Shown: in pieces, positions 1 to 64,000 of the stretch
How the letters are laid out: every line of letters begins with the position of its first letter
How positions within the stretch are numbered: position 1 is the stretch's first letter
NCBI GenBank assembly: GCA_973895155.1
Contig: OZ316899.1
Coordinates: forward strand, 11,471,775-11,535,774
DNA length: 64,000 bases
Origin: Marsupella aquatica
Lineage: Eukaryota > Plantae > Marchantiophyta
Direction: 5' to 3'
Position numbers and translations under genes: made by a program
The notes under the pieces: model-generated
Database searches by the model: none
Told to the model about the DNA's origin: nothing
The model's input: the letters and a program-made list of their open reading frames with translations, nothing else

Positions 1-21
1 CTCCGCAAGGCCGCACCATAC

Positions 22-1275
22 ATGATGATCCGCGGACATCTGCATAAGGAAGGCGTCGATGGGAAAATCCACAAATGCCTAGACTATAACGAGACGATCA
101 TTGTCATGCGAGCTATGCACAAGGAAGAGGCAGGAGGACACTTCGCCCCGGTCACCACGGCTCACAAAATCTTGGACGCAGGTTATTGGTGGCCCACGCT
201 TCATCACGACGTAGCCCATTTTATCCGAGGGTGTGACTTATGTCAGCGCGCAGGCAAACCTCGCAGATCGGGTAATCATCCTCTAACTCCAATCTTTCCC
301 CTTGCCCCGTTTGAGAAATGGGGCATCGATTATATCGGACCATTCACTCCGGTAACCCGAGGTCGACGTTGCCGGTACATCCTTCTGGCTATCGACTACT
401 CGACTAAATGGGTCGAGGCCCGGGCAACGGTCAAGGATGACGCGGCCACCACTGCCAGGTTCCTGTACGAACAGATCTTCACCCGCTTTGGACCTCCCTT
501 GGAATTAGTCAGCAACCGTGGGACTCATTTTTTGAACGAAACGGTGGAAAAACTGACTGACCGTTACCTCGTCAAGCACAGGAAGACTACTCCTTATCAT
601 CCCAAATGTAACGGACTAGCAGAGCGGGCTAATGGCATTGTAGGGAAAATCCTCAACAAAACCGTGGCAGCCCACAAAACAGACTGGGACGACAAGCTTT
701 TCGCGGCGGTCTATTCGTACAACTTGGCGTTCAAGACCACTACAAACCATAGTCCGTATTTCTTGGTATTCGGACAACATGCGCTAGTACCCGTCGAGTT
801 CGAGGTCGAGACCCCCCGGGTGCGCATCCGCCACAGACTATCGGAGGCCGCTAGTTCATCCGATCGAGCATATAAGATCGACAGTCTAGAAGAACACAGA
901 TTGTGGGCATCGCAACGCGTGGCAGCTAAGCAAGAAGCAACGAAGAAACAGCATGACAAGGGACTGCGCCAGGTGGACATCACTGCGGGAGATCTTGTCC
1001 TTCTGTACGACAGTAGGTACATGTACTTTCCAGGAAAGTTACACACACGCTGGCTAGGACCTTTCGTTGTCCAGCAGATGTACCTGAACGGATCCCTACA
1101 ACTATCGACGTACGCCGGCGACCTCTTTCCCAATCGAGTTAGTTACGATCGTGTGAAGAGGTACTTTCATCAGGACAACGAGCGTAATGATGTTCGCGAG
1201 GACGCTTCACACTTAAGTAGGGAGCTATGTGACACGGGTAACGTGTCACTTGACCGAACCCAGGTCGTAGATTAG
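22..1275 (+). pseudogene. Ty3/Gypsy integrase (C-terminal end of pol), family A, probably inactive
   Basis: HHCC zinc finger (H..GGHF..C..C), rve core WGIDYIGP / LVSNRGTHF / NGLAERAN, and GPF motif (KLHTRWLGPF). The second catalytic Asp is changed (SDRG>SNRG). The ORF runs through the PPT and stops about 48 nt inside the LTR. Confidence 0.93.
1215..1227 (+). promoter_or_regulatory. Putative polypurine tract (PPT) of family A
   Basis: AAGTAGGGAGCTA lies immediately before the LTR-start TG at 1228. The tract is imperfect. Confidence 0.6.
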
Positions 1276-1341
1276 GACTTATACGGTCATTAGGACCGTA
1301 GCCATAGCATAGAATAGCACGTATAGCCGTCAAGTTGCCAT
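1228..1341 (+). repeat. First 114 bp of the family A 3' LTR (inverted copy of 8677-8782)
   Basis: TGTGACACGGGTAACGTGTCACTTGACC... matches the reverse complement of 8677-8782, apart from an 8-bp indel and a few substitutions. Confidence 0.92.
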
Positions 1342-1865
1342 CTAGCGCCAAAAAACCGGTCGTCGTATGTCGCACCCCTACCCTGGGCCTTAAATCCGGG
1401 TTAGTGTCGTGGTGCGACCTCGACCACCAGTAGGGGTGAGGGTTCGGGCAAGGAGGTGTGTAGTGACCTTCAATAGCCCTAAGTCGGGCTAAGCCGCTAT
1501 ACTTACTGGTATAACACTCGCATAATTCGTACTTGTCATAGGTATATTTATTTTCCACCGCTGGAATTTTCCCTCAGTTAGTGACGCGGACTAACTCCCG
1601 ACTTGGGGCTTTTCAAGCCATCGACGTGACAGGACCTTGTGACATGCAATGAGCGGCAATCCCTACCATTAGTCCGCACCCGATACGTCCCTTAAAATGG
1701 TGCCTTTGCCCGGACAAAGCATACACACAACACTAGTTACTCTCAGAAACATTAAGGGGAAAAGACTACATTTACTCAGCGAAGCATCAGTTTACATGGT
1801 TGACTCGACTTCAAAGGGGGTCAGCAGGCCCAACGGCAGTCGATGCCCAGTCTCTACGAGGCCCT
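1338..1865 (-). repeat. 528-bp duplicate of the family A LTR end, spacer and partial PBS (copy of 4923-5450)
   Basis: Direct repeat at offset 3585. About five transition differences seen by eye. Confidence 0.95.
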
Positions 1866-4838
1866 TTGGGAGTTCCTTGGGTTCCTTTATTACGGACGGA
1901 ATCTCGGGGCTCCAGGTAACCTTTTTCTTTGCGGGAGGAGTGACGGTTTGAGTAGCATTTTCCTCGGGTATACCGGGTAAGGCCAGCCGGCCAACTGCCT
2001 TCGTAGGGCTCACCCTGCCGGGGAATGCTCCGCCCATTGCCGCATCATCTCCTTCTGGTTTCCCGGGTGCTTCGATTTGGGCCGCTGGTCTGGGCTGGTT
2101 CAGAATATGGGCTTCTCGGACGGCATTTACCCCGAAGACTTCCTCTTCATCCAGGCGAGAGATTAACTCCACCATATTCACCTCTTCTTCTGAGATGTCC
2201 TCCTCCGAGTCACATTCTTCGGGTCCCTGGGGCGTCTCGCCCTGGTAGTCTTCTTCCTTCCAGGACACCGTCGTAGTCGGGTTACCGAATCGTAATTCCT
2301 TCCTTCCCCAGTCGGTAACGACTCGGGCACCGTATAACCAGGGTCTGCCCAGCAGTACTGGATAAGAAGAGGGTCGGACGGGTCGCATCACCAGGTAATT
2401 TAGAAAGAACTCGAGGCCTCCAATCCACGTGGATATCTTGGTTAACGTCCCCAGTGGCATGATCCTGGCGCCGTTTGCTAACCGAATGGCGCGCGCCGTG
2501 GGTTGATAAGATGTATATCCCAACCTTACGGAAGTGTCCTCTGTCATGATGTTTACACCGGACCCGCCGTCTATCGGTACAAACCGAACAGTACAGCCCG
2601 CTATCTCGATAGAGACTTCCAGCGCTCCTAAGTCCTGGTAAATCATCATACAGTCGGCTAAGGTGCTTACCCGAGGTAGCCATCGCCTCCTCTTTCCTAT
2701 CAGCATCTCCTTGAGTTGTTGCCTATACTTCGGGTTATCCTGCAATAGTTGTCCGACAGTGGCTGTGGCTACACAGTTCTGAACATCCTTTTTGATGTCG
2801 TATTGGTTAGACGGTGGGGTCGCAGATTTTACTGCTTCTGCTCCCTTGACTTCAGTTTGCAAGGCAGTCTCAGCTTCCTCGGCTTCTTCGGCCGCCTTAG
2901 CATTGGCAATATCCTTCTTAATGGCTTTCTCGTGCTCTTGGGCTTCATAGGCTTCCAATTGCTTTTTGACCAGTTCCTCTACTCGTGGGTAGAATAACTT
3001 CGGGTTATCCCGCTGGTAGTCTTCCAGCTCGTCTGGTTCCATTGGACTATTCTTGTCTGCGACCGCCTCTTTCTGCTGGGCATCCTTCCGATCTCGTTCT
3101 TTGTACTTATCCTTCTTGCGGGATGATCGGGTAGAAACGCGATAGCACTCGTCGTCCGCGTGCGTTCCCGTTTGCTTGACTGCCTCTATGAGATCGATCC
3201 ATTTGGTGGAGTCGTCCTGCCATTCCATTGTTACCATTTGTACTACTGCATCCGTAATTGGTGGGGCCGCAGGTTGAGCAGCTCTGACGGCGCCGGCCTT
3301 CGCGGCTAGCACCAAGGGGCAGTTTGACGTGGAATGTGCTTCGGTTCGACAGACCTGGCACAATGGAAGCGCTCTCCCATCCCCTTGCTTCCTTTGCTCC
3401 ATGCACTCTCGGGCAAAGTGACCAGGTTTCTCGCAATTATAGCAAACCGGGGTCCGCCAAACTCCGGGTTTAGGTGGGATACTTGGATTGCTGACCATCT
3501 GGGGGCCACGCCCATTTACCGGATACGGATAAGGGGTATGGAACCCTGGATTGTGGCCGCTTAGGGTGCGAGGTCCCGTCATACTCATCTGGAACACCGC
3601 CTCACCTGGATCCTCGAAGAAGTACTCCATCGTGCATCCCTCTGGTTCGGACTGTCCGGGCTCCAACTCCATCTGGTGCACGCGAGTGTTCCATCTTGGA
3701 CATTCTTGCACCACATGTCTCGATTGATAACACTTGGAGCACCAAGCATGCGCTCGGATTTCCGGTGGTTTCTTCTTGTCCGGAGGTTTTTCCGCCAAGT
3801 GCACCGATAGTGCCTTCAGCCGGTCTGTGATTTCGTTCAGCTTTTCTACCTCCGCAGCCTTTGGGTCCGTGGTGACGACTTTGGCTCGCGGTTTATGTTT
3901 ACCCGTATCTGACCGTGATCCCTTCTTTCTTCTGTGGTCTCGAGACTCTGACTCGGTCTCGCTGGAGGATGAGCCAGTTGACGTCGGGCTACTGGACAGG
4001 GAATTACTAGACTCAGAATCAGAGTCTGACAAAGAGCTAGTCCGGCCCTTCTTCTTATATCGTCATTTCTTCTTCCTCTTCTTCTCGTCGTACTCAGAGT
4101 CGGAGTCGCTGAAGGTATGATACCTCCTGCTCTTCTTATGTTTGGTCCTCCTATTAAGCTGAGAGGCGTAGTGCAATTCCCTAAAGGATTCGGCACTATC
4201 AATTGCTTGTTGTAGAGTGGTGGTCTTCTTTTCTAGCACCGAGAACGCCATCCTCTGGGGTAGCGCGTTGACGAACCATTTCCTCAGCAGAGAGTCATCT
4301 GGCTTAGGCCGAATCTTGGCGGCAACCTTCTGGAACCGCTGAAGAAATTTGTGAAGTGAGTCATGCTTACCCATTTGCATTCGCCCGATTTTTGACAGGG
4401 CCCGAGATTCGATCCCGACGGGCCGAAATTCTTGCAAGAACGCCGTTTGGAACTGGCCCCATGTACAACCCGGGGGTTGTAAGTTATACCACGGGCGCGC
4501 TTCTCCTCGTAGTACGCCTGGAAGAATGGTTAGCTTAATGGCTTCCTCACCATTCGCCTTGGCCGTGGCCTCGAACTCAGCTATCCATTCATCAGGGTGG
4601 TCTGTGGGTCGTCCCTTAAAGGGTCGATAGTGAAACCGGGATCGCTGCGACACGTTCTGAGCCGCAGGGGGCCGCAACGCACCTGGTACCTGCGGGGCTG
4701 GTGGAACCGGTGGAGTTCCTCCCGCGATCCTGCTTGGGAAGCCGAGCTCCCCGCTTCGCCGGTCGCGGTATTCTCTTCCAACCTTGATGCTCCGTCCGGT
4801 TGTTGTAAATACGCAGAACGTGACCGGGTAAGGGGCAT
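1866..4838 (-). pseudogene. Family A gag + aspartic protease, truncated before RT
   Basis: MPLTRS start, gag core (FKGRPTDHPDEW..LRGEARPWY), CCHC knuckles (CYNCEKPGHFAREC) and protease IDGGSG..LLGRPWL. One frameshift near 4680 and an in-frame TGA at 4063-4065. Fused at 1865/1866 to LTR sequence. Confidence 0.92.
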
Positions 4839-4916
4839 GCCCCTTCCTTCACGTCGAGTACAAAATCAAAAGTTACTAGCTCACTACACGTCTCCACTCG
4901 TAAGGCAAAATGAGTG

Positions 4917-4935
4917 CCCCCTCCATCTAGCGCCA
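4917..4935 (-). promoter_or_regulatory. Primer-binding site, tRNA-Asn-like (TGGCGCTAGATGGAGGGGG)
   Basis: Lies between the LTR end and gag. Near-complementary to the 3' end of plant tRNA-Asn as I recall it (one mismatch). The same motif recurs at 40854-40872 and 47968-47985. Confidence 0.8.
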
Positions 4936-5596
4936 AAAAACCGGTCGCCGTATGTCGCACCCCTACCCTGGGCCTTAAATCCGGGTTAGTGTCGTGGTGC
5001 GACCTCGACCACCAGTAGGGGTGAGGGTTCGGGCAAGGAGGTGTGTAGTGACCTTCAATAGCCCTAAGTCGGGCTAAGCCGCTATACTTACTGGTATAAC
5101 ACTCGCATAATTCGTACTTGTCATAGGTATATTTATTTTCCACCGCTGGAATTTTCCCTCAGTTAGTGACGCGGACTAACTCCCAACTTGGGGCTTTTCA
5201 AGCCATCGACGTGACAGGACCTTGTGACATGCAATGAGCGGCAATCCCTACCATTAGTCCGCACCCGGTACGTCCCTTAAAATGGCGCCTTTGCCCGGAC
5301 AAAGCATACACACAACACCAGTTACTCTCAGAAACATTAAGGGGAAAAGACTACATTTACTCAGCGAAGCATCAGTTTACATGGTTGACTCGACTTCAAA
5401 GGGGGTCAGCAGGCCCAACGGCAGTCGATGCCCAGTCTCTACGAGGCCCTGCCTCGCACTTGCCCAGCAAGCTCGACTCTGGTTCTCACTCCTTGGTACG
5501 CTCTGACCCTACTCAGGCCGGGACTCCCCGTGCCTCGCCTTTCTTCTGCTGAGATAACTAAGCCTTCTCCCGCTTCCCATCGCGGAAGGGGAAGCC

Positions 5597-5602
5597 TAAA
5601 TA
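5597..5602 (-). promoter_or_regulatory. TATA-like box (TATTTA) of the family A LTR, downstream of the LTR ORF
   Basis: Positionally matching boxes at 19914-19919 (-), 47275-47280 (+) and TATATA at 36059-36064 (-). Confidence 0.5.
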
Positions 5603-5935
5603 CTACCATAGCGGAAGAGAACCGGAGGATACTACCTTCCGGGGTACTACCTACTGACTAACTAACTGCTGACTACCGGTCGCGCTGCACTGACCAGTTG
5701 ACCGTCGACTACGAGTGTGCCAATCGGAATGGCAGCGGCCAAGCCTACTGACAAACTCTAGTACGTTGATGGACTCAATCCTACGTTGGCTGATCCTAAC
5801 TGACCGGCCCTAATTCTTCCTACTGCCGCTAATCGGCGCCTAATGACAGTCATTCTGTCGTTATGCCTAACTAAAAGATGCCGTTGACTTAACCGCTTCG
5901 CGCGGCGCCTGCTTCTACCCTTCGCTAACTACCCC

Positions 5936-8383
5936 TTACGTGTGTGCAGTGGTTGGACCAGGGCTGGTCCCCTTGTCGGGGCGAGACCTCGAGCCGCCTT
6001 GATCAGAGGTGGGCCCAGGTTTTCCCCGCTGGAGGATGAGCAGGGTGACGCGGTCCTGCAAAGCCTTGTTGTCCCGTAATGCTTCCTCCGCCTCGTTTGC
6101 AGCTTCGTCGGCTTCAGTCTGGAGCCGCGCCACCTCCAAGTTGAGCTGGTCGATGGCGTCGCGATGGACCTGGTCCTGCGCTAGCAATTTATCTCGTTCG
6201 GCAGAGAGACTAGCCACCTGCTGTGCTGCCTGCAGGAATTGTTTGTTGAGGTCGGTCAGGCTGGTAACCCGAGCCGAAGATTCTGAGCGTAATTGAAGCA
6301 CGGTGTCGTCCAGCTTCTTGAGTTCGGCCTGCGCTCCGCTTAACTCCTGGGTTAGTCCGTCCCTCTGTTCGACAGTGCGGACTAAATCCTCGCGGCGGGT
6401 CGTTGCCTCCTCCTCGAGGTGCTCTACCAGCATCTGGAGACGCCCGATCTCATTCCCCTTCGCCATGAGTTCTTCTTCCAAGCGGCTGACGATCCGTGGT
6501 TGGTGCTCTAACATGAAGAAGGCTGGCTGAAAGTACGCCGAGACTTGTTGTCCGATGTATGTCGCCAACTCCCCAGACATAGTCTGGCTAAACTTCTGGA
6601 CCAGGTCGTAGGCCATGGTCCCCGGGGCTACTTGGTAGTCCTCCATCCTCTCGGGTACCGGTGGTTCCTCGGCAGGGGCAACGAGCTCCTCCGTAGTCAG
6701 CGCTGGGGAGGGGAAGGTTTCTTCAGGTGGTGGAGGGATTGGGGGTGGTTGTACTGCAGGTAGCGGAGGCTCAATGGAAGGAGGCGGTGGAATTTCCACA
6801 GGGGGCGGTTGCGGAGTATTAGTCGGGGCTTCCGGCTCGGGGTTTGTCCGAGGGACAGTAGTCCGCGTAGTCGGGGTTGCCTCCTCTGGGGCGGGGGTGA
6901 CATTACCCGGGGCTGAGGTGGCCGTATTCTTTCCTCTGGCCTCCCGCCGTGCCTTGTACCAGGCGAGGATAATGGCGATATGACTCCCCAAGTAAGTCTT
7001 CCCTCCAATAGCCATACCACCCTGAGCCCGCTTCAGCTCCCCCGAGAATCTTCGGTAGAAGAATTGGGCCCAGTTTCGTCGTTTGTACTGTTCCACCTGC
7101 ACTATCGTGTAGAGGGAAATCTCGGATCGTGGCTCAATCATGTGTAGGGTAGTCCGTATGAAGTTAAGCCGCTCCATACAGGTTAAGTTGGTGCACGCCC
7201 CCTGCTTGTATCTGTTGTCCGTCTTACCCTCGGGTTTGAAGTGCCGCGGCGTATACTCCTTATCCCGAATTCGGATTTCCACCGGCACCGGCCCGGTTGG
7301 TAGGCCGAAAATTTGCGTTAACCGATGCTCCGTGAGTGATAAGGTCTGCCCCGAAACCTTGGTGGTTGACGCATCAGTGTCAAAATTGGAGATGAACTCA
7401 CAAATCTCCTTCGGCCCGGTGGCGCACGGCCTCCATAGTAAGTGGGCGAACCGCTCCAACTGATGCTCCTTGAGATAGTCCGCATGTTCGAGTTTCTTGA
7501 TCGCGATCAAGACTACCTCGGGGATGCGGATTACCTGTAATAAGTTGGACTTCGGGTTATCCGGGGGCCGTCGGGTCTGGTTGGTCGGGGGGTTTGCCGG
7601 GGCAGGTGCAGGCGCGGCGTCGGTCCGTGTTGATTCGGGGGCCGTCGTAGTCCTTGACCGCTTACGAGGATGCTGTTTGAGTTGCGGACTAGCTCGCTCG
7701 GAACCCGAAGAACACTCCGCGTTGATTACTGGACGGACTTGGGACTGGTTCGGCGGTACTCCGGTGGTCATCGGTTGAGGCGCTGGGGTAGCCCTATCCC
7801 AGTTGAAGGCGTTGGAGCTTTCCCCGAGGAACGTGAGATTACGCGCCGCTTCCCGTTGTCTGCTGATGTCTTCTTGGCGCTTTTCGGCTACGATCTGCTG
7901 GTCTAGGTACCCCGGAATCTTGTCGAACTCCGCTTGAGTAAGCCGCTGGTTGCCCTTCAGCTTAAAGAACTTAGCTGGAACCTCAAGAATCGCCTTTGCT
8001 ACCGATCTAAGCCCTTCCTCGCTGAGATATAGTTCGGTGATGTAGTCTCGCAGCTCGTTATAGCTAGAATCCCTGGTGATGGCTGTCCTTTCGCAATTAA
8101 CCAGTGCTACCTTGGTTACCAGCTTCGTGTACCTTCGTTCGTAAGCGGCTTTCTCGGGGCAAGAGTACCAGTAAGTCTCGGAGAACTTAGCACCTACCTC
8201 GCCAAACAAGGTCCAAAATCCCAAGGCTATGAGGGTCATACTAACCTCGTAGTCCGGTTCGTTGCGTCCACGTTCCCACCTGGCTGGTCCTTTCTCACGG
8301 AGGCCTCGCTCGTCCTGACTAAATCTCGCCACATTCCGCTCTTCTCCCTCGATAATTTCCTCGTAAAGGTTGACTGGATTCAA
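5936..8383 (-). CDS. LTR-encoded accessory protein, 815 aa (N-terminal unknown domain, PMD/Transposase_32-like core, Pro-rich linkers, coiled coil)
   Basis: Uninterrupted ORF. The core EFISNFD..TKVSGQTLSLTEHRLTQIFGLP..NWAQFF..TYLGSHI is homologous to ORFs at 8798, 21124-22122 and 52887. The C-terminus is heptad-rich. The start codon is uncertain (the track uses TTG). The domain call is by motif resemblance only. Confidence 0.85.
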   Translation of the reverse strand: MNPVNLYEEIIEGEERNVARFSQDERGLREKGPARWERGRNEPDYEVSMTLIALGFWTLFGEVGAKFSETYWYSCPEKAAYERRYTKLVTKVALVNCERTAITRDSSYNELRDYITELYLSEEGLRSVAKAILEVPAKFFKLKGNQRLTQAEFDKIPGYLDQQIVAEKRQEDISRQREAARNLTFLGESSNAFNWDRATPAPQPMTTGVPPNQSQVRPVINAECSSGSERASPQLKQHPRKRSRTTTAPESTRTDAAPAPAPANPPTNQTRRPPDNPKSNLLQVIRIPEVVLIAIKKLEHADYLKEHQLERFAHLLWRPCATGPKEICEFISNFDTDASTTKVSGQTLSLTEHRLTQIFGLPTGPVPVEIRIRDKEYTPRHFKPEGKTDNRYKQGACTNLTCMERLNFIRTTLHMIEPRSEISLYTIVQVEQYKRRNWAQFFYRRFSGELKRAQGGMAIGGKTYLGSHIAIILAWYKARREARGKNTATSAPGNVTPAPEEATPTTRTTVPRTNPEPEAPTNTPQPPPVEIPPPPSIEPPLPAVQPPPIPPPPEETFPSPALTTEELVAPAEEPPVPERMEDYQVAPGTMAYDLVQKFSQTMSGELATYIGQQVSAYFQPAFFMLEHQPRIVSRLEEELMAKGNEIGRLQMLVEHLEEEATTRREDLVRTVEQRDGLTQELSGAQAELKKLDDTVLQLRSESSARVTSLTDLNKQFLQAAQQVASLSAERDKLLAQDQVHRDAIDQLNLEVARLQTEADEAANEAEEALRDNKALQDRVTLLILQRGKPGPTSDQGGSRSRPDKGTSPGPTTAHT

Positions 8384-8797
8384 TCAAAAAGGCGAGCGGA
8401 TGGCAGCGTCCGTGAATTCCAAAAAGGTAAACGTGAGCGACTGGCCCGCAGTGCCATCGGCTCCTCTCTTATGGGGGTGCCCGGACGAGCCCGAGCGTGA
8501 GAAGGTCAGGCCGTTTGGTCATTGATAACGAGCTGAAGTCGGCGTCTCGGTCCAAGCGTGATTCTTCTAACTGATTTTTACTCCGCTGCCGCCACCGTAC
8601 CTCGGTCGCGCGTAATAATCCCTTTCCTGAACTTGTAATTATTCGGTTATCTTAACCTACTCCTAATCTAATCATAATGGCAACTTGACGGCAATACGTG
8701 CTATTCTACGCTATGGCTAATGACCGTATAAGTCCTAATCTATGACCTGGGTTCGGTCAAGTGACACGTTACCCGTGTCACAATAATACCGCTGGCA

Positions 8798-10661
8798 ATG
8801 CAGCTACATTTTGCACAAGATGAGGATGCATACTTCACAGCCATGCAGACCAAAAAGTATCAAGGTTTCATGGCCGGATCGGGCTTAGAGACCTTTGTTA
8901 GATTGCCATGGCAGAGGCCGGAGATGCCAGACTCAGACTTGCTAGAATTTGTGGGAGCATGGGACCATGACTCCAACTCGACCAAGATCTATGGGAGAGA
9001 CTTCTATCTCACTCCCAATGTGATTGCCAAAGTATTTGGCTTGCCAATGGGCAACAAGGCTAAGGTAGAAACTCAAAAGAACTTGCCGGACAAGGAGTTT
9101 AGATCGTTCCCCAGGCCATCAACAAAGAATGGCTTCTTCCGCAACACCTGCAACCCGCATATTGGAGAAATGATCAATTTCTTGTGGGTGACAATGCATT
9201 GCAACTTGCCAAGGCCGGAGATCGGCAAAGCACAGGTTAATCTGGCAGAGAGGCCAGACCCAAGCCGGGACTACAATGGGTACCTCCTCAACCAACTAAG
9301 GAAGATATTGAAGGAGGAACAACAGGTGATTAGCCAAGGGAGCGTGTCCGGCTTGGTTATCACATGCCGTTGTTGTGCCAATATGCCCAGAGTTGAATCT
9401 TTGCCCCAATCCTTCCCTTGCAGGCAAGAGCGCCAGAAGAGGAGTCGGAGCCAAGGCCGGCAGCAAAGAAGCCCGACCTGCCCGACAGCCCCACAATAGC
9501 TCAGATCTTTTGGCAGACGCCGGAACCCGGGCCAATGCAGCAACCGGCCATAAAGAGCCTTCTACAGATACTGAATAAGGAGAAGGCAACATTAGCACCA
9601 GAGGTAGTGGTAGCGGGCATCGCAAGAACCGCTAGAGGAGAACCCATGGCCGGGGCCATGAAGAGAAGTAGGTCGGAAAATGAGTTGGGAATGTGGATGT
9701 ATGTAGGAGCCACCAATTTAGAAACCAAGGGACATGGACCCAGGGTTCCCAGTCCTGAGAAGGTGAGCAGAGGCTGGGTGCGGGAGGCGGAAGAGCAAGC
9801 CGCACGTATGCATAGTCCCCGGCAGGATGTCGGATTTGCGGCTAGATGCCGGGTTTGCGGCTAGTCCTAGAGAGGATCCGTAGGCACCAGGATACCCGGA
9901 AGCCGAGGAGCACGTGGAGGAATACCACAAGGACTTGGGTTATGGGTCGGATCGCTCGGTACCAGGGGTGCGGACCTGTGGCCATTTCATCCTCACACTT
10001 CCAAGAGTGGTGCGTGGGGATCCACAACACCAGAAAAACCCGAAGTCTCCCCCAATGGACATACCTCCTCCAAATTACCATGAGAGACAACAGGCCGATC
10101 ACAAGTTGTAGCAGCAATTCAGTGACCTGGAGGAAGCAACCCTGGCCAAGGAGAAGGATTTTCCAGGCGGAGGATGGTCGTAGGACATTTGGTGTCTTGC
10201 AAGGACTCAAGCTGGGCCTTTGCCCACGTTTGATGAGATACGGAGGGCGGCATGGGAAAGAAGGCTGCGTTGGGAGATGTCGGCATCTCCTAACCACTCC
10301 ACCTATGCACATTCTAGAGTCCTGAAGTATGGGAGGATGTGCAGACTACTCGTCCTCGACATCTTTGGGGTAGAATTGGAGACGGGGCCTGTCCACAAAG
10401 AGATGTTGGAGAAAATCTGGTTGGAGGGCGCACTGGCCTTGGAGAGGATGAAGAAGGAGGAAGTCATCCGGCGGCTTAGAGAGAAGGAAGCCGAGGCTGG
10501 AGATTTAAAGGCGGTCAAGCAGGCCCAAGACAAGCTGCTACAAGTTAGGAAGCATGAGATAAGCATCATACAGGGGCAACTGGCCCAGACCAAGGAGGAT
10601 TTGGCCAAAGCCCTCAAGGAGAAGGAGAAGTGGAAGCAGGAGCTGAAGAAGACAGAGGCAG
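8798..10661 (+). pseudogene. Family B LTR-encoded protein, core and start of coiled coil (frameshifted)
   Basis: LLEFVGAWD..TKIYGRDFYLTPNVIAKVFGLP core. The segments VPGVRTCGHF and VIRRLREKEAE are shared with family C. Confidence 0.82.
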
Positions 10662-13600
10662 TGTAATAGAGGGGTTAAGCCCTTAAGGATATAAAAATTA
10701 TCTAATATGAAAAAAATGGTTTTCAATGACCATGTTGAGGACCTTTAATAGCTATTTAGGCATCTTTGAAGTATATTAAGCTTGAATCATGCCAAAGTGC
10801 ATGTAAAGATGTTATGGTCCCTCATCCGACTCAATAGTGAAAGAAGAATAAAACCATCAATGGATTGGTATTGGGAAAATCTGATAGCAAGGAGAGACCT
10901 ACTTCAACCCCTCAAGGAAAAGTTTGGCTTTGGAATTGAGGTTCAATTTTTCACAAATTTGAGTTAGACGGCTAATTCTAAGGTGAATTAATTAGTGCAT
11001 TTTAGCAACAAGTAGCTCAATCTTTTATCAAGTTTGTGTTGCCCCACCTTCCAGTAGTTCATGGGAAAAATTACACCAACTAAGTGATGGAAATTGAGGA
11101 GTTATTCCATCCAGAATTTGAACCGGTTTTCATCCGGTTTTTGAGCCGATTTTTGATCCGGTTTGGACATACCATCCGGTAGAAAAACTACCATAACTCT
11201 CAAACCATTTATTCAAATCAAGATCTGTAAAGTGTGTTGGAAAGCTTTTTCCGAGGCGGTTAAGAAATATATAAAGAAGTCTGAAAATGGATTCGAAATG
11301 ACCCACTTAATATTACGAGTCTCCAACCGGTGCAACCAAGAGATATCCAAAATTTCCGGACAAATAATGGAATGAAGATTTTGAAGCGTTGTTTTCACAC
11401 CATTAGACCTTCAAGATGTCTGAATTTGGACCAATAGGAAGTATGATCCATGGCTAAGGACCTTACCCAATCAAAATGGTTGGATAAGTATGAAAGGATA
11501 CTATGAAAATATATACCCATTCATTGGAAGATGGAGAGACTAGATAGTCAAATTCTTATTACTCTAGCACTCCTACATTTTACCTACACCAATGGACACC
11601 ATCTCAAGACCTCATTTTTGGAAACTTTTCACTTTGAAACCAAGAAATATACTACCTGCCTCCCATTTACTACTACCTTTGGAGGTGTCACTTTCATGCC
11701 AAACCCTCTCAACTCCATTGACCCAGCAGTAGACCCCACATGGTGAAGCCTGACACTTAAACTCCCAAATAGTAAAAAGTTATTCAATCCGGAAGTTGAA
11801 CCGGCTTCCCATCCGGTTTCCCACCCGGTTTCTGATCCGGTTTTGTGTTTATGGCCTTATAAAACTTAGTATAGGAAGAATTAGACCTTGAATTTTTGCT
11901 AAGCACTTTATCTCATAGTCTAGTTTCATACTTTAGCATTACTTTTTACTTTTACACTTAGGTTAGGAATTGAAGAGGCATACCTCTTCAACTTTTGTTT
12001 AGAGGAGACTTTTCCCTAAAGTATAAGAGGGAAAGTTTCCACCATTTTACTCACACTTGCATTTCACTTCTGAAAGTCTCCTTCTTTGAAGAGAAGTAAT
12101 AGATTCATATTATCTTTGGTAATCTATGACTTGTGTTTGGAATTTAGTGCGTGACCATACTTGCTAAAATTTGTTTGATGTGACTAGCAATGCCTTGCCA
12201 ATGTTCAGATTGACTGAAAATGCATGCTTGAGATCATGCAAAGATCTGAATTAACTTGAGTATTTGGAATACTTATCAAGTATTTTTGGAAGATGCACCA
12301 GACGAGAACTCACAATTACCATAGATCCAGAAGAGCAATCTGGAGAGTTGATAAAAAGAGGAAGCTTGTTCGGAGTGATTAGTACCGCCTTGTTTTGACT
12401 TGGCCATAAAGTTAATATGGACTTACTTCCATATATCTTTTACAAATTCTTAGATGGTTGGCTTTAAAGATGAGCTTTAGGCATCAGCCTAATTTAGTCA
12501 GACTCTCTGTTGACTCTTAATTGTGCCTAACTTAGTCATAGATTGCTAAGTGGCGAGAGGAGATGAGACATTTGAGGCTCACCTAACCCTATCTTTACAC
12601 TTCCGGCTTTTGGTTGTTTTCTTATATTTTTTTATTTTTATTTTTTTAAAATTTCATCTTTATTCCGCGTGAACCCCACGGATGAGGAAACCAGCAGGCC
12701 CAAGGCAAAAGGGCCACAAGGCCAAAAAGGACAACAACAGATGTATCCCTGCATACCAGAGGGGAACAACACCACAAGACCAATCCCGAGCCAATTCAGG
12801 AGCTAAGCAATGATCTTAATACTCCATGCTACAGTGTTCAGCCAAATCAGCACATGATTAAATCATCATATGAACAATAGAGCATCGAAGTATCTAAATG
12901 GGTCCCTACATTTGGTGAAGATCATTCACCGTCATGATCCTGTCAGATTCACTGGTCATTGGGATGTTAGTTTCTGTACCCTACCCCTAAGTAGCCTACG
13001 TTGCTCTGCCTCCACCATAGTCCTAGCCTGGGAAAGCCGCCCAATCTTATGGCCAGAGCAAGACGAAGCAGCCACAGCCGACAGGTGATCAATAGTCTCA
13101 GTGCAGATATTAATCTGATCAAAAATGCCGTTTCTGGTCCAATCAAACGTCTGGCCATTCCTGGCAAGCCACAGGGACCACAAAGTTTGGTACATCAAGA
13201 AAACCTGTAACGTATGCAGAGGGGTCTTCCCCTGCATCGACAATAGGAGATGCACCAAACCAAGGGCCCGGTTAAATAATCTCCCATTCAGCCAGCCCTG
13301 CATTACCAGCCAGCAAGCCCCTGCATGGCGGCAGTCAAAGAAAATGTGCGGGATAGTCTCCACCGCACCGGAGCAGAGTGTACATACCCCATCAGACTTC
13401 CCAATCCTCAGAGCTTTGGAGCCAGAAAATAAACCCTGGGCAAGGATGCGCCATAAGAAGGTTCGGGCACGAGTGGAGAGATCTGCAGTCCATATAACCT
13501 GCCAGACCTTACACCATTCAATCTCAAGCAAGTTCACATTCCAGATCCTGTTAAGCCTGCAGAAATCAGATCCCTTGGGTCTTAGCAACTCAAACACCCT

Positions 13601-14080
13601 GAGATTGGGAAGCCCAAATTTAGTCAGGGGCACACTGTCCTTATCAATCCATCTCCATAGTCTTGCCCCTGAGTCCCTAGTTGTTTCTCTGCAGATAGAT
13701 CTGTGAAGAGTGGCAATAAAGGATAGACAAAATCTCCTATCGTCTTCCGGTAGACCCCTCAGTCTGAGCATCTTCTCATTCATATCCATCCACTGATTAT
13801 TCAGAGCAGACCGCAAATCGTTGACTTTCCTGTTTTCTTATATTTTTAGAATTTATTATTGCACTGTTGATGATGCAAACATCACAATACCTGAGGATGT
13901 ATTAAAAATTCTTCCACTTGACCTAAGCATGTCGGTAAAGGCTTGAAATCTGAGATAGGTTAGCTTAACTATCTCAAAGTATGTTAATACAATCTTTTAG
14001 GTCTCACAAGCTCTTAACGGAAACAAACTCTGGTTGTTTAAGAGGAAAGTAGTTCATATTTCCTTAAACCCTACTCTACA
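10662..14080. mobile_element. AT-rich solo LTR (about 2.2 kb without the nested LINE)
   Basis: TGTA...TACA termini and an exact 5-bp TSD GGCAG at 10657-10661 and 14081-14085. No internal gag or pol. Confidence 0.88.
12632..13830 (-). mobile_element. 5'-truncated L1-type LINE (ORF2 C-terminus with zf-RVT)
   Basis: ORF 12956-13816 has WTADLSTRARTFLWRI..CTLC..ETIPHIFFDC. There is an A-rich tail and an about 17-bp TSD, TGTTTTCTTATATTTTT, at 12615-12631 and 13831-13847. Confidence 0.9.
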
Positions 14081-14085
14081 GGCAG

Positions 14086-15300
14086 CTCACATAATGGTCT
14101 GCAACAAAGCCATGACCGAGGCCCAGAGGAAGGAGCGGGCACTGAAGGATGAGATCAAACAATGCCACAAGGCCCTCCATCAGAAAAAAGCCAAACTTGA
14201 TGAGACCTACAAGGGCATCGACAAGTTAAAGGAAGACCTTGACAATAGGTCGACCAACTTTCAAGCCGAGCTGCATAAGAAGGATGACATGCTTGATCAC
14301 CTACAAGAAGATGAAGAAGATCAAGTTTGATGTTGTCCATGAGCTCAACGCGGAGCTAAAAGCAACCCAAGAGGAGAGGGCGGCCTTACCAAAGGAGTTC
14401 GACGAGAACATGGCAAAGTTGGAGCAAGCTTGCGGGGATTTAGACGAGACCCTGGTGGAATTGGAGGACGCCGCAGAAAATAGAAAATCTGTAGAGGCGG
14501 GCGGACAACCAAACCGAGCGGTTGAAGAAGCAATCAGAGGAGCTAAATCGGCTGGCCGCAACAAGTGGACCCCCGGTGGCGGCAACAGGGTTGCCAAGCG
14601 TGGTACTGACCAAACGACAAGCCATGGTACCCTCACCTTTGCCGGAAGTAAGTGGCAAGGGGAAGGCACCAGCTGCTTGGGAGGGGAAGGACAAAAAGTG
14701 GAAGCCTTCCGGGTCAAGGAGTCACACTGTTTGTCAGGCCACCGTGGCTGAGGTGGAGAGCATGGCACCGGCCTTATGCGAGGTAGTGGCTGTCAAGGTG
14801 GTAGTCTTGGAGGTAGGCCAAGAACACCGGTTGGGGGAGGCCATGACAAGCATTGACTCAAGGTTGCCAACCATTGATTGGCATCAACCGCAACCTTGGG
14901 AGGACAAGACACCCCGACTCATAGAACGAGCCTATGAGGAGGACCACTACGGCAGGGTAGCCAGCACCGGGAGGGACAGTGTAGGAGCCGTAAGGGTGGA
15001 CCCCCATTGGCAAAAGCCGGGCAGGCAGAAGCCGAGGCCGAGGTAAGGGTGGGGCCCGGTTACGCCAAGGATGGGTTGACCCAGTCAGGAGTGGGTAACC
15101 TGTCAGAGGACGGGACACCTACATTGGCCGTCAAGGAAGGATTGGGGGCGTCCATTGAGGGTCAGCCACCGGCGTCACGACGGTGGAAGGGCGCCGTCCC
15201 TTTTAGGGAGGGCGAACTTGGAGGTAGGAGGCGTGAGTGGGCAGAGCGGGCACAGACCTCAAGATTTAGAATTAGGATCAGGACCAAGAAGCGGCCCTGA
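14086..15300 (+). pseudogene. Family B LTR-encoded protein, coiled coil and C-terminal tail (continues after the insertion)
   Basis: KKTEA|AHIMVCNKAMTEAQRKERALK joins across the GGCAG TSD. It aligns with family C EETHIAANNRAMAETQRRERALK. Confidence 0.82.
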
Positions 15301-16310
15301 AACTTAGATTAATGGGATTGCGGATCCACTAGTAAGAGCAACACTTGTGCTCTTGCCCCGTTGTACATAGGTAGATTCCACTTATCGGTAGATTTGGCTT
15401 ACGCAGCAAGGAAATAGGTAGGTACGCTGTCGGGATAAATACCTGGGTAGCGGGGACCCCAAGGCCTTCTTCTTAAGCAAGTTTTTAGTGCACCAGCAAG
15501 GCTGGGATCAATTAGTAAAGAGAAGCTCTTGGTTAGTTATGCTCTGACCCTTGTGTACATTCATGTTTCCTCATGCCTAAGAGCTGAATAGAGTTGGCCT
15601 TCGGGCTTAGTTTGCAGACCTTGTGTATGAGAAGTACTCCTTGTATGACAATGGCATGGCATACCTTAGTCAGTAGGAGTCATCTTTCTAATTGTGTGTC
15701 GCACCAACTTGTGTGAAGAGTGCCCACATCAACCAAAGAGACAAAGGAAGTTTAGAAGCAGGGAGAGTTGGATGTGTTGAGCTGAGAGGGATCTTAGCGG
15801 CTACCCAAGCCGATTGGGCATCATTCTAGGGGTAGAATCCAAACATACCTAAAGGGAGACCAATAGAAGAGAGTAAGGAGAGGCCTAGAGTAAGTTGGGT
15901 GCATATCTCATGACCCGGTGAAGGATCTGTCCAGTATATGTGGTTAAAAGTAGAGAAGAGTTAGCAGCATCCCGTGCTGATAAACCGCGGAACCGGCCTT
16001 GGCAAGCAAGAAACCGGTGGGAATCGGCTTGTTCAAGGAGGGTTCTTGGATTTAGAGAGCCATGGGACACCCACAGGCACACACCCACTATCTTCGCCAT
16101 TTTGGGCGTCGTCCCACAAAAGAGGAAACGAGTCGGCCAAGTAAGCATCAATCGCGGAACTCGACTACCTTAACACTTAGCTCCGGCGTTGCCCACTCCA
16201 ACGCCAAGCTCCCTTATGGTCCAGGCCCAGATAGGCCATTCGGGGAGGAATTAGCATGGGAAGACTTGTGGGCGATGAGATGTGGCACTGGCAAAGGCAA
16301 AACGCCAAGC

Positions 16311-17617
16311 TGGTGACACACACTAAGGACTTAGGCTAACCGAGAGCTGGTTGGGTCAAGGGGAAAAGAGGCCGGGCTCAAGGTTGACCGTCCAGACCCC
16401 TGGATGGACTTTGAGTTCAGAGGGCTTGAGTGTGATCTCCTCTTGGGCCCAAGGCCAATGGGGTTGATGCCATGGGCGACGGACGCTTGGGGCGTGAGTT
16501 ATGGCCCGATCCGAGTTTGGCCGATCGGGGACCCCAAGCGGAAATGAGACCTGAGGGCCTAGGCATGAGCACTGGGTCGGCCCGATCATAACAGGCTAAG
16601 GCACTCCGCTTGCGGACGCCTAATGAGAAAGTTATGGGTGTTGCCAGTTGGTTGCGCGCCCAGTATGCGAGATAGGGTCTGGGTTGGGGGCCAGAAGTCC
16701 AAGGACCAAAGCTGGTCCGGGGGTGGCAGGTCTCCAGAAGCATATATGAGGGGAGTGGTGTCTCCTTGTGGGCTAAGGGCGAGCCAAAGTCGTGAGCCGC
16801 GGCGGTCGCGACACTAAGGGAAACCGCCAAACGGAAACGGTGATATCTTCCCAACGGGAAGTCCATTGGAGGACTTCTTGGGTGCGTTGGAAAGCTCTTG
16901 AGAAGGGCTATGCCCTCCTGAGCTCAGCTGGGTCTGGGTGTACCATGGGTTTGCGGGGTTTGCGGGTGTTAACTTGCCGACTTGCCAAATCCTACCGAAC
17001 AGCAGCCAAGCGGCGTTCAGTCTCCCAAGGGAGCTTGCATTGGGGAGAGGCCAAGTAGGTGTGGAGGTTGAGCTACAAGAGTGCTCGGTCCCTAGGCCTT
17101 CAGTGAGGCGAATCGAGAGTTGGTTGCTAGAGTCGGGGCCATTCTGGTCCCGACGTGTTGGGACAAGCTTTGATATTTGGGCCATGAGCATGTCCCGGGG
17201 TCAGGGCGGTCAGTTGGTGATGGATAAGTACAAGGGGGAACCCGGGCCGCGCCCAAGGAAGGAGCTGTTTTAGACAAATAGTGGGCGTGGGTTCTGGTTC
17301 CTGCTTATGGCATCGGGAGGACCTATGTTGACCTATTTACCAATGTCTGTTGAGCTTGAGTTAGGATGCTAGACTTGGCGAGTTCTAGATCTTGAAGGGT
17401 TACTTACCGAGGTGCTTGGTTGCTTGTACAGACAGTGAGGACCGTTGAGTAGCGGTCGCGTTGGAGAGCAAGTGCGGCTTTGTATGGGAGGGGCCGCTAG
17501 TGGTGCAAGGGGCACTAGGGTGCTTACTCGAGGTATTCCGTGGAGACATTCGGGCACCGGGGGCACTTAGGCGTGAGTGTTGGGATTGGTGAGGGCGCTA
17601 GGTGGCTAGGTCCACCA
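16311..17617 (+). mobile_element. Chromovirus 5' LTR (start position uncertain)
   Basis: TGGTG...CACCA termini. 16713-17617 aligns with 45277-46205. Followed by a tRNA-iMet PBS. Confidence 0.7.
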
Positions 17618-17621
17618 CTTG

Positions 17622-17632
17622 TGGTATCAGAG
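17622..17632 (+). promoter_or_regulatory. PBS, tRNA-iMet (TGGTATCAGAG)
   Basis: Canonical plant Met-i PBS, 4 nt after the LTR end. Confidence 0.88.
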
Positions 17633-17835
17633 TGATTGCTGGCATAGACACCAGGCCGGGGTGGTGCTAAGTTGGAATCCAAAAATCTTAACAGATTTTT
17701 GCGGGGACTTAGTGCTTCAACGTGCCCTGTGGGTCGACTGCGGGCAGATTCGGTCGTTGGGAACATGGCTAAAAACACTCGATCAAAGAGTGGAAAACAG
17801 GCTCCCCCTGCCAAGGGGAGAGCCCAAGTTCAAAA

Positions 17836-18515
17836 TGAATAGAAGGAGGACGGGTCAACTTCCCTAGATGAACATTACAAGCAGGACAACGAAGACATGG
17901 CGGCCGAACCGTTGACCGCCGCAGCAAACACGTCAAGTGCAGAGCGCCATCAACTTAAAGGGAAGGAGGTGGCCAATCCTTCAGAGGACGGGTCGGACAA
18001 TGACGGCTCCAATGCGGATGGAAGTGACGACGATGCAGAAGCTGAATTGGAGGAAGAGGGTCAAGACCCAGAGGAGGAACTGATCCCAACCTTGAGAGGG
18101 TTGGATGCAGAACCAGAGGATGATGTCGAGTCAGACGTCATCATGGATAATTTGACCAAGCAGAACCAGGGCAATGCGGGTGATGCCTCAGTCCCGGGAG
18201 GTCATGGTGCTTGCAAGATGCGGGGGGTGTTACCAAAATCCACAAGAGAACCTAAGGATAGGCGGGCCGCAAAGGAAAGACGGTTGGAGAACCATCCTCA
18301 TACAACCCGCAAGGGCCCAACCGCTGACGACGGTTTGGGTCCGTTGACTTAAGACCAACGACTCATTTATGAGCAGTTGGAACACAACAAGGGGGCCCAA
18401 ATTAAGTACTTAATTAGTCTGGGTAGTCAGAGTGCGACGCGTCCTGAGGGGGGAATGGTAATTGGACGGAGTATGTTCCAAGTGAACCAGCTACCGAGGG
18501 TATAACGACCGTGAC
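17836..18515 (+). pseudogene. Probable N-terminal part of chromovirus gag, truncated
   Basis: Acidic low-complexity ORF 17897-18352 just downstream of the PBS. Called from position only; no diagnostic motif. Confidence 0.45.
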
Positions 18516-19238
18516 AGGAAACTGTAAAAAGCAAAAACTAAATAGGAAAAATGTTTGAGAACAAGACACACAAAGATTGCCAAGATAACATGTAAAATAG
18601 AAGATTCTTAAAATCAATGCTGTCAATATGCACAACTGGACTTGCCCCTTATATTTCAGAGACAAAATTTTGGTCCGAAGTTGATACTTTTGGTCAAGGT
18701 TAAAAACTCAACTACCTGAAATCCCACAAAAACATACAAAGCATCCCATCTTCTGTCTTCCAAAAAACATATTCGAATGAGTGAGTCCAAAACAAAGTCA
18801 TAAAACCAATGAGGATGGCAACTCATACTCTTGCTTGAAAACAAATATTTAAGTGCGTTTAGTGTAAGAAAAATATGTACAACTGATTGTGCTCGCAAAA
18901 CACCACATTTATTTAGAAAACACATTCATTTACTGAAAAGCTTAACATATTGCCGACCGGCTTGTCTGAGGGTAATACAATGGAAAATCCTCACGAACGA
19001 ATGTGAACTCAATAACTAATCCATGAAAGAAACCCTCCAAGGCTAGAAACTCAATACAAACTTAGAGTCCGAGGGATCATCTGTGCTACTACATTGTTGG
19101 GATGATATGACTGCCCATGCTAGCGTCGGGCGCTACTCAAAACTATAGTGTCCTTCTCAAGATCCAGGATTGCACGAAGATCCACATTCATCGTCCACCC
19201 CTACTTTCGCTCTAAACCATCTTGTTGAAAACCAAATG

Positions 19239-22200
19239 TGTCACGTCGTCGGCTGCGGCCTTAACTCAGACTTCAACTTAGACGGGCACATCCCTCGTAA
19301 ATCTGAGGGTTTGGGCAGGAAGGGAAGCACGTAATGCACCTTATTCTCGTAAACTAGCGCTAAGTGCGCATACTGCTAAATACGGACACCTCCTAGGTAT
19401 GGTTTGTGTTCCGCCGCCGGAACGTACCTTAGTCGATAGCAGGATCGACCCCGGCTTAAGGGCTTCTAAGCCTTCGTGCTGTCCGCCTTCGATCCGGATT
19501 CGATGATACAGGTCCTCAACCCGTGCTCACAACCACTTACCCGTAGGCTGCACCCTGTGCACGTCTCGGGTAGTGCATTCGGCCTGGCGCTGCCACCCAT
19601 ATACGAGAAACCCACACACATACACGCGCACATGCATACAATCTCGATTTACACGAAGGAAAATGATGGGAAAGGATTTTACTACAAAGGAAACATATGC
19701 GTACACTTAGTTGACCCGACAGCCCCGGAATGAACAGGTTCAAGGCCGAGGGTGCACACTACAACGGAGCCAGGCTCCGCACTCGCCCGACGAGCTTAGT
19801 CCTACCCCCTCCCCTTGGTACTCTTTCATTCCCAGAGGTCGGGACTCCCCGCACATACCGCGGACGTCCAACTCTGCAACTAAAAACCCCCCTGCCTCTA
19901 CCGAGGGGTGCACTAAATACTAAGGGACGAGGGATGGGGTGTCCTCTCGCCAAAGATTCGCTGACTAAGGTCCTAACTAAGCTGACAGTCAGGCCGGAAA
20001 ACGGCTGTGTCTTATTAGAAGATCCTAATCTACGCAAGCTGGACAGCATGGCAGCACTGCTGTACCTAAGGCAGGTGCCTGTCCCAAGAGCCTGACTAAG
20101 CCAGTCCTAATCCTAATCTATTCCTACTCCGCTGCTAATGCCTGGCACACTTGCCAGAGCCGCCCGAATGGGAGCGGCCATCCCGCTGCCTTCGAAGCCT
20201 GTCATTGTCCGCCTTGAGGAGCTGGACCTGGTCCAGCAGAGATTCGTTCTCTCGCCTCGCCGCGTCCGTCTCCTCTACTGCCTCCTGACATGCCTCCTCC
20301 AACTGCTGGGCGTCGCTCGTCAGTTTACCCGCCAGCTGGTCCTGCTTCTCGGCCTTGGTTTGGAGCCGCGCCACCTCAGCCTGCAGCGTGGCTATCTCCG
20401 CCGTGTCCCGCTGGGCCCGTTCCTTGGCCTCCTCCAGGTCTTTCTGCCAGGTGACGGTTTGATTCTTCAAACTGTCAATCTGGTTCCGGAGTCGTGTAAT
20501 CTCGGCCTCGTTCCTAGCTTTGGCCTGTTCGGCTAGGGCGGTAAGAGCGTGCGCCTTTGCTAACAACTCATCGGCGGCTGCAACCTTGGGTCGTAGTTGC
20601 AGAAGCTCAGCCTCTTGAGCCGCAACTTCGTTCTTTAGGTACACGGACTCCACCCGGTACCGCTCTATCCTCTGAAGGGCCTCTGACTGGGCCCGACCTG
20701 CCTTTACTACGGCAACCAACTCCTGATTGAAGAAACAGGCTACCTTCCGGGCCATGAACTCCCCGGTATCCCGGGCAATTTGATGAGAGAAATCTCCCAG
20801 AAGCCCGTTCAAAAATGTACCTGGTACGAAGAGTTCCGGGTGGTCCAGGTTGTGCCTGTCCGGAGTTGGGCACGGGCAGACGTCAACACGCGCGGGGGCC
20901 GGGGCAGTGACGTCCAGCCCTGGGGACGTAACGTTGGAAGGGGCTGGAGTGTCCTCCTGCAGCAATGTCCGGTTCTCAGGAATAGCCACCGGTGGGTCTT
21001 TGGGAGACCCGGGCTCGGGTAAGACCTCCGCCGTACCGACTTCTGTACTTAGCTCGGCTTGTTGGGTTGCATCAACGGTTGCGACAACCGACCCATCCGG
21101 TACCTCCTCGGTTACGACTACAACTACTTGTGGAGGTGGGGTGGGTGAAGCTGGCGTGTCCGCTGGACTTCGGGCCTCGGGTTGGGGCCGTCTCTCCAAG
21201 GCCGGGAAAACCCACCTAGCTGGGACCAGCTTTGTAAGTTGACACGGGGAAGGGTTCGTCGATCAAACCGGGCGTACCACTCAAGAATGATCTTGATGTG
21301 GCTAGCGAAATACGCCTTCCCGCCAATGTACAGCGTCTTCCTTCGCCGCTCCATCTCTTCATGGAATTTCTTAGCGAAGTACGATGCCCACTTCCTAGGT
21401 CGATAGTTCTCGACCTGGATAACTTGGGCGGCGGAGATCTCCCCCCGGGGTTCCATCATGTGGAGGGCGTACCTCTGGAACTCCAGTCGCTCAGTTATCT
21501 CGGGGATGAGGCAGGTCTTCATCACGAACCCGTTGTCCACTGCTCCCTCTGAGGGAAAACTTGAAGATTGGTACTTGGCTCCCTTGCCCCCGGGAGCCCG
21601 TGATTCGACTCGATGGTCACCTTCGGGTAACCCGAAGATCATCTTGAGCCGTTCTTCCGTGAGGGACATACTCCTTCCCCGCAGCCGAGTATGTTGACGC
21701 GCGTCGTCATAATTCTTGACGAACTCCGTCATGTCCTCCCCGTAGTACCTGCAAGTGTTCCAGGGGAGGGAGGCGAGGTGCTTGAATCCCTGAGTCTTCA
21801 GGTACACCGCATGCTTGGGATGGAGGATGTTTTTGTGAATGTTTTCCCCCATGCGGTGCATTGTCACCTTGGCTACGGCTACCATGGCCAACGGTAACCC
21901 GGATGCAGTGGTGTATTCCTTCCTCTTCTTCCCCCGTGACTGGCTCGGGGAAGGTGATACTTCCCCATCCTCCCGATTGGGCCTGGGTAGTGCCACTACC
22001 GTTAGTAACGGGCCCGGGGCGGCCATGGTCACCATGTTGTCTGCCGGGGCCGCTCCTGGGGTCAGAGCAGGGGGTGGGGACGATATAGTGTCGGCCCCTG
22101 AGCGCTTGTTCCTCTGGGCCACCTGGTCAAGGGTGGGGTAGCCTTGTCGTCATCGCTAAGATCCATGGCGTTGATGATGGAGCGTACTTGTGTTGGCTGG

Positions 22201-23247
22201 GCGATCGGTGGTGGGGTTTGGCTAGGCTGCGGCTGAGGCTGAAGCTGAAGCTGAGCCTGAGGTTGCATGGGTACGGGTACGGGTACGGGTATGGGTTCGA
22301 CTGAGTTGGTCATGTTGGTTGATGGCCGAGTTCCCATGAAGCTCTGTAGGTGTTGGTAGAAGTTCTTCGAAGCAAGTGCAGACGACCTTGTCGAACGGGT
22401 AGTGCTGGACTCACTGTTGATGATAGCCCGAACCTGAGCAGGGATGTGGTCGAAGTGATGTCGTTGCAAGTCGATCGTACCCGGGATATTGAAGACCTCG
22501 TCCGGAAGCCGAAGCAATGCTTCCCAGAAACCGATATATTTGTCTCCGTTGAAGAAGTACCCAGATACTTCTGCTGGTCGGTAAAGCTCGCTCTAAGACG
22601 GGTAGTCAAAGTTAAGGATGTAGTGGTGTCGTCCTGCTAGGCGGATGGCTCTCTCGTACTCGCGTTCGATTTCGTATCGGCGCGGGTTGGCGTGTTTTAA
22701 TGAGTCGGCCAAGTGCCTTCTGGTAGATAGGAACTGCATCCAGAATCGAATGGCCGAGCTGGAGAGGATCGTGTGCGACATTCAGAGGAGATAGTAGTGG
22801 CGACTTAGAGCGAACGAGAGAGCTGGGGTCGAAGCTGGCGCGTGGACTGATGGACTGGTGCACTACAAAGGGTTGGCTCCCCTTTTATACCTTGAGGGCT
22901 TGTCGATCCCCCGACGTCTCCTCGACGCCCATAGGCTGAACCGCTCACGCTTGTGGTGTACCGGCCACTCCGCCGGTCTGAGTCAGCGCTTGTCAATGGC
23001 CGCTTCTTAAGTACTTTATACGGACCCGAGGGAGGGGCCCCTCCACACTCGTAACCCGGGTGTGCGAATAGCGACCCGCCGCCAGTCCGAACCTGAATTC
23101 CCCCTTATTGCCTAATGATGTCCTACCCATAATGATTACCTAAATACTGTCGTTATGCTAATAATAGTGGCCTAAGACACTCCTAACGCGCGTGCTAAGC
23201 GTAGTTAGACCGAATCACTCATTAACCGCCGTACCGGTGGCGTCACA
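19239..23247 (-). mobile_element. Family D giant solo LTR (4,009 bp) carrying the whole accessory gene
   Basis: The minus strand reads TGTGACGCC...CGTGACA, with an exact TSD AAATG at 19234-19238 and 23248-23252. Its 3' half aligns with 46273-47954, which is followed by PBS and gag. Confidence 0.93.
20135..22781 (-). pseudogene. Family D LTR-encoded protein (one stop, two frameshifts)
   Basis: ORF pieces 22593-22781, 22062-22517, 21124-22122 and 20135-21199 are colinear with the 815-aa family A protein (EFVKNYDD..MIFGLPEG..GGKAYFASHIKIILEWY; PGTFLNGLLGDFSHQ; coiled coil). Confidence 0.88.
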
Positions 23248-23969
23248 AAATGTGCAAAATTGTGAATATCATTGACTTGGAAGTCTTCGAGTTGGAATTG
23301 AGGAAGAAGGACCTGGAAATTTTGTGTCATGGAAATCGACACGCCCAAGGAACCCCGCAGAGCGCACTTCAACTTCCCAATCAATATTCTCCGACGGATC
23401 TTGGGGAGTGGGATAGTGAATTGAGAAACTTTCCTGAAATGGTCTAGGGGAGAATCAAGAATCCATGGAATGTTTTGATCACCAAGACTCATCCCTTCAT
23501 CACGAGGCAAGAAAAGACGGTTTTGAATGTCCAATGTCTCCGTCATGACACTCTCATTGTCCACGATGGATGTGGATGAAAGATCCATTTCTGATTGCGC
23601 CACCAACAATAGCACATGGCACGGTGGCCTTGCGCCCCTGCCATTAGCAACGTTCGGGACTCAATGCTCCATCACTCTGGAATTAGGATGAAATGACTCA
23701 CTTTCTTCAAATGAAGCCAAACAAGGAACGGTAAAGGAAAAAAAGTGCTATAAACCCAAAACAAAAACTCTCTGTATGAACAATGTCCAAAAAGTTTTGG
23801 GGATACAGAAGTGGATCTCATTCCTTTAATAGGCGTAGTTACCGGTGGGAAGGGCCCAATGCCAATGACGAGGAAACAAATCCGACACTAGTTGCTGTGT
23901 ATAGAATCAACAATAATTCCAACGGTAACAATCCCTGACAATGGATCCAAAGACCAGCATAAGAGACAA

Positions 23970-24345
23970 TTTGGCTAACGCCAAGCGCTATCAAAGTGAA
24001 ATTGTAATTGTCATCACAGATGGACAAGAACATAAAAGACTTGGCCAAAACTTGGCGTTAACTAAATACATAAGAGCATTGTGTCTTTCAAAAAAGGGCG
24101 ACAATTAAATTATCTAAAAATTAAAGGTTAAGAATTTACAATTTGTACCACCTAACGACGGGAGCTAATGGTCATTTAACGACAGTATTTGACGCCTTGC
24201 AACGACCACTGGAGTAGTCCGCTGCCTATCAATAGAAGAGACAAAACTCCAACAGTAACAATATCCGTGACAGACACTTTTTTGGCTAACGCCCGACGCT
24301 AACAAAAACTCAGAAAAATTGGCTAACACCTGGCGCTATCCAAAA
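23970..24345 (+). repeat. Dispersed repeats of about 22 bp, TTGGCTAAC(G/A)CC..CGCTA, in an AT-rich non-LTR segment
   Basis: Copies near 23970, 24282 and 24319, plus a partial inverted copy near 24051. Confidence 0.55.
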
Positions 24346-25309
24346 TAGGTCCAAAGAATTCAAAATATTCCCACGCATACTAGGTCAAAATAATCCAATG
24401 ACCTTTTGATATAAGTCCCGAGACTTATAGAGATTCAAGATTCAATAGAACTTGAACCTCACCAATGACACAAATAAACCAAGAAGATAGTATTTATTTA
24501 TATGTGGATTCTTGAAATTGGGTTATACTAGAATTGTGGAACAAATGCGGATGTTGAAAACTATTCTAACCGGAGGACTCTGCCTCACTACTCTCGGACC
24601 TATCGGTAGATTCCGCCTCATCGTCCACAAATTCACTTCTACAAATGTCATCCACAAACTTCCTCACCAAAAACTTCCTATCACAACCTCTCCTAAGACG
24701 AAGGCCTTTCGTTTCCCAAGACAATGTTCAGCACCTCTCAACTTTTCTGGCCGCTTTCTTTGCGTATGATGGAAGAATAAATGGTTTTTCTGGTGTCATC
24801 TCCATTGCTGCAGCAATCATTTTCCGAAGGTCAAACCTTCTCCGCATATTCCACTCCGACCTGAAAGTTTTCATAGATATTAAAAGTATATAAATGTAAA
24901 AATATCTTATTGAAAACAGTCGTGGATTTGGAGCGGGCTTACGAGCATTACTAAGAAGACTCCTCATCCTCGGATTCAGATTCTGATCCCAAAGAATTTG
25001 TCTTTTCTTCCTTGTCATCTCCAAGATCGACAACAGGAACATCTTCCTCATCTGGTTCCCCAGCAACATCCGGCTTGCTTTCTTCAGAATCAAAGTCTAA
25101 AATTGATCTAACTCTGTCCAACTTCTCTTTCCCCTTCCTTGACACTGTCTTGTCCGAAGTCAAAGTTGACTTTGGCTCCAAAATGTCATCTAGCAGAGTT
25201 CTTGCAACAGCCACAAACTCTTACCACCCTTTGACCCCATAACAAATCTACCACAATAGTCTCCCGCCACAAATGAACTTCCTGAACAAGCGGTCCAGTT
25301 GATGACAAT

Positions 25310-25660
25310 ATCCACAAGTCCACCTTTGAAAACTTCTTAGCCCCGGAGAGGCAATCAAAGAGGTCATCCATATGAGATAACGGGTACTTGTTCTTTACCG
25401 TTTGCTTATTGAGGGCCCGGTAATCTGCGCACAATCTCAAAGTACCATTCTTTTTGGACACAAATAGCGCGGGCGCCCCGTAAGGACTCTTACTAGGGCG
25501 AATGAACCCTTGGTCGATCAACTCTTCCAAGGCGTTCTTCAACATAATTCGCTCATTCAGGTTCAAACGATAAGGAGCTTTAGCTTGTGGAGCCAAACTT
25601 GGCTCCAACTCAACTTGGTGATCCACTTCTCTTCGTGGGGGTAAACTTTTAGGTAGCTTC
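25310..25660 (-). pseudogene. Inverted N-terminal piece of chromovirus RT
   Basis: [38 protein letters not shown] is on the minus strand. Its continuation YYQI is on the plus strand at about 25665. Confidence 0.88.
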
Positions 25661-25661
25661 T

Positions 25662-27660
25662 GTGTATTACCAGATCCACATGGCTAAGGGAGACAAGTAT
25701 AAGACCGCAATGCGCACAAGGTTTGGATCCTATGAGTTTTTGGTTATGCCGTTCGGGTTGTGTAATGCAACCGCAACGTTCATGAAGATGATGAATACCA
25801 TCTTTCATGACTTGTTGGACCAAGGAGTGGTCGTCTTTATTGACGACATCCTAATCTACTCAAAAATGTTGGAGGAACATGAGCAGTTGCTCACAGAAGT
25901 GTTCTCTCGCCTTCGTAAGGCTCGTAAGCTAGCAAGTGCAAGTTTGCGATGAACGAGATTCAGTTCCTCGACCATACCTTTACCCGGGAATTACGCCTAG
26001 TCAGGACAAGCTTAAGGAGATCAAAGAATGGGAGCGCCCGTCCAATGTAAGGCAAGTTAGAGCCTTCTTAGGATTTACGGTGTTCTATCGGAGATACATG
26101 AAAGACTATGCAAGGATCGCGAGGCCCCTAAACGCGCTAACGTTGAAAAACAAAGTGTATGTGTGGACACAAGATTGTGAGTTAGCATTCCTAGAACTTA
26201 AGAGGTTAATGATAACGCCGCCGGTTCTAAAGTTACCTGAGATGGGGAAGCCGTTCGAGATTTGGACAGACGCAAGTGATTATGCCATTGGCGCCTGTCT
26301 TCACCAAGATGGGCATCCTGTGGCCTTCGAGTCATGTAAGTTGGAAAATCATTGGATCACACCGGAAAGGGAAATGTATGTTGTGATCTATGTGTTGAAG
26401 AAGTGGGAGATTTATCTTAAGAACGGTCCCAAAGTGGTAATCCACACAGATAGCTTGTCGGCCGGGTACTTCAGTTCTAAGCCAAGGCTAAACCCCAAGG
26501 AAATGCGCTGGCAGATGTTCTTGGCGGATTTTAATTTTGAAGTCCGCCACGGTCCAGGGAAGACAAATATGGCAGCGGACGTGTTATCGCGTAAGGACCA
26601 ACATCGTGTCAATGGGATCACGATGCTCAAATCGAAGTGGCCAAAGGTTCTGGCCGTGGCGTATGGGGATGATAGGTTAGCTAAGGAATGGCAAAGCAAT
26701 GGGGATAGCCAAGGTAAGGTAAGGCATGTATCGTTGGGGTTGGATAAGACGCATAATGTCCAGTTATGGCAATACAAGCAGAGGCGTGTGTACATACCAG
26801 AGTCTCTAAGGTTAGAGGTTCTGCAAAAGTACCACGACTCACCCTGGGGAGGGCATGGAGGACAAGCCGCTACGTATCGCAGTATGTCGCATGATGTGTA
26901 TTGGCCGGACATGAAGCAATCGGTCCTTCAACACGTGCAAAGTTGTTACTCGTGCCAAAAGAACCGAACGGTCTATAGGGCAAAAGGAGGACTACTACAA
27001 CCCTTACCAGTAGCTGCGGCTCCATGGGAGTCTATCTCCATGGACTTCATTGTTGGGTTACCTGAGTCCCGCGGCAGTAACTCCATCTTAACAATCGTGG
27101 ATTGTTTTTCCAAGATGGTGTATTTCTTGCCTACTACGAAGATGGTTTTGGCCCGAGAGGTTGTCGGTCTAGTATTTGACAATGTCTTCCAATAGTGGGG
27201 ATTGCCGTTGCATATCCTGTCCGATCGCGATACCAAGTTCACGGGCCATTTTTGGAAGGCGTTGTTCCGGTTATCCGGAACGGACCTGACCAAGGGATCA
27301 GTGTATCATCATGAGACAGATGGCCAAACGGAACGGGTTAATGGTATTGTGGAGGACTACTTGCGTCACTTTGTGACGGCCAATCAAAAGGATTGGGCAA
27401 AGCACTTAACAATGGCCAAATTTAGGTATAACTCGACCAAACATTCGGCGATGGGGTTTGCGCCATTTGTGTTGGCCACAGGGAGGATGCCAAGGCGCCC
27501 TCCTGGTTTTTAAATCCGGAAGCTTGGCGGACGGAAAGCAAGGTTCCTTCTGCGGATAAGTTTATTCGAGAGCAGCGCCTAGTTGTGGAAGCGGCTACCA
27601 AGGGTATGACCCTTGCCCAAAGTTGGTACAAGGAACAAGGGGATAAACATCGACGCCAAG
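25662..27660 (+). pseudogene. Chromovirus RT-RNaseH-integrase (degenerate)
   Basis: MPFGLCNA, FIDDIL, TDASDYAIG, HHCC finger (H..GGHGG..C..C), WESISMDFI, LSDRD and DGQTERVN. Contains stops and frameshifts. Confidence 0.92.
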
Positions 27661-30600
27661 TGTGGTGCGTCCCATGGCTCCCTAAACCCAAGAAACCCCT
27701 CTGCACAAGCCGATTCCTGCAGGTTTTGCTCTTGGCAAGGCCGATTTCGTGGCTTAGCGGCATGGGACGCTGCTAAGTTCCTTCTACTACTATTACTATT
27801 AACATTTTATTCACTTATACTGGACAGATCCTTCATCGGGTCATGAGATACGTAGCCGGCCTATTCTAGGCCTTCCCTTGTCCTCCTCTCTTAGTTTTCC
27901 TTTAGGTATGTTTGGATTCTGCCGCCGGAATGATCCCCAACTGGCTTGGGTAAGCCACTAAGACCTCTCTCAGCTCGACACATCCAACTCTTACTACCTT
28001 GCTCACTCCCTTCTTGGTTGATGTGGGCAATCTTCAAACAGGTTAATGCGACACACAAATAACAAAATGACTCCTTCTGACTGCGTTATACCATGCACTT
28101 GCCATACAAACAGTACTTCTCATATACAAGATCTGCGAACTAAGCCGTGAGGCCAACTCTATTCATCTCTTAGGTATGAGGAAACATGACTATACACAAG
28201 GGTCACAGTATAACTAACCGAGAGCTTCTTTAACTACTTGATCCCAGTCTTGCTGGTGCACTAAAAACTTGCTAAGGAAGAAGGCCCTGAACTCCCCGTT
28301 GCCCAGGTACTTATCTTGGCAATGGATCCGCCTAATTCCTTGCAGCGTAAGCCTAATCTACCTAACTGTAATCTACCTATGTACAGCGAGGCAGGAGCAC
28401 AAGTGTTGCTCTCACCAGTGGATCCGCAATCCCACTAAGCTAAGTGTTAGGGCCGCCTCTTGGTCCTGATCCTAATTCTAAACTTGGAGATCTGAGCCCG
28501 CCCTGCCCACTCACGCCTCCTCCCTCCACGTCTGCCCTCCTTAAAAGGAGCGGCCCTCCACCACCGTCATGGCAACGGTGTCTGGTCCTCAATGAACGCC
28601 CCCAACACTTCCTCCGTAGCCACTACCATAGGTCCGTCCTCTGACAAATTACCTGCTCCGGACCGAGTCAACTCTCCATCTGCCTGACTGGGTCCACCCT
28701 CGGCTTCGGCCTCAGCATTGGCCACGGCCTCTGATACGGCTACGGCCTCCCCGACATGCTCTAGTGGTGGATCCGGTACCCTGGCTTCATCACCCAGTAT
28801 CCTAGCCTCGGCTTTGCCATCCCCGCCTTCTAGGGCAGTCGGATCCTCTGCCGTGACCCTGCCTGAGGTTGGTGCTGGGTTTACCTCCTTGGTCACGACG
28901 GCTTGAGGAGCCGTATTACTCCCTGACCCAAAAGGTTTCCGCTTCTTCTTCTTCCTTGGTTTGGCAGCTGGCCCCTTCCCCTTGCCACTTACCTCCGGCA
29001 CCGGTGCAAGTGTCTCGGCTTGTCCTTCGGCCAGTACTACTCTTGGCAACTTGGTTGCCCCTATTGGAGTTGGACTTGAGGAAGCTAAGCACTTAAATAC
29101 TGCGGCCTGTTTCTTTAGTCGCTCCGTTTGGTTGTCGGCTCGCCGCTGTAAGTTCTCCATCTTCCGCGTGCTTTCCTCCAACTCCTCCTGCAATTCATCT
29201 AGGCCCTTGCGCGCCTCCTCCTGCTCCTTCTGGGCTTCCTCCAACTCTCTTTGGGCTTCCTCAAGCTTTTTTTTTAAGGTAGCCCTCTCTTCCTGGGTTG
29301 CTCTTAGCTCCTTGTCAAGCTCCGTTACGACCTCAAACTCCATTTTATTCATCTTGGCATAAGTTTGGTCAAGCTGGTCGTCTTTCTCACGGAGGTCGGC
29401 CTTGAAGCTGGCCGTCATAGAGCTCGTGTTGTAGCACAATGATTGCCTGATAGGATTTTCCTAACTCGGTTTCCTTCTGCTCAAGGGCTCCGTGGATATC
29501 CTCGAGCTTCCCCTTCAATGCCCTCTCCCTTCTCTGGGTTTCCGCCATGGCCCGGTTGTTGGCTGCTATGTGGGTCTCCTCTGCGTCCCTTAGCTCTCGC
29601 TTCCACTTCTCCCTCTCCTTGATCGCATCGGCCAACTCTCCTTGGGTACGAGTTAGTTTATCCTTGATAATCTGATTATTAGACTGCGCGGTATCCAATT
29701 GCCCCTGCATGATGTTGAGCTCATGCCGCTTAATCCGTAGCTCATCTTGGGCTTTCTTGGCCGCCTTCAGGTCTTCTACCTCGGCTTCCCTTGCCCTAAG
29801 CCGACGGATGACCTCGTCCTTCTTGCTTCTCTCCAAAGCCACCGCTTCTTCTAATCGGCGCTTCTCCAACATTTCCCTCTGAAAAAAGGGTCCCTGCTCC
29901 AACTCCTCCCCAAAGATGCTGAGCGTAAGTTCCCCACACATCTCCCCATACTCCATGGCTCATTCTTTAGCATAGGCGGAGTGAGTAGAAGTCATCGGCA
30001 TCATCCACCATGGCCTTTGTTCCCAAGCCGCCTTGCGGATTTCTTCTATCGTGGCTGGAGGGCTGCTTCATTTTTCTGCAAGCCGCCTGATGTCCTCTGG
30101 CCATTCTCCTCCTGGTAAATCTTTCTCCCTAGCCAGGGCTGCCTCTTCTTCCTCCCTGAGTCGTTCCTGAAATTCCTGTGCCGTCTATTTTATGCCGTCA
30201 AAGCTCGGGGGAGCGACATCTGGTGTGGGAGACTCAGGGCTGCTGTGTTGGGTCGGGTCCCCTCGAACTACTCTTGGAAGCATGGGGTTGAACCTGCCAC
30301 AGGTCCTTATTCCTGGAACATGATGGTCCAACCCGTAGCCAGAGTCATCATTGTCGTAGCCTTCTACCACCTCCTCCTCGGCTTGGACTACCGGCTCCCC
30401 CCCGCTGCTGTCCTGGTCTTGCCGTGAACACGGCCGCACAGATCACGGGTCCTGGTTCCTCCGGCTTCCACGGTGAACTCTTCCTTTCCCTGTCGCGACC
30501 AGGGGCTTCGGGCTGCTTTTCCTCGGCTTCGGGACTTGAAGCTCCTACATACATTCGGACTCCCGTCTCGGTTCCGGCCTCCTTCTCTCCTTGACCCCGG

Positions 30601-30772
30601 TAAAGGGGTTTTCCCTAGTAAGTTGGCTAAGGCCGACTTTGGGAGCAGTATTTTGTACCGGTCCCGTTGCCTTTGCCGTTCTCCTTTCCTTCTCCAGCAA
30701 TTTCAGCAGATTCTGCATGCCTGGTTGTTGCATCGGCAAGTCCTCCTTCCTCGGCCTAAACACCTGCTCGAT
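27661..30772 (-). repeat. Family C 3' LTR remnant (5' part deleted) containing the C-terminal half of the LTR gene
   Basis: Colinear with 40877-44003. Coiled-coil ORFs at 29387-29956 and 28567-29439. Confidence 0.92.
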
Positions 30773-33700
30773 ATTTCTGGGTATATTTCTCCAGTAATGT
30801 TGGCCAATTGCACGGAGCCATTGGAGAACTTCATGTTTACCCTGAAGGGTCCTAACCAGCGAGTGTAAAGTTTACCTGGGAACCTACTATACCTACTATC
30901 ATAAAGTAATACAAGATCTCCTGTGTGGATACTAATTGGTTTCAATCTTTTATCATACTGCTGCTTCATGGTATTCTGTCTATATTCTACTCTCTCGGCG
31001 GAAATCATTCTTGCTTCTTCTAAAGCTTCTAATCTATATTCTTGCTCCTTTAGGCTTTCCTCCTCAGAGACTCTTTCCTCAATTGTAATTTGAAATGTAG
31101 GTATCTCAAGTTGCATGGGTACCAGAGCTTCCTGCCCAAAGGTTAAGAAAAATGGTGTATGACCGGTAGTGGATTTATAGGCTAAATTGTAAGCAAAAAT
31201 AGCAGCAAACAATTTATCATCCCAATCAACTTTTTTCTGAGCTACAGTCTTGTTTAATATTTTTCCTATAATCCCATTGGCTCGTTCTGTCAACCCATTT
31301 GCCTTTGGGTGGTAAGGAGTAGTTGGTCTATGTCTAACTAAATATTGCTCATTTAAACAACTAATTATATCATTCAAAAAATGGGTTCCTCTATCACTAA
31401 CTAATTCTAGGGGTGCTCCATACCTGGTGAAGATCTGCTCATACATGAATCGAGCCGTAGTAATTGCATCATCCTTCGTCGTTGGCCTGGCCTCTACCCA
31501 CTTAGTTGCATAATCCGTGGCCAGGATTATGTACTTGTTTCTCCGAGGATGGGTCAATGGTTTCAGAGGTCCCATGAAATCAAGATCCCACTTCTCGAAT
31601 GGTGCCAGAGGTAGAATAGGGTGCAGAGGATGCCTTGTGGATGCCCTTGGTCCTCCCGCTCGTTGACAAGGATTGCATTGTTTGATAAACTGATAGACAT
31701 CTTTGTGCAAGGTGGGCCACCAGTAACCGACATTTAATATCTTTCTAGACGTGGTTACTGGAGAAAAATGTCCGCCAGCCTCCTCCCCATGCATAGCTCG
31801 TAAGACTCGTTTTACCTCTCCCTTCTCCAAACACCTTTGAATCGTGTCGCTGATTCCATACCTGTGTAGCACACCCTTAATGTACTGATACTGTCTGACC
31901 TTCCGCAGAAAGACTACGGCTTGTTCTCGGGTTAGCCCTGGCTGTAATCTGGAAGTGCTGAGAAATTGCAAAATCTCAGGGTACCATGTATCAGCTATTT
32001 CCACAACGAATAGCTCTTCGTTGGGAAATTGGTCATCAATGCAATCTGTGGCAGGTTCACCTGTGATCCTTGCAAAGAAGTCGGCATTGGCGTGTAGCTT
32101 TCCCGACTTGATTTTTAGCTCATAGTCAAATTCCTGTAATAACAAAATCCATCTTGCTACCCTGCCTGTAAGGTCCAACTTATTTACTAGGTACTTCAAA
32201 CTTTCATGATCAGTATGAAAGATTACTTTGTACCCTAGCAAATAATGCCAAAACTTTTTACATGAATAAATGACTCCTAAAGCTTCTCTTTCTATGGTGG
32301 AGTAGTTTCGTTTGGCATTGGCAAGCTGGCGGCTTGCAAATATATGGGATGGTCCCTTCCTTTCTCATCTAACTGACTTAGTACTAAGCCGATACAGAAG
32401 CCTGAGACATCTACGAAGACATGAAAATCCTTGTTCCAGTCTGGTGCTATCATGACTGGGGCCTCCACTAACTTTTGCTTTAATTCCACCATAGCTGTTA
32501 CTCTTTCTGTTGTGGGTTCAAAGTCTGCGCCTGCCTTGAGCATGTTGGTTAATGGTAAAGCTAGCTTGGGAAAATCCTTGATGAACCGGCGGTAATACCC
32601 AATGCACCCCAAGAAGGATCTCACATCCTTTATGTTCTTAGGTTGCATGATATCAAGCCATACTGCTAGCTTACCCTTGTCAATCTCAATGCCCTTCTTC
32701 GATACTTTGTGCCCTAGCAGCATACCCTCTATTACTCCAAAGAAACCTTTATCTGGGTGTAACTTGAGACCTACCTCTCTGCATCTCATGAAGGTCTTCC
32801 TTAGATATTTAGCATGTTTCGATGTTTTCCCAAATACTGCAAAGTCATCAATGAAGATTTCCATGAACTTTCTCAAGTAGTCATGGAAAATGTTCACCAT
32901 TAATCATTGGAACATAGCTGGTGCATTACAGAGTCCAAACGGCATACGATTGAAGACATAGATCGCCCATTCTGTGATGAAGGCCGTCTTGATTTGGTCC
33001 TCCTGCCTAATCCTGATTTGGTTATAACCCGAGTACCCATCCATGAATGAGTATAATTCATGACTGGCTACCATGTCTGGTACCATATCAGTAAAGGGTA
33101 AAGGAAAATGGTCCTTTAACATAGCCTCATTCAACTTCCTGTAATCCTGACAAACCCGGATCTTGGGTTTACCATCGGGTCCAGCTTTCTTGGGAACTAT
33201 CACAATTAGAGACACCCAGTCTGAATGCAGGACTGGAGTGATGAATCCGGCTTCCACTAGTTTGTCGATTTCAGTTTTGACCATCAGGGAATACTTAGGG
33301 TTCATCCTTTGAATTGGTTGTCGAAATGATTTGGCCCCTAACATGAGATCAATTCGGTGTTCTCTTAATTTTGGGTCTACTCCTTTCAGGTCTTGGTGAC
33401 TCCATGCGAACACATCCTGAAATTCAATCAGTAATTCATTGATTTCTTTCTCAAGCTCAGGTGCTAGGTCCCGTCCCAAGTTCAGTTCCCTTCCTTCTCC
33501 TAAGTCGAGCTTTCGGTATTGCCGTGCTTGGATCATATTAATCTGCTTCTTCAAGTTTGGGTCCAATTCGGCCTCTAGCCTCTCTAGTCTCATACCTCCA
33601 TAAACTGGAATCTCGGCCGTACTAGTCGAGTCGGTTTCTCCCTGGTTATCCGTAGAGTGTCCCCTTGCCGGACTATTTGGTTTTGAAATGGTGGTTGGCT

Positions 33701-34627
33701 TCCCTTCCGGCCTCGGCTCTGGCTTGTTTCTGTGTATCTCATCCATTCCTGCCTCCTAAGGGTCAGGTCGCTGTGCTCTTCCGGCTTCTAATAGGGCCTC
33801 AATTTGTTCTGCCCTCGTAATCGGCTTGTATGCCAATTCCTTAGTATTTAATTTATTGCCGATGATAGACTGCGTTGTGGATCCTGCCGGCTCTACCACA
33901 ACGCTTGAGGAAAATCCACTGGCTCGGGTGTAGCTCCCCACTTAGCCGTTTCATCCAACTGGTCCACTTTTTGTGCTTCCTCCAAAATTGAAGCTAAAAA
34001 GGTGGACTCTGTGGCAAAGCAGTCCTCGGTTTCGTCTTCACATTCCTCCAAGTCACTCTCCTTAGGTTCTTGCCATAGTCCGTTGGGGGATACTTCTGGT
34101 CCAAAGATACTTTCTTCGGTCAGGTTAGTGAGGCATTCTAGCCAACGTACCTCATCTGCTGACTCCAGTCCACAATCATACCCGTCTACCTCCCTGATGC
34201 TTCTCCTACGGTCATCCTTGGTGTCCCAAGATACCATGATAGCGGGGGTTCCACGAGTGAACTCCTTCTTCCCCCAATCTTCTATTACCTTGGCTAGATA
34301 CAGCCATGGCCTGCCAATCAATAGCCGAAATGACGTAGGGTTTACCGGCTTCATTACTACATAGTTAATGCTAAAGAAGATCCCTCCTATCTCAGTCTTG
34401 ATGCCGGTTAACACTCCCGTGGGAATGACCTGATACCCATTGGCCATGTTCAACACTCTGCCAGTCATCTTCGGCATTAGTCCCCATCCTTTTGCTGTTG
34501 AATCAATCATAATACATACCCCTGATCCTCCATCGATGGGTACCCTTAGTAATATTTCTCCTTGAATCATTAATGGTAATGCTGGGCCTCCTTGATCTTC
34601 TTCTATCATCAGCACGTCGAATCTGGT
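30773..34627 (-). pseudogene. Family C pol: protease-RT-RNaseH-integrase
   Basis: IDGGSG, DYRKLNE, MPFGLCNAP, FIDDF, VDVSGF, WILLLQEFD, HHCC finger, LVSDRGTHF and WLGPF. Several stops and frameshifts. RNase H is directly followed by integrase. Confidence 0.93.
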
Positions 34628-35280
34628 TGTCACGCGATTGACATGGGTCTTAACACCAAAAACGTCACTATGGGTGCCAAAACCATCTCCTTGTACCTGA
34701 GGATCACGAAGGGATGTTGTGAATGCCGATAAACACCAGTTTATGCCCTTAACACCAGACTATCATAGCAAGACTCTATCACACATCACCCAAGCTCAAT
34801 CCCAAGGAACCAAGGTTGGGGATCAGATCTGCGCTCATGATAGTTCTGGTGAGAAGGGGTCTTCATATCGGGCCCGTACACACAGGGCCTAGCACTACGG
34901 TGCGCAATAGGTCTATACATATGCTTACTGTCATAGGTATGTTTCTATTCTGCCGCCGGAATGTACCCATAAACCAGTGACTCCTGACTGATTCCCGGCT
35001 TAGGGACTTCTAAGCCATTGCCCCACCACTCTGCCATTCCACTCTCAACAATCAGAGCTATGACAGTCCTCACCCAGCCCGCTTCAATGCACCCGGTACA
35101 CCTCTCAGTGGCGCTGCTAGTTCCATCATACACTCAGATTGCCTCACACACACACACATCCATGAGAGAAATGAGGCCTGAGAGGAAAACTCAATTAGAT
35201 TCAAAGATGTGCACAATAGTTCACTGAGAACACTTGATCCGAATACTAGGGCCGAAGGCTGTCTCCTCCAGATTGTGACG

Positions 35281-35336
35281 TGCTTGCCCTGCAAGCCCCG
35301 TGCTTGCCCTGCAAGCCCCGTGCTTGCCATGCAAGC
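35281..35336 (+). repeat. 20-bp tandem repeat, about 2.8 copies
   Basis: TGCTTGCCCTGCAAGCCCCG twice, then a partial copy. Confidence 0.85.
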
Positions 35337-36564
35337 TCAATCCTGAACCTGAGCCCGGCTCACTCCAGATTGCGACGGCAGATTGGACTCGAACCAATCC
35401 CGTACTTGCCTTGCAAACTCAATCCTGAACTCAACCTCCTTCACTGCACTTCATTCTTGGGGGCACATACAGATCTCACACCTCCAATTCAGAACGTCAA
35501 GTTACGCATGCATAGTTGACTCGACTTCAAAGCTGGTACCAGGCCTAACGGCGATCTACCCCAGACTGCAATGAGGCCCGGCCTCATGCTTGCCCTGCAA
35601 GCTCAGCTCTGGCCATAGATCCCTTAGTGCTCTCCACCAGACAAAGGCCGGGACTCCCCATGGATCACGTAGCCTTGCCAGACTGAACTGTAAATGCTCC
35701 TCCTGCTGCCCCTTAATCAGTACCTCAGCCTCCCTAATGTGCCCACCGCAAATCGAATTGAAATCCTCCCCACAGTTTACAATCACCAATACATCACCTA
35801 TCACCAAGGCTCTGTATCGGGGGAAAAGAACCCAGTTGTGCTGCCCACTAGAAAGAGCCACAATCCAGCTCGCAAACCTAGCAACCCGTTGCTGTGAAGC
35901 TTGGCTGATTACTCCCTGAGTAATAGCACAACCAAGCTCTCCCCAACACGCAGCGTCCAAGTCCAGCCTTGCTTGCACAGAGCTCCTCCCCGCTGCTCAG
36001 TCTAAGTGAGATCACACAACTGAAGTCCCCCCCCCCTTGCCTCTACCGGGGGCTGCTCTATATACTCTCATACTGAGCCCAAATGGGTGGATACTACGCT
36101 GCTGGAGCCCCATCCCAGCCCTAACAGAGCCGCCACTATCTCTAACTACTGAACCCTAACTCGCAACTTTATTTCTATCTCGAATTGGCTATGTACTTCG
36201 GATTCGGCCCTCCTCCATAGTTTTCACGAGCTTGCGCCTCCTCTCCCGATTTCTCTATTTAACCATTTTCTGCGTGGATAGCAGCGTTGGAAGCGGCTTG
36301 AGCTCCTCTTTCCAACGAGGTCAATTATAGCCGATTTGGTCAAATACACAGAGAGTTATGCCCCCGCAACCGAGAGGGGGTACTCACTGCTGCGCTAACC
36401 CGAGTTACATAGCTAACCCGAATTTGGCTAACCTAGCTATCCTATCTAACCCGAGTAGAGCTAACCCGTGGTCTCAGGTTAGGCCGCTACCCGCTATCCG
36501 CTATCCGCTAACCTAGCCTAAGCTGAGCCCGAATCCGAGCTTACCTATGCTAACCTGAGGCCGC

Positions 36565-36740
36565 GCTGACCTGAGCTAAGCTGAAGCCGTGTTGACCTGA
36601 GCTAAGCTGAAGCCGTGCTGACCTGAGCTAAGCTGAAGCCGTTCTTACTTGAGCTAAGCTGAAGCCGTGCTTACCTAAGCTAAGCTGAAGCCGTGCTGAC
36701 CTGAGCTAAGCTGAAGCCGTGCTCACATAAGCTAAGCCGT
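36565..36740 (+). repeat. 26-bp tandem repeat, 6 full copies plus a partial copy
   Basis: Unit GCTGACCTGAGCTAAGCTGAAGCCGT. Confidence 0.95.
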
Positions 36741-37094
36741 GGTTAACCCGAAACTGAAGCCGAATCCGTTAATTCCGGTCACAAGTTAACCCGTCACACT
36801 AATCAGGCCGTATCTTTCTTAATACACCTCCGTTTCTCGAGTGTTTTATATTGATTTTACTCGCCTTGACCAGATCTTTCCAATGCTCTTTACAGATCCG
36901 GATTTGGTGACATATTGAAAGAGATATGGTCGTCGACCACCCGCGACATAGCTTTTATTTCCCTACTCTTAACGCCATGATTGCCCTTATTCTTGCCATC
37001 TTGCTAATTGTTATGCAATATCAATAGCTACTCCTTGCGTACAGCAACCTACTTAATCAGATTACAAAATAAGGACCACGTCATTGGCGTCACA

Positions 37095-38990
37095 CTGGTT
37101 GCTACCTTGGGTAATCTTGGCTTGCCGAGAATGGCCTTCCTTAACTGCTTCCGGAAGTACGGGCTATTTTTCAATAGTTGACCTACTGTTGCCGAGACTC
37201 TAGATTCTAGTACATCTTTAGCCAAGTCATAGGGGACTATCGGCTTCTCTTTTGCCGGTGTCTCTATATTGGCTTCGGCCTGTTTTTTCACGCTAGTTTC
37301 CACAGCCCTTGGATCCTCCGCAGCAAACAACGCTTTTGCTCGTTTCACATCTTTGGCTATGGCTTTGGTATTCTCCAGGGTTTCCAATTCTCGCAGTTGT
37401 TCCTTAACACTAGCCGTAATAGAGGGGTAAAACAACTTAGGGTGGTCTCGATTGAAGTCGTTGTCCTGTGAAGGATTGGGCTCATTGGTGGGCTCATGGC
37501 TTACCTGTGTTGTCGGCGCCCTTCCTTCTCCTTCCATGGATGTTGACGAAGAGTCGATCTTTTCTTCTTTAACCTTCCCTTTATTTTTGGCCAGCCCATC
37601 CCACCTTCCCTTCCTTCTGGTGGATCGAGTAGAGACCCGGTAGCAATCATGATCCAAATCCTCTTCTGAAAATGTTGATAGAGCCTCGGCCTCATCATCA
37701 GATGGTCCAAACTCTGCCTCGACATCCACTTGCCATCCGAGTTTGATGTGGTTGATTTGAACTCCTCCTGGGGTAGTACCCGACGGCAAGACCTTGACCG
37801 GCAAGAGCTTATGATTTGCGGCAAGTCCTGCCAACCAAGTAGGACATTGTCCTAGCATGTGACCCTCCTGTCGGCATCCCATACATAGCTGAGCTGGTTG
37901 TCCATCACCTTGTTTGCGTGCATTCGGGCATTCTCTAGCAAAATGGCCAGGTTGACCACAATTATAGCATGCCGCAAATCTTTGCACATTCAGCCTAGGA
38001 GGTATTGACAGATTCTGAATGATCCGAGGATACATTTCTCCCGGATTGTTCCTTAATCCTGACCAGAGAGATGCAGGTTGGTTGGATAGGTCTCGTGCTC
38101 AAGTCTCACTGATGCCAAAAACACTATCAGCGGCATCCCCTAGAAAGTACTCTACTTCTCCCTAACATGGTCTGACCTCAGCCACATGCCAAACATGACT
38201 AGAATTAAGTTTAGGACATGCGTCTTTATGGTGTCCGGTTTTATAACATAAGGCACACCATACAGAGCTATCCTCAAGTACTACTTTCTTCTTTGGCATC
38301 CTCGAGTACTACTTTCTTCTTTGGCTTTACCTCTGCTATTATAGCCTTAAGCTGCTCGGTAAGAGCTACGATGTTATCTGGTGTTTTAGCTTCTAGCTTG
38401 ACTTTCAACTTCCCCCTCCTTCTACCCTTCTATTTCTGAGATTTTTCTTCTTCAGAACTAGAAGATGACTCACTCTTGCTACTTCCACTATCCGAGCTTG
38501 AGTTATCACTTCTTGACTTCTTAGAATGTTTCTTTTTCTTATCTTTTTTCTTATGGGGTGATCCTTCCTCCGATGAGGAACTCTCAGACTTGAGCTGTTT
38601 CTTCCATCTTGTGATGTCTGCATTAATGTACAATTGAATATCTCTAATTGCCTTGGCTAAAGTCTCTGGGTTCTCCTTCCTAATTGCAAAACTCATCTTC
38701 TGTGGCAAAGCATTCACCAACCATTGAAGTTGCATACCTTTAGATGCATTGGTCTTTGTACGTCTTACTAGCTTTTGGAAGCGTTGCAAGAACTTTCTAA
38801 AGGATTTGTTCTCCTTGAACCAAAGTCGTCCCAACTTCAGCACTGCTAGCTCTAAGGTTCCAATGGGTCGAAACTCCTTTACAAATAGTGATTTGAAGGT
38901 ATGCCAGATGGCTTGATCTTCCACATCCAATGCTCTGTACCAGGGCCTAGCCTCACCCTTGAACAGGCCGGGAAGAATCTGCATCTTCTT
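37095..38990 (-). pseudogene. Family C gag (core and zinc knuckles), degenerate
   Basis: ILPGLFKGEARPWY, CYNCGQPGHFAREC, CYRVSTRS and ATVGQLL are all shared with family A gag. Confidence 0.9.
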
Positions 38991-38994
38991 TGAA

Positions 38995-40625
38995 GTTTGT
39001 TTTCTTTTATTAGTATAACCACGAAAGACCCCATGGCAGGGGGATATAGCCCACAGCACCAAAAAAACCAGAAACAGCCACATCCAATATGAAGGACAGC
39101 CAGTGACGCAGATTGTGTTTGCCCCAAATCAACAGTGGGGGCCAACAGCAAGCCAAGCATATCATGCATGCCCAGAATTTAGGGGGCCAATATCTATCAA
39201 GGCAAACTAACTAGCTATACACAGCTCTCCTGTACCCGAGCCCTCCAAGGGCCAATACAGAGCAAGGCAAACTAACCGCTATGCACTGCACACAAATGCC
39301 CGAGCCATCTGCCAGAAACCAAGGCGACAATATACTTCATCCCTGAGATCCAAAAAGACCTCAGCCAGACGTGATCCAAACCTGATGACTACGCAGCCAC
39401 ACCACTCTCTCCTGATTAATAAGCTCTTTAACATGCATCATTCTTGTGCGCCGCCTGCCTAGGGGCAAGCTCAAGCCCACCGCAGTAACATGATCGGTTG
39501 CCTCCGATAATAGGAATCTAAGATCAAATTTCCTGCAGCCATTCGCCTGAAACTCATGTACATTCCGTCCTAACCACAATGACCAGAGGATCTGGTAAAA
39601 AATGAATAGATTTGCAACTGTTCTGTGTTCTCTACCTAGTATTAGATCCATCATGGATAACATCCTACTCGAGTAATCAGGAAAGGTGCCTTGGAAGCAC
39701 CTAGCACTTAATGCCCAACATTTGCGGGCATGCACACACTGGGAAAAGAGGTGGGGCATGGTTTCAGTGACACCGCTACACAGCTTGCAAAATCCATCTC
39801 CCTTGCCTATGCGGGCTGCTCGGATTCCTGTAAATAATCCAGAGGGTAGGACTCTCCAGACAAAAGTTTTTGCCCGTGAGGATAGATCGGATCTCCACAG
39901 CCCAATCCAGGTCGCCTTCCATTCACCTGCCAATTTTGTGCTGCCCCAAGTGCAATTCAGACTAAGAAAATCCTCCACAGTAGGGCTAAGTAGAGAGTAA
40001 GCCCGCCTGTTGGTAATTTGAAAGGCATTCATAGGGGCCGGATGATCCGCCCATCGCCAACATCGAGCTCCAGTGACATAGTGCATACAACATCCATCAA
40101 TCTCTGTAACCTTCTCTAGAAACTCCCTGCAACAGCCTCGCTCACGTGTAGAGAACCCTCTAATGTGTGCCAGTTGTGCAACCAAATCACGCCACGTTTG
40201 CAACTCAACTGACCAAAGATCTTGGATACTGCGTATGCCCAAGCGTCCACAGAGCATTGTTACCGCCATAAAATCCGCATTAGGCCACGACTGAAAGCCC
40301 TCAAGGCAGCGTAGTGTATCCATTACATTCCACCTGCCAGGCATTAAACCATTGGGGAAAAGATCAGATGAGGTCTTAATTGCATCCAAGCTTTCCATAA
40401 TCCTCCAGTATATGTAAGGCCATTAAATGATCGTGGAAAGCAAAGCAACATTTTATCCCTGAAAGAATACTTATTCCTCCTGATCCACTTAAAATTCATC
40501 CAGCTAACCAATTTCAGATTTTCTGCAAAGAGGCAGGCCCATTCCGTGCCAGGGGAGTCCAGTGCTCCCGTAAACCATTTAGAGAGAAGAGCGTCCGAGT
40601 GGCAACGAAAGTCTTTCAGCCCCAG
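38995..40625 (-). mobile_element. 5'-truncated L1-type LINE inserted in family C gag
   Basis: Begins LGLKDFRCHSDALLSKW. ORF 39361-40398 has a zf-RVT motif (LSSRAKTFVWRV..CKLC..ETMPHLFSQC). Related to the LINE at 12632. No TSD found; boundaries approximate. Confidence 0.85.
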
Positions 40626-40853
40626 GACTCACTTCTCCTTACCGACTCTTCTTCTGGTATGTCTTCTTCGACGCCACTTTCAGTTACGGAGTGACTAGCT
40701 CTTTCTGCCCCTCTTAGTCGCTGTGTATCATGCCACCCGGCGAGTAGCTGCAGACGAGCTCTCTCCCGTTGAATCGCTCTTTCCTCCCTTGGCGTAGTTT
40801 CAGTCATTACCTACGCTTCCTCCCTAACTTCATATCTCACGGCTTAAGAAATG

Positions 40854-40872
40854 CCCCCTCCATCTAGCGCCA
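40854..40872 (-). promoter_or_regulatory. PBS, tRNA-Asn-like, family C
   Basis: TGGCGCTAGATGGAGGGGG, 4 nt after the LTR end. The gag ATG is at 40807. Confidence 0.85.
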
Positions 40873-40876
40873 AAAA

Positions 40877-43800
40877 TGTGGTGCATCCCATGGCTTCCTA
40901 AACCCAAGAAACCCCTCTGCACAAGCCGATTCCTGCAGGTTTCACTCTTGGCGAGGCCAATTTCGTGGCTTAGCGGCATGGGACGTTGCTAACTTCCTTC
41001 TACTACTATTACTATTAACATTTTACTCACATATACTGGACAGATCCTTCATCGGGTCATGAGATACATAGCCGGCCTATTCTAGGCCTTCCCTTGTCCT
41101 CCTCTCTTGGTTTTCCTTTAGGTATGTTTGGATTCCGCCGACGGAATGATCCCCAACTGGCTTGGGTAAGCCGCTAAGACCTCTCTCAGCTCGACACATC
41201 CAACTCTTACTACCTTGCTTACTCCCTTCTTGGTTGATGTGGGCAATCTTCAAACAGGTTAATGCGACACACAAATAGCAAAATGACTCCTTCTGACTGC
41301 GTTATACCATGCACTTGCCATACAAATAGTACTTCTCATATACAAGATCTGCGAACTAAGCTGTGAGGCCAACTCTATTCATCTCTTAGGTATGAGGAAA
41401 CATGACTATACACAAGGGTCACAGTATAACTAACCGAGAGCTTCTTTCACTACTTGATCCCAGCCATGCTGGTGCACTAAAAACTTGCTAAGGAAGAAGG
41501 CCCTGAACTCCCTGCTGCCCAGGTACTTATCTTGGCAATGGATCCGCCTAATTCCTTGCAGCGTAAGCCTAATCTACCTAACTATAATCTACCTATGTAC
41601 AGCGAGGCAGGAGCACAAGTGTTGCTCTCACCAGTGGATCCGCAGTCCCACTAAGCTAAGTGTTAGGGCCGCCTCTTGGTCCTGATCCTAATTCTAAACT
41701 TGGAGATCTGAGCCCGCCCTGCCCACTCACGCCTACTCCCTCCACGTCCGCCCTCCTTAAAAGGAGCGGCCCTTCACCACCGTCATGGCAGCGGTGTCTG
41801 GTCCTCAATGGACGCCCCCAACACTTCCTCCGCAGCCACTACCATAGGTCCGTCCTCTGACAAATTACCTGCTCCGGACCGAGTCAACTCTCCATCTGCC
41901 TGACTGGGTCCACCCTCGGCTTTGGCCTCAGTATTGGCCACGGTCTCTAATACGGCTACGGCCTCCCCTACATGCTCTAGTGGTGGATCCAGTACCCTGG
42001 CTTCATCACCGAGTATCCTGGCCTCGGCTTTGCCATCCCCGCCTTCTAGGGCAGTTGGATCCTCTGCCGTGACCCTGCCTGAGGTTGGTGCTGGGTTTAC
42101 CTCCTTGGTCACGATGGCTTGAGGAGCCGTATTACTCCCTGACCCAGAAGGTTTCCGCTTCTTCTTCTTCCTTGGTTCGGCAGCTAGCCCCTTCCCCTTG
42201 GCACTTACCTCCGGCACCGGTGCAAGTATCTCGGCTTGTCCTTCGGCCAGTACTACTCCTGGCAACTTGGTTGCCCCTATTGGAGTTGGACTTGAGGAAG
42301 CTAAGCACTTAAATACTGCGGCCTGTTTCTTTAGCCGCTGCATTTGGTTGTCGGCTCGCCGCTGTAAGTTCTCCATCTTTCGCGTGCTTTCCTCCAACTC
42401 CTCCCGCAATTCATCCAGGTCCTTGCGCGCCTCCTCCTGCTCCTTCTGGGCTTCCTCCAACTCTCTCTGGGCTTCCTCCAACTCTCTCTGGGCTTCCTCA
42501 AGCTTCTTTTTTAAGGTAGCCCTCTTTTCCTGGGTTGCTCTTAGCTCCTTGTCGAGCTCTGTTACGACCTCAAACTCCATTTTATTCATCTTGGCATAAG
42601 TTTGGTCAAGCTTGTCATCTTTCTCATGGAGGTCGGCCTTGAAGCTGGCCGTCATGGATGCGAGCTCCTATCGTAGCACAATTATTGCCTGATAGGATTT
42701 TCCTAACTCGGCTTCCTTCTGCTCAAGGGCTCCGCGGATATCCTCGAGCTTCCCCTTCAACGCCCTCTCCCTTCTCTGGGTTTCCGCCATGGCCCGGTTG
42801 TTGGCTGCTATGTGGGCCTCCTTTGCATCCCTTAGCTCTTGCTTCCACTTCTCCCTCTCCTTGATCGCATCGGCCAACTCTCCTTGGGTCCGAGTTAGTT
42901 TATCCTTGATAATCTGATTATCAGACTGCCCGGTATCCAATTGCCCCTGCATGATGTTGAGCTCATGCCGCTTAATCCGCAGCTTGTCTTGGGCTTTCTT
43001 GGCCGCCTTTAGGTCTTCTACCTCGGCTTCCCTTGCCCTAAGCCGATGGATGACCTCGTCCTTCTTGCTTCTCTCCAAAGCCACCGCTTCTTCTAATCGG
43101 CGCTTCTCCAACATTTCCCTCTGAAAAAGGGTCCCTGCTGCAACTCCTCCCCAAAGATGCTGAGCGCAAGTTCTCCACACATCTCCCCATACTCCATGGC
43201 TTGTTCTTTAGCATAGGCGGAGTGAGTAGAAGTCATCCACCACAGCCTTTGTTCCCAAGCCGCCTTGCAAATTTCTTCTATCGTGGCTGGAGGGCTGCTT
43301 TGTTTTTCTGCAAGCCGCCTGATGTCCTCTGGCCATTCTCCTCTTGGTAAATCTTTCTCCCTAGCCAGGGCTGCCCCTTCTTCCTCCCTGAGTCATTGCT
43401 AAAATTCCTGTGCCGTCTGTTTTATGCCGTCAAAGCTCGGGGGAGCGACATCTGGTGGGGGAGACTCGGGGCTGCTATGCTGGGTCGGGTCCCCTTGAAC
43501 TACTCTTGGAAGCGTGGGGATGAACCTGCCACAGGTCCTTATTCCTGGAACATGATGGTCCAACCCGTAGCCAGAGTCATCATTGTCGTAGCCGTCTACC
43601 CCCTTCTCCTCGGCTTGGACTACCGGCTCCCCCTGCTGCTCTCCTGGTCTTGCCGTGAACAGGGCCTCACAGATCACGGGTCCTGGTTCCTCCGGCTTCC
43701 ACGTTGATCTCTTCTTCTCCCTGTCGTGACCAGGAGCTTTGGGCTGCTTTTCCTCAGCTTCAGGACTTGAAGCTCCTACATACATTTGGACTCCCGGCTC

Positions 43801-44546
43801 GTGTTCCGGCCTCCTTCTCTCCTTGACCCTGGTAAACGGGTTTTCCCTGGTAAGTTGGCTAAGGCCAACTTTGGGAGCAGTATTCTGTACCGGTCCCATT
43901 GCCGTTGCCGTTCTCCTTTCCTTCTCCAGCAATTTCAGCAGATTCTGCATGCCTGGTTGCTGCATCGGCAAGTCCTCCTTCCTCGGCCTAAACACCCGCT
44001 CAATTGTAGGACTGTCAGGCTGGGTCAGTTTCTCTTTTGCCGGCCTTGGTTTTGGAACCTCCTCTGGTGCTCTTGCCTACAGGGGAAGTACCGGGGCAAA
44101 TATCTGACTTCCGGCATACCAGCACAACAACGACATATGATAGCCAAGCCGGGACACGCTTCCCATGCCGATCACCAGCTGTTCCTCCTTCAAGATCTTC
44201 TTTAGTTGGGTGAGGAGGTACCCATTGTAGTCCCCTCTTGGGTCTGGCCTCTCCGCCAGATAGACCTGTGCCTTGCCAATCTCTGCCCTTGGCAAGTTGC
44301 AATGCATGGTCACCCGCAAGAAATCGATCATTTCTCCTATGTGCGGGTTTGTGCAGGTGTTTCGGAAGAAGCCATTCTTTGTTGATGGCCCCCGACGTCC
44401 TTACTTTCGGCCTCGGCTCGGTTTCTATAGTCACCCTTAATTGTTTATATTTTCCCTATTTTTGTTACTATACTAAGGTGTTTCCTAGGGTACACTCCTG
44501 ATTTTACTATTTAAACTGGCCTAATGATTCCTGGCTAGGCATCACA
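40877..44546 (-). repeat. Family C 5' LTR (3,670 bp, with an internal deletion near 44390) containing the LTR gene
   Basis: TGTGATG...CACCACA termini. ORF pieces 44077-44331, 43399-43995, 42668-43180 and 41783-42655 are homologous to the family B protein. Confidence 0.88.
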
Positions 44547-44550
44547 ACAG

Positions 44551-45018
44551 GTAAGCTTTGAAATTGGGAAGAGCGTCTGGTTGCAGTTGAGACCAGAGCA
44601 ATACCACGGGAACATAAGTAGGAAGCTGGCTCCCAGATATGCGGGGCCCTATCGCATCATACGATGGGCCCACAAGGATAATCCGGTTTCGGTGGTGTTG
44701 GAGACACCCAAGGAAATGGGCGTGGGCAAAAGCTACCATGTCAGCCGGCTCAAGAATTTTGTCAAAGACGATGATCCCAACCGGGATCAGGCCTTGCGTC
44801 CGGATGCCATGCTGGTGGAGGACGCGGAGGAGTTTGAGGTGGAGGCAATTCTGGGCCACCGTTACAAACGCAAGTTGGGAAGGCAAATCTTAGAGTATTT
44901 GGTGAAGTGGGCTGGCTATGATCAGGTTGAGAGTACTTGGGAACCGGAGGAAAATTTGGGTAATGCCTCAGAGATCCTTGGAAGCTATCATAAGCGAAGC
45001 GGCCTACCGCCGTTGTGA
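44551..45018 (+). pseudogene. Chromovirus integrase C-terminus with GPY/F motif and chromodomain
   Basis: KLAPRYAGPYRII, then EEFEVEAILGHR..EYLVKWAGY..STWEPEENL with the aromatic cage residues kept. Confidence 0.93.
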
Positions 45019-45156
45019 ACTGGTACATGCAGCTGTAGCTACCTTTGTGAGTTGTATCCTAGTTTCACTCCTCTCGGTCTCTTAAGGATAAAGTTGGATC
45101 GCGTTGGTGCTAGAGGTTGTTGGGCGGCTGATTTTCTTTTTGCGAGTGGAAGTTGA

Positions 45157-46205
45157 TGGTGCCCGCCTTACATCTATGGGCGGGCTGGTCCGAACCAAAG
45201 GGGAGGACAATGGGTCCGACGAGTTTGGAGTTAGCTTACCCGTTTGGACTGGTATCCTACTTGGATAAGTGGGATAGGTCCGGGGGTGGCAGGTCTCCAG
45301 AAGCATATACGAGGGGAGTGGTGTCTCCCTGGGGGCTAAGGCCAAGCCGAAGTCGTGAGCCGCAGCGGTCGCGCCACTAAGGGAAACCGCCAAACGGAAA
45401 TGGCGATATCTTCCTAACGGGAAGTCCGTTGGAGGAATTCTTGGGTGCGTTGGAAAGCTCTTGAGAAGGGCTACGCCTCCTGAGCTCAGATGGGTCCCGG
45501 GGCGCCATGGGTTCTCGTGGTTTGCGGGTGTTAGCTTGCCCACTTGCCAAATCCTGCCGAACAGCAGCCAAGCCGCGTTCAGCCTCCCAAGGGAGCTTGC
45601 GTTGGGGAGGTAAGGCCAAGTAGGTATGGAGGCTGAGTCCCAAGGATGCTCGGTCCCTAGACCATTAGTGGGGCGAACCGGGAGCGGTTGTTAGAGTCGG
45701 GGCCGTTCTGGTCCCGGCGTGTTGAGACAAGCTTGGGACAAGCTTTAGGTCAAGCTATGCTAATTGGACCATGAGCATGTCCTCAGGTCAGGGCGGTCAG
45801 TTGGTGATGGATAGGTACAAGGGGGAACCCGGGCCGCGCCCAAGGAAGGAGCTGTCCTGGACGGACAGTGGACGTGGGTTCTGGTTCCGGCTTATGGCAT
45901 CAGGAGGACCTATCGCTGACCTATTTACCAACGTCTATTGAGCTTGAGTTAGGATGCTAGACTTGGCGAGTTCTAGATCTGGAGGGGTTACTTACCAAGG
46001 TGCTTGGTTGCTTGTGCACACAATGAGGACCGTTGAGTAGCGGTCGTGTAGGTGAGCAAGTGCGGCTTTGTATGGGAGGGGCCGGAGGTGGTGCTAGAGG
46101 CACTTGGATGCTTGCTCGAGGTATTCCGTGGAGGCGTTCGGGCACCAAGGGCACTTAGGCGCAAGTGCTGGGATTGGTGAGGGCTATGGGTGGCTAGGTC
46201 CACCA
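45157..46205 (+). repeat. Chromovirus 3' LTR
   Basis: TGGTG...CACCA after a T-run and the purine-rich GAGTGGAAG. Aligns with 16713-17617. Confidence 0.75.
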
Positions 46206-47954
46206 CTACCAGCCACCCCATGCAAACCCAACCCCCTCTACCATCATATTTCAAGGGTCGGACATCAGCACTTTGACTCCTGTGCAAGCTAGGGTCTGTC
46301 CTTGCCCAAACCCGAGTGGGCATAATCTAGACGGGAATCTAGAGTACCCGGAACTCTTTGCACCGAGCACGCTTTTGAAAGGGTTGCTGGGAGACTTCTC
46401 CCAACAAATTGCGCGGGATACCGGGGAGTACATGGCACGGAAGGTGGCCTACTTCTTCAACCAGGAATTGGTTGCAGCAGTGCGAGCAGGGCATGGATAG
46501 GCTGAGGGCATGCAGAGGATAGAGCGATATCGGGTTGAGTCTACCCACCTGAAAGACAAAGTTTCAGCCCAAGAGACCAAACTCCAACTGCTTTGACCTC
46601 AGATAGCGGCCATAGAAGATCAGGTGGCCAAACCTAGGGCCCGAGCAGCCTTGGCAAAAGAGGCCGGAGTTGGGAAGGATGTTGAGATCGCACGACTCCA
46701 AACTCAGATTGACGGTATGAAGGGACAAGCCATCATCTGGCAAAAGGATGTGGAGGAGGCCGATGCCCGGGCCCAAGAAGACGCAGCCAAGATAGACGCC
46801 CTGAAGGCGGAAGTGGCACGGCTTCAAGGAGAAGCCACAAAGCAGGCCCAATTGGTGGACAAGCTGACAAGCAACGCCCAGCAATTGGAAGAGGCATGCC
46901 AGGAAGCCGCTAAGGAGATGGACGTGACAAAGCAAGAGAATGAATCTCTGCTGGACCAGGTCCAGCTACTCAAACAGGACGCCAACCGGCTTGGGAGGCA
47001 GCGGGATGGCCGCTCCAAATCCAACTCAGGCAGGTCTGGCAAGCGTGCCAGACATTAGCGGCGGAGTAGGTTTAGGATAGAGTTAGAAGTAGGGTAATCA
47101 GACGATAAGGACAAGCGCCAAAACTAGTTAGCAGCACTGTCCTATCCAACCGACCTTCATAGTTAGAATCTTAGAATAAGACACGTTGTTTTATGGCCTG
47201 ATAGTTAGCAGGGTTTAGAATCTTGGATAACATATGGATTCAAGCACGCGGCCGCTCCAAGCCCCGACTCTTAGTATTTAGTGCACCCCCCGGTAGAGGC
47301 AAGGTGGTTTTAGTTTCAAAACCGGGCATCCGTAGTATGTGCGGGGAGTCCCGGCCTTTGTGAGTAAAAGAGTACCAAGGAGGGAGGGTACAACTAAGCT
47401 TGCTGGGCGAGTGCGGAACCGGGCTTTGTTGTAGTGTATGTCTCTCTGCCGTTGGGCCTGTTCACTCAAGAGATGTTGAGTCAACCGTGTGTATGTGTAT
47501 GACGAGTTTTGAAGTAAAGTCTTTTCCCACCATTTCCTTTGTGTAAACCAAGATTGAATGCTTGTGAGTTCAGTTGCATGTATGAATCTCGTATATGGGT
47601 AGAGAATGTTTGGCCAAACGCATTACCCAAGCCGCGCACGAGGCGTTGGCTACGGATAGTGGTTGCGAGCCCGGTTTGGATACCTGTATCATCGGATTCG
47701 GATTGGAGGCGGACAGCACGAAGGCTTAGAAGCCCTTAAGCCGGGGTTGATCTTGCCATTGACTTAAGGTACGTTCCGGCGGTAGAACACAAGCTATACC
47801 CATGACATTTCTGTAAGTAGGATTAGGCGCACTTAGCGCTAGATTACGGGAGTAAGGTTTAGTTTGCACATCCCTCCTTGCCCGAACCCTCAAAACTAAT
47901 GAAGATAATGCCCTAAGCCAAAATCCGTGTAAGGACAAAGCTTACGGTGTGACA
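46206..47954 (+). repeat. 3' part of a family D-like 5' LTR with the C-terminal part of the LTR gene (46273-47058)
   Basis: Homologous to the solo LTR region 19239-20900 (CPCP..PELF..LLGDFSQQIARDTGE; ends GKRARH). Ends GTGTGACA. Confidence 0.9.
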
Positions 47955-47967
47955 TAGCCTTTGTTTT

Positions 47968-47985
47968 TGGCACTAGATGGAGGGG
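47968..47985 (+). promoter_or_regulatory. PBS, tRNA-Asn-like, family D
   Basis: TGGCACTAGATGGAGGGG, 13 nt after the LTR end. Confidence 0.78.
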
Positions 47986-48083
47986 CCATTCTAAGTATAG
48001 TAGAATGGAGATATGTGCCTATGTACATGATCACGAGACCTAGGGCCCCAGATAGTTGCTAACCATTACATTTATAAGAGTAG

Positions 48084-51000
48084 ATGCCCATCACTCGTTC
48101 TCAAGCGGCTTACTTGAGGAGATTCACAAGTGAACGAGAGAGTGCAACCACAACAAGTTCCAAATCTTCACACTTAGAGGACTCACAATCACCTCGACAG
48201 ATGAACATACCACCAAGACCTTTGGGATCCGGTCCAGCAGGTCCTGGTCTGGCCCCTGCTGCACCACTGCCAGCGCCACCTCCACCACTGGCAGCCATGG
48301 CAGCAGCCCCTCTGGCTGTGGCTTGCGTGGCCCAAGCTCCCCCACAAGTATCACAACGATCACGGTTTCATTACCAACCTTTCAAAGGACGTCATGGGGA
48401 TGATCCGGATGAATGGTTGGATGAGTTTGAAGCCACTGCTAAGGCCAACAAAGAGGACGCCATCAAGTTGACAATTCTTCCCGGAGTAATGCGGGGAGAA
48501 GCTTGTCCATGGTACAACTCGCTACAGCCCGGAATCACATGGCCACAATTCCAGGCCGCGTTGTTACAAGAGTTTTGTGCCATCGGAGCGGAGCAGTGTT
48601 CCTTGTTAAAGATTGGTCAGCTTTGCATGGGAAAGAAGGAGTCCTTGCAAAAATTCATTCAGAAGTTCCAGAAACTCGCTGCCAAGATCCGGCCCAGGCC
48701 AGGCAATGCGCTCTAGCTTACATGGTTTCTACATGGATTGCCCACGAATATGCAATTTTGGGTACGCCAAATAACCCAATTTCAATGCAAGCAGCCATTG
48801 CGTGCGCCAAAACATACAAGGAGTCCACCTATAACTCCCAACAAAGCCAACGGGCACAACGAAAGAAGAGCAAGTACCAAACGTTCAGTGACTCCGACTC
48901 AGATGACAAGAAGAAGAAGAAGCGCAAGAAGAAGAAGAAACATCGTTCAACCTCGTCCAGTTTGGAGACGGGGATCTAGTTTGGATTCAACTTTGACCAG
49001 TGGCTCCTCCACCTCAAGCTCATCAGGTAGTGATTCGGAGAGCGAGGCCCAGAGCAAGAAGAAGAAACGATGTGCTAAGAAGGAGGAGAAAGTCAAGCCC
49101 CGCTTTTGCAGAAATGTACCAGATCCCAAGGCTGCCAAAACAGACAAGGTCAATGAAATCACTGATAGTCTCAAGGCATTGTCGGTACATCTTGCGGAGA
49201 AGCCTATGGAAAAGAAGAAGCCGTCCAAAACCCGAGCGCATGCTTGGTGCTCCAAGTGCTTCCAATCAAGGCATGTGGTGCAAGAATGCCCGAGATGGAA
49301 GAATCGTGTCCATCAGGTGGAATTGGATGATGTCGACAGTCCGGCACGAGAATTGGAGTCCACGAAGTACTTCTTCAAAGAACCCCCTGACTCCGTGTAT
49401 CAGATTTCCACGGTGGGCCCTCAAAATTTGGCTGGCAAAACTGCGTATCCATACTAGTGGCAGAGGCTTCCAAGTTATAAGTAACCCGAGCATTCCTCCT
49501 AAGCCAGGGATTTGGCAATCACCGGTTTGTTACAACTGTGAGAAGCTCGGTCACTTTGCGAGGGAATGCACTGAACAAAGATAGCAAGGAGATGGCCGAG
49601 GCATGCCACTGTGTCAAGTTTGCAAAACAGAGGCTCATTCCACGGCTAATTGCTTGTTGATGATAGCAGCACGAGCAAGCACGGCTAGGCTGGCCCCAGG
49701 TGGACCAGCTCTGAGCGATGCAGTCGTTCAAATGATCACCATAGAATTGCAAGATGACACCACCAAGTGGGTCAACCTGGTCAATGTAACAGAGCACCCC
49801 AATCCATCAAATGAGGCCAAATGTTACCGAGTGTCAACCAGATCCAAACGAAAGCAAGAGAAACAGGAAGAGAAACGCAGACGGAAGCAAGATACCATGC
49901 CAGTGCAGCCAACGGTAGAAATACCCCCAAGGACAACGACAACTACCATCAGGATGACCCGAAGCTATTCTATCCCCGCATCAAAGAGTTGGTAAAGCAA
50001 CAGTTGGAAGCATACAAGGCACAAGAGTACCAGAAAGCAATCGATAAAGACCTAAAAGCAGTTGGGGCTGCTCAATGAGAAGAGTAGGAGAAGCGGGAAG
50101 CGGAAGCAAAGCTGCAACCAAAGGAAGAAAAGGAGGAATACGACATTCGGCAAGATGTGAAGAGTTGCCCAGTCACAGCGACAGTAGGACAACTACTCCA
50201 AAATAATCCCCAATACCGGCAGCAACTGAGAGAGTTGCTCACGGGCCGAGGGAGAAGACGGCTATCGCGTGTCGGTGTTGCGGATTGTAATATGATCTGT
50301 GAAGACCTAGGGGCACCAAACATCTTGATCAAGATCAAGGGCTGTACCATCAAGATAGTTCTCGTGGATGGCAGAGCGGGAGTCAATATTATGACTAAGG
50401 AAACATTTGTAAAATTGGGGTACCTCACGTATCAACCCACAGCCTGAGCTATTCGATTAGCAAATGGTGCAAGAGTACTCCCCCTGGGCACGCTCACCAA
50501 GGTCCTCACCCTCGTAGGATCATAGGAGGGGTGGATTTTTATCTAAACTTTTTGGTCATGAGGCCGGTCCGACCATCTTCTTACCCGGTCCTCTTGGGAA
50601 GGCTATAGTCACAGACTGAGGCAAGAAGGAGCTACAATTCGAGACACCCACAATATGAGTATCATGGGCGGTGGACAATTATCAGGGTGAGACTCCACAG
50701 GGACCCGAGGAGTATGATTCAGAGACCTCGGAGGAAGAAGAGCTCAATATGATTGAGCTCATCTCATCCCTTTCCGAGGAAGATGTTTTTGGAATAGAGG
50801 CAACTTGGGAGACGCATCTCCTGAATTATCCAAAGGTTGATATAGATGAGACCACCCCAAGCCTCTCTAGCATTCCGGCGGATGAACAGCACATACAAGC
50901 CATCAGCTCGGAGGATACGGAGGATTCGGCTCCAGCTAAGCAGGGAGCCGATGCTGCCTCTACCTATTTGACTCTACTGACCGGGCACCTGCCAAAGCAT

Positions 51001-52313
51001 TGCTCGAGGCCAAAACCCCAAGCCAAAGCATAAGAGACGAGTCTCCTAGGATCCGTCCATCCCGCTACAAGAGGAAGCAACCCCAATTCCGAAGCCGATC
51101 CCAACGCCACCAATGTATGGAGGGGTTTGGTTAGTCAAGCTAAATGCAAGTCTAGACCCTAACTTGCGTAATCAAGTGGAGGTCATAAGGAAGGAACACT
51201 ATTGGAAGTACACCATCGGGATAAATAAGTCTTTCAACTTAGGCCATGCTCTGAAGGGAGATGCGGAAAAATCCATCCAAGCACTGCTCAAGGAGTATGA
51301 AGATGTGTTTGCATGGAGCCATCACGATTTGACTGGAGTCTCCCCAAAGTTGGGAGATTGAACACATGATCGCTTTAAACTTAGGAGCTCACGCCGTACG
51401 GCAGCGGCAACGCCGTATGAACCCGAGGTACTCCATTTTGGTGAAGGAGGAGATTGATTGTCTTCTGGCCACGGATATCATCTACCCGGTAATGGCCAGT
51501 GATTGGGTGTCTCCCATTGTCATCGTGCCAAAGAAGGGAGGTACGGACGAGAAGCCCAAAATTTGCATCTGCCAGGACTATCGTAAACTAAATGATGCCA
51601 CCCGAAAGGATCACTATCCGTTACCATTCATGGATATGGTTCTGGATATGGTAGCCCATAATGAAATCTATACATTCCTCGACGGGTATTCGGGTTACAA
51701 TCAAATCTGGATCCAACTCTTGGATCAGCTTAAAACAACGTTCACTACGGAGTGGGGGATGCTTGCATTTTGCAGAATGCCGTTTGGATTGTGTAGCGCC
51801 CCGGCCATGTTCCAGAGACTCATGATGAATATCTTCCATGACTTCCTACGAGAATTCCTGGAAATATTTATTGATGACTTTGCCATCTTTGGAGCGATCG
51901 CCATGCACCCCAAACATTTATGATGTATGCTACAACAATGTAGAGAAGTAAATTTAAAGCTTCATCCGGCTAAATGCTTTTTTGGAGTAGAGGAGGGGGT
52001 GTTACTCGGGCATCGTGTGTCTAAACGGGGTATCGAGGTAGACCAGGAGAAGGTTGCGGCCTCGATGGTGGTAGTATTCCCCGTGGATCAAAAAGCTATA
52101 CGGTCATTCTTAGGCTGAGTAGGGTACTATCGTTGATTCATCAAAGATTTTGCTAAAATTGCGTTACCCCTAACGGAGATGATGTAGAAGGATGCGGTGA
52201 TTGAAGAAACGCCCCGACGGTGCATAGCCTTTGAAGAACTCCAGCGCTGACTCATCACGACACCTATCATGGTACGTAACCCCAGATTGGAATAAGGAAT
52301 TCCATGTGTACGT
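48084..52313 (+). pseudogene. Family D gag-protease-RT-start of RNase H, heavily degenerate and truncated
   Basis: MPITRS, SQRSRFHYQPFKG, CYNCEKLGHFAREC, DYRKLND, MPFGLCSAP, FIDDF and WNKEFHVYV. Many stops. Closely similar to family A gag. Confidence 0.92.
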
Positions 52314-52886
52314 CATTGTTTCAGTGTGATATCATGGCTATGTCCAAAGAAATTAAAAAATGAAATTTTTTGAAATTTTTGTTTCATTACCGAGTACCCA
52401 GAAATGGCTACAAAGTCTAGTTTACAGTCCAAAATCCAGACATATCCGGATAACACTCTTTTTGGAACTTTAAAATACCGGTACAATCGCACCATGAGAG
52501 AAGGCGTATGAGAAGGAAGATAAAACCATAAGTTCAACATCCAACCGGAGACTGAGACTTGGTTTCCAAGTTCTTAAGGCAATTGTTTGGGCTACAGTCC
52601 ACACCCCAAGACGCTAAGGAAATCTTTAGTCTGAACTATTGGAGAGAATAGAGCCGGACAAGGTTGCCAATTTGAGGCATTAGGCATGAGGAAGTTGGTG
52701 ACGGGGGAAGTGGTGATCGTTTGCTTGAGTGGGGAAGAGAAGTCAAAACTTTTGAGTTTCGGATTTGAGACTCGTGATAGGAATTCTGGAATTTCACTAG
52801 GGTTTGGAATTTGTTTTCTCTCTCCATCGCTCATGCAAAGTTGATGGAGTTTCCCTCGGGTTACCAGGTGCCATATTCATCAAAGA

Positions 52887-54084
52887 GGTCTGGAACCGTT
52901 CTACTCTAATTTCAAATTTCCGGATTTGATTAGAGCCAAACCCAAAAAGTGGACCGCGGCAGTTATTTCATTGCTTTTGGATGTGCCTTTGAAAGGAAAA
53001 GGCTTCCTAACCTCGAAGAACAATTTTGCTGATAATTACTTTGACGGGGAAGTTGATCCGAAAGATGGATGGAAAGGTGTTCCAGTGCTGTAATGAGGAG
53101 TTTTTTTATGTTTTATCCTTTCTGCTACCGATTCTCTCCCCTGCCAAGCCTCAACGAGTTACAATCCAGATGGGGAACACAATTGCTGCTTCTTACATAG
53201 GAGAGAAGAAGATTTCCTGGGCCAAAGTTTTGGAGGAAGTTATAGCCAAGGAGGTCCAAAATCTTCATTTGAAGACCCCCACCTCCCTTTCTTGCTATCT
53301 GGCCAATCTGTACTTGATGGACCGGATACTTACAGATGAAGAGGCGGAGGAGTACAAGAATTGAGCAATGTTGGCACAGCTTGGAGATCCGGATCAGCCA
53401 CACTCCGAGCCGATTGACTCAAAGGAAGAAGCCCCAGTTGAGATCCGGAATCCTAAGATTAGAAGAGGAGTAGTACGAAGTCCGAAACCGGATCCAGTTG
53501 AAGATCTGAAACCTGTCCAAAGACCGAAAAGTAGAGGGAGTCTTCCGGGTGTGACCCCCATTCCAAGTGGATAGCATCAGCAGAGTTGGAACATGTCTGG
53601 ACATTCGTGGAGAGTGCAACCAGAAAGGCTAAGCAGCTCAATGATCTTGTAGGGAAAGTTGTTGAGATGCTCAACTGCAGTCCGGTTGTCATCATTTCCA
53701 TTTTGGATATGGTGATTAAAAGTCAGGCCAAGAAGAGAATCTGGGACTTGGAAGACCAAGTAGACAAGGACAGAACAAATGGAGAAATGGAGAAAGTGGA
53801 GAAAGTGATTTTGGAGAAATGGAGGAATGGAGAAAGTGATTTTGGATGCGAAGTCCATGTTGACCCTTGCTAGAATCCGGATTCCGGAATCTGGTATGTC
53901 CTCTGTGATTCTAGATGCAGTTGAAGCAGAAGGCACTCCACCTGGGTTTGAGAAGGTTGAGTTCCACTTTCCGTCAGTGTCACCTTTGACTATCAGTCCC
54001 CGGCGCAGTCCTCCCTTGGACCCGAAGGATCTAGAGACTACTACAAGTTTAAGGACACCTACTTCTCAGAAGCCTGCTAGCTAG
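52887..54084 (+). pseudogene. Degenerate PMD/Transposase_32-like accessory gene of family F
   Basis: My translation: FYSNFKFPDLIRAKPKKWTAAVISLLLDVPLKGKG..YFDGEVDPKDGWK, then a frameshift, then VFQCCN..LSFLLPILSPAKP..ISWAKVL..TSLSCYLANLY. Colinear with the core of the 815-aa protein. Confidence 0.68.
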
Positions 54085-54851
54085 TCTAGTTGATATTGCA
54101 CGTGAGCGAGTTAGAGTAGAGATAGAAGATGATTCTCCAGTAGTTTTGTAGTTTTGTAGTTCATTAGAAGTTAGAGTTAGGACTTCCGGATCCAGTTAGG
54201 ATCAAAATCCGGATTTTGTAGTAAACCCGGAACTCCCTTTCCAGAGGTTGCCTTATACTCATTTCCGGATCTTCCTTTGTTGTCACTTCCGGATTTTGAA
54301 TTACAGTTACTTTTCTTTCCATGAAAACCGGAAATGGTACTTTACCTTTTGGGATCTTTCCCCCTTTTCCTCTAGAATTTTAAGTAGATGACAGCTAACT
54401 TTTCTTTTAAGTTCTCAGTTTCTGTTGGAAGCATAGAAGCTCCTCCTCAGGTGCTCTTGTTGAGCCTTGACCTGTTGTGAGTAAAATTGCAGACTCCTTC
54501 TCCTGTTGAGAAGTTAATACTTAGAAAATTTGACATCATACTTGGAAATTGAATTTTGATTTGAATTACTCATGTGAATTCTTGGTAGCATTGAACTCCT
54601 GCTGTTTCAGTAGTCGAAATGGAATACTTCCTTACCATGAGTAATCATCTAAATTTGATTGATGTTAGAATACACTTAACCCTAACTCATAGAGTGATAC
54701 AAAGGGGTATATAGGGACTAGATATAGAGAGCCATGAGACTAGGAGAAGGTAGTTATAACCATCCAATGTGTAACACCTTATAAGCCACATTGGCTCATG
54801 AAAAGATTATTCTTATGTTGTTGGTGTATGAATTATAACCATCGTCTAACA

Positions 54852-54863
54852 CGTTATCAGCAC
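54852..54863 (+). promoter_or_regulatory. PBS complementary to the anticodon arm of tRNA-Ile (half-tRNA priming, Bianca type)
   Basis: CGTTATCAGCAC directly after the LTR, and again at 61332-61343. Assignment from my recollection of tRNA-Ile(IAU). Confidence 0.7.
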
Positions 54864-55010
54864 ATGATTTTGCTCCTCCAACAACTCTCGAGCTACTCAT
54901 AGGCCTCTTGTGAATTTTTTCCTATTCCTGTGAACGAAGCATCGAACGACATTCCCCAAGACACATTTTTTATTTTTTTCGCCAAGTACACCACAAAATT
55001 TTCATCGACT

Positions 55011-58000
55011 ATGACAACATTGGAGAAGCTCCAATTCCCATTGCTCGCAACAGATGGCGACAATTATTTATCTTGGGCACAGAATACAGAAATTGTTCTC
55101 AACATGAAAGGCCTCGGTGACATTATCTTAGTAGATATCAATGGCACAATTACAACAAAAGGCTCAAGCACTGTATATCATTCGCCATCACCTCACTACC
55201 GAACTATAACTTGAATACCTTACAGAGTTTAATCCCCGAGCCCTATGGGACACTCTCAAATTGAGGTTCGACCATCTGCGTCTAATTTCCCTACCAGCTG
55301 CACAAAATGAATGGATTCATTTATGAGTTCTAGACTACCCTACAATTGCCAAATTCAATAGCGCCTTATTTCGGATAACTACTCAGCTAGCAGTCTGCGG
55401 CGAACCAATCGATGAAGCAGCAAAGATCGAAAAGACTCTTTCTACATTCTCGGCAGCGAACATGCAGTTATCGCAGATTTATAGACAACGCCATTTCACC
55501 CAATTCTCAGATTTGATTGCAGTCATGCTCCTGGCTGAAAAGAATGACCTCCTCCTTTTGAGGAACTCTCGCGAGCGACCACCAGGCATGCTTCCTAAAC
55601 TGGAAATACAATTCACGAATACCAATAGAGGTAATTCCTCTCACAATCGACCTCGTGGCCAATTTAAAGGCAATCCAAGTCGTTTTAATAAATTCCACAA
55701 GAGACAACAATTTTGCACAGACAAAGGCAAAAAACTTCAAGCCTCCCATGAATTCTTGGTATCGTAACCCCAACCATATGCCAAATAAACCTGCACAGAA
55801 TTATCCCACAAATAATCAGCCCAAGTGTTTCCGTTGCGGTGGGACACGGCATATCCAAAAGAACTGCAGAGTTCAAGCTCACCTAGTCAAACTATACCAG
55901 GCCTCCCTCACAACATCCAACACCTTAACAGCCGCACATCACTTGGAGATCGATGATGATCTCTCCAAATACACGCTTGCACCTCCCCCACCAGAGGTTC
56001 ACATAATATCACATGAAGTAAATGACACATCTCTCGCCGGTGCTGATATTTGCATTCTTGACAGCGGCAATTCTCACTCAATCCTAAAAGACAAATGTTA
56101 TTTCCAGCACATATACCCATCAAATAGACCTGTGACTACTATCACAGGTATAAACCAATTAGAGGAAGGCCATGGACCTGCCCAACTTACCCTTCCTCAA
56201 GGCACAACCATTAAAATTGCATCTGCCATATATGCCCCACTCGCAACACGGAACTTACTAAGTTTCCATGATGTCCGTCAAAACAATCTCCATATACGCT
56301 CGGCACCCGACAACCACATAAACTCTCTACAGATTTTTTGAGAAACTGATAATGGCCCCATCACACTAGAGACATTACCACTCCATCCCCCCGACATTTA
56401 TGTCACTAAGATCATGTCTTACAATTCCCAACGACAACCCTTATCACCCACAGAACTATGGCACTTCCGCCTTGGCCACCCTGGCCCAGGAATGTACCAC
56501 AAAATCCTCAAGAACACCATGGGCATCCCCCAAGGTGTCCATCCATCATCTAAACATGAGACATGCATCCCATGTGCACAAGGCAAATTGATTACAATGC
56601 CTGCCACCACTAAAAACACCTACCACATACCTGATTTCCTCTCACAGATAAACGTGGATGTCTGCGGCCCAATAGACCCACCAAGTGGACCATTTCGGTT
56701 CTTTCTAGTGATGATATGCTCATCCACGAAATGGTCCTCGGTCTCACTAATCTCCACCCGAAACCTGGTATTTGCTCGCCTACTAACTCAGATTATACGC
56801 CTAAGAACTCAATTCCCTGACTCAGCTACCAAGACAATAAGAATCGACAATGCTGGTGAATTCACATCACCTGCCTTCGACGATTTCTGCCAAGCCCTGG
56901 GTATCACCATTCAATACTCGGTACCATATGTACATTTCCAAAATGGCGCTGCAGAAGCAATGATCAAACGTATACAACTTATCTCAAGACCTATATTACT
57001 ACAGACACAATTGCCACTTACAGCTTGGGGACATGCTGTACTCCACGGTGCCGCATTATTAAGGTACAGACCATCGGCCTTCAACACTTACACACCACAT
57101 CAGCTAGCATATGGATCTACACCAGACGTTACACACCTGAAAATGTTTGGCTGTCTTGTTCTCGTCCCAATTCTAGGCCCTAAACATACTAAAATGGGAC
57201 CACAGCGGCAACGCGGCATCTATGTGGGATTCGACTCTCCTTCAATCGTCAAGTACCTCGAACCAACTACAGCTGATGTGTTCCGAGCTAGATACCAGGA
57301 TTGTAAATTCTGTGAGGATATTTTTCCCCCACTCCTTACCCCTGCACAACTCTACAAACAGAACACTCTAACCCCTACGTTAGAATGGACAACTAAGGAC
57401 CCATTCTGGAATGACCCCCGTACACAACTCACAAACGACAAAGTAAAGCGCATCCTGAATCTTCACCGAATCATGGAAAAAATACCAGACGCCTTTAATG
57501 ATGCTGTTGCTGCCACGAAATCCCATATAGAAGCAGCTAACGTCCCTGCCAGAATTTCCATGCCCGATACCCGAGCCACAGACCATGCCCCCAAGGCAAA
57601 GAGAGGCAGACCCCTTGGATCCAAAGACTCCAGATCACGATAGAAGAAACCTGTATCAACACAGCTCTACTTACGTTCACCGGGAACTACACTGGTCGAT
57701 AACGAAGAAATATCAATACATTACATGCATACCGGGCACTTATGGCCTAGAGATATAACTGAACCTGACGAACATTTTGCCTTTCTTATCTCCCAAGATA
57801 TATCCAGTGACTTACCAGATCCCCGGAATATTAAAGAAGCTCAACAACGTCCCGATTGGCCTAAATGGGACTCTGCCATTAACTCCGAGCTCGACTCACT
57901 CATAAGCCGCCAAGTATTTGGACAGATTCAAATTGTACCTGCTGAACAACATCTCACAGGATACAAAATTACACTAGTACGTAAACGAAATGCAACAGGC

Positions 58001-59683
58001 AAAGTAGTCCGCTACAAAGCCCGACTCGTTGCTAGAGGCTATACGCAAATCTATGGAAAAGACTATGACTTGACTCATTCCCCGGTTATGGACTCTATCA
58101 CTTGCAGATTCTTGATTGCCTTCGCTCTTACACACAAACTCCTAATGCACCTTATGGACGTTGTTACCGCTTACCTTTATGGCATACTCGACACTGATAT
58201 CCATATGAAAGCTCCACCCGAGCTAATTCAAAGAGTAACCTTCCACATTAAGGGGGAGCATCAAACTACTCTATCCCCGGACATACAGTCGGGTATTGAT
58301 AAGATTGTTCCTACACAGGAACTTAAGGATTACCTTGTTCAATCAGGCCCACTGGTACCTGAACAAATAACTGAACACTTATCAGAGGATCAGAACGTAC
58401 ATGAAAAGCAAATTGCTCATGGTGAACATCAAACGAATTCTTCATTGAATTCCCTGGGTTTACCCACAGAGGTAAACCTCGTTCATCAGAGGATACCTAA
58501 ACCTCAAAAACCAGCAAAAGCATTTGCTGTACAGGTTCTTCGATCCATTTATGGCTTAAAACAGAGTGGCCGTATTTGGTACAAGCGCTTCCGTGCTGAG
58601 ATGATAGCACTTGGTTTCGTGAATGAGGACATCGCTCCCTGCCTATTCATAAAACGAGCTGGAACTGAATTAATTATCATAGCAATCTATGTAGATGATA
58701 TAAATCTTATGGGCACTAAGCTTCTTATGGAACAAACAATTACAACACTCAAAGGCATCTTCGCAATGAAGGATATTGGGACACCCCTTTTCTGCCTTGG
58801 CATTCAATTCGAACACTTACCTAATGGCATTCTGATTCACCAATCCACATATACTAGGAAGATGTTAAAACAATTTAATATGGACAAGTCATACCCTGTC
58901 ACAACACCTATGGAACTTCGCTCCTTAGATTCATCCAAAGATATGTACAAGCGCAGAACTGAACAAGAATCGATCTTGGGCCCAGAGAAACCTTACCTCT
59001 CAGCTATAGGCGCCTTGATGTACCTGGCAAGCCAGACACGCCCGGATATCTCCTTCGCTGTCAACTTGTTGGCTCGCCACAGCTCTCAGCCAACGATAAG
59101 ACATTGGAACGGTATCAAGAGAATTTTGCGCTACCTCCAAGGTACGTATGACACTGGCCTCTACTTTCCTAAAGATATGCCTAATGAACTGATTGGTTTC
59201 GCTAATGCAGGTTACCTCTCCGATCCCGATGATGCCAAGTCCCAGACGGGCTATGTCTTCCTGCAAGGATCCACGGCAATATCCTGGAAAAGTACTAAGC
59301 AGACACTGACAACAACTTCCTCCAACCATGCGGAAATAATCGCCCTATACGAAGCTAGTCGCGAATGCTTATGGCTTCGCCAACTTATCAACCATATCCA
59401 CGTCTCCACCGGTCAAGAAGTCCTCACCAAACCAACAATCATCTACGAAGATAACAGACCCTGCATTGACCAAATTGCTAAAGGATTTATCAAGGGAGAT
59501 CGAATTAAGCACATAGCACCTAAATTCTTCCATACACATGAACAACATGGCGATCAGATTAACGTTCAATGGATACCTTCCAAAGACAATTGCGCCGACC
59601 TATTCACGAAGCCCTTACCTCGTGTCCTGCACGAAGCACACTCGACAGGAATCGGCCTACGCAAACTCTCGGATTTTCCCTAG
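55011..59683 (+). pseudogene. Copia gag-pol polyprotein with stops and frameshifts
   Basis: CFRCGGTRHIQKNC, ILDSGNSH, LWHFRLGHP, RIDNAGEF, YKARLVARG, IYVDDI and ADLFTKPL. Split into at least five ORFs. Confidence 0.94.
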
Positions 59684-60634
59684 TACCTAAATGCCCTCGA
59701 CTACTCGTTTCAGGCATTATTATTACGATCACCCTAAACCCGTAATACCTGGTAGAATGACACATTACTACTTAGCATATACTCAGTCCCCTCAACTTAA
59801 CGAACTTATTACATGTAAGACAGTGATACTCTTTTTACCCCAAAGAAGAAAGCAGGGGGTTTTTAATGAGATCATGTCGTTTATAAGTTCTAATATACCC
59901 TGAATTAGGATTAACTCTATTCTATAGAATGGTTACTTTCTATTAAAGTAACCAAGGGGGAGTGTTAGAATACACTTAACCCTAACTCATAGAGTGATAC
60001 AAAGGGGTATATAGGGACTAGATATAGAGAGCCATGAGACTAGGAGAAGGTAGTTATAACCATCCAATGTGTAACACCTTATAAGCCACATTGGCTCATG
60101 AAAAGATTATTCTTATGTTGTTGGTGTATGAATTATAACCATCGTCTAACAATTGAGAAGTTATCAATTTGACAATCTAGAAATTTTTGTGTGAGAAGAT
60201 GTCAATTCAAGCATTCTAGTACCGTCGTTGCTTGTTGACCAGAAAGAATTATTGGTTTGATAACTAGATCTCCATGTCAATTTTTAGTTAATGTAGGATG
60301 TCTATTCTAAATTCGGCCATGTTGTGAGCTCTATTGCATTTTGAATCTTAAACAGCCAGGGGGATCGTCATTTTCCATCATCTCTTCTCATGAGCCAATT
60401 GAAAAGACATTCCTACTACTCATTTTTCATATCTTTCTTTAATTGTTAGTTTTGTGCATTGATTACCATCAATCCTCCGGAGAGAGAACTCCTTGGCAAG
60501 GTTATGCCCAATTAACATCCTATTTGTTCTTTTCAGTACCAATTCACTTTTCATTAACTCTTCAAGGGAACAAATTCAGGTCTTTAGATGTTAAAGTGTT
60601 ATTTAACAATCTACCCACTCTACCACACGCTTTT

Positions 60635-60652
60635 TGGCGCCGTTGTCGGGGA
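60635..60652 (+). promoter_or_regulatory. PBS, tRNA-Asp (Athila type)
   Basis: TGGCGCCGTTGTCGGGGA. Confidence 0.85.
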
Positions 60653-61166
60653 GTGACCTGAGAAGTGAAGGTACTTTGATAGATTTGAGTTGTGCAAAGA
60701 TTGAAGTAATTAAAGGAGACCATTTCAAGAGAGACCCTCCTGAGAGGAAGTCCCTAAGAGTGAGCAGCCTCAAATCAATTCAAGCTTGTAGTGGACGGAA
60801 GTGGTGAAATCAGCACAATGGAAGGAGCGTATTTGAATGGATATGTTGGTACTACAGAAGAACCTGAGCACGAAAACATTCATTAAACATGAGAAGCAAA
60901 CCATATACAATCTTTAATGCTTCTAGAGCCTTCCAATTAGAGTATGTGCATGCATTGGAGACTATGGATTTTGAAGAAGATCACTTTCCTTTGAAGGAGC
61001 GAAAGGAATTAATTGCAAAAATGAAGAGCATTTTAGCAAAGGGAAACAGAGATTCAAACAAGCACTCCAACAAGAAGTTATAGAGTGGAGTTGCGGAGAA
61101 ATCCGGATTTGGGAGGAAATTCGGACAAAATTAATAACTCCGGATATGGTATCTCAAATTGGTAAT

Positions 61167-64000
61167 TGTTACAACACCTAGATTACACTCCAAGTGGACT
61201 TTACTTTATACTCTAACTAAGTAACCCTTAGAAGTTAGGACAATTATCCAACTGCCCTCATATGTAACTCATATATACTCATTCCTAATAGAAATGACAT
61301 TGGATTGTTGGTGATGATATCGAGTAGAACACGTTATCAGCACAAGCTGGTTGGAGACATATTTTTTTTAGGAAGAATTTGGAGAGCAATATCACTTTTG
61401 CAAAGAATATATACTTGGGGCCAATCGAGAGAATGTATGAGGCAAAGACAGGATAATTCAGAAGGAGATTTCAGTCACGACCATATCAATTAAACAACAA
61501 GCTTGATGCAAATAACAAAAGGCAATTGATTTCATTACATTTTCTTCTTGATACCAAAAGTTATCAAATCATATATAACGGCCCAGTAGACACATGGATT
61601 TAGCCATGAATTCTATGGAGAAATTGCACTTCCAAGCACTAGCAATAGATGGAGCAAATTAATTATCTTGGTCCTTAGATGTGGAAGCACATCTCGCCTC
61701 CAAAAATCTACAGGACACAATCTTGGCCGATGGAGGGACAACGTTACAACAGAAGGCTCAGGCCTTAATACTTATCAGGCATCATCTTGCCAAACCTCTT
61801 AAGATACAGTATCTAAATCATTATAATCCTAGAGTTCTATGGGACAAACTACAATTGAGATTTGATCATATGTGCGCGATCTCTCTCCCCATGGCTTGCC
61901 ACGACTGGATAAATCTTTGCGTACAAGACCACACCACAATTGCAAGTTACAATAGCAAATTGTTTTGCATTACCTCGCAATTAGCTGTTTTGTGGTAACC
62001 TTGTCGACGACCAAGAACAAATTGAGAAGACTTTATCTACATTTCACGTAACTAACATGGTTCTTGCCTCCCAATATCGCAATATGAATTTCACCAGATA
62101 CTCACAACTGATCTCCCATATGCTGCTTGCGAAAAACACCAAATCCTACTGCTACATAATGCGAAAACACGACCACCAGGGAGCGCAGTTCCCCCGCCTA
62201 GACCATAGACTCACCTAGTGGAATTTACCTATAGAACAAGAGGACGTGGTTGCGGAAACTTCAGGGGGAGCAGGGGACGCCCACTAGGACAAGGGCGATA
62301 CCAAGGATCAAGTGGCAGAGGAAGAGGTCAAGTCGACTTCCAACACAAGTACCAAGGCAACAATTGGAATAGACAGGGAGGCCAAGGATGGAACCAAGGC
62401 AGAGGCTACCAAACATACACCAGAGATAAGTTCTCTCCATCCCCTTGTTTTCGCTGCGGCACAAAAGGGCATTTACAGAAAGTGTGCAGAGCCCCAACAC
62501 ATTTAGTAAAACTTTATAAAGAAAGCATAAACAGACAAGATCAGGACCCACAAGGAAATTTCATGGAAATCCCAGAAAGCATAGAAACATATAGAATCAA
62601 TATGGACACGCCTGAAACACAGCTTGCTCACCTAGATACACAGTCAAAACATTCTTCCAACCCCTCCAACTACATAGTAGACAGTGGAAATCTCTATAAA
62701 TTATACAACAAGATGACAATCAGGAAATCTCTATAAATTATATGCACACTGGCAAAATATGGCAAAGAAACATCACTACGATAGATGACATATTTTCATA
62801 TACAATATCAAAAGATATTACTGAAGAAATACCGGATCCTATTACTGTACAAGAAGCACAATCAAGAGACGATTGGCCTAAATGGGAAATAGCATCAATT
62901 CTGAACTGGAATCTTTAATCCAGAGAGAGGTATTTGGCCCTGTCATACCTGCGCCACTACATACACCACTTACTGGATATAAGTTTATATTCACAAAGAA
63001 AAGAAATGCGCAGGGAGAGGTAATTAGATATAAAGTCCGTCTGGTGGCAAAGGGCTACACCCAAATACCAGGCCAAGACTTCGATCTTACCTACTCCCCT
63101 GTAATGGACTCCATTACTTATCAATACATGATAGCATTTGCGCTTGCTCATAAATTGATGCTTCACATCTTAGATGTGGTTATTGCTTACCTTTATGGAA
63201 TACTAGACACCACCATTTATATGAAAGCCCCACCTGAGTTGATCACGAGAATGAAATTTCATACTCAGGGGGAGCAAGCTATTCGCACATCCCCTGGTCT
63301 ACACCTTGGGACAACAATAACAAAGACTTCTACAGAATACCATCGAATGAATACAAAAGAACCTTCGGTTCTTCATAAAGAAACTGTGCAACATACATTA
63401 CCAGCAAACTGGAGACCTAAAAAGAATTACAACAGACTATCTACACAGACAGTAAGAAAGGCTATGCAGTACAAGTATTACGCTCTATGTATGGCCTTAA
63501 GCAGAGCGGTCGCACATGGTATAAATGATTTAAAGCAGAAATGTTAGCACTGAACTTTGTTAACGATGACATAGCTCCTTGTCTTTTCCTGAAACAAACT
63601 GGAGCTGAATATATAATTGTCGCTATATATGTAGATGACATCAACATCTTTGGTACTCCTACTATAGTTAAAGAAACTATAGAAACACTGAAGCATATCT
63701 TTCAAATGCGGGATCTTGGAGAGCCCAAATACTGTCTTGGACTTCAGTTTGATTATGTGCAGGGTGGCATCCTAATCAACCAAACAACTTATACGAAGAA
63801 GATACTAAAACAATTCAACATGGACTCTGCTCATCCAGTGAGTACCCCAATGGAGCTGAGGTCGCTCGACCCTAATAAGGACACTTTCAAGAAGAGAACA
63901 GAAGCAGAGCCAACACTGGGACCAGAAAAACCATACCTTTCAGCAATTGGGGCCCTCATGTACCTCACAAACCAAACACGCCCCGACATCTCGTTTGCTA
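61167..64000 (+). mobile_element. Second Bianca-like Copia element, internally deleted (most of protease and all of integrase), running off the window
   Basis: 165-bp LTR at 61167-61331 (TGTT...AACA), PBS, degenerate gag with CFRCGTKGHLQKVC, then IVDSGN followed directly by the pre-RT region. RT motifs YKVRLVAKG and YVDDI are present. Confidence 0.92.

Follow-up and report, generated by a model that had tools for sequence, protein, structure and literature searches.

Organization of the locus

The window analyzed here, a stretch of 64,000 nucleotides from Marsupella aquatica, holds the remains of a Gypsy-type retrotransposon (family A) whose 5' LTR contains an accessory gene. The family A features, apart from the gene itself, are as follows.

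4953..8782, minus strand: 5' LTR of family A, 3,830 bp, TG...CA
4920..4935, minus strand: PBS TGGCGCTAGATGGAGG
1866..4838, minus strand: gag-protease of family A, truncated at 1866 and carrying a single frameshift and a single stop
1338..1865, minus strand: 99% duplicate of 4923-5450 (LTR end and PBS), from a rearrangement or an assembly join
1228..1341, plus strand: start of a family A 3' LTR, with 90% identity to 8782-8677
1..1275, plus strand: Gypsy-type integrase without a chromodomain match, extending across the PPT (1215-1224) and into the LTR start

On the minus strand, the LTR has TGTGACAC at its start and GTGCGACA at its end, and both this LTR and a solo LTR described below (solo LTR S) have TG...CA ends with a short inverted repeat. 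An earlier, sequence-only reading of this DNA had proposed an LTR of this length followed by a PBS and gag; its bounds were confirmed, with the PBS 17 nt beyond the CA end. We take this PBS to be of the tRNA-Asn type, and no tRNA genes were found in the 64-kb window. The spacing of 17 nt is outside the PBS window of 0-5 nt from the LTR that was used in PMC6317226, according to the available text. The first 114 nt of the LTR are repeated directly past the integrase and purine tract, and thus, as is characteristic of LTRs, a PBS follows the 5' copy and a PPT precedes the 3' copy. This repeat had been noted in the same reading and is real, but the piece that carries it (1-1341) lies on the opposite strand and was joined via rearrangement. 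Because the integrase, PPT, and LTR start are joined in this manner, the locus lacks an intact two-LTR element, and the window as a whole contains no complete copy of family A with its two LTRs. The gag stop (4063-4065) and frameshift (near 4700-4720) were also borne out. A search of 4800-8900 against Rfam returned no matches.

The accessory gene lies within the LTR

Several related LTRs or LTR remnants are present in the window.

19239..23247, minus strand: solo LTR S, 4,009 bp, TG...CA, with the TSD AAATG on both sides
46228..47954, plus strand: 3' part of the 5' LTR of E3, with the C-terminal part of the ORF; PBS at 47968, then gag-pol
40877..44390, minus strand: remnant of the 5' LTR of E4, holding an ORF homolog that is more distant, with the PBS 4 nt downstream
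27661..30772, minus strand: remnant of the 3' LTR of E4, fused to the integrase by a deletion, with the same part of the ORF
8783..16075, plus strand: E5, an E4-type LTR with an ORF homolog, interrupted by a LINE-like piece and severed at 8783, where family A inserted
34777..36798, minus strand: related LTR-like piece of about 2 kb without the ORF, with the downstream TATA box kept

The best proof that the gene belongs to the LTR is solo LTR S, which is flanked by a perfect 5-bp TSD and contains, at 20138-22781, an ORF homolog that is broken and shows 40% identity in the core; the other end of the family A element lies outside the window. In E4, which belongs to a third family, the 5' and 3' LTR remnants are 94-97% identical throughout, and 3.1 kb of LTR containing the 3' part of the ORF flanks gag-pol on both sides, both copies lacking the 5' start. 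The accessory gene therefore sits inside the LTR, in agreement with the earlier proposal of a protein gene within a giant LTR.

Given the heavy rearrangement at this locus (an inversion at 1338-1341, the 528-bp duplication, truncated gag-pol, and deletions in E4), we asked whether the 3.8-kb unit might instead be a chimera, in which rearrangement or misassembly had joined an internal extra ORF to a short LTR. However, solo LTR S is independent and shows the same layout, the start of the family A LTR matches the sequence that follows the PPT, and no second LTR start, LTR end, or PBS was found inside the LTRs of family A or S, nor any internal direct repeat inside the former. Moreover, contigs from four runs in two studies span all 30 bins of 1-10000. 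A chimeric origin is largely refuted by these data and is very unlikely. In all four runs, summed contig depth over the ORF was 9-17x that over gag-protease and 1.3-1.9x that over the non-coding LTR, which is a hint only, as contig depth does not equal copy number. No RNA data sets carrying the LTR were listed.

The accessory ORF encodes a protein under purifying selection

The ORF and the domains of its product are as follows.

5936..8239, minus strand: accessory ORF from Met49, 767 aa
7832..8239, minus strand: helical domain at the N terminus, residues 49-184, which is conserved among the full-length relatives
6929..7543, minus strand: basic core domain, residues 281-485, with a predicted VANC21/PMD-like fold
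6014..6643, minus strand: C-terminal acidic region, residues 581-790, a likely coiled coil past a Pro-rich linker

The uninterrupted ORF of 815 codons in the sequence-only reading is a genuine stop-free frame (5936-8383), but this length is counted from stop to stop; the first ATG is codon 49 (8239), and the ORF likely begins there. Of the variant rows, 16 of 25 after Met49 were synonymous compared to an expected 34% (p 0.002), and 4 of 10 upstream of it. Of the 12 indel rows that were listed, out of 16, none was located in the ORF and 7 were located in the non-coding LTR. All four ORF pairs compared gave dN/dS values indicative of purifying selection (0.19, 0.21, 0.22, and 0.46). These results demonstrate that the ORF encodes a protein under purifying selection, and they provide better evidence of function than the intactness of the ORF, from which a function had previously been suspected.

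The model of the N-terminal domain (pLDDT 90) gave a best fold match of Z 5.6, tied with generic bundles; this domain had no clear fold match and no Atlas match, which does not by itself make it a new fold. The core contains a PRKR motif. The putative coiled coil is suggested by composition and by weak matches of the homologs in the window to coiled-coil Pfam families, and profile A2 also weakly matched coiled-coil chains.

The core is predicted to adopt a VANC/PMD-type fold

The model of the core domain had a pLDDT of 96.8 and a pTM of 0.92. Foldseek searches with this model returned VANC21-DNA as the top match (prob 0.96, TM 0.54, E 0.053). VANC21-DNA was also the top match among 48,161 chains searched with VIA (Z 8.2-8.4, rmsd 4.2, 195/205 residues aligned, the next match reaching 2.6), although this tool describes a Z at the level of 8.2 as common among models that have no Foldseek match. 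The core aligned with VANC21 residues 297-534 (PDB 9LNJ/9LNK) at 10-12% identity. Comparison of profile A2 with PDB sequences yielded 48 weak matches, mostly coiled coils, with VANC21 absent, and the best match in a BFVD fold search was an unnamed entry (E 0.006, TM 0.33). Based on the structural models, it is highly probable that the core adopts a VANC/PMD-type fold, but a shared fold by itself shows no function.

The named relatives of the accessory protein are liverwort proteins. A word-index search with the full ORF found none of 7,995 candidates at E<=0.001, the 'longer' search with alignment A3 found none of 7,984, and none of the 74 and 251 pattern matches in two metagenome scans were confirmed. 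The accessory protein itself matched no Pfam family, PF20167, PF10536, and DUF1985 included. Of 50 aligned relatives, 5 matched PF20167 (best E 1.6e-7) and none matched DUF1985. An Atlas lead pointed to a PMD cluster (0.88, with PF10536 on 20% of members), and that for DUF1985 was low (0.87, 13% of members).

PF20167 also marks an Athila extra ORF, as stated in the available text of PMC11728184, and the accessory ORF is in sense orientation, which together might suggest an env-like membrane protein of the kind proposed for the sense ORFs of Athila. However, no transmembrane segment was found in the accessory protein, the best 19-mer hydropathy being 1.22, and the basic core, together with its fold match to a DNA-binding protein, makes an env-like identity exceedingly unlikely.

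Position of the ORF relative to the promoter

The promoter-related features of the family A LTR are as follows.

5596..5602, minus strand: TATA-like box TATTTAG, the inferred genomic-RNA promoter, with the U3/R border just downstream
8466..8473, minus strand: possible upstream box (a lead only), CATAAGAG, located 234 nt ahead of Met49
5593..5935, minus strand: strand-specific TTAG cluster from the ORF stop to the TATA-like box, 10 occurrences versus 1.4 expected, CTAA 0

The sequence-only reading had also placed a TATA-like box, conserved among the related LTRs, after the ORF stop. We found TAGTATTTAG past the ORF stop in the family A LTR and in two relatives, and around the box solo LTR S and the ORF-less LTR match at 31 of 47 nt, a likeness that none of 100 shuffles equaled. 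The ungapped likeness between solo LTR S and family A, on the other hand, was within chance (34/100 shuffles), and to this extent the claim was not upheld; their boxes are co-linear in the gapped alignment. Among the LTRs, conservation is highest in the DNA 3' of this box. Taken together with the ORF-less relative, the TATA-like box suggests that the ORF probably lies in U3.

Alternatively, the ORF could reside in R/U5, with an upstream box acting as the main promoter and the ORF as the first cistron before gag. In solo LTR S, a canonical TATAAAAG lies 108 nt ahead of the ATG, and the downstream TATTTAG is a weaker TATA variant, both of which would fit this arrangement. Yet the ORF-less relative keeps the downstream box only, as TATATAG, and it is the DNA beyond this box that is best conserved; furthermore, strong-stop DNA would presumably need to exceed 3 kb. 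We therefore consider a position in R/U5 improbable. The likeness between CATAAGAG and the TATAAAAG box of solo LTR S was within chance.

TTAG clusters are found in the non-coding, U3-like parts of both the family A LTR and solo LTR S. Since both are directly behind the stop codon, they could act in RNA. Word enrichment exceeded that of shuffles in only a subset of the non-coding regions, across 26 tests without correction. The TTAG word is common to all families rather than family-specific, whereas VANC motifs are family-specific.

A possible role in LTR activity

Based on the data presented above, we lean slightly toward an explanation in which the family A gene, probably placed in U3, encodes a nuclear factor that binds DNA and maintains the activity of the family's own LTRs, by anti-silencing or trans-activation. 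The sequence-only reading had named no specific role; the VANC21-like fold offers one candidate. During each cycle, both LTRs would receive a copy of the gene, taken from the 3' end of the genomic RNA. A second promoter near the 5' end of the LTR would probably drive its expression, because the ORF precedes the genomic RNA start in the 5' LTR and, in the 3' LTR, comes after pol. Through its coiled coil, the protein may oligomerize, and it may bind short motifs that recur in the LTR, for which the TTAG clusters are a candidate only. As LTR-LTR recombination leaves a single LTR, the gene would persist in full in each solo LTR. Taken alone, an anti-silencing or trans-activating role for the protein is, in our estimation, evenly balanced between true and false. 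The narrower proposal, that a VANC-like sequence-specific anti-silencing gene lies with its own promoter and target motifs inside a liverwort Gypsy U3, is tentative and somewhat doubtful.

It is also possible, with a low but appreciable probability, that the LTR gene is selected for a different nuclear job of its PMD-like protein, such as tethering or import of the pre-integration complex, choice of target chromatin, or self-damping. Nuclear-import and regulatory roles have been proposed for other extra ORFs (PMC7264820), the host PMD proteins MAIN and MAIL1 also function in silencing (available text of PMC5418596), and, as noted above, the fold match is silent on function. CpG o/e gave no sign of lasting protection; it was 0.83-1.26 in families A and S, 0.48-0.63 in the gene-bearing E4, and 0.86 in a chromovirus piece. 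Because these values are high in A and S, low in a gene-bearing element, and fairly high in a chromovirus, they do not discriminate. Against such a job, the one match with a solved structure is a sequence-specific anti-silencing factor bound to DNA, and host PMD-C proteins counter Polycomb at specific motifs (10.1101/2024.09.27.615353, text available in part).

Relation to known systems

The proposed anti-silencing factor of family A most resembles VANC, from the VANDAL group of Mutator-like DNA transposons. VANC recognizes short motifs and brings about demethylation (PMC5735166), and its DUF1985 domain and the PMD of MAIL1 are structurally alike (10.1101/2024.09.27.615353, PMC13547354), as far as the available texts of these sources show. 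The family A protein and VANC21 share the predicted fold of the core, which matches the DNA-binding part of VANC21, and both are transposon-encoded accessory proteins with variable linkers and a likely coiled coil, that of VANC21 having been predicted (PMC13547354, available text). In contrast with VANC, which that text describes as dicot-specific, the family A protein is encoded by a retrotransposon, inside a Gypsy LTR, in a liverwort. It also differs in its extra N-terminal domain, in its low identity, and in its lack of a DUF1985 Pfam match; tandem arrays of an 8-9-nt motif were not found for family A, and anti-silencing is only a candidate function.

Extra ORFs are also known from other non-chromovirus (OTA) Gypsy elements such as Ogre, Retand, and Athila (PMD-A, Transposase_32, Athila ORF-1), and Gypsy-encoded PMD-A has already been described (PMC5418596, PMC6317226, both available in part). 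The family A gene is likewise an extra ORF of a non-chromovirus Gypsy element, and some relatives of its product match PF20167. However, known extra ORFs are described from the internal region, one per element (PMC7264820), whereas that of family A occupies the LTR and is retained in solo LTRs. In the literature searched, no plant Gypsy element with a gene inside the LTR was found, consistent with the sequence-only reading, which knew of none. LTR-borne genes may escape surveys of extra ORFs upstream and downstream of pol, as well as pipelines that impose a short LTR limit. In MMTV sag and lentiviral nef, a protein gene lies inside or overlaps U3 and is copied into both LTRs. These share with family A the placement of the gene, but belong to vertebrate retroviruses, with much shorter LTRs and unrelated proteins.

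What is new here is a predicted VANC21-like fold in a gene shared by several related LTR families. The role of extra ORFs in plant retrotransposons is a long-standing open question (PMC7264820), for which family A offers a testable answer, given the match of an LTR-inherited gene product to the sole solved transposon anti-silencing protein. If true, family A would provide the first example of a retrotransposon with a VANC-type anti-silencing system, and VANC-like counter-defence would occur in liverwort retrotransposons as well as in the DNA transposons of dicots. Every LTR would then be a self-activating module, and the host's own route of deletion by LTR-LTR recombination would leave intact counter-defence genes genome-wide. 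It would also imply that the PMD/VANC fold has served transposons since early land plants, which bears on whether the PMD originated in transposons or hosts, a question left open in the available text of PMC5418596.

Placement among Gypsy elements

The integrase of family A is 60% identical to that of E4, and its best named matches are from liverworts. In E4, the Pfam domain order is PR-RT-RH-INT, as in non-chromovirus (OTA) Ty3/Gypsy elements. No additional archaeal-type RNase H (aRH) was found in the ORFs or the three-frame translation of E4 (the family A RT-RH lies outside the window), so that, as judged on this relative, the aRH that marks Tat sensu REXdb (TatI-III, Ogre, Retand) is lacking. 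The absence of aRH in E4 and the liverwort matches of the integrase are reminiscent of Tat Z1/Z2, aRH-less lineages of non-seed plants that have been reported from liverworts (PMC10508981, PMC13468544, in the text available). Family A is best described as a non-chromovirus Ty3/Gypsy family, likely of a leafy liverwort.

The accessory gene lies inside the LTR

The accessory gene of family A sits inside the LTR, an arrangement well supported by three lines of evidence from the following features.

4953-8782, minus strand: family A LTR
5936-8383, minus strand: accessory ORF, likely start Met49 at 8239
19239-23247, minus strand: S, a related solo LTR
46228-47954, plus strand: part of the 5' LTR of E3, a related element
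40877-44390, minus strand: 5' LTR remnant of E4, a related Gypsy element with a more distant ORF homolog
27661-30772, minus strand: 3' LTR remnant of E4
34777-36798: related ORF-less LTR-like piece of ~2 kb

The sequence-only reading had described a TG...CA segment followed by a PBS and a damaged gag, all of which we recovered: the minus-strand segment at 4953-8782 (3,830 bp) starts with TGTGACAC and ends with GTGCGACA, and 17 nt past the LTR end lies the PBS TGGCGCTAGATGGAGG, presumably of tRNA-Asn type, then gag-protease, which has Pfam matches to Retrotrans_gag, zf-CCHC and, weakly, Asp_protease_2 and is broken by a frameshift (near 4700-4720) and a stop (4063-4065). The first 114 nt of the LTR do recur at 1228-1341 (90% identical), directly after integrase and a purine tract. 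Because this plus-strand copy adjoins 1338-1865, where the LTR end is duplicated at 99% identity, the family A locus is rearranged and without an intact element. The integrase frame crosses the PPT and ends 48 nt within the LTR (1228-1275).

It is highly improbable that the 3.8-kb unit is a chimera; S is itself a 4,009-bp TG...CA unit at 19239-23247, with AAATG at both flanks, and carries a broken ORF homolog comprising the N-terminal part, the core (residues 281-485 of the accessory protein; 40% identity) and the C-terminal part. Since this TSD-flanked solo LTR has LTR sequence only, the ORF homolog is LTR sequence. No inner direct repeat, PBS, or second LTR start or end was found in the family A segment or S, and an LTR-ORF-LTR composite was rejected for this reason. 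In E4, a PBS, gag, PR, RT, RH and INT are flanked by two 3.1-kb remnants that share 94-97% identity throughout. As evidence for a gene in both LTRs this is partial: each remnant has the 3' part of the more distant homolog, but both lack the LTR start.

LTR-encoded genes have retroviral comparators in MMTV sag and nef. According to a review (PMC7264820), plant extra ORFs lie in the internal region, whereas that of family A is inside the LTR. A REXdb survey records LTRs reaching about 5 kb and sorts extra ORFs by whether they lie upstream or downstream of pol (PMC6317226). A literature search, covering subscription papers thinly, found no plant Gypsy element with an LTR-internal gene and no VANC-like retrotransposon protein, and PMC12844716 treats the question as open.

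Position of the ORF relative to the promoter

The TATA-like box noted among the related LTRs is kept in the ORF-less piece, where 31 of 47 nt match S (0 of 100 shuffles). Because this ~2-kb piece retains the downstream box, we infer that the downstream box is favoured as the main promoter, which would place the ORF in U3. Location in R/U5 instead is improbable. A U3 gene would be copied into both LTRs at each cycle, and would require an mRNA of its own; in S, TATAAAAG is located 108 nt upstream of the ATG, but the likeness of the family A upstream box to it was not beyond chance.

Reading frame, selection and relatives

The stop-free frame at 5936-8383 comprises 815 codons, as first read, but the protein is likely 767 aa long, because the variant pattern, the end of the match in relatives and database starts all point to Met49. 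Variants were drawn from contigs of 4 runs in 2 studies over 7880-8500 (40 rows; 35 within the frame used, 5 upstream dropped). Downstream of Met49, 16 of 25 were synonymous, against an expectation of 34% if transitions are assumed (p 0.002; ratio about 0.30), and upstream of it, between 8240 and 8383, 4 of 10. In 3 of 4 runs the match to diverged relatives breaks off at 8247, and six database proteins, from five distinct lineages (P0008 and P0222 form one cluster), start at about the Met49 position. The proposed dN/dS check, run on window copies, gave 0.19 for the cores of A and S, with dS close to saturation, and 0.21, 0.22 and 0.46 for the three other ORF pairs. Of the 12 indel rows listed out of 16, 0 fall in the ORF and 7 in the non-coding LTR.

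A profile of three window cores retrieved 85 proteins at E<=0.001; taxonomy of 30 of these gave Calypogeia fissa (10), Riccia sorocarpa (1) and no species name (19). P0058 (Riccia sorocarpa), a distant core relative, is labelled 'DDE Tnp4 domain-containing', and DDE_Tnp_4 was found in 2 of 50 aligned relatives; liverwort DNA transposons may also carry the core domain, or the P0058 gene model may be fused. The best named integrase matches were from Calypogeia fissa (51-70% identity), then Marchantia (49%) and Adiantum (39%). No chromodomain was matched and no additional RNase H was found in E4. Both results are consistent with an OTA lineage that lacks aRH, for example Tat Z1/Z2, lineages reported from liverworts (PMC10508981, PMC13468544).

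Predicted fold and putative role of the accessory protein

The accessory protein begins with a helical domain (model pLDDT 90), for which a fold search gave no clear match, followed by a linker with PRKR, the basic core, a Pro-rich linker and an acidic tail that is likely a coiled coil. An env-like protein is the least probable reading of all, and no transmembrane segment was found. Pfam gave no match for the protein itself; PF20167 (Transposase_32), tied to an Athila extra ORF (PMC11728184), was matched by 5 of 50 aligned relatives, and Atlas gave a weak plant mobile domain (PMD) lead.

The top Foldseek match of the predicted core model (pLDDT 96.8) was DNA-bound VANC21, an anti-silencing protein of VANDAL DNA transposons (probability 0.96, TM 0.54, E 0.053). 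VIA, over 48,161 chains, gave VANC21 a Z of 8.2 (rmsd 4.2, 195 of 205 residues; next match 2.6), and comparison with a second VANC21 crystal form gave 8.4. The score of this model-based match is moderate, yet the whole domain is covered and the match is well clear of others. It agrees with papers that relate the DUF1985 of VANC to the PMD (10.1101/2024.09.27.615353; PMC13547354) and with reports of PMD-A encoded by Gypsy elements (PMC5418596). VANC is reported to bind short motifs in the non-coding regions of its own transposon family and to cause methylation loss (PMC5735166).

The function of the accessory protein is thus far a strong lead: judging from the predicted fold, it may be a putative DNA-binding factor keeping its own LTRs active, a role with roughly even chances, the overall reading standing slightly better than that. 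Some other nuclear role is credible but unlikely. CpG observed/expected did not discriminate among the window elements compared.

TTAG, a word picked after inspection of the sequences and not family-specific, shows sense-strand clustering close to the LTR start (family A, 5 versus 1.1 expected; S, 6 versus 1.2) and between the ORF stop and TATA box (10 versus 1.4; 11 versus 1.0). These clusters are a candidate target motif, as a lead only, and action at the RNA level would be possible too. At 36517-36737, within the U3-like section of the ORF-less LTR, a TTAG-rich unit of ~26 nt is repeated in tandem. The TATA-like box has the form YAGTATTTAG at 5593-5605, 19913-19925, 23139-23150 and 47270-47282, S having a second copy near its LTR start. 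It has 7 of 9 letters in common with the VANC21 motif YAGTATTAY (PMC5735166); the likeness is probably chance, but the box might serve to bind a protein.

Other elements in the window

Between CA end and PBS, family A has a gap of 17 nt (4936-4952), E3 one of 13 nt (47955-47967) and E4 one of 4 nt (40873-40876). The long gap is real, because the S/E3 end is set by the TSD, and would give integrase an unusually long overhang for trimming. At the E4 gag-protease junction lies a 2,467-bp TG...CA insertion (34628-37094, TSD CTGGT), seemingly a ~430-bp element with the ORF-less piece nested in it. E4 apparently splits a chromovirus-type integrase (25933-27660, 44400-45020) with a chromodomain-like end, seen by eye, from near 44800. 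A 0.9-kb repeat (16714-17619 and 45277-46207, 87% identical), followed by a tRNA-Met-type PBS at 17622, is probably a piece of another family's LTR. A Copia element at 54663-60151 has identical 189-bp terminal repeats and a pol with stops.

Follow-up and report, generated by a model that had tools for sequence, protein, structure and literature searches.

VANC21, encoded by the Mutator-like DNA transposon VANDAL21, belongs to the DUF1985 family (PF09331), and its structure, including a complex with DNA, has been solved (PDB 9LNK and 9LNJ, both released in December 2025). Short motifs are bound by VANC, which demethylates the transposable elements (TEs) that encode it (PMC5735166). VANC is structurally similar to the host proteins MAIN and MAIL1, and MAIL1 and MAIL2, which resemble the DUF1985 domain of VANC, oppose H3K27me3 at motifs (10.1101/2024.09.27.615353). 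Host plant mobile domain (PMD) proteins were originally described as silencing factors, and the ancestry of retrotransposon PMD-A versus host PMD-B and PMD-C was left 'fully open' (PMC5418596). What the extra ORFs carried by plant gypsy elements do has long been an open question (PMC7264820). Here we describe a 64,000-nucleotide stretch of DNA from the liverwort Marsupella aquatica (the window), in which the LTR of a Ty3/gypsy retrotransposon contains a complete accessory gene whose core domain is predicted to fold like VANC21.

Results

LTR elements in the window

LTRs, LTR pieces and an LTR-like relative designated A to D, F and G were delimited in the window (Table 1), where the elements sit nested in other TEs. 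The start sequence of the A LTR recurs, with 90% identity over 114 nt, after an integrase and a purine-rich tract at 1228, and the solo LTR D is flanked by a perfect 5-bp target duplication. Element C contains gag, PR, RT, RH and IN domains in order and a primer-binding site (PBS) that starts with TGG; Pfam gave neither a Chromo nor a second RNase H match for C, and no chromodomain match for the integrase of A. By their domain order, tRNA-type PBS and lack of a chromodomain, these are non-chromovirus Ty3/gypsy elements, and the lack of an extra RNase H is consistent with liverwort Tat Z2 or Athila elements (PMC13468544). The idea that a 528-bp duplication marks the transcription start was rejected, as microhomologies at both joints suggest repair.

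Table 1. Features of the window (positions counted from its first nucleotide)
Feature	Position	Strand	Remark
Integrase end, purine tract and 114 nt of the A family's other LTR	1..1341	+	inverted by rearrangement
Element A gag (Retrotrans_gag, zinc knuckle) and protease	1792..4848	-	Pfam
Element A PBS, TGGCGCTAGATGGAGGGG	4918..4935	-	common to C; F with one mismatch
Element A LTR, 3830 bp, TGT...ACA	4953..8782	-	end adjoins PBS and gag
Ten sense-strand TTAG words, candidate binding sites	5583..5983	-	directly downstream of the ORF
TAGTATTTAG, candidate TATA-like element for genomic RNA	5596..5605	-	conserved in A, D and F
Intact ORF, 767 aa, gag-pol sense, ATG at 8239	5936..8239	-	open frame to 8383
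Conserved helix, then long acidic predicted coiled coil	6014..6616	-	aligned with D and P0099
Linker, Pro/Thr-rich, low-complexity	6629..6943	-	sequence
Core domain, 201 aa, basic (pI 9.7), predicted VANC/DUF1985/PMD-type fold	6944..7546	-	
Basic patch PRKRSR in disordered linker, candidate NLS	7652..7669	-	pattern scan
Conserved N-terminal domain, about 120 aa, fold unassigned	7850..8239	-	sequence matches
B, third-family LTR piece	8783..10660	+	5' end lost where A starts
D, solo LTR, 4009 bp	19239..23247	-	CATTT at either side
G, LTR-like relative, 2.0 kb, no ORF	34777..36798	-	no clean target duplication
Element C 5' LTR, 3670 bp	40877..44546	-	coiled coil retained
F, 3' part of an LTR, 72% like D	46346..47954	+	with coiled-coil end, without core

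An accessory gene inside the LTR

As the preliminary description had it, the ORF lies inside the LTR: all 767 codons fall within the 3.83-kb LTR of A. Its start and architecture agree with those of the full-length relatives P0099 and P0104, and intact full-length relatives exist at 27% identity. The frame is under purifying selection, with 24 of the 40 listed family variants silent versus 11.9 expected (none of 5,000 draws reached 24) and with neither stops nor indels among the listed variants. The ORF is an accessory gene under selection in a clade of Ty3/gypsy retrotransposons, and its four-part architecture is conserved. Genes that overlap retroviral LTRs include MMTV sag, HIV nef and foamy virus bel, which likewise place coding sequence in U3 where reverse transcription duplicates it; their products are unrelated to the LTR protein, and here the LTR encloses a whole 767-aa gene, which solo LTRs retain.

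The N-terminal domain of A has no Pfam match; it matches those of D (E 0.002) and P0007 (E 4e-13), and the D copy matches P0032 and P0039. For the helix and coiled-coil region Pfam gives weak coiled-coil matches, every one below cut-off, and a two-copy prediction scored 0.27 against a mark of 0.32, which is evidence neither for nor against a coiled coil pairing. Where A carries its basic patch, D has KKRK at the equivalent position. Transmembrane segments are absent: the peak 19-residue Kyte-Doolittle mean is 1.45 in A and at most 1.2 in D and B, the usual transmembrane threshold being 1.6. The NLS-like patch and the lack of a membrane segment in the sequence are consistent with a nuclear protein.

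The ordered motifs previously noted in the core were recovered in A, D (21262-21873, minus strand) and B (8798-9355, plus strand). C, as had been claimed, keeps only the second half of the core (44113-44391, minus strand), and lacks the first half and the N-terminal domain. The claim was not confirmed for F, taken by assumption as the LTR piece at 46346-47954 since that letter had been left undefined: when the whole window was scanned twice with profiles in six frames, the core was found in A, B, C and D only. The interval originally given was 6950..7500, and the start of the core lies some 45 nt past its 7500 bound. Identity between the cores is 40% for A and D (E 7e-40) and 29% for A and B (E 2e-12), with A and C matching at E 4e-8, and all six pairwise scores lie 17-75 SD above those of 500 shuffles. 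The D ORF, homologous to that of A, is broken (ATG at 22781; one stop in the N-terminal domain and two frame changes), and the B frame breaks directly past the core.

Relatives and sequence families

A profile search with the core returned 81 relatives, and eight of the nine organism-named clusters are from liverworts. The resemblance to PMD and Transposase_32 domains that had been proposed is not borne out by Pfam, in that HMMER, run to E 10, matched no window protein to PF10536 or PF20167. Nor was PF09331 matched by any window protein, and because none match these three families the window proteins are not Pfam members. With the threshold set at E 0.01, PF10536 matched none of the 81 relatives. 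Transposase_32 (PF20167) matched three at the same threshold (best E 1.6e-7, 31.8 bits), all scores being below the 45-bit cut-off, and six of the 62 aligned sequences matched it over the same stretch at E up to 2. P0079 aligns with positions 15-158 of the 177 in PF20167 (E 1.6e-7), and a core profile built without the six bridging rows recovers P0079 over positions 31-196 (E 2e-6), shuffled and reversed controls reaching at most 5.7 bits. These sequence matches point to a detectable, transitive homology of the core to Transposase_32 over the same domain. DUF1985 matched one of the 81 relatives, P0052, at 23.1 bits versus a cut-off of 35.1, and this match drops to E 190 under a richer profile. 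In the Atlas, 9 of the 30 matches for A fall in DUF1985 clusters and 2 of the 30 in PMD clusters, both at 0.93, and D matches PMD at 0.90; 20% of the members of the Atlas PMD clusters carry PF10536.

In word-index protein searches none of 323 and none of 7874 candidates was confirmed; a third such search confirmed one of 7990, itself a query member. Scans of viral and metagenome contigs confirmed 0 of 43 and 0 of 56 pattern matches. PDB sequence searches gave nothing below E 0.1, and a search of sequencing runs listed no RNA run containing the sequence.

Predicted fold of the core

An AlphaFold2 model of the core (62 sequences, no templates) reached a pLDDT of 96.5 and a pTM of 0.92; with four sequences the pLDDT was 40 and fold matches were meaningless. 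In a structure search of 48,161 PDB chains, only VANC21 bound to DNA (9LNK_A) reached Z 5, with Z 8.0, which is middling by the tool's own scale, an rmsd of 4.0 and 10% identity over 186 of 201 residues; the next chain had Z 2.7. Foldseek likewise ranked 9LNJ_A first (probability 0.96, TM 0.55, although E was only 0.075), the next probability being at most 0.03. The core thus modelled very probably shares the VANC21 / PMD-type fold, the wider label being supported because VANC shares its fold with MAIN/MAIL1. The PMD-type resemblance first suggested therefore stands at the level of fold, through VANC21 and DUF1985, and not as a Pfam PMD or Transposase_32 match. As the core is modelled to fold like the DNA-binding VANC21, it probably binds DNA, and likely that of its own element, but a shared fold by itself demonstrates no function. 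A zinc-binding site was considered and rejected, since the conserved C397, H300 and H468 provide just three candidate ligands. Basic residues are also conserved, namely R371, R405, R410 and R419 (numbered from stop to stop).

TTAG words and candidate promoters

TTAG, first spotted by eye, ranks first among 4-mers across six non-coding parts of the LTRs (68 vs 30.7, z 6.8; the 95% maximum of the null is 3.8) and is strand-biased, with 68 TTAG to 17 CTAA. Four further TTAG words lie within 200 nt of the start of the A LTR. The ORF-less G holds TTAG in a tandem array (36531-36737; eight copies of a 26-bp unit). The words are enriched and clustered, yet common to all families. The distance between TAGTATTTAG and the end of the LTR is 650-680 nt in each of A, D and F; if this sequence is the TATA element for genomic RNA, the ORF would fall in U3. 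The TTAG clusters adjoin two candidate TATA regions on their upstream side.

Composition and traces of methylation

CpG observed/expected ratios are 0.90-1.08 in the three A segments and 0.86 in D, versus 0.39-0.83 in the other 20 of the 24 segments, a contrast confounded by insertion age (C reaches 0.71 when CpG in either LTR is counted). All five differences between the copies of the 528-bp duplication fall at CG or CHG, and 16 of the 32 transitions among the A-family variants are at CpG, compared with 26% expected. Judged from these substitutions, A-family DNA is evidently still methylated.

Discussion

The predicted fold is common to the core and VANC21 over 186 of 201 residues, and the likeness extends further: both are TE-encoded accessory proteins that combine a globular domain with a coiled coil and variable regions of low complexity, and short motifs, here the candidate TTAG words, cluster in the non-coding parts of the element in both cases. 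They differ in that identity is 10-11%, the window proteins have no DUF1985 match, the carrier is a Ty3/gypsy LTR rather than a VANDAL (MuDR) DNA transposon, and VANC is described as dicot-specific whereas the named relatives of the LTR protein are from liverworts. The LTR protein also has an extra N-terminal domain, TTAG is not family-specific, and activity here is only predicted. By sequence, the nearest Pfam family is Transposase_32 (PF20167) / Athila ORF1 (PF03078), although the window proteins score nothing and their relatives stay below its 45-bit cut-off. Athila elements are likewise non-chromovirus gypsy elements with a sense extra ORF and a predicted NLS (PMC11728184), but their ORFs are internal, between pol and the 3' LTR, and not inside the LTR. 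PMD proteins (PF10536; PMD-A of Ogre/Tat, PMD-C of MAIN/MAIL1/MAIL2) are linked through the similarity of VANC to MAIN/MAIL1 and through the Atlas clusters at 0.90-0.93. PMD-A is also retrotransposon-borne; against this, PF10536 matches none of the relatives and the PMD clades were described from angiosperms (PMC5418596). PMD-C proteins have a chromatin role at motifs, yet their direct DNA binding is not established (10.1101/2024.09.27.615353). As a model of function, the transposon-encoded VANC is closer than host MAIN/MAIL1.

We tentatively propose that the LTR protein is a nuclear, DNA-binding accessory factor that keeps its own LTR promoters open and counters silencing of its own family. 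The ORF, in U3, would be transcribed from a promoter near the 5' end of the LTR, so that both LTRs, and solo LTRs, could supply the protein in trans. The basic patch would bring it to the nucleus, the core would bind short motifs, for which the TTAG clusters on either side of the ORF are the candidates, and the coiled coil would provide multivalent binding. Binding would then exclude or remove repressive marks, either DNA methylation, as with VANC, or H3K27me3, as with MAIL1/MAIL2; in bryophytes, PRC2 represses TEs (10.1101/2022.10.24.513474). The support is indirect, from the TTAG clusters that flank the ORF and from the slight CpG depletion. Against anti-silencing, the copies keep mutating at CG and CHG, TTAG, unlike the VANC motifs, is not family-specific, and host PMD proteins were first described as silencing factors.

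Foamy virus Tas is the role model for a transactivator of LTRs, and the LTR protein could similarly bind DNA and recruit transcription machinery to the LTR promoter without acting on silencing marks. The same VANC21-like fold and TTAG evidence would serve such a role, as would the position of the clusters just upstream of both candidate TATA regions, and the copies do remain methylated; we nevertheless think it unlikely, since repressive chromatin is what the two fold members of known function act on, and VANC hypomethylates even copies whose transcription is not activated (PMC5735166). Integration targeting or nuclear import, in which the protein would replace the missing chromodomain and anchor the pre-integration complex, by its LTR ends, to chosen chromatin, could draw on the lack of a chromodomain match in the A and C integrases, on TTAG words near both LTR ends and on the nesting of the elements in the window. 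Gypsy elements commonly nest, however, the protein is not fused to integrase and no fold member has such a role in the literature searched, so that this reading is distinctly unlikely. The 4 to 1 sense-strand bias of TTAG would suit an RNA-level factor that binds UUAG repeats for export, splicing or packaging of genomic RNA, like CERV or Rev, and in Cer1 a coiled-coil accessory protein reportedly exports genomic RNA (PMC10309623); the structural match, however, was crystallised on its target DNA, and we regard an RNA role as very unlikely.

There is equally little to be expected of a self-limiting repressor that controls copy number by compacting or silencing its own family, as first described for MAIN/MAIL1. 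TE silencing is released in MAIN/MAIL1 mutants (PMC5418596) and the A copies are methylated, but the MAIN/MAIL1 effect was later traced largely to MORC1 protection from Polycomb (10.1101/2024.09.27.615353) and the family has many divergent copies. Least credible, and largely refuted, are the readings as an env-like protein for membranes or movement and as a captured relic without function. Being 3'-terminal on the genomic RNA, the gene does resemble env-like ORFs in position (PMC7264820), and each of the copies in B, C, D and F is either broken or truncated. An env-like protein was nonetheless rejected for want of a membrane segment (hydropathy peaks of 1.45 in A and at most 1.2 in D and B), and purifying selection and the intact full-length relatives at 27% identity also count against this pair of readings.

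If the protein acts as the anti-silencing factor that we favour, each LTR or solo LTR might form a module of protein and target that protects the family in trans, with ORF-less, motif-rich LTRs exploiting it, and this retrotransposon-borne lineage might represent an early branch of the superfamily that gave rise to PMD, Athila ORF1/Transposase_32 and VANC. The clade would then be one of bryophyte gypsy elements, and the gene a sequence-specific anti-silencer lying beside its own target motifs. This extended reading is doubtful.

A VANC-fold protein in this position links Transposase_32-like ORFs to the one superfamily member with a solved DNA complex and known anti-silencing activity, and its carrier, a liverwort-type retrotransposon, shifts the origin of the fold in TEs closer to the first land plants. 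Protein and candidate sites sit together in one 3.8-kb unit. Were the protein an anti-silencer, it would be a plant LTR retrotransposon factor of a sort not found described in the literature searched, and solo LTRs would not be inert.

Core copies and LTR layout

In the window, plant retrotransposons with gypsy, copia and LINE domains lie nested in one another, and positions 6950-7500 form part of the open frame of the Ty3/gypsy element A. The preliminary description had read the same ordered motifs in LTR sequences A, B, D and F, with the latter part kept in C. The motifs do align in order across A, B and D, and their second half in C: tblastn of the A protein against the window matched D over residues 286-476 (40%, E 7e-40), B (29%, E 2e-12) and C, which keeps the second half of the core (E 4e-8), and all six pairwise core scores among the four lie at 17-75 SD over 500 shuffles. 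LTR piece F, as identified here, has no core and retains just the coiled-coil end. Six-frame scans with profiles of four and later 56 sequences found no fifth copy in the window.

The start and end of the A LTR bracket the ORF, which thus lies inside the LTR. Translation from the first ATG (8239) gives 767 amino acids, and this start is equivalent to those of D and of two relatives of full length, P0099 (906 aa) and P0104 (787 aa). A, P0099 and P0104 share the order N-domain, disordered linker, core, linker, helix and coiled coil; the N-domain, with conserved counterparts in D and liverwort relatives, has no match in Pfam. In D the ORF is broken; its N-domain, core and coiled coil all match those of A. 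The sequence TAGTATTTAG is conserved in A, D and F, 650-680 nt ahead of the LTR end. After it comes a conserved block shared by A and F, and this arrangement suggests a genomic-RNA promoter downstream of the ORF and an ORF located in U3. TATAAA occurs twice upstream of the D ATG and is not found upstream of the A ATG. Ogre, Retand and Athila elements often carry extra ORFs with PMD, Transposase_28 or Athila ORF1, which two sources place in the internal region (PMC6317226, PMC7264820). Searches of the literature covered, in which subscription journals are thinly represented, turned up no description of this system (an ORF within a plant LTR, a VANC-like retrotransposon protein, the Pfam links).

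Coordinates of features in the window
Feature	Position (strand)	Observation
Open frame of A	5936-8383 (minus)	
N-domain of A	7850-8239 (minus)	120 aa
LTR start, A	8782	TGTGACACGGG
Second copy of LTR start	1228	same start; after integrase gene and purine tract
LTR end, A	4953	GCGACA; PBS, then gag beyond
PBS to LTR end, A	4936-4952	17 nt
PBS to LTR end, F	47955-47967	13 nt
PBS to LTR end, C		4 nt
Solo LTR D	23247-19239	CATTT at both sides
Rearranged parts of A	1-1865, 4923-5450	
LTR-like piece G	34777-36798 (minus)	2.0 kb; conserved blocks common with A, D, F
B and piece 14260-16075	8783-16075 (plus)	collinear with C LTR
Chromovirus pol	25186-27660, 44547-45018 (plus)	
Copia element	54663-60151	189-bp LTRs
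Second, related copia	start near 62000	
0.9-kb repeat	16714-17619, 45277-46207	copies 87% alike

Neighbouring elements

In element A, the protease is followed by a 528-bp, 99% identical copy of the element's own LTR end and PBS, beyond which lie the inverted start of the other LTR and the integrase; both joints show 4-5 nt of microhomology. G has inserted into element C between gag and protease. It carries a TTAG-rich tandem array with a 26-bp unit and may be a non-coding parasite of the system. B and the piece at 14260-16075 probably belong to a single LTR into which 3.6 kb carrying a LINE-type ORF were inserted. Element C interrupts the chromovirus integrase, and the chromodomain lies beyond C. 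The copia LTRs are identical, so this insertion is very recent; its long frame has stops. The second 0.9-kb repeat copy adjoins LTR F, apparently in place of its 5' part.

Predicted fold and relatives

The AlphaFold2 model of the core (62 sequences, pLDDT 96.5) was searched against 48,161 PDB representatives. The sole match over Z 5 was VANC21 on its target DNA (9LNK_A; Z 8.0, rmsd 4.0, 186 of 201 residues, 10% identity), the next reaching Z 2.7, and Foldseek ranked the sister entry 9LNJ_A first (probability 0.96, TM 0.55, E 0.075). The AlphaFold and Foldseek comparison proposed in the preliminary description thus led to VANC21; the absolute scores are moderate, and we count the match because it spans the whole domain, stands apart from the next one and agrees with what the sequence and embedding searches indicated. 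MAIN and MAIL1 are structural homologues of VANC according to three sources (10.1101/2024.04.02.587720, PMC13547354, 10.1101/2024.09.27.615353). Given this homology and the fold match, the core probably is homologous to, and works like, the VANC/PMD/Transposase_32 superfamily.

The likeness to the PMD and Transposase_32 families originally suggested stood at the superfamily level, through the fold and distant relatives, whereas direct Pfam scans of the window proteins were negative. Judged by sequence, the core is a member of none of the three Pfam families (VANC/DUF1985, PMD, Transposase_32). Word-index protein searches returned no relatives; a full HMMER search with a four-sequence profile returned 81 clusters (37 at E ≤1e-10). 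Names were found for nine of the 26 clusters looked up out of these 81: seven Calypogeia fissa, one Riccia sorocarpa and one Orobanche minor. The predominance of liverworts among these names suggests a bryophyte host for the window. At scores that all stay below the curated cut-offs, Transposase_32 matches three of the 81 (best E 1.6e-7) and DUF1985 one (E 8e-5); PMD matches none. In the alignment of 62 sequences, made up of three window proteins and 59 of the 81 matches selected by coverage, Transposase_32 is hit more often than any other family (6 of 62 at E ≤2). With six bridging rows left out, a profile picked up the strongest Transposase_32 match at E 2e-6, but the DUF1985 protein only at E 190. 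In the ESM Atlas, unnamed streptophyte clusters are nearest to A (0.95), followed by DUF1985 and PMD clusters (0.93); D gives PMD 0.90 and DUF1985 0.89.

P0056, P0057, P0062 and P0080 form a subgroup among the relatives. A DDE_Tnp_4 fragment precedes the core in P0056 (Riccia sorocarpa) and P0057, hinting that the domain may also be carried by Harbinger-type DNA transposons, or else that gene models were fused.

Selection and proposed function

The gene is under selection. Core variants were taken from contigs of four runs in three studies (30 to 1546 contigs per run), and one run may be the source of the window itself. Among the best-supported 40 of 55 sites, 24 variants are silent in the A frame, against 11.9 expected if those changes fell at random positions (none of 5000 draws as high); none creates a stop in this frame and no indels are listed. 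Four other frames give 7-8 silent variants; the mirrored frame gives 21, together with one stop.

With a pI of 9.7 the core is basic, PRKRSR lies ahead of it, and the A protein has no membrane segment. Of all 4-mers, TTAG is the most enriched in non-coding LTR sequence (six parts from four families; 68 versus 30.7, z 6.8; null 95% maximum 3.8), densest in the first 200 nt of the LTR and directly after the ORF; in G, which is related and ORF-less, it lies within an eight-copy tandem array. By its observed/expected ratio, CpG is undepleted in A (0.90-1.08) and D (0.86) and depleted in the remaining 20 of the 24 segments (0.39-0.83). VANC recognises short motifs that have been amplified across non-coding regions of the transposon encoding it, and takes off methylation (PMC5735166), MAIL1/MAIL2 sit at motifs and counter H3K27me3 (10.1101/2024.09.27.615353), and bryophyte TEs are repressed by PRC2 (10.1101/2022.10.24.513474).

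Several observations speak against an anti-silencing role. Copies of A go on changing at CG/CHG, where all 5 differences between the duplicated stretches lie, 16 of 32 transitions among A-family variants are at CpG, insertion age accounts for part of the CpG contrast, and TTAG lacks both family specificity and strand symmetry. Transactivation is an unlikely reading of the protein, and integration targeting somewhat more so; a role on RNA and self-repression are each improbable, and an env-like protein or a relic is very improbable. By analogy with VANC, we tentatively favour, at slightly under an even chance, a protein that would bind the element's own LTRs and thereby counter their silencing.

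Follow-up and report, generated by a model that had tools for sequence, protein, structure and literature searches.

A 4-kb solo LTR of the liverwort Marsupella aquatica contains a broken accessory gene with a predicted VANC-like core domain

Recombination between the two long terminal repeats (LTRs) of a retrotransposon leaves a single LTR between matching target-site duplications (TSDs), and the formation of such solo LTRs is usually taken to strip the element of its genes. The question raised by the present locus is what remains when a gene lies inside the LTR itself. The window analysed, a stretch of 64,000 nucleotides from contig OZ316899.1 of M. aquatica, contains a 4,009-bp unit (19239–23247), a solo LTR in minus-strand orientation, with the ends 5' TGTGACG...CGTGACA 3' in element sense (TGTCACG...CGTCACA in forward-strand letters), which form a short inverted repeat with 6 of 7 positions complementary. 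The TSD AAATG is present at 19234–19238 and again at 23248–23252. An earlier note, made from the letters alone, had described this AAATG-[TG...CA, 4,009 bp]-AAATG arrangement with neither gag, pol nor a primer-binding site (PBS) inside; its coordinates and sequence were borne out, and searches found no gag, pol or PBS motif within 19239–23247 and no PBS or polypurine tract (PPT) next to the unit. The 5-bp flank match is weak when taken alone, since 306 of the 265,441 TG..CA pairs lying 3.5–4.5 kb apart in the window have one. The unit also shows a high repeat number with sharp edges, contig depth dropping 115- to 239-fold at both ends in the three runs covering the flanks, and the empty site that the note had proposed to look for exists in a related copy of the flank repeat, where a contig of run X1 joins 19214 to 23248 with one AAATG.

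Both the solo-LTR reading and the location of the gene inside the LTR, as first proposed in the note, are supported by more evidence than the note had, namely these depth edges, this empty site and two sister families, A and B, that the window also contains. The 5' LTR of family A (4953–8782, minus strand; 3.83 kb) is followed by a PBS-like site at 4935 and by gag, and holds an intact homologous open reading frame (ORF) of 767 codons from its Met (8239–5936), the LTR start at 8782 lying 543 nt upstream. The start of a family-A 3' LTR (1228–1341, plus strand), 90% identical to 8782–8677, comes directly after integrase and a purine-rich tract, which fixes the 5' boundary of the LTR upstream of the ORF. 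In this family the integrase frame reaches the LTR start at 1228 and no extra ORF is found between pol and the PPT, the ORF being within the LTR. Such a PPT-defined start was seen in family A and not in the solo LTR's own subfamily, of which no full-length member was seen. Family B is represented by an element (27661–44546, minus strand) with gag-pol between two LTRs that are 94.5% identical over 3.1 kb and that both contain parts of the homologous ORF; its paired LTRs give a dN/dS of 0.40–0.46 and its flanks agree at only 3 of 5 bases, so that it may be a recombinant of two insertions. In addition, LTR D (46208–47954, plus strand), of which only the 3' 1.75 kb with the C-terminal part of the ORF is present, precedes a PBS-like site at 47968 and gag-pol (gag at 48084), and the solo LTR matches its positions 46228–47954 at 71% over 1,738 columns. 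The note had considered the homologue at 46206–47954, placed before PBS and gag, as confirmation that the unit is an LTR. The homology, the PBS-like site and gag all hold, but this copy spans no more than the 3'-terminal 1.7 kb of the unit and therefore confirms, by itself, just the LTR 3' end.

The 3' ends of four LTRs align, and a related 2-kb LTR (LTR E) is devoid of the gene, whose position inside the LTR is a family trait found in three families of the window. The PBS is presumably of the tRNA-Asn type. Regarding the element family of the solo LTR, the best reading is, tentatively, a non-chromovirus Ty3/gypsy family. The reverse transcriptases of elements B and D group with Ty3 elements of the liverwort Calypogeia, in an 8-row clade with Calypogeia fissa proteins (SH-aLRT 96), which is sister, at a distance, to angiosperm rows in a quick tree of 101 rows built without REXdb references. 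A search of REXdb supplement text found no moss or liverwort rows. The CpG observed/expected ratio (0.86 in the unit and 0.94 in A, versus 0.55 in B and 0.67 in D) was set aside as evidence, being explained by age.

The accessory gene of the solo LTR (20135–22781, minus strand) comprises about 880 codons from the ATG at 22781 to the stop at 20135, in sense orientation and on the U3 side of the LTR. It encodes a conserved N-terminal helical domain (22401–22781), a conserved core domain of 211 aa (21250–21882) and a predicted C-terminal coiled coil (20176–20623), the last giving weak Pfam coiled-coil matches that are all below the curated cut-offs. The gene is a pseudogene here, with an in-frame stop at 22595–22593 and frameshifts near 22090–22150 and 21235–21270, and no full-length protein can therefore come from this copy. 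Thus the statement that all domains of the protein are present holds for the extent of the gene and fails for its integrity, and the suggestion that the unit supplies the protein in trans or is domesticated is not supported for 19239–23247, both roles being possible for intact copies. Of the contig depth summed over this position, about 99% lacks the in-frame stop.

Purifying selection on the LTR-borne ORF is shown by dN/dS values of about 0.2 between subfamilies (0.22 over 268 codons for the unit and D; 0.21–0.27 in three comparisons of B and C). A full HMMER scan returned 42 homologues at E<=0.001; word-based protein searches gave no matches, and Pfam and PDB sequence searches assigned no family. 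A metagenome scan with a related gag-pol yielded, from 27 candidate stretches, a single locus, which belongs to another family and has no ORF in 1.5 kb of LTR.

The model of the core domain (pLDDT 94.3) has VANC21, known as an anti-silencing factor of transposons, as its top match in two structural searches, Foldseek (probability 0.96, TMq 0.56, E 0.036; next TMq 0.14) and VIA-align (Z 7.8, rmsd 4.3, 197 of 211 residues aligned; next Z 2.6, among 48,161 chains), which thus point to the same single protein. The match is moderate, with E above 0.001, Z below 8 (possibly a common arrangement, according to the tool) and 9–12% identity. The core has no Pfam match, none of 37 family members matched the PMD or DUF1985 Pfam families at E<=0.1, and a viral fold library and IMG/VR gave no match. 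The N-terminal domain, whose family-A homologue folds at pLDDT 89, found generic helical structures only (best Z 5.5). VANC is described, in the available part of PMC5735166, as binding short motifs in the non-coding DNA of its own element and removing methylation. The accessible text of 10.1101/2024.09.27.615353 and PMC5418596 presents PMD-C as similar to the DUF1985 domain of VANC and PMD-A as encoded by a retrotransposon. The LTR-borne protein is accordingly best read as a putative VANC/PMD-like DNA-binding regulator, likely with an anti-silencing role.

A somewhat less than even probability is given to an accessory factor with a different job (transactivation, targeting or particle scaffolding, as may be envisaged for the uncharacterised extra-ORF proteins of Athila and Retand), the likeness to VANC being an old shared fold or chance. 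The only moderate VANC21 match is in its favour, as is a faint resemblance, over 45 columns, to a Transposase_32 protein of Athila type, at values that do not establish homology (hhalign probability 1.3%, E 0.042; 1 of 37 members at Pfam E 0.059), and the long coiled coil and the unmatched N-terminal domain are compatible with such a factor. It is opposed by the span of the VANC21 match over nearly the whole core and its standing alone atop both searches, by the conserved basic residues of the core, and by VANC21 being itself an accessory protein of a plant transposon and having a coiled coil, as reported in the accessible sections of PMC13547354. The explanation that we prefer, at about even chances, is that of a solo LTR from a non-chromovirus Ty3/gypsy family with a sense LTR gene, broken in this copy, for a predicted VANC/PMD-like regulator that likely keeps the LTRs of the family unsilenced.

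Being 5' of the main TATA box, the gene lies in U3, and every round provides both LTRs with a copy of it taken from the 3' terminus of the genomic RNA. The main TATA-like box, TAGTATTTA (19914–19922, minus strand), is kept in LTRs D and A, with TATATA at the homologous place in LTR E, and R would start about 30 nt downstream of it. A candidate upstream TATA, TATAAAAGG (22881–22889, minus strand), lies about 100 nt before the ATG. Both TATA-like sequences, TATAAAAGG at 22889–22881 and TATTTA at 19919–19914, lie at the positions given in the note, on the minus strand. A second promoter acting near 22889 would drive transcription across the gene as far as the 3' end of the LTR itself, and an intact solo LTR would be a complete transcription unit. 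The coiled coil would serve for oligomerisation, and the protein would bind to short U3 motifs, for which TTAG tracts are the candidate. Sense-strand TTAG is clustered at the start of U3 (23048–23247, minus strand; 6 copies, a count reached by 1 of 1000 shuffles, for a motif picked post hoc) and between the ORF stop and the main TATA (19920–20134, minus strand; 9 copies, 0 of 1000 shuffles). Enrichment after the stop is seen in all four LTRs considered (unit, A, B and D), being common to the families rather than family-specific; at the LTR start the unit and E show it, whereas A (p 0.11) and B (p 0.26) do not. Long tandem arrays in which a family-specific motif recurs, of the sort that VANC targets, were not found, and 7- and 8-mers were not enriched in any of 8 non-coding segments. 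The main box was also considered as the VANC21 motif YAGTATTAY and rejected, the exact motif being absent from the window and the site aligning with the TATATA of LTR E.

Alternatively, expression of this LTR-borne gene may be confined to full-length elements, in which a spliced, env-like transcript would begin at the main promoter and extend into the 3' LTR, and solo LTRs would be inert remnants; this is possible, if on the unlikely side. About 30 nt ahead of its ATG, the unit has a pyrimidine tract that ends in AG and resembles a splice acceptor, with a similar one at the aligned place in LTR A, and spliced RNAs are reported, in the available portion of PMC7264820, for the sense extra ORFs of Bagy2. 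The intact sister LTR A, moreover, lacks a canonical upstream TATA. Against this, 13 of 17 bases around the upstream TATA match in A at a similar offset (309 nt in A, 358 nt in the unit; 10 of 1000 shuffles, post hoc), and TTAG clusters precede both TATA boxes of the unit.

A self-contained element of non-autonomous or DNA type (a TRIM/LARD, or a VANDAL-like MULE with a VANC-like gene) is a very improbable alternative for the unit, even if VANC is a gene of Mutator-like elements in the accessible part of PMC5735166 and full-length members of the exact subfamily were not seen, because the unit has a 5-bp TSD and TG...CA ends, neither a terminal direct repeat nor a terminal inverted repeat of at least 12 nt (the short LTR pair or inverted repeats that the note had named as its refutation), and its 3' 1.7 kb is homologous to LTRs preceding PBS and gag. 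That this copy is a domesticated host gene is hardly credible, for all its whole extent and its TATA, given the stop that most of the family lacks, the two frameshifts and its location in a nest of retroelements within another repeat.

The closest precedents for the preferred reading are the sag gene of MMTV, as a gene in an LTR, and Gypsy PMD-A. The available text of PMC12548423 refers to an "LTR-encoded sag gene" and to six Mtv solo LTRs, so that, as far as this source goes, sag is likewise a protein gene that each of the two LTRs carries and that solo LTRs retain. MMTV is, however, an animal retrovirus, whereas the present gene belongs to a plant retrotransposon, takes up two thirds of a 4-kb LTR with its ~880 codons and has a predicted DNA-binding fold. 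LTRs of up to about 5 kb are known in plant OTA elements (PMC6317226). The extra ORFs of these elements (PMD, Transposase_28, Athila ORF-1 and Transposase_32, in Athila, Ogre and Retand) are comparable as selected accessory ORFs of non-chromovirus Ty3/gypsy elements, but are located internally, for the most part between pol and the 3' LTR, according to the accessible parts of PMC7264820 and PMC11963269; here integrase continues as far as the LTR start, the ORF sits within the LTR, and there is no Pfam match. With VANC21/DUF1985 of VANDAL Mutator-like elements and the PMD proteins (MAIN, MAIL1 and Gypsy PMD-A) the protein may share the core fold predicted for it, and it likewise has the character of a transposon accessory protein with a coiled coil, differing from them in the lack of a sequence match, in its retrotransposon-LTR location and in that no family-specific tandem target was found. 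A literature search of partial coverage turned up no account of a plant LTR that contains a full protein gene, and a precedent may exist.

In these families, solo-LTR formation leaves a whole gene behind. This copy is dead, and its value therefore rests with its family, whose intact copies may help it to escape silencing. Should the protein be VANC-like in action, it would be an anti-silencing system that belongs to a retrotransposon and occurs outside the seed plants, VANC being described as dicot-specific in the available part of PMC13547354; it would also bear on whether the PMD domain originated in Gypsy elements or in host genes, called fully open in the accessible text of PMC5418596. A broader scenario, which we regard as speculative and rather improbable, is that liverwort Ty3 retrotransposons took into their LTR a VANC-like anti-silencing gene together with a promoter and binding sites of its own, that every intact solo LTR thereby escapes the main host deletion route as a self-contained cassette that unsilences the family in trans, and that the VANC/PMD fold was transposon-borne before angiosperms.

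Element finders that seek extra ORFs solely between LTRs would miss LTR-borne genes, which in liverwort annotations can appear as host proteins without a name. The mis-annotation anticipated in the note is plausible, since among 19 homologues inspected 9 are gene models of Calypogeia fissa, such as CAM6101869/70 and CAM6101879/80, titled "unnamed protein product".

The 4,009-bp unit at 19239-23247 starts with TGTCACG and finishes with CGTCACA, and the exact AAATG target site duplication (TSD) reported around it in the earlier note is present in both copies, one at 19234-19238 and the other immediately after 23247. As also claimed there, no gag, pol or PBS motif was found within the unit by sequence and motif checks. 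Taken alone, a 5-bp flank match is weak evidence, since 306 of the 265,441 TG..CA pairs at unit-like spacing in the window carry one. Independently of this match, the unit edges can be considered real because contig depth drops at both ends and an empty site exists. Summed over contigs, the depth of the unit in three public runs had medians 115-239x those of the flanks and fell at both unit ends, and a fourth run covered the unit and nearly no flank; such depth does not equate to copy number, and the best run is possibly the window's own source. The empty site lies in a contig of one public run (X1), in which 19214 is joined to 23248 with a single AAATG; the flank is itself a repeat, meaning that the site comes from a related copy of that repeat. 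The surrounding sequence (17620-19233, 23253-25300) is a lower-copy repeat with several deletion variants in contigs. The alternative of an element with its own short LTR pair or terminal inverted repeats found no footing, as neither direct nor inverted terminal repeats of at least 12 nt occur in the unit. That the unit is a solo LTR is nearly certain.

Comparison with its relatives in the window indicates that the unit is an LTR in minus-strand sense. Its part 19239-20947 shows 71% alignment identity to 46228-47954, within the LTR preceding the gag-pol of element D (46208-47954, plus strand), which finishes with GTGACA and is followed, 13 nt on, by a PBS-like site and then gag. This homologue had been taken as confirmation of the LTR; homology, PBS-like site and gag all stand, but they fix the 3' end only. 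The same PBS-like site, putatively that of tRNA-Asn, also occurs after two other LTR ends of the window, at 4935 and 40872. The spacer between LTR end and PBS measures 13-19 nt (47955-47967; 4952-4936; about 1551-1569 in L001, a metagenome contig with a related Ty3 element); the REXdb pipeline allowed 0-5 bp. The 5' end is probably fixed by the sister family A, where the integrase (1-1227) leads into a purine tract and then TGTGACACGGG at 1228, an LTR start repeated at 8782 (90% over 114 nt). The LTR opening there is 3.83 kb long and closes at 4953, ahead of PBS and gag. Between these fixed ends, the ORF of LTR A (minus strand; 767 codons) is intact and homologous to all three parts of the unit's gene, and element B (27661-44546, minus strand) has parts of a homologous ORF in both its LTRs, which places the families' gene within the LTR. 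The LTRs of element B are 94.5% identical over 3.1 kb, both with deletions, and its flanks agree at just 3/5 bases. A gene within the LTR is thus very probably a family trait. Downstream of the stop codon, the unit, D and A share a conserved main TATA-like box, in place of which the gene-less LTR E reads TATATA; this would put the gene on the U3 side.

In the unit, the accessory gene runs on the minus strand from the ATG at 22781 to 20135, and is whole in extent, as the N-termini of four homologues align with its own. The claim of a whole gene holds in this sense, but the gene is broken in this copy, with an in-frame stop (22595-22593) and two frameshifts. In each of the four runs, about 99% of the summed depth at 22595 disagrees with this copy; length variants also occur near both frameshifts, with smaller shares of depth. 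It is highly improbable that this copy is functional. The family has been under purifying selection: dN/dS between the unit's gene and LTR D is 0.22 (268 codons), three comparisons of B with C give 0.21-0.27, and the two LTRs of element B give 0.40-0.46 against each other.

The accessory protein has no Pfam family or PDB sequence match. Its conserved 211-residue core was modelled with pLDDT 94.3 from 37 sequences, and Foldseek placed VANC21, the anti-silencing factor of VANDAL Mutator-like transposons, at the top (9LNJ; prob 0.96, TMq 0.56, E 0.036; runner-up TMq 0.14). VIA-align over 48,161 chains gave 9LNK with Z 7.8 over 197 aligned residues (rmsd 4.3; runner-up Z 2.6; repeat Z 7.6), which is below the comfort line of Z 8 and shows no function. 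The match spans the core, no other being comparable. The N-terminal domain model (pLDDT 88.9, five sequences) had no specific structural match, and a C-terminal coiled coil is predicted. True homology to VANC/PMD is favoured with some reservation, and the chances of an anti-silencing or self-activating role seem evenly balanced. VANC binds short motifs in its element's non-coding DNA and removes methylation (PMC5735166), is MAIN-like with a coiled coil and termed dicot-specific (PMC13547354); PMD-A is encoded by Gypsy, its ancestry being an open question (PMC5418596), and PMD-C resembles DUF1985 and counteracts Polycomb (10.1101/2024.09.27.615353).

In the 5' LTR a U3 gene would precede the main promoter, and on the genomic RNA it would come last; its expression would therefore require its own promoter or splicing. 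The motif proposed as a TATA upstream of the ORF is present (TATAAAAGG at 22889), but its LTR A counterpart, at a similar offset, matches at 13/17 positions and lacks a canonical TATA; this post hoc match was reached in 10 of 1000 shuffles. Splicing into the 3' LTR would fit equally well, the pyrimidine-AG tract ahead of the unit's ATG being compatible with an acceptor. Only an own promoter would let a solo LTR express the gene, and expression from intact solo LTRs is plausible though somewhat doubtful.

Between stop and TATA, all four gene-bearing LTRs are enriched in sense-strand TTAG; the LTR start is enriched in it in the unit and in E, but A and B show no such enrichment there. These tracts are a candidate binding site for the protein, since the motif was picked after looking at the data, is common to several families, and no 7-mer or 8-mer was enriched in any of 8 segments. 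LTR E (36798-34780, minus strand, about 2 kb) has its TATA region and R/U5 blocks in common with gene-bearing LTRs, carries a TTAG-rich tandem array where others have the gene, and showed no clean TSD; it is a candidate non-autonomous target.

MMTV sag is a known case of a gene inside an LTR that solo LTRs likewise retain (PMC12548423). Plant extra ORFs are placed in the internal region in the available texts of PMC7264820, PMC6317226 and PMC11963269, whereas in the present families the gene sits inside the LTR. The available portions of PMC12844716, PMC10398659 and 10.64898/2026.08.24.746577 hold no precedent, and none was listed within the literature searched for a protein gene inside a plant LTR.

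Calypogeia fissa (71%) and Marchantia (63-64%) supply the nearest named relatives of the element D RT, and a quick-search tree (101 rows, one chromovirus row omitted) groups the RTs of B and D with Calypogeia rows in one clade. Among 42 core homologues, 9 of the 19 checked are C. fissa gene models labelled 'unnamed protein product', and 0/19 name another organism. These affinities make a liverwort the likely host.

In L001, an Elf1 zinc-ribbon ORF (1965-2240, plus strand; PF05129, E 4e-28) between PBS and gag is apparently a captured host elongation-factor gene. At 1228-1865, the family-A 3' LTR start (plus strand) meets a 99% copy of LTR end and PBS (4923-5450) in an inversion/duplication, the junction being a short sequence common to both parts. 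The family-B-like LTR C (8783-16077, plus strand) has a homologous gene and adjoins the LTR A start; a LINE-like piece (zf-RVT, 12956-13837) interrupts this LTR. Element B splits, inside integrase, a plus-strand chromovirus (RT, RH, integrase, chromodomain PF00385; 25659-27660 and 44547-45018) whose likely LTRs (16714-17619, 45277-46207) are 87% identical. Finally, a plus-strand Ty1/copia element (54663-59683) has 189-bp LTRs (54663-54851, 59963-60151) that are 100% identical, which indicates a recent insertion.
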